From Macrostomum lignano (Eukaryota): 64,000 nt of DNA. The stretch is taken from assembly GCA_002269645.1 (NCBI GenBank), contig NIVC01001258.1, positions 1 to 64,000 on the forward strand. The letters run 5' to 3'. This document shows, in pieces, positions 1 to 64,000 of the stretch (the stretch's first letter is position 1; every line of letters starts with the position of its first letter). A program made the position numbers and the translations under genes. Below the pieces are notes generated by a model that worked only from the letters and a program-made list of their open reading frames with translations, searched no databases and had not been told where the DNA came from.

Positions 1-3000
1 CCACCAAGAGACAGGGGCGCCCACCAAGAGACAGGGGCGCTGACCAAGAGACAAGGGCGCTGACCAGAGACAGGGGCGCCCACCAAGGACAGGGCGCTGA
101 CCAAGAGACAGGGGGCGCTGACCAAGAGACAGGGGCGCCCACAAGAGACAGGGCGCTGACACGAGAGACAGGGGCGCTGACCAAGAGACAGGGGCGCTGA
201 CCAAGAGACAGGGGCGCTGACCAAGAGACAGGGGCGCCCACAAGAGACAGGGGCGCCCACCAAGAGACAGGGGCGCACAAGAGACAGGGCGCCACAGAGA
301 CAGGGGCGCCCACCAAGAGACAGGGGCGCGACGAGAGACAGGGGCGCCCTGACCAAGAGACAGGGCGCTGACCGAGAGACAGGGGCGCTGACCAAGAGAC
401 AGGGGCGCCACCAAGAGACAGGGCGCCCACCAAGAGACAATGGCGCTGACAGCAGGACAGGGCGCCCACAAGAGACAGGGGCGCACCAAGAGACAGGGGC
501 GCCACAAGAGACAGGGGCGCTGACGAGAGACAGGGGCGCCCACCAAGAGACAGGGGCGCCCACCAAGAGACAGGGCGCCACAAGAGACAGGGGCGCTGAC
601 CAAGAGACAGGGCGCTGACCAAGAGACAGGGGCGCTGACCAAGAGACAGGGGCGCCCACCAAGAGACAGGGCGCTACCAAGAGACAGGGGCGCCACCAAG
701 AGACAGGGGCGCTGACCGAGAGACAGGGGCGCTGACCAAGAGACAGGGCGCTGACCGAGAGACAGGGGCGCTGACCAAGAGACAGGGCGCCACCAAGAGA
801 CAGGGGCGCCCACCAAGAGACAGGGCGCTGACCAAGAGACAGGGGCGCTGACAAGAGACAGGGGCGCTGACCAAGAGACAGGGGCGCACCAAGAGACAGG
901 GCGTGACAAGAGACAGGGGCGCACCAAGAGACAGGGGCGCCCACCAAGAGACAGGGGCGCCAGCAAGAGACAGGGGCGCTGACGAGAGACAGGGGCGCTG
1001 ACAAGAGACAGGGGCGCTGACCAAGAGACAGGGGCCTGACCAAGAGACAGGGGCGCCCACAAGAGACAGGGGCGCCCACCAAGAGACAGGGGCGCCACCA
1101 AGAGACAGGGGCGCTGACCAAGAGACAGGGGCGCTGACCAAGAGACAGGGGCTGACCAAGAGACAGGGCGCTGCGAGAGACAGGGGCGCTGACCAAGAGA
1201 CAGGGGCCTGACGAGAGACAGGGCGCTGACCAAGAGACAGGGGCGCTGACCAAGAGACAGGGGCGCGACCAAGAGACAAGGCGCCCACAAGAGACAGCGG
1301 GCGCACCAAGAGACAGGGGCGCTGACGAGAGACAGGGCGCTGACAAGAGACAGGGGCGCCACCAAGAGACAGGGGCGCCACCAAGAGACAGGCGCTGACA
1401 AGAGCGGGGCGCCACCAAGAGACAGGGGCGCCCACCAAGAGACAGGGGCGCCCACCAAGAGACAGGGGCGCTGACCAAGAGGACAGGGCGCTGACCAAGA
1501 GACAGGGGCGCCCACCAAGAGACAGGGGCGCTGACCAAGAGACAGGGGCGCTGACCAAGAGACAGGGGCGCGACCAAGAGACAGGGGCGCTGACCAAGAG
1601 ACAGGGCGCTGACCAAGAGACAGGGGCGCCACCAAGAGACAGGGGCGCACCAAGAGAATGCGCTGACAAGAGACAAGGGCGCTGACCAAGAGACAGGGCG
1701 CCCACCAAGAGACAGGGGCGCCCCAAGAGACAGGGGCGCTGACCAAGAGACAGGGGCGCTGACCAAGAGACAGGGGCGCCCACCAAGAGACAGGGCGCTG
1801 ACCAAGAGACAGGGGCGCCCACCAAGAGACAGGGCGCTGACGAGAGACAGGGGCGCTGCAAGAGACAGGGGCGCCCACCAAGAGACAGGGGCGCCCACAA
1901 GAGACAGGGGCGCCCACCAAGAGACAGGGCGCTGACCAAGAGACAGGGCGCCACCAAGAGACAGGGGCGCGACCAGAGACAGGGCGCCCACCAAGAGACA
2001 GGGCGCCCACCAAGAGACAGGGGCGCTGACAAGAGACAGGGGCGCTGACCAAGAGACAGGGGCGCCACCAAGAGACAGGGGCGCTGACCAAGAGACATGG
2101 CGCTGACCAAGAGACAATGACGCTGACCAAGAGACAGGGGCGCCCACCAAGAGACAGGGGCGAAAGAGACAGGGGCGCCCACCAAGAGACAGGGCGCTGA
2201 CCAAGAGACAGGGGCGCCACCAAGAGACAGGGGCGCCCACCAAGAGACAGGGGCGCTGACCAAGAGACAGGGGCCCACCAAGAGAAAGGCGCTGACCGAG
2301 AGACAGGGCGCTGACCAAGAGACAGGGCGCTGACCGAGAGACAGGGGCGCTGACCAAGAGACAGGGCGCCCACCAAGAGACAGGGCGCTGACCAAGAGAC
2401 AGGGCGCCCACCAAGAGACAGGGGCGCGCACTAAGAGACAGGGCGCCCACCAAGAGACAGGGGCGCTGACGAGAGACAGGGCGCTGACCAAGAGACAGGG
2501 GCGCTGACCGAGAGACAGGGCGCTGACCAAGAGACAGGGGCGCCCACCAAGAGACAGGGGCGCCCACCAAGAGACAATGGCGCTGACCAAGAGACAGGGG
2601 CGCCCACCAAGAGACAGGGCGCCACAAGAGACAGGGGCGCCCACCAAGAGACAGGGGCGCTGACCGAGAGACAGGGGCGCTGACCAAGAGACAGGGCGCT
2701 GACGAGAGACAGGGCGCTGACAGACAGGGCGCTGCAAGAGACAGGGGCGCCCCAAGAGACAGGGCGCCCACCAAGAGACAGGGCGCTGACCAAGAGACAG
2801 GGGCGCTGACAAGAGACAGGGGCGCCACCAAGAGACAGGGGCGCTGACCGAGAGACAGGGCGCTGACCAAGAGACAGGGGCGCTGACCGAGAGACAGGGC
2901 GCGCTGACCAAGAGACAGGGGCGCCCACCAAGAGACAGGGGCGCCACCAAGAGACAATGGCGCTGACCAAGAGACAGGGGCGCCCACAAGAGACAATGGC

Positions 3001-6000
3001 GCTGACCAAGAGACAGGGGGCTGACCGAGAGACAGGGGCGCTGACCAAGAGACAGGGCGCCCACCAAGAGACAGGGGCGCTGACCAAGAGACAGGGGCGC
3101 ACAGGGCGCGCATAAGAGACAGGGCGCCCACCAAGAGACAGGGGCGCTGACGAGAGACAGGGCGCTGACCAAGAGACAGGGGCGCTGACGAGAGACAGGG
3201 GCGCTGACCAAGAGACAGGGGCGCCACCAAGAGACAGGGGGCCCACCAAGAGACAATGGCGCTGACCAAGAGACAGGGGCGCCCACCAAGAGACAGGGCG
3301 CCCACCAAGAGACAGAGAACAGGGGCGCTGACCGAGAGACAGGGGCGCACCAAGAGACAGGGGCCCACCAAGAGAAGGGCGCACCAAGAGACAGGGGCGC
3401 TGACCAAGAGACATGGCGCTGACCAAGAGACAGGGGCGCTGACCAAGAGACAGGGGCGCCCACCAAGAGACAGGGGCGCTGACCAAGAGACAGGGGCGGA
3501 GACAGGGGCGCTGACCGAGAGACAGGGGCGCTGACCAAGAGACAGGGGCGCTGACGAGAGACAGGGGCGCTGACCAAGAGACAGGGGCGCCCACCAAGAG
3601 ACAGGGGGCCCACAAGAGACAATGGCGCTGACCAAGAGACAGGGCGCTCACCAAGAGACAGGGGCCTGACCGACAGGGCGCCCACCAAGAGACAGGGGCG
3701 CTGACCGAGAGACAGGGGCGCTGACCAAGAGACAGGGGCGCCCACAAGAGACAGGGCGCCCACAAGAGACAATGGCGCTGACCAAGAGACAGGGGCGCCC
3801 ACAAGAGACAGGGGCGCGCACTAAGAGACAGGGGCGCCCACCAAGAGACAGGGGCGCCACCAAGAGACAGGGGCGCGCACTAAGAGACAGGGGCGCCCAC
3901 CAAGAGACAGGGGCGCCCCAAGAGACAGGGGCGCTGACCAAGAGACAGGGGCGCTGACCAAGAGACAGGGGCGCCCACCAAGAGACAGAGGCGCTGACCA
4001 AGAGACAGGGGCGCCCACCAAGAGACAGGGGCGCTGACCGAGAGACAGGGGCGCTGACCGAGAGACAGGGGCGCTGACCGAGAGACAGGGGCGCTGACCA
4101 AGAGACAATGACGCTGACCAAGAGACAGGGGCGCCCACCAAGAGACAGGGGCGCCCACCAAGAGACAGGGGCGCCCACCAAGAGACAATGGCGCTGACCA
4201 AGAGACAGGGGCGCCCACCAAGAGACAGGGGCGCCCACCAAGAGACAGGGGCGCTGACCAAGAGACAGGGGCGCCCACCAAGAGACAAGGGCGCTGACCG
4301 AGAGACAGGGGCGCTGACCAAGAGACAGGGCGCTGACCGAGAGACAGGGGCGCTGACCAAGAGACAGGGGCGCCCACCAAGAGACAGGGGCGCTGACCAA
4401 GAGACAGGGGCGCCCACCAAGAGACAGGGCGCGCACTAAGAGACAGGGACGCCCACCAAGAGACAGGGGCGCTGACCGAGAGACAGGGGCGCTGACCAAG
4501 AGACAGGGGCGCTGACCGAGAGACAGGGGCGCTGACCAAGAGACAGGGGCGCCCACCAAGAGACAGGGGCGCCCACCAAGAGACAATGGCGCTGACCAAG
4601 AGACAGGGGCGCCCACCAAGAGACAGGGGCGCCCACCAAGAGACAGGGGCGCCCACCAAGAGACAGGGGCGCTGACCGAGAGACAGGGGCGCCCACCAAG
4701 AGACAGGGGCGCCCACCAAGAGACAGGGGCGCCCACCAAGAGACAGGGGCGCTGACCAAGAGACAATGGCGCTGACCAAGAGACAGGGGCGCTGACCAAG
4801 AGACAGGGGCGCCCACCAAGAGACAGGGGCGCTGACCAAGAGACAGGGGCGCCCACCAAGAGACAGGGGCGCTGACCGAGAGACAGGGGCGCTGACCAAG
4901 AGACAGGGGCGCTGACCGAGAGACAGGGGCGCTGACCAAGAGACAGGGGCGCCCACCAAGAGACAGGGGCGCCCACCAAGAGACAATGGCGCTGACCAAG
5001 AGACAGGGGCGCTCACCAAGAGACAGGGGCGCTGACCAAGAGACAGGGGCGCCCACCAAGAGACAATGGCGCTGACCAAGAGACAGGGGCGCCCACCAAG
5101 AGACAGGGGCGCCCACCAAGAGACAGGGGCGCCCACCAAGAGACAGGGGCGCTGACCGAGAGACAGGGGCGCTGACCAAGAGACAGGGGCGCTGACCGAG
5201 AGACAGGGGCGCTGACCAAGAGACAGGGGCGCCCACCAAGAGACAGGGGCGCCCACCAAGAGACAGGGGCGCCCACCAAGAGACAGGGGCGCTGACCAAG
5301 AGACAGGGGCGCTGACCAAGAGACAGGGGCGCTGACCAAGAGACAAGGGCGCTGACCGAGAGACAGGGGCGCTGACCAAGAGACAGGGGCGCTGACCGAG
5401 AGACAGGGGCGCTGACCAAGAGACAGGGGCGCTGACCAAGAGACAGGGGCGCTGACCAAGAGACAAGGGCGCTGACCGAGAGACAGGGGCGCTGACCAAG
5501 AGACAGGGGCGCTGACCGAGAGACAGGGGCGCTGACCAAGAGACAGGGGCGCCCACCAAGAGACAGGGGCGCCCACCAAGAGACAATGGCGCTGACCAAG
5601 AGACAGGGGCGCTCACCAAGAGACAGGGGCGCCCACCAAGAGACAGGAGCGCCCACCAAGAGACAGGGGCGCTGACCAAGAGACAGGGGCGCTGACCAAG
5701 AGACAGGGGCGCCCACCAAGAGACAAGGGCGCTGACCGAGAGACAGGGGCGCCCACCAAGAGACAGGGGCGCTGACCGAGAGACAGGGGCGCTGACCAAG
5801 AGACAGGGCGCCCACCAAGAGACAGGGGCGCCCACCAAGAGACAGGGGCGCCCACCAAGAGACAATGGCGCTGACCAAGAGACAGGGGCGCCCACCAAGA
5901 GACAGGGGCGCGCACTAAGAGACAGGGGCGCCCACCAAGAGACAGGGGCGCCCACCAAGAGACAGGGGCGCCCACCAAGAGACAGGGGCGCCCACCAAGA

Positions 6001-8587
6001 GACAGGGGCGCCCACCAAGAGACAGGGGCGCGCACTAAGAGACAGGGGCGCCCACCAAGAGACAGGGGCGCCCACCAAGAGACAGGGGCGCTGACCAAGA
6101 GACAGGGGCGCTGACCAAGAGACAGGGGCGCCCACCAAGAGACAGAGGCGCTGACCAAGAGACAGGGGCGCCCACCAAGAGACAGGGGCGCTGACCGAGA
6201 GACAGGGGCGCTGACCAAGAGACAGGGGCGCTGACCAAGAGACAGGGGCGCTGACCAAGAGACAGGGGCGCCCACCAAGAGACAGGGGCGCCCACCAAGA
6301 GACAATGGCGCTGACCAAGAGACAGGGGCGCCCACCAAGAGACAGGAGCGCCCACCAAGAGACAGGGGCGCCCACCAAGAGACAGGGGCGCTGACCGAGA
6401 GACAGGGGCGCTGACCAAGAGACAGGGGCGCTGACCGAGAGACAGGGGCGCTGACCAAGAGACAGGGGCGCCCACCAAGAGACAGGGGCGCCCACCAAGA
6501 GACAGGGGCGCCCACCAAGAGACAGGGGCGCTGACCAAGAGACAGGGGCGCTGACCGAGAGACACGGGCGCCCACCAAGAGACAGGGGCGCTGACCAAGA
6601 GACAGGGGCGCTGACCAAGAGACAGGGGCGCTGACCGAGAGACAGGGGCGCCCACCAAGAGACAGGGGCGCTGACCGAGAGACAGGGGCGCTGACCAAGA
6701 GACAGGGGCGCCCACCAAGAGACAGGGGCGCCCACCAAGAGACAGGGGCGCCCACCAAGAGACAATGGCGCTGACCAAGAGACAGGGGCGCCCACCAAGA
6801 GACAGGGGCGCGCACTAAGAGACAGGGGCGCCCACCAAGAGACAGGGGCGCGCACTAAGAGACAGGGGCGCCCACCAAGAGACAGGGGCGCCCACCAAGA
6901 GACAGGGGCGCCCAACAAGAGACAGGGGCGCTGACCAAGAGACAATGGCGCTGACCAAGAGACAGGGGCGCTGACCAAGAGACAGGGGCGCCCACCAAGA
7001 GACAGGGGCGCTGACCAAGAGACAGGGGCGCCCACCAAGAGACAAGGGCGCTGACCGAGAGACAGGGGCGCTGACCAAGAGACAGGGGCGCTGACCGAGA
7101 GACAGGGGCGCTGACCAAGAGACAGGGGCGCCCACCAAGAGACAATGGCGCCCACCAAGAGACAAGGGCGCTGACCGAGAGACAGGGGCGCCCACCAAGA
7201 GACAGGGGCGCTGACCGAGAGACAGGGGCGCTGACCAAGAGACAGGGGCGCCCACCAAGAGACAGGGGCGCCCACCAAGAGACAGGGGCGCCCACCAAGA
7301 GACAATGGCGCTGACCAAGAGACAGGGGCGCCCTCCAAGAGACAGGGGCGCGCACTAAGAGACAGGGGCGCCCACCAAGAGACAGGGGCGCCCACCAAGA
7401 GACAGGGGCGCGCACTAAGAGACAGGGGCACCCACCAAGAGACAGGGGCGCCCACCAAGAGACAGGGGCGCCCACCAAGAGACAATGGCGCTGACCAAGA
7501 GACAATGGCGCTGACCAAGAGACAGGGGCGCTGACCAAGAGACAGGGGCGCCCACCAAGAGACAGGGGCGCTGACCAAGAGACAGGGGCGCCACCAAGAG
7601 ACAAGGGCGCTGACCGAGAGACAGGGGCGCTGACCAAGAGACAGGGGCGCTGACGAGAGACAGGGGCGCTGACCAAGAGACAGGGGCGCCCACCAAGAGA
7701 CAGGGGCGCCCACCAAGAGACAATGGCGCTGACCAAGAGACAGGGGCGCCCACCAAGAGACAATGGCGCTGACCAAGAGACAGGGGCGCCCACCAAGAGA
7801 CAATGGCGCTGACCAAGAGACAGGGGCGCCCACCAAGAGACAGGGGCGCCCACCAAGAGACAGGGGCGCTGACCGAGAGACAGGGGCGCTGACCAAGAGA
7901 CAGGGGCGCTGACCGAGAGACAGGGGCGCTGACCAAGAGACAGGGGCGCCCACCAAGAGACAGGGGCGCGCACCAAGAGACAGGGGCGCCCACCAAGAGA
8001 CAGGGGCGCCCACCAAGAGACAGGGGCGCGCACCAAGAGACAGGGGCGCCCACCAAGAGACAGGGGCGCCCACCAAGAGACAGGGGCGCGCACCAAGAGA
8101 CAGGGGCGCCCACCAAGAGACAGGGGCGCCCACCAAGAGACAGGGGCGCCCACCAAGAGACAGGGGCGCCCACCAAGAGACAGGGGCGCCCACCAAGAGA
8201 CAGGGGCGCCCACCAAGAGACAGGGGCGCGCACCAAGAGACAGGGGCGCCCACCAAGAGACAGGGGCGCCCACCAAGAGACAGGGGCGCCCACCAAGAGA
8301 CAGGGGCGCCACCAAGAGACAGGGGCGCCCACCAAGAGACAGGGGCGCCCACCAAGAGACAGGGGCGCCCACCAAGAGACAGGGGCGCCCACCAAGAGAC
8401 AGGGGCGCGCACTAAGAGACAGGGGCGCTGACCAAGAGACAGGGGCGCCCACCAAGAGACAGGGGCGCCCACCAAGAGACAGGGGCGCCCACCAAGAGAC
8501 AGGGGCGCCCACCAAGAGACAGGGGCGCCCACCAAGAGACAGGGGCGCGCACTAAGAGACAGGGGCGCCCACGAAGAGACAGGGGCG
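1..8587. repeat. Giant 20-bp minisatellite (CCACCAAGAGACAGGGGCGC / TGACCAAGAGACAGGGGCGC variants), >8.5 kb, running off the left edge
   Basis: Directly visible 20-bp period with interspersed variants (CCCACC, CTGACC, CTGACCG, CAATGGCG, GCGCACTA). Many 1-2 nt indels before ~3.9 kb, nearly clean afterwards. Confidence 0.99.
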
Positions 8588-8662
8588 GAAAAGCTACCGA
8601 GAAAGGACCATATGAGCAAAAATTTCGCCCGTATTTAAACAAAAAGTGATGCGTGCTGTGAC

Positions 8663-9062
8663 CTCGCAGCGACTGCACCACAAACTCGAACCAGGTGTTG
8701 GCCAGCGCCTGCACTGCGGGATAATTATCCCCATAGATGAGGTTCGGCAGCAGCGAGAAATGACAGGCCGCATTGAAATCGTCAACTCCGAACAGCGCTT
8801 TGAAGTACACAAAGATGTCGCCTCGGAGGTCCATCAGTGCGGCGGAGAACTCCCGAAACTCGTCCACATCGATACCGGAGATGTGCCGCTGCCACTCCAC
8901 CAGCACGTCCGCCGCCCAGGACCTCTGCTGGGACAGGTTGCTGGGCAGCGACTCCAGCAGTCGTTGGGGCAAGTTTACCGGCGCCAGCGCCATCACCAAT
9001 CCGGAAGCAGCAGCCGACAGCAAAGTGAACAGCACCAGGGGCACGGCTGAGCTAACGAACAT
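8663..9062 (-). CDS. First coding exon of an uncharacterised, probably secreted protein
   Basis: ATG at 9062. MFVSSAVPLVLFTLLSAAASG resembles a signal peptide, and codon style is GC-rich like the other exons. The donor GAG|GTCACA at 8662 is only a candidate, so the 3' boundary is uncertain. No family recognised. Confidence 0.55.
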
Positions 9063-9416
9063 TATACTAACTAGCTAGATGACACCATTGCTGCTTCAGC
9101 TATTCTTGCAGAAGCATTTTCTTTTCCTTCTGTCTAAAGAATTGGCTGTGTGAATTCCGACAGACGGACAGGTTTTTATACGAGCCGTATTAAATATTTG
9201 CGGACTGATAAGCCATCAGGGCATATGGGTTGGCTTGACAGGTCCTAAAAATCAGTACCCTGACTCCCCCCTACAGTAAGCAGCAACTCAAGCTGCGTGC
9301 ACCCACTGCATGCACCGGCCCTTCTTCCTCGCTGTTAAAACAAAATTATTGTCAGTCTCGTAGCAATAAATTCCATAATTTTGTGCACTAACACCTCAAA
9401 TTGAGCGACATTTGCA

Positions 9417-9933
9417 CGGGGCGATTCTCTCAGCGGTTTAGGGGCAATTCTCTAATGGGTTTAAAGGCGATTCTCTAATGGGTTTAGGGGCGATTATCTC
9501 AGGGGGTTTAGGGGCGACTCTCAAATGGGTTTAGGGGCGATTCTTTAATGGGTTAAAAGGCGATTCTCTAATGGGTTTAAAGGCGATTCTCTAATGGGTT
9601 TAAAGGCGATTCTCTAATGGGTTTAGGGGCGATTCTCTAATGGGTTTAGGGGCGATTCTCTAATGGGTTTAAAGGCGATTCTCTAATGGGTTTAGGGGCG
9701 ATTCTCTAATGGGTTTAGGGGCGATTCTCTAATGGGTTTAAAAGCGATTCTCTAATGGGTTTAGGGGCGATTCTCTAATGGGTTTAGGGCGATTCTCTAA
9801 TGGGTTTAGGGGCGATTCTCTAATGGGTTTAGGGGCGATTATCTCAGGGGGTTTAGGGGCGATTCTCAAATGGGTTTAGGGGCGATTCTCTAATGGGTTT
9901 AAAGGCGATTCTCTCAGGGGTTTAGGGGCGATT
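9417..9933. repeat. 23-bp minisatellite (GGGTTTAGGGGCGATTCTCTAAT)
   Basis: About 20 visible tandem units. Confidence 0.95.
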
Positions 9934-10614
9934 TAGGCTGCAGCCAGTCGAAGAACACAAATTCCGGTAAAAAATGCACACAAAGAACTTTAAAGCGTCT
10001 AAATTTTTTCTTTGAATATTGCTAAATTAATTTTAATGCGCTAAATTCTGACTATAATTCGACAATTTTAATTATAAAATAAGTCAGCTAATCTATTACT
10101 TGGAAAACATTGTTAGGCGAGAGCTACTAGATGCAATTTGTGCTTTATAGTGCAGCAGCAGAGGAAACACAAGGCCAAGACAGAAGAAAAATACAGGAAA
10201 AATGAGTCCATCTTTCTGAATCCAAAAAACATTGGCTATAAAAATCTGGTATAAATTTGTTCAAGTTCGAGTAATATGCCCATCAATCAGAGACTGCGCA
10301 GCCCATATGTTAATCACAGTTTGCAGATAAAAAATCAATCGTAATCATTTTGATCAGTTAGCAATGCAATTAATTAGCAAACTACTTAGTGATCAGTAGT
10401 GCGCACGAGTGTGTACTGAGAAATTTGACTGGCCTGTTGTTAGATCTATTTAGCAGAGAATATGTCAAAAAATCTAAATTGCTTGTTTTATGTGACCCCG
10501 ATGGCCCAAACGCAGTACTTACTGAATTCTAATTGTTTGCTAAGAAAAGTTAAAAGGAGATGTACAAGTAAGGTGTGAAAAAACAAAAAAAACTAGATAA
10601 AAACTTTCGCCTCA

Positions 10615-11150
10615 TTTTCACACCTTCCCTGTCAAATATAAAAACACCCACCCTAATTTCAGCTCCCCGACAAAGATAAAAACACCCGCCCCATTTTCAC
10701 ACCTTCCACGACTAAGATAAAAACACCCACCCCATTTTCACACCTTCCCCGACTAAGATAAAAACACCCACCCCATTTTCACACCTTCCCCGACTAAGAT
10801 AAAAACACCCACCCCATTTTCACACTTTCCCCGACTAAGATAAAAACACCCACCCCATTTTCACACCTTCCCCGACTAAGATAAAAACACCCACCCCATT
10901 TTCACACCTTCCCCGACTAAGATAAAAACACCCACCCCATTTTCACACCTTCCCCGACTAAGATAAAAACACCCACCCCATTTTCACACCTTCCCCGACT
11001 AAGATAAAAACACCCACCCCATTTTCACACCTTCCCCGACTAAGATAAAAACACCCAACCCCCATTTTCATACGTCCGACTAAGATGAAAACACCCACCC
11101 CATTTTCACACCTTCTCCAGGCTAAGAAAAAACACCCAACCCCAGACTAA
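10615..11150. repeat. 41-bp minisatellite (GACTAAGATAAAAACACCCACCCCATTTTCACACCTTCCCC)
   Basis: Tandem period 41 (10751 to 10792), downstream of the sideroflexin stop. Confidence 0.95.
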
Positions 11151-11356
11151 GATAAACACACACACGCTAATTTCACTGAAAAATATCCGCCGCTTTTCGA
11201 ACATTCACCAATAAAAAGAACGAAAAAACGACCACCAGATTTTTTGCGCTAACTGAAAAAGTAGCTATAACAAAAAACTTTTGCCTACATGTGAAATAAA
11301 AGTCAAATTATTTTTTCAGACACCAAAATCGCAGTGACAATTAAGTCGCCAGTAAT

Positions 11357-11860
11357 TTACAACCCCTTATTGTAATAGAGAACCTCGTCTGGTTTGCGAC
11401 CCTCCTTTAACAATCGATCCCTTAATGGGGCCTCCAAAGCCGACACCCGAACCGAAGCCATCTGAGGAAACAGTGCGCAGCACATGGGCGTGGCAAAGGT
11501 GAGAAATGCGCCACAGAGTAGCACCTGGATTGGAGCGCCTGACCAGGGAAATCTGGCTAGAAAGCCGGACCGCTCCAGCCGGTTCATCAGTATTGGCGGG
11601 ATCAGCATCCCGGGGGTTGCCATGCAGATCCGACTGAACACCACTTGGCCAATCGCGCGCTTGGCAGCGGCGGTGCTGTCACCCAACCGGCGGCCCTCGG
11701 AGTCCAGCACCGGGATGCCGGAGTCTAGCTCCTATGCAAACCAAGATCAAGGTATTGTAAACCTTTTTTGTTTTCGATACATATCGGCTCAATATTATCA
11801 GCGCCAACTGCCTTTCTGTCTTTCTGTCTGCTTGTCTGTCTGTCTGCTTGTCTGTCTGTT

Positions 11861-11891
<31 letters not shown>

Positions 11892-11944
11892 GTCTGTCTG
11901 TCTGTCTGTCTGTGTGTCTGCTTGTCTGTCTGTCTGTGTGTCTG

Positions 11945-12001
<57 letters not shown>

Positions 12002-13380
12002 GTCTGTCTGTCTGTCTGTGTGTCTGCTTGTCTGTCTGTCTGTCTGTCTGTCTCTGTCTGTCTGTCTGACACAGGAGGAAATCGCACAACAGCAGAGGCC
12101 AGCCGCATTACCTGGCTGCGCATGCAGGGAATATTGATGCAGTTGGCCACGGCCACGGCAGCAAAGGGCACGAAGCGGCCAATGAGCGGGGGGAAGCGGC
12201 CGACCTGCCGGTTAATCAGCAGGGCGGTCGACACCGCGCCGCCCGTGGCCAGCACGTAGCTGACGCCGAGTCTCTGCACTGAGATCGGTGAGTCTCCGCT
12301 CCTGTTAGTGTAATTAACCACGGCGTTAAATGTCTGATTGAACCACTGCCAGAATACCACTGCCGGGGTGCTTTTGTAAAATGTCATCATGCAGCCGGTG
12401 ATGGTCATGTTGCCAGGCACCTGAGGGGCGATGAGAAACGGTAAGTAACGGATCTATGTTGTAGTCTTAACACTTGTCTGAATACGACTGCCTTAATGAC
12501 GTAGCTACAAAGATATACTGTCTGTATGACGGCATTACAAGGATACTGTCTCAATGACGTCACTATAAGGATTATGTTTCAATGACGTCACTGCAAGAAT
12601 AGTGTCTTAATGACGTCACTACAGGGATACTGTCTCAATGACGTCACTATAAGGATTATGTTTCAATGACGTCACTGCAAGAATAGTGTCTTAATGACGT
12701 CACTACAGGGATACTGTCTCAATGACGTCACTATAAGGATTATGTCTCAATGACGTCACTGCAAGAATAGTGTCTTAATGACGTCACTACAGGGATACTG
12801 TCTCAATGACGTCACTATAAGGATTATGTTTCAATGACGTCACTGCAGGATAGTGCTTTAAGACGTCACTACAAGGATATCCCTTCTATGACGTCACTAC
12901 AAGGATACCGACTGTATCCTTCATAATAAGGATGATATTTTTTGGCGTCAATATATCGCGTCCAATTAGGTCACTACAAGGATACCCATCCTAATAGTTG
13001 TACTTTTAAAGATGGTGTATTTACAGCCTTAGAAAAATGTTTGTTATTAAGTTATTGACAATGACGTCACAATAAAACCAGCGCTGTGATGTTAGAACAT
13101 CCACCTGAAAGGACATCCTGCCGGGCAGGAACATCTTCTCTCCGGTGTCCGGGTGAAAGGCCGAATCATAGGTGTGCTTGGCCCGCCAAATGTCATCCGG
13201 CGTGAGTCCGGGCAGGTGTTCGCCAGCCTTGTACCTCACAACGATGTCCTTGGCTTTGTCCAATTCTTTACTAGTCTTGAACACGTTCAGTGGATTTGTG
13301 GTGATGAAGAAGTGCTTGGCCCGGCCTGTGTAGGTCGACTGGTCGAAGCGGGGTTTATCTAGATCGATTTTGGTCTCCAT
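11357..13380 (-). CDS. SFXN1: Sideroflexin (mitochondrial inner-membrane serine transporter family), 319 aa; exons 13380-13105, 12420-12112, 11731-11357
   Basis: Family motifs [88 protein letters not shown] and C-terminal YYNKGL. Both introns are GT-AG and phase 0. The symbol marks the family (SFXN1/3-like); the paralogue is not resolvable. Confidence 0.96.
11812..12069. repeat. (TCTG)n microsatellite in sideroflexin intron 2
   Basis: Direct observation. Confidence 0.97.
12495..12905. repeat. 28-bp minisatellite with an 84-bp trimeric higher-order unit; core units carry TGACGTCA; sideroflexin intron 1
   Basis: TGACGTCA every 28 bp from 12555 to 12835, plus 12889. Three alternating variants (ctataagg, ctgcaaga, ctacaggg). 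Confidence 0.95.
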
Positions 13381-13544
13381 GCTGGCTATTTTTAAATCGA
13401 AAATTTAACTCTGCAATTACGAGTATTACAGGTATTGTGCTCGCTAGTTAGTTGCACGTTGCCGTGGGCGCTGCAAGGCCGCAGGGAGGAATCAAGCAGT
13501 AAGGCCCAATCTGCTGACTCCTGATCCCACACACAGATACGCGT

Positions 13545-14463
13545 AATCTAGAGCTGCATCTATAATCGATCTAGCGCTAATCTAGAGCTGCATCTATAAT
13601 CGATCTAGCGCTAATCTAGGGCTGCATCTATAATCGATCTAGCGCTAATCTAGGGCTGCATCTATAATCGATCAAGCGCTAATCTAGAGCTGCATCTATA
13701 ATCGATCTAGCGCTAATCTAGGGCTGCATCTATAATCGATCTAGCGCTAATCTAGAGCTGCATCTATAATCGATCTAGCGCTAATCTAGAGCTGCATCTA
13801 TAATCGATCTAGCGCTAATCTAGAGATGCATCTAGAATCGATTTAGCGCTAATCTAGAGATGCATTTAATCGATCTAGCGCTAATGTAGAGCTGCATCTA
13901 TAATCGATCTAGCGCTAATCTAGAGATGCATCTAGAATCGATTTAGCGCTAATCTAGAGATGCATTTAATCGATCTAGCGCTAATCTAGAGATGCATCTA
14001 TATCGATCTAGCGCTAATCTAGGGCTGCATCTATATCGATCTAGCGTAATCTAGAGATGCATCTATAATCGATCTAGCGCTAATCTAGAGCTGCATCTAT
14101 AATCGATCTAGCGCTAATCTAGAGCTGCATCTAATCGATCTAGCGCTAATCTAGAGCTGCATCTATAATCGATCTAGCGCTAATCTAGAGCTGCATCTAT
14201 AATCGATCTAGCGCTAATCTAGAGCTGCATCTAATCGATCTAGCGCTAATCTAGAGCTGCATCTAATCGATCTAGCGCTAATCTAGAGCTGCATCTATAA
14301 TCGATCTAGCGCTAATCTAGAGCTGCATCTATAATCGATCTAGCGCTAATCTAGAGCTGCATCTAATCGATCTAGCGCTAATCTAGAGCTGCCTCTAATC
14401 GATCTGGCGCTAATCTAGAGCTGCATCTATAATCGATCTAGCGCTAATCTAGAGCTGCATCTA
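13545..14463. repeat. 34-bp minisatellite (TAATCTAGAGCTGCATCTATAATCGATCTAGCGC) upstream of sideroflexin
   Basis: Period 34 (13561 to 13595). Begins about 165 nt upstream of the ATG. Confidence 0.96.
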
Positions 14464-14950
14464 ACAGTCTCTGGCATCCATATAACTAACTCGCGGAAAA
14501 AAAACGACTGCACAAAAAGGAGTTTTGAGTTTATTTAAACTCAGCTTGCAATGTTATGAAAGCAATTCCGAGGAAGGTGTTGTGCACATGTTTTGAAAAT
14601 AAAATATCAAACTATTCGTGAAATGATAATCAAACTAGCGGTTGACCGTGTTGTGTTCGGTATAACATTGCATTCGTTGAGTTTTTAAAGAAAGTGAAAT
14701 CTTCAGTACCGCAAAAGAAGTCAGGATCTGTAGCGCAATAACAGGCAGATCAACTCGCTCTCCGCATCCCAACATAGTACATAATATCTCTATCGAAAGG
14801 CATTGTAATAATTATAAACTAAAACAATTGGATATTGCTAGAGTAAATAAAAAGCTTTTGTCGATGTAAAAACTCGCACTGGATAACTGTTACAAATTAA
14901 ATCATCGCTATAAACTATCATTATTGAAAATTCTCTGCCGTAAGATTATT

Positions 14951-15832
14951 AAATGAGCCCAAAATCTCACCTGTAAGATTTTAAATGAACCCTAAATCTC
15001 ACCCATGAGATTGTGAACCCCTAAATCTCACCCATGAGATTATTAAATGAACCCCTAAATCTCACCCATGAGATTATTAAATGAACCCCTAAATCTCATC
15101 CATGAGGTTATTAAATGAAGCCAGAATCTCACCCATGAGATTATTAAATGAACCCTAAATCTCACCCATGAGATTATTAAATGAACCCCTAAATCTCATC
15201 CATGAGGTTATTAAATGAAGCCAGAATCTCACCCATGAGATTATTAAATGAACCCTAAATCTCACCCATGAGATTATTAAATGAACCCCTAAATCTCATC
15301 CATGAGGTTATTAAATGAAGCCAGAATCTCACCCATGAGATTATTAAATGAACCCCTAAATCTCACCCATGAGATTATTAAATGAACCCCTAAATCTCAT
15401 CCATGAGGTTATTAAATGAAGCCAGAATCTCACCCATGAGATTATTAAATGAACCCTAAATCTCACCCATGAGATTAATAAATGAACCCCTAAATCTCAC
15501 CCATGAGATTATTAAATGAACCCTAAATCTCACCCATGAGGTTATTAAATGAAGCCAGAATCTCACCCATGAGATTATTAAATGAACCCTAAATCTCACC
15601 CATGAGATTATTAAATGAACCCTAAATCTCACCCATGAGGTTATTAAATGAAGCCAGAATCTCACCCATGAGATTATTAAATGAACCCTAAATCTCACCC
15701 ATGAGATTACTAAATCAACCCCTAAATCTCACCCATGAGATTATTAAATGAAGCCAGAATCTCACCCATGAGATTATTAAATCAAGCCAAAATCTCACCC
15801 ATGAGATTATTAAATCAAGCCAGAATCTCACC
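14951..15832. repeat. 33-34-bp minisatellite (AAATCTCACCCATGAGATTATTAAATGAACCCT)
   Basis: Tandem units, each containing the inverted repeat AATCTCA-CCCA-TGAGATT. Confidence 0.96.
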
Positions 15833-16039
15833 AATTTAATTGTTAAATATACCGGTGATCTCACCACGGATATTTATTAGATAAGTCGAATATAACTGAA
15901 CCCAGAATTTTTATATAAACCGAAATTCCCTCACTTCTCAATTTAGGAAAAATGAAAAAAACAAAACTGGAATAAACAATATAGCCTAGAAGCCCCATCT
16001 CTGCAGCACCTGCATGCTGCACAAGTTGATTAAAGTAAT

Positions 16040-19000
16040 TCAAGCTCTCTTGGCATCTCGCTCTCCATCAGCCCCGGTGGAGTCTGCATCGTACGGCCAA
16101 GGCTCCAGGTGCGCGAGGCCGTGCTCTCTGTACCAGCTGTTCAGCTCCCTGCCGGCCGCCTGCGATGCTTCAACGAATCCTTCGCGCGGCCGGGCCAGCC
16201 GAAAGAACCGATCGGACAGGACAGACAGGGGCGCGAACTCGGACTGGCATCCGGGCAGCTGAACGGCCCGGTCCTGATACAGCACCCGGCACCAGATTCT
16301 CTCCTGACTGGCCGTAGCACCTGCGGAACTACCATTGTCATTGGTGTAGAATTCGAACACGATTGCGGAACCAAATGGCGGCCAGCTGATGTCGGATCGG
16401 GGATCGAAGCCTAGGGCTAGCAGCACGGGCAGAAGCATCGAATCGTGAGATGAGTACAGCTCGAATCGATGGTGGTCGCCTCGGCCCGACGCAAGTCGGT
16501 CAACATTGCTGGCCAAGGTGTGCACCCAGGTGCCGATGCAGTACGGCAGGGCCTGGAGTGCAGGACAGGGGAGGCGACTGTTTCGACATCTAGTCTCCCA
16601 GCATCCGACATCTAGTCTCCCAGCATCCGACATCTAGTCTCCCAGCATGCGACATCTAGTCTCCCAGCAACTGACATCTAGTCTCCCAGCAACTGACATC
16701 TAGTCTCCCAGCATCTGACATCTAGTCTCCCAGCATCCGACATCTAGTCTCCCAGCAACTGACATCTAGTCTCCCAGCATCCGACATTTAGTCTCCCAGC
16801 ATCCGACATCTAGTCTCCTAGCATCTGACATCTAGTCTCCCAGCATCTGACATCTAGTCTCCCAGCATCTGACATCTAGTCTCCAAACATCCGACATCTA
16901 GTCTCCGAGCATCCGACATCTAGTCTCCCAGCATCTGACATCTAGTCTCCCAGCATCTGACATCTAGTCTCCCAGCATCTGACATCTAGACTCCAAACAT
17001 CCGACATCTAGTCTCCGAGCATCCGACATCTAGTCTCCCAGCATCCGACATCTAGTCTCCCAGCATCCGACATTTAGTCTCCCAGAATCCGATATCCAGT
17101 AATACAGCATCCGACAGCAAAATTAGCTAGGCTATAAGTATTCAATTATCAAATAGTACATGGACAGACTCATTGATCAACAATCCAGGACTCATCTTAG
17201 GACAGCCTAACAGCAGTCAAATCAGCCACACTACTCACTTCTTCCCAGATTTCGCAGGGCCCCATCTCCTCTGTGAGCAGTTCCAGAGCGCACAGTCTAT
17301 CCAGAGTCGGGCACAGCTTGGCCACGGGACCCGGCAAAGTAGATCCGTGAGCCAGTCTAGCCGACAGGTCATCTCTGGCAAAGTACAGCGGCACAAAGTT
17401 TTCCCTCGGCTTTTGTGTTTCGTTCCACGAGGGCATCGGCGAAGCGCGACCACCGTAGGAGGGAATGCCGAAGGCATTGGCCAGCTGCTGCCGAGTCGCC
17501 AAGTAGCCATCTAATCGGCTTAGCAGCGCGCTTGCGTTGGCCAGATTGAGATTTTGCAGCTCGGGGACTGTCCGAAAGTTTGGGAACAGATCCTCGTCGA
17601 TTAGAGAGCGAATTGCCACCCGGACAGTAGCTGGGGCGGCCTGCGCAGCAAATATCAAGCATAATAATATCACCGATTTTTTGCTTTGGGGATTTGAGAG
17701 TTGGGAAGGGAATTTTATTTCTTAGGGATTTTTGAGACTCGGAAAGGGGATTTTAAGCTTTTAGGGATTTCTGAGAGTTGGGAAGGGGATTTTTTAGCTT
17801 TTAGGGATTTCTGAGAGTTGGGAAGGGGATTTTTATCTCTAAGGGATTTTTGAGACTCGGAAAGGGGATTTTTAGCTTTTTGGGGATTTCTGAGAGTTGG
17901 GAAGGGGATTTTTATCTCTTAGGGATTTTTGAGACTCGGAAAGGGGATTTTTAGCTTTTGGGGATTTCTGAGAGTTGGGAAGGGGATTTTTATCTCTAAG
18001 GGATTTTTGAGACTCGGAAAGGGGATTTTTAGCTTTTTGGGGATTTCTGAGAGTTGGGAAGGGGATTTTTATCTCTAAGGGATTTTTGAGACTCGGAAAG
18101 GGGATTTTTAGCTTTTGGGGATTTCTGAGAGTTGGGAAGGGGATTTTTATCTCTTGGGGATTTCTAAGACTTGAAATGGGATTTTTAGCTTTTGGGGATT
18201 TCTGAGAGTTGGGAAGGGGATTTTTATCGCTTGGGATTTCTGGGAGTTGAAAATGGGATTTTCAGCTTTTGGGGATTTCTGAGAGTTGGGAAGGGGATTT
18301 TTATCTCTTGGGGATTTCTTGAAGTTGAAAATGGGATTTTTAGCTTTTGGGATTTTTATCTCTTGGGGATTTCTTGAAGTTGAAAATGGGATTTTTAGCT
18401 TTTGGGATTTTTATCTCTTGGGGATTTCTGAGAGTTGGGAAAGTGATTTTTAGCTTTTATGGATTTCTGAGAGTTGGGAAGGGGATTTTTATCTCTTAGG
18501 GCTTTTTGAGACTCGGAAAGGGGATTCTTAGCTTTTGGGGATTTTCAGCTTTGGGGACTTATAATACTATGCATGTAGAATGGGAGTTTGGGATGCATTT
18601 TGAAATGGATCCAACACAGGTCTATCTAGCCAAACTTCTCAGAGCACACACCGATGCTTCCAGCGACTCGCCTGGCTGAGCGTCCAGCAGTAGCCCAGCC
18701 AGCACGCACTGCAGCGACTGCACGCAGCGCAGTATGCTGGTGCTGCGACAGTACAGCCAGCCTCCGTAGTCTTCTTTGTGCTTACGAAGATTGTCGTTAA
18801 CCAGCTGACGGTAGTCTCGGCGAAGCCGCTGGCCCAAGCGGATCATGTCGGCCTGGCCGAGGCGGGTCAGAGAGCCCGGCTGGGCGCCGCCCAACAGGTA
18901 CTGCCGGTGCGGCCGCATCAGGCTGGGCTGCGAGCCCGGATGCAGCGGGTCGTACAGCTGCATCTGCGGTGGGGCGCACGGAGATCGGGGGCTGGCGAGA

Positions 19001-19799
19001 ACTGTTTCACTCTGGGTTACTTTTCAAAGTTTTACCCTAGAGATTTTACAAAACTCACTCTAGAAGATATCGGAAATCTCACCCAAACGATTTGGAAATC
19101 TCACCCTAACGATTCGGAAATATCACCCTTACAATTCTGGAAATCCCACCCTAACGATTCTGGAAATCTCACCCTAACGATTCTGGAAATCTCACCCTAA
19201 CGATTTGGAAATCTCACCCTAACAATTTGGAAATTTCACCCTAAACATTCTTGAAATCTCACCCTAACAATCTGGAAATCTCACTCTAAAGATTCTGGAA
19301 ATCTCACCCTAACAATCCGGAAATCTCACTCAAACAGTTTGAAAATCTGACTTCAAAAAATTGGAAATCTCACAATTTCAGAATTTATGAGCAGTAAGCT
19401 ACAAATCCTCCAGGCTAAAGTCCTCAAACCCAAATCTCAATAAAACTTAAGCAGACTCCCTACCTGCACGCCATCCATCTCAGCTAGCTGATAAGCCACA
19501 TCGGTTGGCCAGCGGAACTGATCGCCCAGATAGCCGGGCACCTTGTGCAGCGGCGTCCTGGCACCGTGGCGCATCAGCACGGACACTGAGGCCAGACTGA
19601 GCCCCGCTGGCTGGGAAGAACTCTTCCCTGGTAGTAGGCGCGCCCGCGGCAACTCAGCGTATCTGCTGGGGAAGAAATCCCCATTGCTAAAACTGTGGCT
19701 TTCTTCGGTACTGCTAGCGGAATTGGTGTTGGCTGCTGCCGCTGCTGTAGCGGCCGCTGCACTGGCGACTGCGAATAGCCGGGGGAGACCAGCTGGCAT
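16040..19799 (-). CDS. ACP6: Histidine acid phosphatase, lysophosphatidic acid phosphatase type 6-like, ~520 aa; exons 19799-19464, 18963-18652, 17640-17239, 16552-16040
   Basis: Catalytic RHGARTP motif, G.LT.LGQ..M..LG..LR motif, RSTS..RCVQS, and HD proton-donor motif (YSSHDS) followed by WPPF. All three introns are GT-AG and phase 0. A probable extra 5'UTR intron ends at CCGCAG just upstream of the ATG. ACP6 rather than another acid phosphatase is an inference. Confidence 0.85.
16585..17095. repeat. 22-bp minisatellite (GACATCTAGTCTCCCAGCATCC) in phosphatase intron 3
   Basis: Period 22 (16585 to 16607). Ends about 30 nt from the acceptor. Confidence 0.96.
17685..18555. repeat. ~39-bp minisatellite with ~78-bp dimers in phosphatase intron 2
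   Basis: Alternating GGGATTTCTGAGAGTTGGGAAGGGGATTTTTATCTC.. and GGGATTTTTGAGACTCGGAAAGGGGATTTTTAGCTT.. units. Confidence 0.93.
19040..19380. repeat. Degenerate 23-bp minisatellite (GAAATCTCACCCTAACGATTCTG) in phosphatase intron 1
   Basis: Visible tandem units. Confidence 0.9.
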
Positions 19800-19819
19800 T
19801 GATAGGCTGCGGAATGGGC

Positions 19820-19842
19820 ATAGATAGATAGATAGATTGATT

Positions 19843-19877
<35 letters not shown>

Positions 19878-19878
19878 T

Positions 19879-19912
<34 letters not shown>
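19820..19912. repeat. (GATA)n microsatellite just upstream of the phosphatase ATG
   Basis: Direct observation. Confidence 0.95.
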
Positions 19913-19913
<1 letters not shown>

Positions 19914-20137
19914 TTTTAAAGTCAATTGTTTCATATGGAACAAACTTATAGCAGCCAAAATTTAGTCAATTTTAAAACCCCTTTTTCCACATCTTGCTAG
20001 ATAAGGGAGAGAGAGAGGCAGAGGTTGGGATGGCTGTTTCATTGACAAAAGCAGACAAACTTTAAAAGTACACAGTGCAATTCAAGATTATCTTTGAGAC
20101 TCAAAATTTTACATAATTTCATCAAAATAGTTGAAGA

Positions 20138-20492
20138 CTAGCAATCTACGCCCCCATTGGGGAGACAAAGAAATGCAATACTTTGTCTCCCCAACGGGGG
20201 GATTGTCAGTGTCAAATTTAAAGAGGATTGGTAAAACAGGAATGGCACTAGAAATTATTGAGTAAAAAATTAGACTTTTAAACATTTTTTTTCACTTTTA
20301 GATAGGAAAACTTAGATTTAGGAAATTTTTAAGGTAGTCCCCTAGCCTAAAACATTCTCTATAGTGGGTTTAGGGTGGGTACAAATTTTGGTATAATTTG
20401 GTTAAGCAGTTTGAGAGTCCATACTGAACAAAACTATATACAAACAAACAAACAGACAGACACAATTAGAGTTTTATTTTTATAAATAAAGA
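20138..20492 (-). mobile_element. Non-autonomous Helitron-like element (Lep1/DINE-style)
   Basis: On the minus strand it begins A|TC (20492), carries a TGTC/TTTG microsatellite near the 5' end, and has a long hairpin (CCCCCATTGGGGAGACAAAG..CTTTGTCTCCCCAACGGGGG, 20151-20200) just before the terminal CTAG|T. The same 3' end recurs at 33544-33572. Confidence 0.7.
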
Positions 20493-20869
20493 TAACCTGA
20501 GGCTTACTGAACTATATACATCTTGGCAAGTCATAAGAGCATGCAATAGGACCCGCAATGAATTTCAAAATAATACTAACTAATAAAAATTTAAAATAGA
20601 TATATTAATAAATAATACTTAAGAATAAAATAAAGAATACTTTATATTCTTAGAAACACGAAAGTTTTTTAAGTCAAAATAAAGTGCCAAAGTTAGGCCT
20701 AACTTTAGTTAATAATCCAAAACAAGTGGAAATAATATAAATTATTATTATATCTAGCCATGGCATTGGCATTGCATTAAATAGGCTTACATTTACTAAC
20801 TTAGATCAACTATAAATACTAAACTATATTAGTATAAAAAATATACTAATGATGTCAACTTTATCACAA

Positions 20870-21940
20870 TAGGAGCACAAGAAATGCCCGCAGACAAAAT
20901 GCTTATTAAGATTTGCCTGCCAAGCTTTTCCTGCCAAAATTAGCCTATAGTACATTTTGCCCATGAGCAAATTGCCCATGGAGATTTGCCTGCAGTGCAT
21001 TTTGCCCGCAAGTGAATTGCCTGCAAGCAAATTGCCCACCAAGTTTTTTCCTACCAAGGTTTGCCTGCATGTTTTTTTTCCTATAGCACATTTGGCCATG
21101 CAACAGATTTTGTCTACATTGCCTCCCTAGCTTAGTAAAACAAGTCTTAATAAAGAGATCTACCTAATCAAATGTTTTAATAGCAATTGCATATCAAATG
21201 CATAAATTTTTTGGGGGGTGGAGGGGCATTACAAACAGAATCTAGCTGCTAAATATGCTGTAAGAAAAAAGCATTGTGGGCAAACCTTGGTAGATAATTC
21301 ACTTGCAGGCAAAATGCAGGCATAGTTCTAGTTTGCGATATTATTTCATAGTTCTAGTTTACTTCACAATATTATTTTTGTGTTTTTTTTGCATTTACAT
21401 AGCATATTCTGCATCTGTATCTGAACCACAACCCTTTCAGCTTAATCTGCACAATGGCTGGCCGCCCAGCTGCCCCAACATTTATTTGATGTACGTCGGG
21501 CAATGTACGTCGATGGCTATGCCTGGGACTGTCGGCAGTGTTGGGCGCAGCACTCGATCTCACGTGGCTCATTTTTTGCCAATTCACACCTACGACTGGC
21601 CTAGGTGTTAGAGCTGACATACTACTGGGTGGCGGGGATGTCGCATTTGGCGCCGTGCTTTACTGGGCTTCCGTGTATTACCCTGTTTAAGTGACTTGGC
21701 AACTTCAACTGACTATTTTTCTGACTTGTGACACTTAAGCCAAACCTGGAAAGTGACAAAAACAGGGTGAAATAATTTAGCAAGGCAAAATAATATCGCA
21801 AAGTAAACTAGAACTATGCCAAAATGCATTATAAGCAAATCTTGGTGGGCAAAATGCATTGCAAGCAATTCTTGGTGGGTAATTCTTATAGGCCCTAGGC
21901 AAATCTTGATAGGCAAATCTCTTGGGTTATCCTGAAGATT
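20870..21940. repeat. Foldback-like region of degenerate ~15-bp modules (GCAAATTGCCC-like) in both orientations
   Basis: Modules at 20900-21070 recur inverted at 21280-21320 and 21835-21920. GGCATAGTTCTAGTTT..GCGATATTATTT is inverted between ~21319 and ~21786-21820. Confidence 0.45.
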
Positions 21941-22295
21941 CCCATGTTTAATTATAACCCTCCCCCTACCACCCTTGAATAGAGGGCGAAATAATTCCGT
22001 AAAATAATTAAACGCAGGAATCTTCAGGATTGCCATCTCTTGATTTATAGAATATAGGCTTGATAGGCAAGCCTATAGCATAGGGATACCTGTATCCTGT
22101 GCCTAGTGACCTCTCCCCTCTAAAATATTAGGCTTTGCTTATCCTGAATACAAAAAAATTAAAAAAATCAATTTATCTAGGGGCCTACTATTAACTATAT
22201 AGCGATATAGGCTACTAGCCCTGCCATTTAAACCTTCTTGTATCAAGTCATTTGACATTTGCCTGACATTTTTGTTTGGCTGAGACAGAGCCTGG

Positions 22296-22561
22296 CAGGG
22301 GCGCAGCGAGGGGGGTATCGGTATATCGGCCGATACCCCCAAATTTCCAAAGCAACATTTTTTTCCTTTTTTCAGTTGCAATTGTGCCCGTTAAGGAAGA
22401 GAAAGGTATCCAAATCGAAAGAATAACAATTAACAAACAAATAGAGTAATTATATGTATTATGCACTAGAAATACATTAAGGGGATATGTGGATCTCAAG
22501 CCCTTGCTTTCTGATAACAGCTAACCGATACCCCCAAATAAAAATCCTGGCTACGCCCCTA
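22296..22561. mobile_element. hAT-type MITE, 266 bp
   Basis: TIRs CAGGGGCGCAGCGAGG / TAGGGGCGTAGCCAGG. 8-bp TSD GAGCCTGG / AAGCCTGG (7/8 match). Confidence 0.75.
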
Positions 22562-24761
22562 AAGCCTGGTAATTATGAAAACTCTCAATGAGGACCACGA
22601 AAATTGATTTCTGTAGAATGAAAAGGCTAATACAAATATATATATAGATAAACTAAACCTGACTCACTGACTGACTGTGTTCGGTATTTAAATACTCATA
22701 CATGGCCCATAATAAGGAGTCAGGGACTTAGGTCAGGACTATACTATAATAATAAACTGAAGGCTACGAGAGATCATTTGCAAAACAATCTTTACTATTG
22801 GTCGATATGAATCGATCGTTTCTTGTGACTTAAGACAGAAGAACAATACGTGCTGCGCTGCGTGGCCCGGAACGGACACTTTTGCCCTTGCATAATATAG
22901 TAGTAACGTAAACCTGAAAGTATTAAGTTCAATTCAAAGAACATGGCATAATGAACTTTTTTACTTGATGTCATTAAAAGTTATACTATGCTTTAATTTA
23001 AAATATAAACAAATATTTTCTTTTTCAGCTTCTGATAAGTTGATAATATCTTTTAATTTTCTAGTTCCTGAATTAAATTCTGAACTTTGGTTTAATGCAT
23101 ACGACCGTTGAGATTTTTTATTCAAAATATTCGTACAGTAACTTAAGGCTCAGCGAAGCAAATGACACATACTAGATTCAAGACGCAACGAAACAAAATT
23201 TTACTTGTTTCTTTTACAAATTTTGCCTGGGCGTATGAAAAAACAATATGAAAATGAAAGTTTCAATATACAACTATATTTAAAATACACTGTACAACAG
23301 AGTAGTAACATGTTGCGAACGTTAGATAGATAGAATTAAAGAAATGTCGTCACTGCCAAAGATCAAATGCAATAATTGATTATGTGATGAAAAACGGACT
23401 ATTTCCTATCTCCGCTGTGTATTTTCTCCAGGCAATTGGTCTCCTACTAAAAGCTACACAATCTTTGAGTTTACGTCCTGTCGTTTTACTGTATGTACTA
23501 CAGTGTGGTCCGGGTCCGGTCATTGCAGTCATTGCCGGTGCCGGAGCGGGGGGCATAAGGCGGGCCACGTCAGGATGTCGGTCGTAAATTACACATATTA
23601 CTTAATTAGATTATATATCTCTAACCGAAGTTCAGCAGCAGACGTAGTAAAAATTGTCTATATAAGACTAAGAATTAATTATTAATTTGCGAAAGAAAAT
23701 GAATAAATGACTCCAAGGTCCCCAGCAATAGCTCCAGCAATAGAAAAAAACAAGGCAGCTGTGCCACTCGAGAAATAATATGCACTTTACAGATGTTGCT
23801 ATTGGTCCCGAGTTTGTGCCACGCAGTTTCAGCTTTGTGCCGGCTCGTTTTTTGTAGAAAACATCGATTAAAAGTACAAAAACACCGGAAACCTATTGCT
23901 GAAGTTATTGCTGAGTTCTAGCGACATGGAACAATGTCAAAAAGTTGTGCCGTTTTGAAAAAAACTTATTTGGCACATTACACGGTTGTGCCACACACAT
24001 TTAACGGTGCCATACCCATGGAAGCCACGTACGCCACAGATTATAAAATTGGAGTACATTACTGTACGTCCTCGTTAGTGAGGATGCGAAAAAACAAAAT
24101 GAGTAAATAAACCTAACAGTGTAACAGAGTTTGATACATAATTTTTCAAGTAAATATAAAAAATAGATATAATAGATATCACATCAATACACAAATGCAG
24201 ATACAGCCATCTCCTCAATCAGTACACACAGTGCATGCAGATCGAGTATCCTCAGAATGTCTTTGCTAGTCGCGAGCTCGTGCCCGCGGGCAAAACTACT
24301 GCAGTGTATATATTGAGCCTGAATCTGCAGGAATGCCGGCACCCATCCTATACCGATACCCCCTGCTGAGATATTTGCCCTAGTCTGCTGCAAGCCGGGC
24401 TGATGCTTTCAGGCTAAGACCCTTATCAGCAAGCTGCAGAATTATGAGCTGGGCATATTGCATATAGCTACTAACCCTCATATTGTCCTTCTTCCCAGGT
24501 GTTGGGTGAAACGCGGCTTATTTATCGATTTTCTGCTTCAAATCTCAGAAATCCCGAAATCTCATGCATGTGAAAAACTCATTATGCCATAATATAACCA
24601 GCCCAGATCTCCCTGATTCATTGGGGCAAAAGGGCTACGTGACAAATCGGGAGGAAGTGGATGCATTTTAAGACCCTCAAAGTCAGTCGAGAACCAGCCA
24701 TTTTCCAAGAAAGATTTTTTACGCCAAAGTTTTTGTAAAATAGTAGAAAAAATGTACGATC

Positions 24762-25484
<723 letters not shown>

Positions 25485-26134
25485 TAAAGCAGAGCCAGAT
25501 CCCTCATTAACCCGTGATTAACATTCCTCACCGTCTGCCTCTCTGGTTCCAACAGCCCAAAAATCAAGTGTGCACGCTTGCTCAGTGGGGGGGGGGGCAA
25601 AGCAAAATTCGCATAGAAACGAGCTCGCTGGGCGGGTCAAGTGGATTTCGAGGCGTTGGGACTGCAGAGAGGCGTGTCGGATTGCAGCGCATGTCGCCCT
25701 GAGCTGGCGGGCTGGCGGGAGGAGGCTGCGGACTCGGAGCAGGCAAAAATCGCCCAGTGTCTTTGCTGTCCTCTTCCATTGGCGGGCCGGCCCCTCTCGG
25801 CCTCTTCTCCAATCTCTACCCGCATTCAAAACCTTTTTTCACGATGCCGCGATGCCCCCAGAAAAGCGACTGTCGCCGCCCGCCTCTTTCCATCTGCTTC
25901 CTCGCTCTGCTCTTAAGCCCCCCCCCCCGCATTGCCCGAGTGCTTCGCGTCTGACAACTGCTAATTCTATCAGACTCCGCCCAGGACGAGTTGACGGTGC
26001 CTGAGTTGCTTTCGGGAGCGGTTGCAGATGCAGCTGGAGGACTCTGATCGAGCTGACGATATGGGCGACAGAGGCAGAGTGGCCGGAGCTGCCGAGACAC
26101 CGGTAGGGTTTCATTAACTGACGATCGTGCGAAA

Positions 26135-26171
26135 CAGACAGAGAGACAGACAGACAGACAGACAGACACTA

Positions 26172-26208
<37 letters not shown>

Positions 26209-26211
26209 CTA

Positions 26212-26244
<33 letters not shown>

Positions 26245-26251
26245 CTAAGGC

Positions 26252-26340
<89 letters not shown>
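26135..26340. repeat. (GACA)n microsatellite
   Basis: Direct observation. Confidence 0.97.
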
Positions 26341-27014
26341 CGAAAGACACACAAGGCCTAAGGCGCAGACAGGCGCACCGCAGAGAGAAGCACTAACGCG
26401 GACAGACAGCCAACCGCTCAGTGCCATGCAGTTCGCAAACTCTGTTTAAAAAACTCTGACTGAGGCAGAGCCAGCTGCGGCGCTGCAGAGCCGAGTCCCA
26501 TTATGTTGCGAGCGACGAGATTTCCAGGAAAGCAGATGAAAGAGGCGGGCGGCAGTAATTGCGGGGATCGGATTTTCTAGCAGCACGGATGAGAAGAGAG
26601 GAGAAGCGGGAGGGAGCTTTGAGCTCAGCTTTCTGGATTTCAATACCTTTGAGCTGAGGGAAAGCGGCAAAGAGGATTAAGGGAGAGGGCGGTGCCTTTT
26701 TGTTTGGAAAAGCAAAATTTACTTTCTTCTATTAGACAGGAAGGGTTTGTGAGGCGGTGCAGAAGAGTGGCCTGTTAACATTAATTAAGCAAAACCGAAC
26801 AGGGGGTTTGTCAGCGACATGCATTTGAAAAGCTGAAAAAATTCTGTCTAATGAAACAAATTTTAATAGTTGAATTGTCAGCTTGAAGCAGTGTAAAAGC
26901 AGAAAAATAGACATAATGCATCAGAATAACAAGTGACTCCGAAACCGAGGAAACCAACTGACTAAACCCTAACCCCACCCCAACCCTTGCGATAACCATA
27001 ATTGCCCAAACTTA

Positions 27015-27230
27015 ATCACCCAACCCCAATCACACCCACCCCAATCACCCACCCCAATCACCCACCTCATTCACCCACCCCAATCACCCACCCCAATCAC
27101 CCACCTCATTCACCCACCCCAATCACCCACCCCAATCACCCACCTCATTCACCCACCCCAATCACCCACCCCAATCACCCACCTCATTCACCCACCCCAA
27201 TCACCCACCCCAATCACCCACCTCATTCAC
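27015..27230. repeat. 13-bp minisatellite with a 39-bp trimer (CACCCACCCCAAT x2 + CACCCACCTCATT) abutting a splice acceptor
   Basis: The array ends at CACGCAG|, the acceptor of the first visible channel exon. Confidence 0.93.
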
Positions 27231-27234
27231 GCAG

Positions 27235-28669
27235 CCCCATCCCCACCGTCAGCCGCAGCAGCAGGGGCAGAAGAAGCGGCCCTCCTATCACGCGCTGGAC
27301 CTGTCCGAGCTGGAGCGGCAGTTCTCAGCCGGCCAGTCGGCCAACCTGGTGGTGGACGCCAACAGTGGCACCCTGCTGATCCACGAGGCCACCTGTCCGA
27401 GAAACCTTCGCGCCGATGTCATCCACCTGGTTGCCAGGTTCGGGGGCGATTTGAACGCATTGGACAAAGAGGGCAACACGGCGCTGCACCTGGCGCTGAG
27501 GCACGGTAGTCTGTCCTGCTTTCAGGTGAGGCATATTCGACTGCAGGAGGTTCGAGATCAGGTTGAGAGTGACGCGGGTTTATCATATCCCAAATTTCCT
27601 GTCCGAATGTGAAATTACCTGTCCGAATCCGAAATTATCTGTCCGAATCTGAAATTACCTGTCCGAATCCGAAATTATCTGTCCGAATCTGAAATTACCT
27701 GTCCGAATGTGAAATTACCTGCCCGAATCCGAAATTATCTGTCCGAATCTGAAATTACCTGTCCGAATCCGAAATTATCTGTCCGAATCTGAAATTACCT
27801 GTCCGAATGTGAAATTACCTGTCCGAATCCGAAATTATCTGTCCGAATCTGAAATTACCTGTCCGAATCTGAAATTACCTGTCCGAATCTGAAATTTAAC
27901 GTGGCCGAATCCGAAATCACCTGTCCGAATCCCAAATATTACCCGTCCGATATGAAATTACCTGTCCAAATCGAAAAAATTACCTGTCCGAATCTGAAAT
28001 TCAACGTGTCCGAATCTGAAATCTGACGTGTCCGAATCTGAAATTTGACGTGTCCGAATCTGAAATTACCTGTCCGAATCTGAAATTACCTGTCCGAATC
28101 TGAAATTACCTGTCCGAATCTGAAATTTAACGTGGCCGAATCCGAAATCACCTGTCCGAATCCCAAATATTACCCGTCCGATATGAAATTACCTGTCCAA
28201 ATCGAAAAAATTACCTGTCCGAATCTGAAATTCAACGTGTCCGAATCTGAAATTCAACGTGTCCGAATATGAAATTACCTGTCCGAATCAGAAATTATCT
28301 GTCCGAATGGGAAATTACCTGTCCGGATCCGAAATTATCTGTCCGAATCCGAAATTACCTGTCCGGATTCGAATTTACTTGTCTGTATCTGAAATTACCT
28401 TTCCGAATCCGAAATCTCACCTGTCCGAATTCCATACGTCTGATAGGCTCTTCTAGAGGAGGGCGCCAATCCCAACATCCCGGACGCTCGCGGCGATACT
28501 GTTGTCCACCTGTCGGCCACGCCGGACACCATCGACTATTTCAAAGCGGCGCTCCAACACGGCGGCGACTGTCGACTTGGCGACGCAAACGGCGACTCAA
28601 CGCTGCACCGCGTCTGCGCCGAAGCGCGGGTGGAGCTGGCCGGCCTCATCCTCGACGCCGAGCAGCAGC

Positions 28670-28713
<44 letters not shown>

Positions 28714-31700
28714 ATCGCCAACTTGCCGGGCTGGCGCGGCCGGACGCCGCTTCACTCGGCCGCCAGCAGCGGCGGCGGCGTCGACACGCGCGACCTCTTC
28801 GTCCTGCTGCTGCACGCCGGTGCCGATTTCGCCCGGCCGGACGACGACGGCTCGGCGCCAATCGACGTGGTGCTGGCGCGCGAGGACTGCGCCCTGCTGG
28901 AGAGCCTCGGTAAGTGCCTGGCCGTCGGGACAGACGATAGTGACGATGGCGACGGCCGGCTTGCCGAATTTCTGCGCGCTCTGCTCAGCCTGGCGACTCC
29001 GCCGCAGAAACCGAGACACGCGGCGCCGGTGTCGACGAATTCAACGCCGGACAACCCGTTGGAGCGGGCGGAGCTGCTGCAGGCGCTGTCGGCGGGCCTG
29101 GCCGAGCGGAATCCGCAGCTGCGCCGGCTGATGGCGCCGGCAGGGAGGGCGCTGAGCCTCGGCCTGCTGTCCGACCTGGAGTCCTACGGCTTGGTGGACG
29201 GCCTGGCCGAGTTGGTTGCCCAGCAGGTTCTGCTGCCGCAGGACGTCGGGCTGATGACGCAACTTGCCGAGATTGGAAGGGGTCGGCTGTGGCCGCTGCT
29301 GGCCGGCCGGGTGGAGCTCCGGGCGGAGGCGCTGCTGTACGCCAGGATTCAACGGCAGACGAAGGCGAGCGGCGTCAAGGCGCTGGTGCGACAGCAGTGC
29401 TTGGACAGGCGCACTGGGGAGCTCTGCGTCCAGAAGGCGAGCGGATTCGGTTTATAGATGTTCTCTAGATATCGTCTAGATGTTCTTTAGATATCGTTTA
29501 GATGTTCTGTAGATATCGTCTAGATGTTCTGTAGATATCGTCTAGATGTTCTGTAGATACTGTCTAGATGTTGTGTGTTGATATTGTCTAGTTGTTCTGT
29601 AGATATTGTCTAGATTCTCTGTAGATTTTGTCTAGATTCTCTGTAGATTTTGTCTAGATTCTCTGTAGATATTGTCTAGATTCTCTGTAGATATTGTCTA
29701 GATTCTCTGTAGATATTGTCTAGATTCTCTGTAGATATTGTCTAGATTCTCTGTAGATTTTGTCTAGATTCTCTGTAGATTTTGTCTAGATTCTCTGTAG
29801 ATTTTGTCTAGATTGCTAATACCGGTTGTTTCCCTGAATCATCCAGGTGAACTCGCTCATCGCCCGGGCCACCGGCTTCTGCCAGCTGGCCAGCGTCAAA
29901 ATCGCCGACAGCCCCGATGACGACGACACGGACGGTGCCTGGCCAGCGGACTGCCCGCGGCCGCAGCGCAGCCCCGCCCGCAGCCTGCCAGTCTGGTCGG
30001 TGCTGTCCGGCAGCCTTCACCTGGCGACCCGGCTGCTGCAGCTGGAGAGGCTGGACCCCATCCCGCTGGGCCTCTTGACCGCCCGCCTGATCCGCGGCCT
30101 CGCCCGCTGGCCGGGCGTCGGCGACGCCTTCTTGGACAGGGCGGCCGAGGCGGCCGATCGATGCGAACGCCTGGCCGCGGAGGCGTTGAAAACCGCGAAA
30201 GCGCTGGACGGCTCGCCGGGGCACTGGCTGACGCTCAGCTACCTACGCCGGCCCCTGCCGCGGTACGGCGGCTGCAGCCCGCTGGACCTCGCCGCCATCG
30301 GCCGCTGCGAGACCTTCGCCCGGCTGGACGCGGCCTGTCTGGCCTGGGAGGCCGCCTGGCGGGGCCCCTGGCTGGCCGAGCGGAGCCGCTTCGCCGACTG
30401 GGCGCTGGCCGACAGCCACGCGGCCGCGGAGGCCGCCTGTCCGAGACGGCCGGCGTCTGTTGGGGCGGCCGAGGAGGCGGCGCTGACGGCTACAGCAGGA
30501 GGCAGTGGGAAAACTGGGACTCGTCCAGGTGGGCTAGGGATGCTGGCTAGATTAGCAATCCATTCTATTCCTTCATCAGTGATCTTGACTAGATTAGCAA
30601 TTCATTCTATTCCTTCATCAGTGATGCTGGCTAGATTGGCAATCCATTCTATTTCTTCATCAGTGATATTGGTTAGATTAGCAATCCATTCTATTCCTTC
30701 ATCAGTGATGTTGGCTAGATTAGCAATCCATTCTATTCCTTCATCGGTGATGCTGGCTAGATTAGCAATTCATTCTATTCCTTCATCAGTGATGCTGGCT
30801 AGATTAGCAATCCATTCTATTCCTTCATCAGTGATGCTGGCTAGATCAGCAATCCATTCTATTCCTTCATCAGTGATGCTGGCTAGATCAGCAATCCATT
30901 CTATTCCTTCATCGGTGATGCTGGCTAGATTAGCAATCCATTCTATTTCTTCATCAGTGATGCTGGCTAGATCAGCAATCCATTCTATTCCTTCATCGGT
31001 GATGCTGGCTCTCCACCCTCAGTCGGCAGCCGCTTGTCCGCCGCCCTCTCCGAGTCGTTCAGTGGCCTCAGGCGGCCCAGCTGGAGGTTCCGGATGCACC
31101 TGCTGGCGCACCTGCTGCTCGGAGCCCTGCTCACTGCGGTCTGCCTGTCCGAACCGGTGGGCGGTCCCTGGCCGGCCGAGCTGACCTGTTACATCACCGG
31201 ACTCGGGCAGTTGGTCGAAGCTATCCGAGCGGCAGCTCGCGGCCGCCAGGTCAGAGTTTTGAGTCAGTTTGAGTCAGTTGAGTCAGTTTTGACCGACAGA
31301 GTCAGTCAGTCAGTCAGTCAGTCAGTCAGTCAGTCAGTCAGTCAGTCAGTCAGTCAGTCAGTCAGTCAGTCAGTCAGTCAGTCAGTCAGTCAGTCAGTCA
31401 GTCAGTCAGTCAGTCAGTCAGTCAGTCAGTCAGTCAGTCAGTCAGTCAGTCAGTCAGTCAGTCAGTCAGTCAGTCAGTCAGTCAGTCAGTCAGTCAGTCA
31501 GTCAGTCAGTCAGTCAGTCAGTCAGTCAGTCAGTCAGTCAGTCAGTCAGTCAGTCAGTCAGTCAGTCAGTCAGTCAGTCAGTCAGTCAGTCAGTCAGTCA
31601 GTCAGTCAGTCAGTCAGTCAGTCAGTCAGTCAGTCAGTCAGTCAGTCAGTCAGTCAGTCAGTCAGTCAGTCAGTCAGTCAGTCAGTCAGTCAGTCAGTCA

Positions 31701-33405
31701 GTCAGTCAGTCAGTCAGTCAGTCAGTCAGTCAGTCAGTCAGTCAGTCAGTCAGTCAGTCAGTCAGTCAGTCAGTCAGTCAGTCAGTCAGTCAGTCAGTCA
31801 GTCAGTCAGTCAGTCAGTCAGTCAGTCAGTCAGTCAGTCAGTCAGTCAGTCAGTCAGTCAGTCAGTCAGTCAGTCAGTCAGTCAGTCAGTCAGTCAGTCA
31901 GTCAGTCAGTCAGTCAGTCAGTCAGTCAGTCAGTCAGTCAGTCAGTCAGTCAGTCAGTCAGTCAGTCAGTCAGTCAGTCAGTCAGTCAGTCAGTCAGTCA
32001 GTCAGTCAGTCAGTCAGTCAGTCAGTCAGTCAGTCAGTCAGTCAGTCAGTCAGTCAGTCAGTCAGTCAGTCAGTCAGTCAGTCAGTCAGTCAGTCAGTCA
32101 GTCAGTCAGTCAGTCAGTCAGTCAGTCAGTCAGTCAGTCAGTCAGTCAGTCAGTCAGTCAGTCAGTCAGTCAGTCAGTCAGTCAGTCAGTCAGTCAGTCA
32201 GTCAGTCAGTCAGTCAGTCAGTCAGTCAGTCAGTCAGTCAGTCAGTCAGTCAGTCAGTCAGTCAGTCAGTCAGTCAGTCAGTCAGTCAGTCAGTCAGTCA
32301 GTCAGTCAGTCAGTCAGTCAGTCAGTCAGTCAGTCAGTCAGTCAGTCAGTCAGTCAGTCAGTCAGTCATTTAGTCGGCCAGTCTCACTCTCTGCACTCCA
32401 CAGGGCTGGTCGGACTGGTTGGCCGAGCTGGCCGAGGCGGCGAGTTTGGCGGCCGGAGCGGCCTGCCGAGCGGCCAGCCGGTCCCCGGCGGCGGCCTTGG
32501 CCGCTGCAGCCGCCCTTCACTGGCTGCGGCTGCTGCGCCCGCTTGGCGCTCTGGCGCCACCGCTAGGGCGCCACCTGCTGCTGATTGGCGCCCTACTCAG
32601 GCGCGACTTTGTCCCCCTGGCCACCATGGGGCTGTGCCTGGCCGGCGCCCTCGGGCTGGCTGGCCGGGTGCTGCTGGCTCAGCAACTGCAGCCGCCGCCG
32701 TCAGTCGGGCGAGTCCTGTTGGCAGCGCTGGCGGCGCTTGCGGGCGGCGAGATCGAGCCGCTGCACGCCATGGCTGGGAGCGTTGCGGCGGCGGCAGCAG
32801 CGAGCAACTTCAGCGATGGCTCCACCTGCGGCAAGCCGTCAGTCGTCCAGTGGCCCCTGCAGCTCGGCCCGCTGCTGGCTGTCTTGGCCGCCGGGCACCT
32901 GCTTCTGACAGCGGCCGCCGCTGGAGTCTTTGCCACCACGGCGGCCCGGCAGCGAGCCCGAAGCCAGCCGCTGTGGCTGATTGAGAGGCACCAGCTCGGC
33001 CGGCAGCTGCTGGGCCGGTCTCACTGGCCGCCGCCCTTCAACCTGCTGACTGGCGGCGTTGCTGCCGTTAGTGTCTGCTGCCGGCGGCTGCGGATGTCCA
33101 GCGATAGCAGCCAGGAGCCGCGGTCGTCGCCGGAGACTCCGCCGCAAAGGCTTCGCCGCAGTGGCGGCACCGAGCGGTTGCGGCAGCTGATGAGGTCGCG
33201 AGCTCGAAACCTGTTCCTGTTCTACCAGGCGGCCGCGCTCAGGGCGCACCCGCTGGGAGCTGGCGGAGCTGCCGAAGCTACCAGCGCTGCGGCCGCGGGC
33301 GGCACGGCGGAACTCCGCCAGCTGCTGAAGCGACTGACCGAGGCCTGCGACCTGCTGGGGCAGAGGCTGCCAGCCGAGACGGATTGGCTGGCAGATCGCA
33401 ACTGA
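27235..33405 (+). CDS. Divergent TRPM-like cation channel with N-terminal ankyrin repeats, >1060 aa, 5' exon(s) not found; exons 27235-27525, 28447-29436, 29847-30528, 31023-31249, 32404-33405
   Basis: 5-6 ankyrin repeats (EGNTALHLAL, RGDTVVHL, NGDSTLHRVC, RGRTPLHSAA). MHR4-like segment PIPLGLLTARLIRGLA..LRRPLPRYGGCSPLDLAA..WEAAWRG. Six hydrophobic segments, pore-like GGEI, and TRP-box region LWLIERHQL..WPPPFNLL. Exon phases are consistent (0,0,1,0) if the donor after 29436 is GC. Confidence 0.8.
27591..28432. repeat. 20-bp minisatellite (GTCCGAATCTGAAATTACCT) filling a channel intron
   Basis: About 40 visible units, ending ~15 nt before the acceptor at 28446. Confidence 0.96.
28670..28712 (+). 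repeat. Coding (GGC)n tract encoding poly-Gly inside an ankyrin repeat
   Basis: In frame: QQR-G(14)-IANL. Confidence 0.9.
29452..29812. repeat. 22-bp minisatellite (TCTAGATTCTCTGTAGATATTG) in a channel intron
   Basis: Direct observation. Confidence 0.95.
30535..31008. repeat. 42-bp minisatellite (GATGCTGGCTAGATTAGCAATCCATTCTATTCCTTCATCAGT), copy 1, in a channel intron
   Basis: About 11 units occupying almost the whole 494-nt intron. Confidence 0.97.
31300..32368. repeat. (GTCA)n microsatellite, ~1.07 kb, in a channel intron
   Basis: Direct observation; essentially perfect. Confidence 0.99.
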
Positions 33406-33828
33406 TTGACAAGTGCACCTTCGATATGCAGTTGTCGAATTCTAAATTCACTGTTACTGTGTAGTGTTTGTCCTTGAATCTGAGTGCATGGCACAGGTCA
33501 GATCATAGCTAGCATAGCAACAAAGAAAGTAATCAATTTTACTACTAGCAATCTACGCCCCCCGCTGGGGAGTAAGAATGTTAAATAATTTTAATAATGA
33601 TGTAATGTAGCAAGCATCCCCCAGACAGCAAAAAAATCTCATCCCCTGTAAGCTTTGGCATCAAAGCCTCCTTTTAAGTCACGGCTTAACCCAAACTGCC
33701 GGCCCTTGACCTATCAAGCCTGGTCTACCGAAAACTTCCAATAGACCATTGGAATCTCAGCAATTCCCTCAATGAGCCTTGACATCTCTTATAAATTCCC
33801 CAATAAGCTCATCAAGCACAGTTGTGAA

Positions 33829-34128
33829 TAATAATAACAGTTGATTACACCTGCCCTTATTGGCAGATGTGCAACCGACAGCTCAGCCGCAGCTATTGCG
33901 CGGCGCATCTGAAGGCTGCGTACGGCTGTTCAGTCCAAGGACTGGGGGGTCGCCACACACACCCTCAGATACCCCAGCTAATGCTGGCACCCATTTTACA
34001 GCTGGGTGAACTGAAGCAATGCAGACTTAAGTGGTCTTGCTCAAGGACGCAAATCGTTCCGAGTATGTCGAGACTCGAACCCCTGACCTTTCAATCGTGT
34101 GTCCAACGCTCTGACCACTAGGCTTCAG
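33829..34128 (-). mobile_element. tRNA-derived CORE-SINE, copy 1
   Basis: Minus strand: A box TAGTGGTCAGAG, B box GGTTCGAGTC, CORE-like CCTTGAGCAAGACCACTTAA..CTTCAGTTCACCCAGCTGTAAAATGGG, (TAT)n tail. TSD ACAGTTGTGAA / ACAGTTATGAA. Confidence 0.88.
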
Positions 34129-34820
34129 ACAGTTATGAAGGCAGTTATGAATTAAAACTTCTGCTATCCAACATACTACTAATGAAAAATAAGCAAGTCA
34201 CAAGGCATCAAACCAATCAATTAATATCTCCGACCACCAATATCCGAGTTGTTGGGAGTCGGAAGTGAATAGCTATTATCTGGGCACCGATTCCGTGCAG
34301 GTATTTTGATAATGTTAAAATATTTTGTTCGCAAATTGTTACCAATTATTACATATTTGAAAATATAAAGCAAACTGAGTCCACAACTGCCTACTGCGAT
34401 GAAACAGCAAATAAAAATTAATTGATAGCATAGTTGATAATAATAAAATACACCCACTAGTTCTACTAAAATATTTGCCAAATCAAACAATCCTTAGCAA
34501 GCTGTCGATTAATAGAACAATTGGTTGAAAATGAGCTGTCAGGGAAAATTCATAGTAGTTAATTACGGAGTAGCCGTCAAACAGAGAAAAAGTGATTTAA
34601 GATGTTAAAAATAGCATAGTAAAAATATTATCAACACCTTCAGTGTAATGGCATTGGCTAAGCTGTGACACAATAAACAAAAAAAAGTTTTCCAAGACAA
34701 GCCACAACGATTAGAGCGGTTTCTGTTTGACACGAGAATATTGAACCGGTTGTGATTCGCATTAGCTGCGCCGGAAGCAAGCAAACTTGAAGCAACAGAA
34801 ACAGAAAAAAAGGGAGGGAA

Positions 34821-35058
34821 GTGAGTGTTAGAGGTTAGTATGAAAACTCAAGATAGCAGGCTCAAGAGTGAGTGTTAGAGGTTAGTATGAAAACTCAAGA
34901 TAGCAGGCTCAAGAGTGAGTGTTAGAGGTTAGTATGAAAACTCAAGATAGCAGGCTCAAGAGTGAGTGTTAGAGGTTAGTATGAAAACTCAAGATAGCAG
35001 GCTCAAGAGTGAGTGTTAGAGGTTAGTATGAAAACTCAAGATAGCAGGCTCAAGAGTC
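34821..35058. repeat. 47-bp minisatellite, 5 copies, just downstream of the GFAT stop
   Basis: Period 47 (34821 to 34868). Confidence 0.95.
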
Positions 35059-35151
35059 AGGTTCCTCTGACATAAATCAGAGCATTTTGATTTGTCTGCA
35101 CCACAGGCGGTTTTTCATGCAAGCGGTGCACAGTCGCATTGGGGACGGCAC

Positions 35152-47053
<11,902 letters not shown>

Positions 47054-48365
47054 GATGTTATCAAATTAACTCGTCTAGATTTTGCAAAATTTGCGTTGGG
47101 TCAGCAGTGCTTGAATAAAATTTATAATACAGTCAGTGCCAATGCTAGATCTGCAATATTAACAGACGGTGAGGGTGAGTGTCACAAAAAGGATCCGTAC
47201 AGTAGAGTGAACGCGTGGCAAAGAGGAGGGCTGGCATTGAGTAATGAAAATAAAATACTGGCGTACCCAGTGCGTGCGCTAGCTGAGGCTTGAATATGAC
47301 ATTTCCTAAGTCCCTTCACCCCCAAAAAATCTAGAATCTATACCAGTATGTAGTAGAGCTTCAGTGTAGGTTCTCTCCTGACAAGTGTGCCGATTCTCAA
47401 AGCTCCACACCCGACGCAAATTTTCTACCCAAAATCCCCAACCAAATCCTATTGGCTTGATTATAGAGCATAGAGAAATTCTATCCGCAAAGAACTCCGC
47501 GAAGACAATGAACAAAATATACAAGGATTAGCTTGGCCAACAATCTAATTCTAAGGTACGAGTATTAGTGAGTTCGGCTTCACAATATCTATAGTTTAAA
47601 TAATCAGAGAATGTTATTAGAACTGTAGGCTAAACTACTCATAGTAAGAAGCTGGGCATGCTTAAATATAAATTCAGTTTGCTCCAACTGATTTTGATAA
47701 TATTGATTCCATTTTAAAAGCTGATGAATAGTCTCCACAGCTCATTTGAATGTCATAACTTTTTAATGCAATAGTTTTTGTAGTAGCCTCATGTGAACTT
47801 TAAAAAAGTGGCAATTTTCCTTTCTCAGAAGTAATGCTGAAGATTTGAATGCACTGAATGACTCTGCCAGACATGCGCTTACAACTGTTTAATACTTTGG
47901 AGCTTATCAAACTCCATTATTAGAATTAACCTACGAGAGTCGTGTCATACATCTGCTCAAAAACATCTCTAGTTTCTCCCTTATTTCTATATTTGAGTTG
48001 ATATTTTAGTCTAGGGCTCTAAGGCTCATGACAGTTGTCTATGGAAAATCTTTATTCTAGCTTTAATATAAGACAGAAAATCCTGTATCTTTCATACCAC
48101 CCTCTTAAGCCACCATGGAGAAAAGTGGATTTTCAAAGCGTACTATCATTTGGCCACAGTGGAAACAACAAAAGAAGCAGACCGACTTCCTTCGTGAAAT
48201 AGAATAAATATTTGGCGCAAAGATGCACCATCCAAACGAACTGTGTCAAAGTGGTTCCAGCGCTTCGAGGCTAGCTGGGAGACTGTAGATGATGCTTCTC
48301 GCTCAGGTGCTCCACCAACGTCTATCTCGGATAAAAACATCCAGCGCGTGCTTCGCACACTCGTG

Positions 48366-51300
48366 ACCTAGACATTTAAGCACTCAAAACGAAGTATTGA
48401 GTAGTATTGTAACAGCGATTCAATTCTGGGGTCTCGACCATAGACTATGCATTTAATGCACGCTTTTTCGTGTTATATTGAGTGACCAGGGAACAGAAAA
48501 TCAAGTCAAGTCAAACCCACAGATTCTATAAACACTAGATGGCTCACTCAGCGAAAAATCTTGCTCCCAAACAGATCGTCTATGGTTGGAATCGCTATTT
48601 TTAGCCCTAGTGTTAAACACAGGCTTTTAATGTGTTCTAAACTCTTCTACTTTGTTCTATTCTTCTAGCTATGGGAAGTGAAAGCGAGGCATTTACCTCA
48701 AAATTGCCGAACTTTTTGCCATAACGTTTGATAGAAAAATCGAAAATGTCTCAAATTTCACACTGTCCTTCGTTTAGATAAAAGCAGCATACTGTGAAAA
48801 GCTGACGTCAATAGGACCTGCTTGTCACACGTTATACCACAATTATCGGCACTTAAACAAAGGCATATCGTAAAGAAGTCTCTTAAAGTGCCGATAATTG
48901 TCGCATAAATTCTGATTGGAAAATCCTACTGCCTTCAGATTTTCACAACCTGGTGCCATCATTTGTGGAGGTGGCTGGGTAAAACTGGAAGCCTCCAAAT
49001 TTGTTGAATCAAAATTTATAGCGAAATTTCGGCACTTTCGAGGCGAAAACATTAAGCATTGAACAAATAAAGTTCATAATTTGCCCTGCAGGGTGACCGC
49101 GCTCCAGTAACTTTTTTCTTCCCTGACTAAACTAAATTTTCCCTGACACACTAAAAGTAATAGAAGAAGCTCAGTGATAGTTGTGCACAATAATTTTATT
49201 GCAACAAACTGTTGCGCATTAAAAAGTCAGCAATGTTGAGATTAATTTAATTTGAATTGAAGTTGAAACAGCGCATGTATTGGCAATAATTTGTTTGAAT
49301 TAATAATGAAAAATTAATGCACCGGAAACTGACCACAAAAAACGTAGTGTTTGATAAAAAATTGCATGAAAAATATCAAGTACTAACTTTTATTGTATGT
49401 GGCGCACAGTAAAACAAAGTTAAGAGATGTAGCACTGTAGTTAAAATTGAGTTCAATGAGGAATCGTACCTTCAAGTGCTACAATCTCTTTCTCTACCTT
49501 CTCCACTTCTTCCTTTTTCTGTTGTGCAGCACGACGCAGTGCATTTGACTTCACGAGTAGGCTCATGTTTGAATCCGTCTCACATTGGTACACGAGGCTA
49601 TCCGCATCTTTGGTGAGAACTGCAACATCAAGCAGGAGCTTCTTTTGCTTCGACTGGAGCTCCAGCACCGTTGCATCCTTCCTTTTCCTTGATTCCTCGT
49701 ATTTCCGATGAGATGCTTCTGCTCGCTGCTGCTCCAACATGGCCCTGTACCTACTCCTGGCACTTCTCACACTCTTCAACATCTCCTCGGTAACTTTCGC
49801 GATGATTTCAGCGGCAGTCTTTCCCTTTTGCCACTCGTACACAAGTCGGAGAGAACGAATGCTCAATCCCTGAAGATTTGGTTCTAGGCACTCTTTGTTG
49901 ACACTGAAGCCGCGCTCAACAGCAGCATTCCCATGGAAGGTTGTCAGAACCATCTTCACAATGATCTGCAAATTATTGGTACTCGTTGAATCAGTGAAGA
50001 GGGAAGCAAAGAGGACATCAAGTCGGTCTGACTTATAGTCGAATTGAGACAGCTGAAATCGATGCTCACGAACTGTAACAGTTCGAAACTGGGTGAACTC
50101 GGACTTTGCAGCGTCAGCTTCCTGTGCAGTGATGCGTCCCTTAGTGTAGGCTTCCAGGACAAGCGCATCAAAATCCGCTTGAGCCGGTGATGAGGATGGT
50201 GGGTCACTATCCAATTCTGCCACCAGCACAGAAAAACAAAATATACACCTTTCTATTAATGGCCTGGTTAATATATTATCATAGTATGGACTATATATTT
50301 TACTGTCAGTGTGATTAGCACAGCAATTATAGATTAGCAATATGTAGGCCTACAAGCCCATAAATTATTCATTTAAGAACAAGTATCTGCCAATTTCAAA
50401 TAAATACCAGCTTTTAAAAACAAAAATACATGGAACAAACAAAACAGATTTACTATTCGAGCTACTTAGTGCTATCGATTAGCCGCTTTCTTGTCTCACA
50501 ATTTTTTTCTTCAATTTTCTAATTTACTTTCAAATTTTCCCTGACTTCCTAAGAATTTCCCTGACTTTCCCTGACTTTCCAGACCACATTTTTTTCCCTG
50601 ACTTTCCCTGACTTTCCCTGACCGCGGTCACCCTGCCCTGGCAACTCGCAACAGCGTATGCAGTAAGAAAGTGACACCCATTATTCGAAAAAAAGTGAAA
50701 ACAGAGATACGAGTGGGTAGGAAGAAGTGCACAACTATGAAGCAACGATGAGTACTTACAGGAGTTTAGTACGCCAATAACATGCTCGAAACAATGCATC
50801 TAACTATGCTTCCACTGTTGAAAAACTTCTTTGTGTCAAACTCTGGTTTTTATTGAGGAAATCGAGGTCTGTTTAGCTTAATTAAGTGTATGGCAGACAG
50901 CTGTTCTTATAAGTCTCGCGAGCGAGGGATTCCAACCATAGACAGTGGGAATTTGGCCTCCACTGAAGGAATGGAGAGTGAGCCATCTAGTGTTTATAGA
51001 ATCTGTGGTCAAACCCAAGAGTCAAATTATGGAGCTACAGTCTAAAATCATTCATATGATCGATTACAAAAGATTTCCCCACGAGATGGTTAGTGGCCTG
51101 TCCTCTGTCAGGTTGGATAAACACACTCGAACAACATGCTCGCGATCGGATGCAGGAGGAGCTTGATAATGGACCGCTGGACAACAACTATGCTTTGCCC
51201 GAAGATATCAATGACGCCATGCTGGAGGAGCTGATGAGCACCGAGCCTGATTTAAACAGGCTGGAGGCTGCGATTTCCGAGTTAGAACGCTCAGCAGAGA

Positions 51301-52001
51301 ACACCACTAGCTGATAGCAAACCAAATGTTATGTAAAAAACCTGAAAACGTTCATGGATGAACATCCCGAGGTTAATTGCTGTACACTTTGAATTCAGAT
51401 TTTCTAGGTCTTTCCGTCAATGCTTGTATTGCTTTTGAACGTCGTAACTTTTCAAGCCCGTGTCGATCTGCAAACCGATTCCGCTGAGGCCATTGCATCT
51501 GCACTACGGTTGTTCTATGGAACCTTCAGGAAGCGTGACGGCAACCTTCTGGCACCGTCTACTCTGATTTGTATGCGAGCGGCATTGTACCGACATCTGA
51601 TGAAGACCAGGCGAATGAATATCATTTCCAGAGAGTTCTCTAATGCCAATGCGACCTTGAAAGCACTGGCTCGTAGTTTCATCAATGCAGGTGGTAGATC
51701 TAAACATTTTGAAGCCCTGGAGGAGGACGATTTGCGCAAACTGGCCGCCTTACTTCAGCAGAGAAATTTGCGACGGTGTTGTTGCACGAAGTAATTTACA
51801 ACTGCATCTATTACTTTGCAAATCGGGGACGCGAGTGACATTTAAGAACTCAAAACCAAGTATTGAATCCTATATTCCGTTTCTGCGAAATACTACGACA
51901 TCGTTAATAAATGATAATACATTTAATGTACGCTTTTTCGTTGGCGCGAGATGCGGAGTGACCATAGGATTTAATGCACGCTCTTCGACATTGCAATCGT
52001 G
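48366..52001 (+). mobile_element. Truncated Crypton-like (tyrosine recombinase, CryptonA-type) element
   Basis: Remnant coding at 51150-51840: NTT..QTK, LRLFYGTFRKRDG..STLICMRAALYRHL, and frameshifted IYYFANRGRE (first catalytic Arg region), then truncated. TCGTG occurs at both junctions with the mariner (48361-48365, 51997-52001). Confidence 0.65.
49089..50635 (-). mobile_element. Internally deleted hAT-like DNA transposon with a 5-bp TSD
   Basis: Perfect 13-bp TIR CAGGGTGACCGCG. TSD CCCTG (49084-49088, 50636-50640). Subterminal TTCCCTGAC repeats. Transposase C-terminal exon ~50218-49453 with HGNAAVERGFSVNK. Confidence 0.82.
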
Positions 52002-54033
52002 TTACAATGATCGTCGCGTGACCCTTCGGCAACTTGAAGATTATAGACTGGAGATAACCCATGAAGAGCATTTATCGCAGCATTGCTAATCATCTCAACA
52101 TGACACGAGTTGTTGCTCGATGGGCCCCAAACTCCTGACACAGGCCCAGCTGCTGGAGAGAGCCCATATCTGCAACCAACTTCCGAATGCTTATCGAAAC
52201 GAGCCTGACTTTCTTGGTCGCCTAGTGACTGGTGATGAATCATCGTTTCACTACTACGAGCATGAACCAGAGACCAAGCAGCAGAGTAGCACAAGGAAGG
52301 CACATGATAAAGCCTCACTTGTCAAGGCCAAGACTGTACAGTCTGCTGGGAAGCGCACGACAACAGTCTTTTGGGACAGAGAAGGCATCTTGCTAATTGA
52401 ATGGCTACCGGAAGGAAGAACCATCAATGCTCAGTGTTACTGTGAAATCATGGAGCGGCTGCATGAAAAGATCAAGAGTGAGCGCCGTGGAATGATCGCT
52501 ATAGGGGCATAGTGCTGCAACATGACAATGCCAGGCCACATACTTGCAATGCAACTCTGGACAGCATCAAGAGACTAGGCTTTGAGCTTCTGCCTCACCC
52601 TGCCTATTCTCCTGACCTGGCCCCCAGTGAATAGTACTGGTTGTTTCCTAAAATGAAAGAGCCACTTCGTGGTCACTGCTATGAAAGCCTTCCTGCTCTT
52701 GGCTCTGCAATCAACCAGTAGTTGTGAAGTGTCTTTGCCCAGGGCATCAACAAGTGTGGCATTGATTATTAAGAGTTCCTATTTTACTTGTTTATGTAGT
52801 ATTTGTCAGTGAAATTATGACACAACCCTTGTATTAAGTGGACAAGGAAATTTTTCTTTAGCAAAAGCAAAACTTTAGATGCAATAATATATATCTAAGA
52901 TTTAGCATCATGAACTTTATTGTTCAACTGCAATAAAAACTGGAACTATTTTCTATCTAAGGACACAATTTTAGTTAACTTGTAATTAGTTTTCTAATAA
53001 AATTATACCAAATAAAAAATACTAGAATTCTATATCCAGGAGCCAAGAGCTATATCTTCAGGAATAAAAAAGCACTTAGTAAATTGACATTGAAGTTGGC
53101 ATGAATTGTTTTATACAATTTGAGCTCTTTAATAAACATATTCAATAAATTATTATAACAAACATTTTTATTATCCTATAGACTATACTTATAGCTATTT
53201 TTTATCTCTTTTTGTCCTATGGTTATGATTTTTCTACTATTAACAATAACAAAACCTTGTCATGCAAAATCAGGCTTTTTGTATATAGTTTTTTTTTAAT
53301 ATCACCTAATCAATAATCTTATGCTATATTCCTAGAATAGGAAATTTCCTAGTGACTGACCAGTGAGCTCTTGGGATAGTAGAATAAAGCACAAGATAAT
53401 GTATGATAGTAGCTATTGAGGACTACATAATTGTGACCATGCTGCCTATCCTAATTTGCTAGGTCTATGTATTTGCTAGGACATACATTTTAACCAACAG
53501 CTAGCAAGCCTATAAATAACTCTAGAATCATGCTGCTTTCAACTATCATTTAAATTTTGTAGGACTGATTTGTCCTAGGGATCTTTTAGGGACCTAGAGG
53601 TTTCTAAAATCCATTTAGAAACCTTTAGGCCCTACTGAATAAATCACTATTATATATGTTAAGCTATATGTAAATACTTTAAAACATGCTTGACAAACAT
53701 TTTCTTGTTATACATTATTTGTTAGTCATATCTATTCTTTTTATTTTATTTATTTGCCTTATTTTCTTAATATTTTGGTACAAATTTTGGGTTTAACAAA
53801 TGGTAAGAATTCTAAAATAAGCCTATTTTAAATTGAAACATAAAAATACAAGTTAAATAGACAAATAATCTTGCCTTTTTACACAAATATACATATATAT
53901 ATATATTCTAGTAGGCCTAACTATTAAACATTACTTTGACTTAAACAAGCAAAGTTGTATGCTGCATATGCTAGACCTAGCTATCTCAATGTATACTATG
54001 AATATATATTAAGTATGCAAGGGAACCCTTATA

Positions 54034-55745
54034 CTGTGGCACATAATGAAATAAGACTACTAAGTAAAATTATTTTATCTTTGCCATACTGGTCTTTAAG
54101 CTACAATAAATTCAAGTACTAAATTGGAAGTGAAGCTTGTAGAAATATTAATTTTTGTTATTTGTATGGTATTTTTGTTTAAATTCCAGCAGGCTTAAGT
54201 TCAAAAGGCTCAAAACTTCTTCGAATCAAAGCCAGCTAGTTTCTACAGTGATGGTATCAAAATTCTGCCAGAAAAAATGACAACATAGATAAATGAGTTT
54301 TAGGTTTAACATTGAAATAAGACCATAGATAAATACTAGGGAAATAAATAAAGCAAACATCACTGATACCAAACTATCTACTCTAATATTTTGTAGCATG
54401 TCTTTTTGACTAAATCACAGCATTGCACTGCCTAGGCATACTGTCCACTAGCTTATGGCACACTTCTGCTGCAATAGAAGCCTACAAGTCTTTAATGACA
54501 TGGTATAGCTGACCAAGTGAAGCTGGCTGCTGCTTCTAGATGTCCCGCTTGACCCAGTTCCACAGATTCTCAATCGGATTGAGGTCTGGTGACTATGCTG
54601 GCTAGTCCATGGTGTGGATGTTGTTATTAGCAAGCCATACCTTCAAAACCTTGGTGTGCTTTGGATTGTTGTCTAGCTGAAACTGCCAGCTGTGCACTAG
54701 ACTTGTTGGTGGCGCATCTGCTGCCTTTGGTAGGTGGCTGCTAAGGATGTCACAGTACTTCTGACTATCCATGATGCCTTCAATACAAGTTATTGGCCTA
54801 GGTCCAGCTCTGGAGAACATAGCCTAAACCATGACATTGCCAACTCCATGCTTCATGGTACCAACAGTGCATCTAGGATCGAATTCCTCACTAGCTCAGT
54901 GAACATACTAGCAGCCATCAGAACCAGTGTGGAAAAATTTGCTCTTGTCACTCCAGATGGTCTTGGCCCAGTCCTGGTGTCCAGCTTGCATGCTGCTTTG
55001 CCCAGTTCAAGTGCCACTTCTAGTTCTTGTTGGAGATAAATGGCCTCTTCCTAGCAATGTGGCCATGTAGTCCAACAGCTACCAAATGGTGGCAGACAGT
55101 CATGGGGTGCAGCTGAACACCACTGGACACCAAAAGTTCACAGCTGATGTCCATAGCAGTGAGCCAATGGTTGGACTTGGGCATTCACACAATGTGGCAA
55201 TCCAGTCGGTGGTTAGTTTTTGGTGCCCTGCCAAGTCTTGGGGCACAACCTATGCTGCCAGTGCTACTGAGGGGCTTGAAAGCTTGCTGGATAGACATTT
55301 TTGACTTTCTTAGCTGCATGGCTATGGCACGCTTAGAAACTCCTTGGTCAAACAGGGCCTTGATTTTCCTACATGACTCAGGCAATAGAGCTCTGCCTTT
55401 CCCTATTCTAAAAGAGTTCGAGAAAACTTTTTGTTTAGAATAGTATTTAATTAGATGTTTTGGACTTTTAGAATCAGCAGGGACACTTTTGTAGCACCTT
55501 ATAGCCCAATTAATTAAGTGGTCTTATTATTGTGTGACTTATTGAATTCAAAAGTGAGACAAGGGACTCCAATTAAGTATACTCAATTGCGTGTAGTGAC
55601 CCAACACATCACTGATTTAATTGATTGATACCATGGTTATCTATATCTGATTAGATCAAATTGCTCCTGCAATCTGTGTAGGTTATAAAGTAAAAAGTTC
55701 GAATTTATGTTAGTTGGTTTAGTCTTAATTCATTGTGCACCACTG
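54034..55745 (-). mobile_element. Degenerate Tc1-like transposon, 1.7 kb, with transposase pseudogene (~55390-54390)
   Basis: TA-flanked TIRs CTGTGGCACATAATGAAATAAGACTA / CAGTGGTGCACAATGAATTAAGACTA (21/26). Remnants GRAPKT, FQLDNNPKHT and SPDLNPIENLW, with many stops. Confidence 0.85.
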
Positions 55746-58586
55746 TATATGCTAGAATTTTTTATGACAAAGGTAACATTAATTATGGGATAGGCTTTTG
55801 CTAAACCTATGTATGATTCAAAATAATAATAATAATAGCCAATTATAATACTCTTAGGAATAAAAAGCTTAAAAAGTTTTAATCATTACAATAGACTCTA
55901 TATAAACAAACTAGTATTATAGATTAAGCTTATACCATACTCTAGAAACCAAAAGATGTTATTTAAGCCTATGCCAGAATTTTCTGGGATGCATTTTAAA
56001 ACCTCCTATGCAATAGGAGGTTAGGAGGTAGCCTATGCAAATGAAAAAATATATAGTAGTTTATTTGCAGTGATATATTATAGGATTGCTATGCAGTATA
56101 TATATCATAGTATACTAAGTATATATGCATATTATACATGATTGCTTATGAAAGATGCACAATCTCCTCTCACCTCCCTGGTCTATTGGTATACAATCTC
56201 CCCTCCTGGCTATTTTTTTGGTATTGGTAGGCCTATGCATATATAAATTTGGTCTGGGACATTTGCTACATTCTAGTAGGCTGTAGGCCTAGGCCTATAC
56301 ACCAAGCCAAGCATGATCTAGATTCTGGACTAAGCCTATGTTGCTTATACATATAGGCATACACTATGCCTAAGAAAATTTCTTACTTGTTGTTGTTACT
56401 AAATACAATGGATAAATTTTTAAACTTCATTTGATTTACTTAAAGTTTTTGAACCCAATATTTTTAGGAGTTGTTGATGAACCTATGATTGTATTTGTAG
56501 AGCACTAGGATTGCAGGAATTCTTAATTCTAGGACTGTTATTTACCAAAGTTTTTTTAATGCTCATGTCATTGTCATGTGATGTCTGAATGTTATGCCTA
56601 TGCCTATTAGTTAGTCAGTACCATTACATATATATAATGATATAACTAAGTAAACAAACAATGAATAAGAATAAATGCATATTTGCATGTAATCCAAAGC
56701 CATATAATACAACTTCCTCTTTTGATTTGTCTTCAGCTGTAATGCCTGAAGACAATGTGATAGTTACGGCAGTGATTTTTGTAAAAACGAAACTGAAACA
56801 AAAATTGAAATATGCATTTAATTAATTTGACACGTGTAACACGACAGTTAAAAACGTGTAATAAACTTGTGTATATAAATAATAGTAGAAGAGTAAAAGG
56901 CAATAAACTTTTTTGGCAGCTGTTTTATTAGGGATTTCATTAAAATGTAATAGTAAAAATTGTTAAACGAGAAGAAACTAAAATATTTTTGTTTAGCTTT
57001 AATCATTTTCCGGTAAAGCAGTTTTTAAGAATCACACATGAGCAGCAGCTTCAGCTTATCAGATTCGAAGCATGAAAAGTTGCAATCTCGTGTACTGTTT
57101 TGTATGTTGAAGTGTTGCATTTGCAATTTATACACGTAGAAGCTACTACACTTTTTTTAGACCATGATGTCTCAGTTTTGCATGGTTTGCTCATTTGACT
57201 CTTGGTGAATTTTGCTCGAGTACTGCATTCATTTCTGTACTTGTGGTTTAATTTTACAAGGAACTAATGAACTATTTAATTTTTTCACCTTGCAGCCCAC
57301 AATAAATACACTCAAGTTCTTAACAAACATCTGGAAGTCAATTGACGTTTATTTATTAGGGGTTACCGACTTTTATTGCTGTGTTGGACTTGCGCATGGC
57401 GATCAGTTTCTTAATTACATGTAAGTTGCCGTTTTCAAGCAGCGCACGTACACACTTGACTTGCATGTAAATTTTAATTGAGATCAGAATATTTATGCAC
57501 ACGAGCATAAAAGTAATTTGCGCATATAACAACTGAGTTAATGAAGTCTTCGGTTTGACGTCCTTGAACTAAATTCAAGATTTTTATATGAAATTTTTCG
57601 AAGCATGAACACCAAGTAACTGCAGCAGTAACTAAGCTAATAAAATTGCTGGTATATGCATGCATTTAGTGCAGCAATTATCGTATTGCGGTAATTTGCT
57701 TTGTGCATGGGTTTAGCAACAGAGAGCTGGTTAGGTAATTTAAAGTTGTCACGATTCGGATGATCTGCATTTTAAAAACCATCCGCACTCGTCGTACATG
57801 TATTAATATTGTAACACATGTACGAGAGTAAATGCACGTACATCTACAAATATATGCATGGCTACAATTCACAGGGGCGTCACCATAGATTTTATTGTGG
57901 GGGAAAAGCCAGGAATTCTATATGACTAAATTCCAGTATTTTCGCGGTGTTGTCAGCAGTTGGCACCGCATACATTCATTTTGGCGCCGAATGCGCTATA
58001 ATTTTTGGCGCCCTGAAGCAAAATTATTGGATTTCCATAACGGGTCACAAAGGTGGAGCGGGAGTTACGTAAAAGGCATGTATTGTTGGTCTGTCACAAT
58101 AGCTTTATTTATTGGGAGGGACATGCCCCCTACTGTCCCCACCCCCACCCCGGTTTAACGCTCCTGTGGCTACAAGCATATTAATGTCTGGCCTCTTTGC
58201 TGAATACCAGTTCCCTCTACGGTTGTTTTAGACTTTTAATTCAGAGCTCATTGCTATCTATTGAAAGACCATAAAATTAGTACATTTACATGCAACCATT
58301 ACACTCCACTCTAGTACAAAGTATACATGTAATTGGCTTTCATATGCAATGTAAAATTTTATTTTTTAGACTCGTTTTATTTTAAAGAATAACTAGAAAA
58401 AAGGGAAATCTTCAAACCAATCGAATCCAAGAATAGACTAAAAAACTTATAAGGCATGAGTAGAAACTGTTTTTTTTTCAGTTAGTTTCTGAGCGTATAG
58501 TTCAGGCAGTCCCGTGTTACGTACAAGCGTAAGTTATAGTGAAAACGTTCTAGCTTTCGAAGAAAGAGCAAAGAGAAAGAAAGAGC

Positions 58587-60059
58587 ATGGCAGCTCTTGA
58601 TCAATGGAAGGCGGCAGCTGACAAAGGATTACTTGATCGCGGTGCAGTCTTTAACAAACTCAGCACTGCTAGAGCTGCAACAGAGGATTTAACTCTGTTC
58701 GAGCGACCAATAAAGCTTGAAGCAACTACTTCCAAAAACTGCTCTAACTATACCGAGCTAGCCGTCGGGACCGCAGCTTCCCGATCAGACAGGAACAGCG
58801 CAGCTACTAGTCAATGCTCTGAAGTCAAATATTCTCCTCAGAGCAGCTCAAACAGAGTCAGCCAGCAAAGCAAGTCTGCACTGGCAGCAGTACATCCAAA
58901 AAGTATCGGAATGAAAAAGCAGCCCTGCCAAAGCAACGGCGATTACTCGCAGCAAAGTTCGAGCAGTCTATCAAGCGATTCGGAAGGATCGCGAGATCAC
59001 GCCCGAGGTAGCGTTGTGCGTCGCAAAAAGTCTCGAAGCAGGTCGACCGGAAGATCATCGGATCGAAGTGTTCACGCTGGGCATCGACGCAGATTTCGAA
59101 GAACCCCATCGGTCTCCAGAGACAACAGCTTTAGCGGAGACAGCCAGACTCTCAGTTACAGATCGAGTTCCAAAAACAGCTTCAGCGGCAAATCTTCTGG
59201 ATCAACAAGCGAATCGTCAAGGTCAACGAACCGAACGTCAGTTCGGAGGAGACGCTTCCTCAAAAGATTGCAATCAAGCAGACATCTGCACTCCCGAGAA
59301 CGAACCCGTGAGCAGTCAAGATGTACGAGCACATCTTGCGACAGATCATCATCTAGGGATACATATAGAAAAAGATGGTCAGCATCTAGCGACAGAACCC
59401 GTGACACATCTTATGAAAGAGCATCATCATACAGGGATAGTTGTCGCGATAGTTCAACATCATCCACAGATAGATCCATTGAGAGATCAATCAGATTTCG
59501 AGACAGATTATCACCACCGTCAGGTGACAAAACGTACTCCAGAGACAGATCACGTCAGTCTCCGGCTTCCAGATCCAGCAGCAACAACCGCACCAGCTCC
59601 ATGTCTATAGACAGCGGATCTAGCGAGCCAATGAAATCAAAAGACGGACGCAGCAAGCATGCAACGCCTCTAACTAGAACAGAAACTCGTGGAAGAACTT
59701 CAGAGGACGAATTCCGGAGATCGAGATCGCCACCCAGAGAAGATTTCAAGGAGAAACGTCGTGGTTCGTACACTCATCGGAGAGGTCGTCGCAGATACTG
59801 CTGTCGTTGCCGCTGTCACCCCAGCAGAAGAAGCAGGAGCAGGGGCAGAGGGCACGGAAGCAGACTTGTTGCAGAAGCTTCAAACCCTGCAGCATCTGCT
59901 CAGGCACGCTACCGACGTCAGGTGAACGTTCAACTTACAAAGACGGATTCGAATGCTCCGAAGAGTGAGGCTGAAGTGACGCTGGATTTGCTGCTGAGGC
60001 AGTCAAACGCGATACCTTCGTCAAAGCTATCGTCACTGCTGCAGCTGTCCATACCTTAA
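58587..60059 (+). CDS. Intronless Ser/Arg-rich low-complexity protein, 490 aa, function unknown
   Basis: 1473-nt open frame with an ATG in purine context (GAGCATGG), not a tandem repeat, flanked by AT-rich DNA. No domain recognised. Confidence 0.6.
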   Translation: MAALDQWKAAADKGLLDRGAVFNKLSTARAATEDLTLFERPIKLEATTSKNCSNYTELAVGTAASRSDRNSAATSQCSEVKYSPQSSSNRVSQQSKSALAAVHPKSIGMKKQPCQSNGDYSQQSSSSLSSDSEGSRDHARGSVVRRKKSRSRSTGRSSDRSVHAGHRRRFRRTPSVSRDNSFSGDSQTLSYRSSSKNSFSGKSSGSTSESSRSTNRTSVRRRRFLKRLQSSRHLHSRERTREQSRCTSTSCDRSSSRDTYRKRWSASSDRTRDTSYERASSYRDSCRDSSTSSTDRSIERSIRFRDRLSPPSGDKTYSRDRSRQSPASRSSSNNRTSSMSIDSGSSEPMKSKDGRSKHATPLTRTETRGRTSEDEFRRSRSPPREDFKEKRRGSYTHRRGRRRYCCRCRCHPSRRSRSRGRGHGSRLVAEASNPAASAQARYRRQVNVQLTKTDSNAPKSEAEVTLDLLLRQSNAIPSSKLSSLLQLSIP

Positions 60060-61149
60060 ATTCAGCCGTATGCTTGCATATTTTTCTTTGTAGCTGGTCC
60101 AAGAGTACCCTTATTGGTCGTACGTTTGCTTTTTTTCTGCCGAATGTTGTCATAAATTCAATCTAGAAAGTACAGTCGGAAAATTGAAGAATGAAGAGTA
60201 TCGACATAGTAGCTATATAAGTCTGAAGAGTTTAAAGTAGACTTCTCATTCAAATTACAGTGTCAACGCAATGTCTGTGGCCAGAAAGGTCATTCTACGC
60301 GTTATAAATAAGATGGATAATTCCATTTAAAACCAGCATAAAGTGTAGAAATAGAGTTCTGTGTCCAGAATACCCACAGGGCTTTACTGTCTGTCAATCT
60401 GACTGACGAAAGTCTTGCAAGTCAATAAAAACAAGTTCAATGCCTTTAAAGTGCACTGTATCTGCTTGTACATCATGTTGGCTATGCTACGAGCATTCAA
60501 TGATTCAGTTTTGGCCACAGACATATTTCAGCATACCATTGTAACTTCGGCTCTTGAATAGGAGATCGAGACCAAAATTTTCGGCAATCAAACTTCGAGA
60601 CATTCAATTTAGAACTACAATTTGGTGTAAGGCAAAACTGTTCACTCACATGAGTAGTTGGTAAGCGTACGAGCGCGAATGGTTTCTAGGAATTAAAAAA
60701 ATTAAGTCTCTAAGAATCGATAAATACCTTCAGAAGTGTCGTTACAATTATTGAATTTTTTCAGTTCCAATTCTGCATTCCTTTAAAAGCAGAATAACTT
60801 TGAAATATTTCCCTCATTTTTTCTTCGTCCTGGATTTCGGAAAGTTGTCTAAATTTCCCTTAAAACAGTTATTTGCGATATTCTCTGTCTTTTATGCTGG
60901 CAAAACAACATTCCATTAAATAAAAAAACTATTGAAACAACCGATTGATTCAAGAATATAATTTAAAAAATAGAATGCTTAACTGTTAAATAATTTATTA
61001 ACCAATTATACACGAAATGCTAACAATTTGAAACTGTTTTGACAGAATCCAATATGTTATTCGCAAATTGGCGAAATGCAAAATGTGTAAACTTTAATCA
61101 GACCATTAAATAATTGTATTGAAATTATTAGCTAATTCATTAGCTAACT

Positions 61150-61506
61150 AAGACTCGACTCAGATTCAACTCGGAATCGACTCAGAATCGACTCAGAATC
61201 GACTCAGAATCGACTCAGAATCGACTCAGATTCAACTCAGAATCGACTCAGATTCAACTCAGAATCGACTCAGATTCAACTCAGAATCGACTCAGATTCA
61301 ACTCAGAATCGACTCAGATTCAACTCAGAATCGACTCAGATTCAACTCAGAATCGACTCAGATTCAACTCAGAATCGACTCAGATTCAACTCAGAATCGA
61401 CTCAGATTCAACTCAGATTCAACTCAGAATCGACTCAGATTCAACTCAGAATCGACTCAGATTCAACTCAGAATCGACTCAGATTCAACTCGGAATGGAC
61501 TCAGAC
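61150..61506. repeat. 11/22-bp minisatellite (GACTCAGATTCAACTCAGAATC)
   Basis: Direct observation. Confidence 0.96.
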
Positions 61507-61543
61507 TTAACAACCTCCTCCTCACACAAGCTCAACAATGTCC

Positions 61544-62669
61544 TCAAGCCTTCGCCCCAGTCAGCTCAGCGCCGCCTCCATCCGGCAGCAGCTTCGCCGG
61601 CAGTCCGGCCAGCCTCCGGCGCAGCAGGCTGCAATTCTCGGTCAAAAACTCGGCCAGCAGCAGCCGCTTGGCCGGGGAGTCGAGCAGACGCAGCCAGCGC
61701 GGCTGGACAGCCAGCGACATCAGCGCCCTGGCCAGCGGGACGCTTCGTCGAAGCCGTTCGTCGGCACCGTACCGAGGCCGCAGGTCGACTAGCAGGCGGT
61801 GAAGATCCTCGCCAAGATGCGGCGTCGGCGTCTCATCTTCGACGCCTTCCAGACAGGCGAGCAGCAGTCGAAGCCAGCCGGCTTCAAAGCTGGCAAGGTC
61901 GTTGATGGTCATCGGCGGCGGCTGGCGGCACAGGGCGGCGAGCAGCTGCAGCATGGCGCCAGCCGCGGTGGCCAGATCGCAGAGGAGCGCCGCGGCTGCT
62001 CCGCAGTTGCCGCTGGCGCCGACGACGCTGATGCGACAGGCGTCAGCAGCGGAGGCGGCCGCCGCGGGCAGGAGGCCGGCGGCGAGGCAGGCGGGCCGAG
62101 CGGCAGCCAGGCCGCTGAGCATCTCGGAGGTGCGGCGGTCAAGCGGCAGCGAGTGGCGGCGACAGTCGAAAAACGCCCGACCGAGCGATGGCAGGATGGC
62201 GGCGGTCAGGCGCTGGTCGGGCAGGTCGGGCCAGGACGGCAGCTGGGCGAGGGCGTCGGCCAGGGGAATCAGCTCGGACTCGACAGCGGCTGCAGGGTCT
62301 GGGGAATGAGGAGGGGGCGACGGCGCCTTGACCGGGTTAGCGGCCAAGATCCCTATTCCCAAATCTACTCCCCGCTTCCCCAACCCATCTGATACCTGGC
62401 ACCCTTATGGGCTGATCAGGTGCCTCATCAGAGGCAGCAGCTTCGCAAGCACCTCCACCATCAACAGCATCTTCCATCTGGCACTCTTCATCCGAATGGT
62501 CAAGTGCGTCCATCAGCTGATCGCAGAACCGTCTATGGTCGATCTGGCAGCTACACGACTCCACTGAGCGTTGACTCGAAGCCGCAACCTTAATAAGCTG
62601 ATCTTCATTATCATCAGCAGGCTGGCTGTCAATCACAATTACAATTGGTTCGTTGTCGGATTGCGCCAT
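61544..62669 (-). CDS. Two-exon uncharacterised helical protein (~342 aa); exons 62669-62396 and 62298-61544
   Basis: ATG at 62669. Phase-1 GT-AG intron of 97 nt (CCAG|GTATCA..CCCCAG|AC) joins ORF 62337-62669 to ORF 61544-62383 in frame. GC-rich codons, Leu/Ala-rich helices. 3' end uncertain. Confidence 0.7.
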
Positions 62670-62864
62670 TTCATAACAGCTGAATAGAGTGCAGGTAGTA
62701 ACTGCAGCAAATTCACGTTTTGAATATTAAATACCAACATCTTCGCTGACTATAGGTATGAAGATTGTTTAACCGTTTGCCTCTCGTGAATGTGTCTAAT
62801 AAACTGCACGAACAGAAGACCAACTCGATAGAACCGGTAATCGATTATGACTTGGAATCGACTC

Positions 62865-63128
62865 GTGCGTGTACTCAATTTAGACTCAGACTTGGACTCA
62901 GGCTCAACTCCGACTCGATTCTGACTCACTCAGACCTCGGGCTCAACTCCGACTCGACTCTGACCCACTCAGACCTCAGACTCAACTCCGACTCGATTCT
63001 GACTCACTCAGACCTCAGACTCAATTCCGACTCGACTTAGACTGACTCTGACTCAGGCTTAACCTTGACTCGACTCTGACTCACTCAGACCTCGGGCTCA
63101 ACACCGACTCGACTCTGACTCACTCGAG
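62865..63128. repeat. Degenerate 39-bp minisatellite (CTCAACTCCGACTCGACTCTGACTCACTCAGAC..)
   Basis: Period 39 (62902 to 62941); core related to the 61150 array. Confidence 0.85.
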
Positions 63129-63474
63129 CTTAAACCACAGATACTAAACATATACTCGTAGTTCACTCAACACTATATTTAGCTCGTATGTGTCTATTTG
63201 ACTTGCTAATTATCTGATGCTAATGGATTAATTATAGATAATTACATTACTTTACATTACATTACATTGAATAATTGAATAGTGACTAATGAATAACTGT
63301 TTGCAGGTTTGAAACTGAACAGCAGATTAAGACTGGCTGGGAGGTCACGGACCCCAATGCCCCTTCAGCCTTGCTGAGGCCTTCGACAAGTGAATGATGA
63401 GGTGGCAGAGGTGCAGAGAGAGAGAGAGAGAGAGAGAAAGCCGGAGATTTACAGATCAAGATTTTCAGAAGTGT

Positions 63475-63812
63475 GTAAGCTATTCTGAATTGGGTCTGTA
63501 AGCGATTCTGAATTGGGTCTGTAAGCGATTCTGAATTGGGTCTGTAAGCGATTCTAAATTGGGTCTGTAAGCGATTCTGAATGGGGTCTGTAAGCGATTC
63601 TGAATTGGGTCTGTAAGCGATTCTGAATTGGGTCTGTAAGCGATTCTGAATTGGGTCTGTAAGCGATTCTGAATTGGGTCTGTAAGCGATTCTGAATTGG
63701 GTCTGTAAGCGATTCTGAATTGGGTCTGTAAGCGATTCTGAATTGGGTCTGTAAGCGATTCTGAATTGGGTCTGTAAGCGATTCTAAATGGGGTCTATAA
63801 GCGATTTGTAAG
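63475..63812. repeat. 23-bp minisatellite (GGGTCTGTAAGCGATTCTGAATT)
   Basis: About 14 visible units. Confidence 0.96.
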
Positions 63813-64000
63813 ATAAGCCATACAGACATAACTCATCAAGCTTGGCATCAAATAAAAATAATCTCAATTGTCCAAGAAATTTTTTAAAAAGAAGCAAATG
63901 AATAAATAGCAATTGTACTCAGCAAAAGAGCATTAATTAAAAGCTTGTATATATATTTTAACGTGGCAATTAGTAGAGCGGTTACAACAAAAAGAATAGA

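What the first reader, a model, noticed from the sequence alone, without database searches (positions are those of the whole stretch)
27235..33405. Ankyrin-repeat N-terminus fused to a TRPM-type channel core with a degenerate gate
Seen: one phase-consistent exon chain joins 5-6 ankyrin repeats (one split by poly-Gly) to an MHR4/pre-S1-like region, S1-S6 and a TRP box. Knowledge: canonical TRPM channels have MHR1-4 and no ankyrin repeats, whereas TRPC/V/A/N have them. The motif LRRPLPRYGGCSPLDLA resembles TRPM LLT..L..W...TCL.LA. S6 reads HLLLTAAAAGVF where TRPM/TRPC have NLLIAMF. Inference: a chimeric or lineage-specific TRP subfamily, possibly non-conducting or regulatory, with MHR1-3 replaced by ankyrins.
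Basis: partly seen in the sequence, partly recalled or inferred. Interest (0 to 1): 0.72.

Follow-up and report, generated by a model that had tools for sequence, protein, structure and literature searches.

The report
Divergent flatworm-type ankyrin-TRPM-like channel gene
This is a real spliced animal gene for a very diverged member of an already described flatworm channel family (ankyrin repeats in front of a TRPM-type channel, as in the meclonazepam target TRPM_MCLZ), unusual mainly because its pore region no longer resembles that of its relatives.

Summary
Five phase-consistent exons (27235-33405, + strand) encode six ankyrin repeats, an MHR3/4-like helical region, S1-S6, a TRP helix and a C-terminal helix. 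A tentative ATG exon lies at 26061-26102. The frame is open for 1077 codons, against a mean of 16.5 stops in shuffles.

The architecture is not a local chimera. The non-ankyrin part matches Macrostomum lignano proteins with the same layout (E 3.6e-46), then trematode and cestode proteins that carry the diagnostic residues published for TRPM_MCLZ (Smp_333650). That published flatworm 'TRPM-like' channel has ankyrin repeats in place of MHR1/2-SLOG. One M. lignano paralog encodes the whole layout in a single exon. An intact member matches only TRPM structures in the PDB (TRPM3, 1.3e-41).

The new element is the divergence:
- GARP residues make up 42% and FYMINK residues 8%, against about 22% and 26% in relatives.
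- The pore module (S4-S5 linker to S6) scores 0.2 bits against the family profile. Control members score 158-204 bits.
- The S1-S4, TRP and MHR parts still score 21, 36 and 98 bits.

Whether the protein conducts ions cannot be decided here.

Verdict: a new, strongly diverged variant of a known kind, of moderate to low interest.

The parts
26061..26102 (+). Tentative first coding exon (MGDRGRVAGAAETP), ATG with G at -3 and +4, donor CCG|GTAGGG, phase 0
   Evidence: Read from the sequence. Exon 1 has no ATG and relatives start only about 15-30 aa upstream of the first repeat. There is no transcript evidence.
27235..27525 (+). Exon 1: N-terminal segment, ankyrin repeat 1 and the first half of repeat 2
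   Evidence: Acceptor cag|CCC and donor CAG|gtgagg. tblastn of M. lignano P0002/P0019 hits 27301-27528. Pfam Ank.
28447..29436 (+). Exon 2: ankyrin repeats 2-6 and the MHR3-like helical region in one exon
   Evidence: The join ...SCFQ|ALLEEGANPN restores a canonical ankyrin repeat. tblastn E 3e-21 to 8e-21. AF2 pLDDT is 80-90.
28672..28713 (+). (GGC)14 poly-Gly tract in the loop after ankyrin repeat 4
   Evidence: Trematode and cestode relatives have an insert at the same site.
29847..30528 (+). Exon 3: end of the MHR3-like region, the MHR4-like region, and a variable linker; the pre-S1 hydrophobic elbow of relatives is missing
   Evidence: tblastn E 2e-28 with P0019; alignment.
29970..30365 (+). 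MHR4-like region (aa 483-614), including LRRPLPRYGGCSPLDLA
   Evidence: Matches the canonical TRPM of Ptychodera flava (P0018 aa 446-572, which lies within its PF25508 hit). E 9.9e-4 against 1.84e9 proteins; tblastn 4e-7.
31023..31249 (+). Exon 4: pre-S1 helix, S1, S2 (LVEAIRA in place of the family's LVEEINE)
   Evidence: RRPSWRFRMHLLAHLLL aligns with IPCVKFRMHVTAHISFVLLL.
32404..33405 (+). Exon 5: S3, S4, pore module, TRP helix, post-TRP helix, C-terminal helix, stop codon
   Evidence: tblastn E 1e-9 with P0019. PDB phmmer finds only TRPM chains plus two chance hits.
32557..32946 (+). Degenerate pore module (S4-S5 linker, S5, pore helix/filter AGGEIE, S6 GHLLLTAAAAGVF), aa 796-925
   Evidence: 0.2 bits against the family profile, compared with 158-204 bits for control members. 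11 of 28 conserved positions are kept. AF2 pLDDT is below 50 for aa 835-898.
32947..33042 (+). TRP helix and the following WPPPFN motif
   Evidence: Aligned with TRPM2 and TRPM3 and with the family. The TRP plus C-terminal part scores 36.5 bits against the family profile.
27526..28446 (+). Intron 1, almost wholly a 20-bp minisatellite (27592-28430)
29437..29846 (+). Intron 2 (GC-AG), with a 22-bp minisatellite at 29455-29814
30529..31022 (+). Intron 3 (phase 1), with a 42-bp minisatellite at 30539-31010. It has no stop in the exon-3 frame, but reading through it would shift the frame relative to exon 4 (S1).
31250..32403 (+). Intron 4, (AGTC)271 at 31300-32383

Best explanation
The locus is an intact, spliced protein-coding gene in an animal genome. 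The species is unidentified. It is probably a free-living flatworm or a near relative, and it is not Macrostomum lignano. The gene encodes a very diverged member of the flatworm ankyrin-TRPM-like channel family, the clade that contains the meclonazepam-activated channel TRPM_MCLZ.

In this family an N-terminal ankyrin-repeat domain stands where canonical TRPM and TRPS have MHR1/2 (SLOG). The rest is TRPM-type: MHR3/4-like helices, pre-S1, the S1-S4 voltage-sensor-like domain, S5-pore-S6, the TRP helix and C-terminal helices. The protein would be expected to assemble as a tetramer.

Shown here: the gene model is coherent, homology is colinear over the full length, and the family is TRPM-type.

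Also shown: the window's copy has undergone a gene-wide shift towards Gly/Ala/Arg/Pro and Leu at the expense of Phe/Tyr/Met/Ile/Asn/Lys. This has erased recognisable similarity in the pore module. The ankyrin domain, MHR3/4, S1-S4, the TRP helix and the post-TRP helix remain recognisable.

Inferred: constraint on the ancestral gated pore is relaxed or changed. The protein is still made and still folds as a TRPM-like subunit. It either forms an atypical pore with a wide or leaky gate (the S6 Asn becomes Thr, the gate Ile becomes Ala, and the S2/S3 Ca2+-site residues are lost) or it acts as a non-conducting subunit alongside canonical paralogs. I cannot choose between these two.
For: Gene model:
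- The frame is open for 1077 codons; shuffles average 16.5 stops and 0 of 2000 had none.
- Splice phases are consistent.
- Codon-position GC is 0.74/0.56/0.84.

Homology:
- HMMER against 1.84e9 representative proteins gave 18 hits. The best were P0001 at 3.6e-46, P0002 at 5.8e-43 and P0003 at 3.1e-32.
- P0001-P0008, P0010 and P0011 are M. lignano proteins and P0009 is an unnamed Logan contig; next come Opisthorchis, Schistocephalus and Dicrocoelium, and one canonical TRPM.
- P0001-P0008 have Ank plus PF25508 and, except P0005, Ion_trans; P0013-P0015 and P0042 have Ank plus Ion_trans.
- tblastn of P0002 and P0019 hits all five exons in order and nothing else in the window.
- M. lignano P0003 is encoded by a single 3363-bp exon, so ankyrin and channel parts form one ORF there.

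TRPM type:
- The non-ankyrin part of P0002 has only TRPM chains among its best 60 PDB hits: TRPM3 1.3e-41, TRPM1 1.1e-39, Nematostella TRPM2 3.9e-36.
- The window's own weak PDB hits are TRPM2, TRPM3 and TRPM1 (E 0.06-0.4).
- The top Foldseek hits for the AF2 model are TRPM2, TRPM3, TRPM5 and TRPM7.
- In an NJ tree the window protein falls inside the ankyrin-TRPM-like family in 185 of 200 bootstraps. The family plus the canonical TRPM separates from TRPC4 in 200 of 200.

Link to TRPM_MCLZ:
- Cestode P0046 has Phe at the S4 site and Lys-Ser in the TRP region. Trematode P0014 has Tyr and Arg-Thr. These match the published natural variants (one search compared).
- Lengths of 1321-1413 aa compare with 1380 aa for Sm.TRPM_MCLZ.

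Divergence.
Against: - There is no transcript evidence. The start exon and the GC donor are inferred.
- Pfam finds nothing beyond the ankyrin repeats in the window protein itself.
- The k-mer-seeded protein search found nothing.
- The direct TRPM signal for the window's TM part is weak (E 0.06-0.4); the assignment rests largely on transitivity through relatives.
- The tree uses NJ with one canonical TRPM, three TRPC4-like sequences and no TRPS, and the window protein sits on a long branch (basal in 111 of 200 bootstraps).
- The extreme composition and the pore decay also fit a gene that is on its way to being lost.
Confidence: 0.78

Rival explanations
1. Pseudo-channel: the protein is expressed and folds, but it no longer conducts ions. 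It acts as a regulatory or scaffolding subunit, for example by co-assembling with canonical paralogs through the conserved cytosolic domains. It overlaps with one branch of the best explanation.
For: - The pore module scores 0.2 bits, while S1-S4, TRP and MHR score 21, 36 and 98 bits. In controls the pore is the best-scoring module, at 158-204 bits.
- The S6 Asn, the gate Ile, the S4-S5 linker GPKLKM, the pore-helix aromatics, one of the two pore-loop Cys and the pre-S1 elbow are lost.
- The ORF is nevertheless kept open.
Against: - The filter Gly-Glu, the S6 Phe, the TRP Trp and the PPPF motif are kept.
- Hydrophobic S5 and S6 helices are present.
- Only 4 of 20 conserved FYMINK positions are kept, against about 70% of the other conserved positions, so much of the pore loss is compositional.
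- No functional data exist.
Confidence: 0.25
2. Decaying or recently dead gene: the copy is drifting under GC-biased substitution and will be lost. The open frame is a remnant.
For: - It keeps the lowest share of family-conserved residues, 59% against 84-99% for full-length members.
- There are several deletions in the TM loops and the pre-S1 elbow is missing.
- GARP residues make up 42%.
- The gene was not found in any protein collection.
Against: - There is no stop or frameshift in 3.2 kb across six exons, with about 16 stops expected.
- The splice sites are intact.
- Ankyrin consensus residues (TPLH, GA-D/N), MHR4 and the TRP helix are still recognisable.
- The three codon positions differ clearly in GC content.
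Confidence: 0.15
3. Two adjacent genes, an ankyrin-repeat protein and a separate channel gene, were wrongly joined.
For: There is no cDNA, and 410-1154-bp repeat-filled introns separate the parts.
Against: - Exon 2 alone carries ankyrin repeats 2-6 and the MHR3-like region.
- All exons are colinear with single proteins of relatives, one of which is a single-exon gene.
- The downstream exons have no in-frame ATG that leaves a plausible start in front of MHR4.
Confidence: 0.03
4. The channel core belongs to an ankyrin-bearing TRP subfamily (TRPC, TRPN, TRPA or TRPV) and only resembles TRPM.
For: N-terminal ankyrin repeats are typical of those subfamilies. NOMPC appears at Foldseek rank 32, and TRPC4-like proteins were weak hits of the family profile.
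Against: - PDB sequence hits for the window's core are TRPM chains plus two unrelated chance hits, and the best 60 for P0002's core are all TRPM.
- PF25508 (TRPM MHR3/4) is found in relatives.
- The TRPM-style TRP helix is followed by PPPF.
- TRPC4 separates in 200 of 200 bootstraps.
Confidence: 0.02

Closest known systems
Flatworm 'TRPM-like' clade containing TRPM_MCLZ (Schistosoma mansoni Smp_333650; PMC10788528, PMC11731825, PMC12861061)
   Same: - N-terminal ankyrin repeats in place of MHR1/2-SLOG.
- No NUDT9H domain or kinase domain.
- TRPM-type S1-S6 and TRP helix.
- Homologous and colinear over the full length with trematode and cestode members (P0014, P0042, P0046).
   Different: - The window protein is shorter: about 1077 aa against 1380.
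- Identity is only 16-20%.
- It lacks the pre-S1 elbow.
- It has Arg at the S4 position that tunes meclonazepam sensitivity (His, Tyr or Phe in parasites).
- Its pore module is unrecognisable to the family profile.
- TRPM_MCLZ is a proven cation channel. This protein is untested.
- The gene has at least 5 exons, against 3.
Macrostomum lignano ankyrin/TRPM-like paralogs, annotated as hypothetical (e.g. PAA86244.1 = P0019, A0A1I8J777 = P0002, PAA64338.1 = P0003)
   Same: - These are the best hits (E 3.6e-46 to 3e-32).
- Same six-repeat ankyrin domain, MHR3/4-like region, TM core, TRP helix and post-TRP 'YQA..LR' helix.
   Different: - Identity is 25-27% overall, and 16-17% in the pore.
- The relatives keep LLLNVIVAMFS and WQFEKFDLIEEF.
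- They have ordinary composition (GARP about 22%).
- They are intronless or have one intron of about 100 bp.
- The loci examined share no synteny with the window.
Canonical TRPM channels (TRPM1-8; Pfam LSDAT_euk + PF25508 + Ion_trans)
   Same: MHR4, pre-S1 helix, S1-S6 topology, filter Gly-Glu as in TRPM3/TRPM7, TRP helix followed by PPPF, TRPM-like fold.
   Different: - No SLOG/MHR1/2; there are bona fide ankyrin repeats instead.
- The S2/S3 Ca2+-site residues and the S6 N-L-L-I-A-M-F motif are not kept.
TRPS (TRP soromelastatin, ced-11-like; PMC7306681)
   Same: A sister-type relation to TRPM is conceivable for the family.
   Different: TRPS has SLOG and Nudix domains and no ankyrin repeats (PMC7306681). 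None of this fits the window protein. No TRPS sequence was available for a tree.
TRPC/TRPN/TRPA/TRPV
   Same: An ankyrin-repeat domain N-terminal to a 6-TM TRP core.
   Different: The window's core sequence matched no solved TRPC, TRPN, TRPA or TRPV chain, and none was among the best 60 for P0002. TRPC4-like sequences form the outgroup in 200 of 200 bootstraps.

Membership tests
Flatworm ankyrin-TRPM-like clade (TRPM_MCLZ type) | N-terminal ankyrin-repeat domain in place of MHR1/2-SLOG | tested here: met
   Pfam Ank families at E 3e-15. Six helix pairs in the AF2 model. No SLOG hit in the protein or in the 64-kb window.
Flatworm ankyrin-TRPM-like clade (TRPM_MCLZ type) | Full-length colinear homology with known members | tested here: met
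   E 3.6e-46 to 1e-9 with M. lignano, Opisthorchis, Schistocephalus and Dicrocoelium proteins. Alignments. tblastn over all exons.
Flatworm ankyrin-TRPM-like clade (TRPM_MCLZ type) | Groups with the clade rather than with canonical TRPM or TRPC in a tree | tested here: met
   NJ on 457 columns: 185 of 200 bootstraps. Limits: long branch, one canonical TRPM only, no TRPS.
Flatworm ankyrin-TRPM-like clade (TRPM_MCLZ type) | Conserved pore module (GPKLKM linker, F-Y..VGEY pore helix/filter, LLLN..A.FS S6) | tested here: not met
   0.2 bits against 158-204 bits in controls. 11 of 28 conserved positions kept. Only G..L, D..P, GE, C and F remain.
Flatworm ankyrin-TRPM-like clade (TRPM_MCLZ type) | Functions as a ligand-gated cation channel (meclonazepam-type pocket in S1-S4/TRP) | not testable with these tools
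   The S4 position equivalent to Sm H946 is Arg (HWLRLLR). Function needs expression and recording.
Flatworm ankyrin-TRPM-like clade (TRPM_MCLZ type) | Host lineage is Platyhelminthes | tested here: inconclusive
   The species was not identified. The GFPT exon is at most 81% identical to any database protein, including M. lignano.
Canonical TRPM | MHR1/2 (SLOG, Pfam LSDAT_euk) | tested here: not met
   Absent from the window protein and from the relatives scanned. Present in the canonical control P0018.
Canonical TRPM | MHR3/MHR4 (Pfam PF25508) | tested here: met
   The window protein has no direct Pfam hit. However, aa 483-614 match P0018 aa 446-572, which lies within its PF25508 hit. Relatives hit PF25508 at profile positions of about 63-255.
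Canonical TRPM | TRPM-type 6-TM core with a TRP helix | tested here: met
   Directly weak: TRPM2, TRPM3 and TRPM1 at E 0.06-0.4. Top Foldseek hits are TRPM. Strong through P0002: TRPM3 at 1.3e-41.
Canonical TRPM | S6 motif N-L-L-(I/V)-A-M-F with the Asn and the hydrophobic gate residue | tested here: not met
   LLLTAAAAGVF. HMMER aligns Thr with the Asn and Ala with the gate Ile of TRPM2.
Canonical TRPM | C-terminal coiled coil | tested here: inconclusive
   AF2 predicts a helix at aa 1043-1076, but pLDDT is below 50 for 1027-1056 and 1065-1077.
TRPS (soromelastatin) | SLOG plus C-terminal Nudix (NUDT9H), no ankyrin repeats | tested here: not met
   No SLOG or Nudix Pfam hit, and ankyrin repeats are present. 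Definition taken from PMC7306681.
TRPC/TRPN/TRPA/TRPV | TM core and TRP domain most similar to that subfamily | tested here: not met
   The window's core matched no such PDB chain, and none was among the best 60 for P0002. TRPC4 is the outgroup in 200 of 200 bootstraps.

The most novel reading that the evidence does not exclude
The gene encodes a 'pseudo-TRP'. It is an expressed ankyrin-TRPM-like subunit in which the cytosolic scaffold and the voltage-sensor-like domain stay under selection while the ion pathway has been given up. It would work as a non-conducting regulatory or adaptor subunit and would have arisen in a lineage where GC-biased substitution rewrites weakly constrained protein segments. 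A side reading is that its minisatellite-filled introns were gained recently in an ancestrally intron-poor gene.
Probability: 0.2. Interest if true: 0.6.

Novelty: new variant of a known kind. Interest (0 to 1): 0.33.

Why it matters
The ankyrin-TRPM-like architecture contradicts the textbook rule that TRPM and TRPS channels lack ankyrin repeats. It is already documented for flatworms, where TRPM_MCLZ is an anthelmintic drug target.

This locus adds three things:
- The family reaches a further, unsampled lineage outside M. lignano and the parasites.
- It is an extreme example of how far a member can drift. The pore, normally the best conserved module, is the least conserved here, while the scaffold persists.
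- It illustrates GC-driven amino-acid replacement that could mislead motif-based calls of 'dead' channels.

If the protein proved to be a non-conducting subunit, it would be a useful natural experiment on what the TRPM scaffold does apart from conducting ions.

Tried and rejected
- Pfam on the non-ankyrin parts of the window protein, at E up to 10: nothing.
- k-mer-seeded search of 5.8e9 proteins with aa 252-1063: nothing. The same tool with a family profile returned only 14 proteins and no TRPM, so it could not supply a broad set for a phylogeny.
- Exact look-ups of the last-exon ORFs in the contig collection: not on record.
- Species identification through the GFPT exon: best identity 81%, not diagnostic.
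- Rfam and tRNA scans of the window: no hits.
- The bacterial promoter/terminator scan downstream of the stop is irrelevant for a eukaryotic gene.
- Synteny with the M. lignano P0003 and P0004 loci: none. Intron positions are not shared.
- Supplementary sequences for Smp_333650 were not held. The link to TRPM_MCLZ therefore rests on diagnostic residues and protein length, not on a direct alignment.
- Shared flanks between the two copies of the 42-bp minisatellite: none.
- A donor at 28910/28911 (G|GTAAGT) inside exon 2 was considered and rejected, because the sequence after it aligns with relatives.


Full report
**What is in the sequence**

The window is eukaryotic: GC-rich exons sit in AT-richer DNA packed with minisatellites. 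On the + strand, five exons join in a single frame with splice phases 0, 0, 1 and 0:
- 27235-27525
- 28447-29436
- 29847-30528
- 31023-31249
- 32404-33405

Three introns are GT-AG. Intron 2 needs a GC donor (AAG|GCGAGC). The alignment with relatives favours that donor over a GT site 9 nt upstream.

Exon 1 has no ATG. A short exon at 26061-26102 (ATGGGC...CCG|GTAGGG, phase 0), inside a GC-rich stretch, is a plausible start but is unverified. With it the product is 1077 aa.

The frame has no stop in 1077 codons. The other five frames of the same exons hold 8-24 stops. Dinucleotide shuffles average 16.5, and 0 of 2000 shuffles had none. Reading through intron 3 would shift the frame before S1, so splicing is required.

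**Domains**

- Pfam finds only ankyrin families, at E 3e-15 to 1e-9. The PDB sequence search finds DARPins and ankyrins at down to 2.6e-55.
- The AlphaFold2 model was built on a 17-sequence family alignment (mean pLDDT 68.7, pTM 0.50). It shows six ankyrin helix pairs (aa 57-270). Helical domains follow at aa 279-460 and 483-614 with pLDDT of 80-92. The S1-S4 region scores about 70-87.
- The model has a low-confidence pore region (aa 835-898, pLDDT below 50) and a long S6-TRP helix.
- The (GGC)14 poly-Gly tract lies in the loop after repeat 4. Trematode and cestode relatives have a 60-70-aa insert at the same place.
- Hydropathy gives clear S1, S5 and S6 segments.

**Relatives**

The k-mer-seeded search found nothing. 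A full HMMER scan of 1.84 billion representative proteins, using aa 252-1063 of the 1063-aa five-exon product (= aa 266-1077 of the 1077-aa model), gave 18 hits:
- The best ten named hits are Macrostomum lignano proteins annotated as hypothetical (3.6e-46, 5.8e-43, 3.1e-32 and weaker).
- Next come Opisthorchis, Schistocephalus and Dicrocoelium proteins.
- The weakest hit is a canonical TRPM from Ptychodera flava.

The relatives have the same layout. P0001-P0008 have Ank repeats, a partial PF25508 'TRPM2-like domain' (profile positions of about 63-255 of 257, that is MHR3/4) and, except P0005, Ion_trans. The parasite and Logan relatives P0013-P0015 and P0042 have Ank repeats and Ion_trans. None has the SLOG domain.

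The window protein aligns colinearly with them from the first ankyrin repeat to the post-TRP helix (NLFLFYQAAALR against VYLLSLYYQALAFR). tblastn of two M. lignano members hits all five exons in order and nothing else in the 64 kb. The canonical TRPM hits only the MHR4 exon (29970-30365), so no SLOG exon lies in the window.

M. lignano P0003 is encoded by one uninterrupted 3363-bp exon. In the family, therefore, the ankyrin and channel parts are demonstrably one ORF. In the window, exon 2 alone spans ankyrin repeats 2-6 and the MHR3-like region.

**TRPM type**

- The non-ankyrin part of the intact relative P0002 has only TRPM chains among its best 60 PDB hits. They are TRPM3 at 1.3e-41, TRPM1 at 1.1e-39, Nematostella TRPM2 at 3.9e-36, then TRPM2, 7, 5, 4 and 8. 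A single alignment runs from MHR4 to the TRP helix.
- The window protein's own PDB hits are weak but are the same molecules: TRPM2 at 0.06, and TRPM3 and TRPM1 at 0.14-0.25, covering S5-S6-TRP.
- The top Foldseek hits for the model are TRPM2, TRPM3, TRPM5 and TRPM7. NOMPC appears only at rank 32.
- In an NJ tree on 457 columns the window protein falls inside the ankyrin-TRPM-like family in 185 of 200 bootstraps. The family plus the canonical TRPM separates from TRPC4-like sequences in 200 of 200.
- The window protein sits on a long branch: basal in 111 of 200 bootstraps and sister to the Macrostomum set in 75 of 200. The tree lacks TRPS and has only one canonical TRPM.

**Already known**

Himmel et al. 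(PMC7306681) and the 2026 TRPM survey (PMC13143021) state that TRPM and TRPS lack ankyrin repeats and always carry MHR1-4. The parasitology literature, however, describes exactly this layout for TRPM_MCLZ (Smp_333650):
- It is a functional meclonazepam-activated cation channel of 1380 aa, encoded in 3 exons.
- It 'lacks the NH2-terminal MHR1/2 or SLOG domain' and has ankyrin repeats instead.
- It is placed in a 'TRPM-like' clade next to the other flatworm TRPMs (PMC10788528, PMC11731825, PMC12861061).

I could not obtain the Smp_333650 sequence. The parasite hits nevertheless carry the published natural variants:
- Phe at the key S4 site and Lys-Ser in the TRP region in the cestode.
- Tyr and Arg-Thr in the trematode.
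- An over-long Opisthorchis gene model, which would fit the reported duplicated exon 3 (my inference).

These come compared. I therefore treat those hits as TRPM_MCLZ orthologues.

**What is unusual here**

The window protein is the most diverged member.

1. It keeps 61 of 104 positions that are at least 80% conserved in the family (59%). Full-length members keep 84-99%.
2. By module, it keeps 20/28 ankyrin positions, 18/25 MHR, 11/20 S1-S4, 11/28 pore and 9/12 TRP plus C-terminal.
3. A profile of nine family members, built without the window protein, scores its modules as follows. Four members left out of the profile serve as controls.

| Module | Window protein | Controls |
|---|---|---|
| MHR | 97.7 bits | not scored |
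| S1-S4 | 21.2 bits | 118-165 bits |
| Pore (aa 796-925) | 0.2 bits, no better than shuffles | 158-204 bits |
| TRP plus C-terminal | 36.5 bits | 59-91 bits |

4. The module that is best conserved in the family is therefore the one erased here.
5. Specific losses are:
   - the second Glu and the Glu/Gln of the S2 motif (VEEINE becomes VEAIRA) and the S3 Asn, which are the TRPM Ca2+-site positions;
   - the S4-S5 linker GPKLKM (now GRHLLL);
   - the pore-helix aromatics;
   - one of the two pore-loop Cys;
   - the S6 Asn (now Thr) and the gate Ile (now Ala);
   - the hydrophobic pre-S1 elbow (about 40 aa);
   - shortened S2-S3, S3-S4 and S5-pore loops.
6. Kept are the filter Gly-Glu, Cys886, the S6 Phe, the S4 Trp-x-Arg, the TRP Trp, PPPF, and the post-TRP Gln and Arg.
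7. In an AF2 control run on P0002 with a re-alignment of the same 17 sequences, the pore helix scores about 63-79 and pTM is 0.68. For the window protein the pore helix is below 50 and pTM is 0.50.

**Cause of the divergence**

- The protein is 42% Gly/Ala/Arg/Pro and 8% Phe/Tyr/Met/Ile/Asn/Lys. The twelve full-length relatives have 18-25% and 23-33%.
- GC at codon positions 1/2/3 is 0.74/0.56/0.84. The neighbouring GFPT and sideroflexin exons share the high GC3 (0.64-0.82) but not the high GC1 and GC2.
- Of the family-conserved positions, the window protein keeps 4/20 FYMINK, 26/38 GARP and 39/55 others. In the pore, 11 of the 28 conserved positions are FYMINK, and one is kept.
- Much of the 'degenerate gate' is therefore the local face of a gene-wide GC-driven replacement (F to L, M to L, K to R, N to S/T/A, I/Y to A/V/L). 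This replacement hits the FYMINK-rich pore hardest.
- My inference is that such a shift is possible only where purifying selection on residue identity is weak. Constraint on the ancestral pore is thus relaxed or changed, while the open frame shows the protein is still needed or was until very recently.

**Verdict**

It is a known flatworm family, not a new chimera. Only MHR1/2 is replaced by ankyrin repeats. Whether the protein conducts ions is undecided.

My estimates for function are:
- a working but atypical pore, about 0.35-0.4;
- a non-conducting subunit, about 0.25;
- a decaying gene, about 0.15-0.2;
- the remainder unresolved.

The source species is unknown. Its GFPT exon is at most 81% identical to any database protein, including M. 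lignano.

Noticed in passing
window 1-64000 (e.g. 2-8587, 35247-38925, 24759-25484, 39292-40113): About 26.7 kb (about 42%) of the window is tandem repeat at TRF score of at least 200. This includes an 8.6-kb array of a 20-bp unit (438 copies) at the window start, a 3.7-kb array of an 18-bp unit, and long (ATCT)n, (AGTC)n and (CTGT)n tracts.
   Followed up: partly
window 11360-19961, 27526-32403, 40108-46958: Nearly every intron of all four recognisable genes holds its own minisatellite, which makes up most of the intron. The genes are sideroflexin (- strand), a histidine acid phosphatase-like gene (-), the TRPM-like gene (+) and GFPT (-). By contrast, the M. lignano paralogs of the TRPM-like gene are intronless or have one intron of about 100 bp. 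Whether these introns are recent gains was not tested.
   Followed up: partly
window 30539-31010 and 43323-44202: The same 42-bp minisatellite unit (identical consensus, rotated) fills intron 3 of the TRPM-like gene and part of a GFPT intron 12 kb away. Both arrays have the same orientation on the + strand, although the two genes lie on opposite strands. The flanks are unrelated.
   Followed up: partly
window 61547-62404 (-): A 286-aa ORF with GC 0.70 and an Ala/Leu/Arg/Gly-rich product has no Pfam hit. Its codon-position GC (0.77/0.56/0.79) resembles that of the TRPM-like gene. It may be a second gene with the same compositional shift.
   Followed up: partly
window 52090-52509 (+), 54605-55523 (-), 49456-50349 (-): Transposon remnants: a mariner-type transposase fragment (PF01359, E 4e-18), Tc1-like ORF fragments, and a 298-aa ORF without a Pfam hit.
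   Followed up: partly
window 58554-60056 (+): A 501-aa Ser/Arg-rich ORF has no Pfam hit. It may be an SR-type or low-complexity protein exon.
   Followed up: no
window 8415-9074 (-): A 220-aa ORF abuts the 20-bp minisatellite. Its C-terminal part is translated repeat (…GRPCLLVGAPVSWWAPLSLG…). It has no Pfam hit.
   Followed up: no
proteins P0168-P0170 (M. lignano UniRef models): Three M. lignano family members show intermediate GARP content (32-34%) and gaps at conserved positions. They could be frameshifted gene models or further compositionally shifted paralogs.
   Followed up: no
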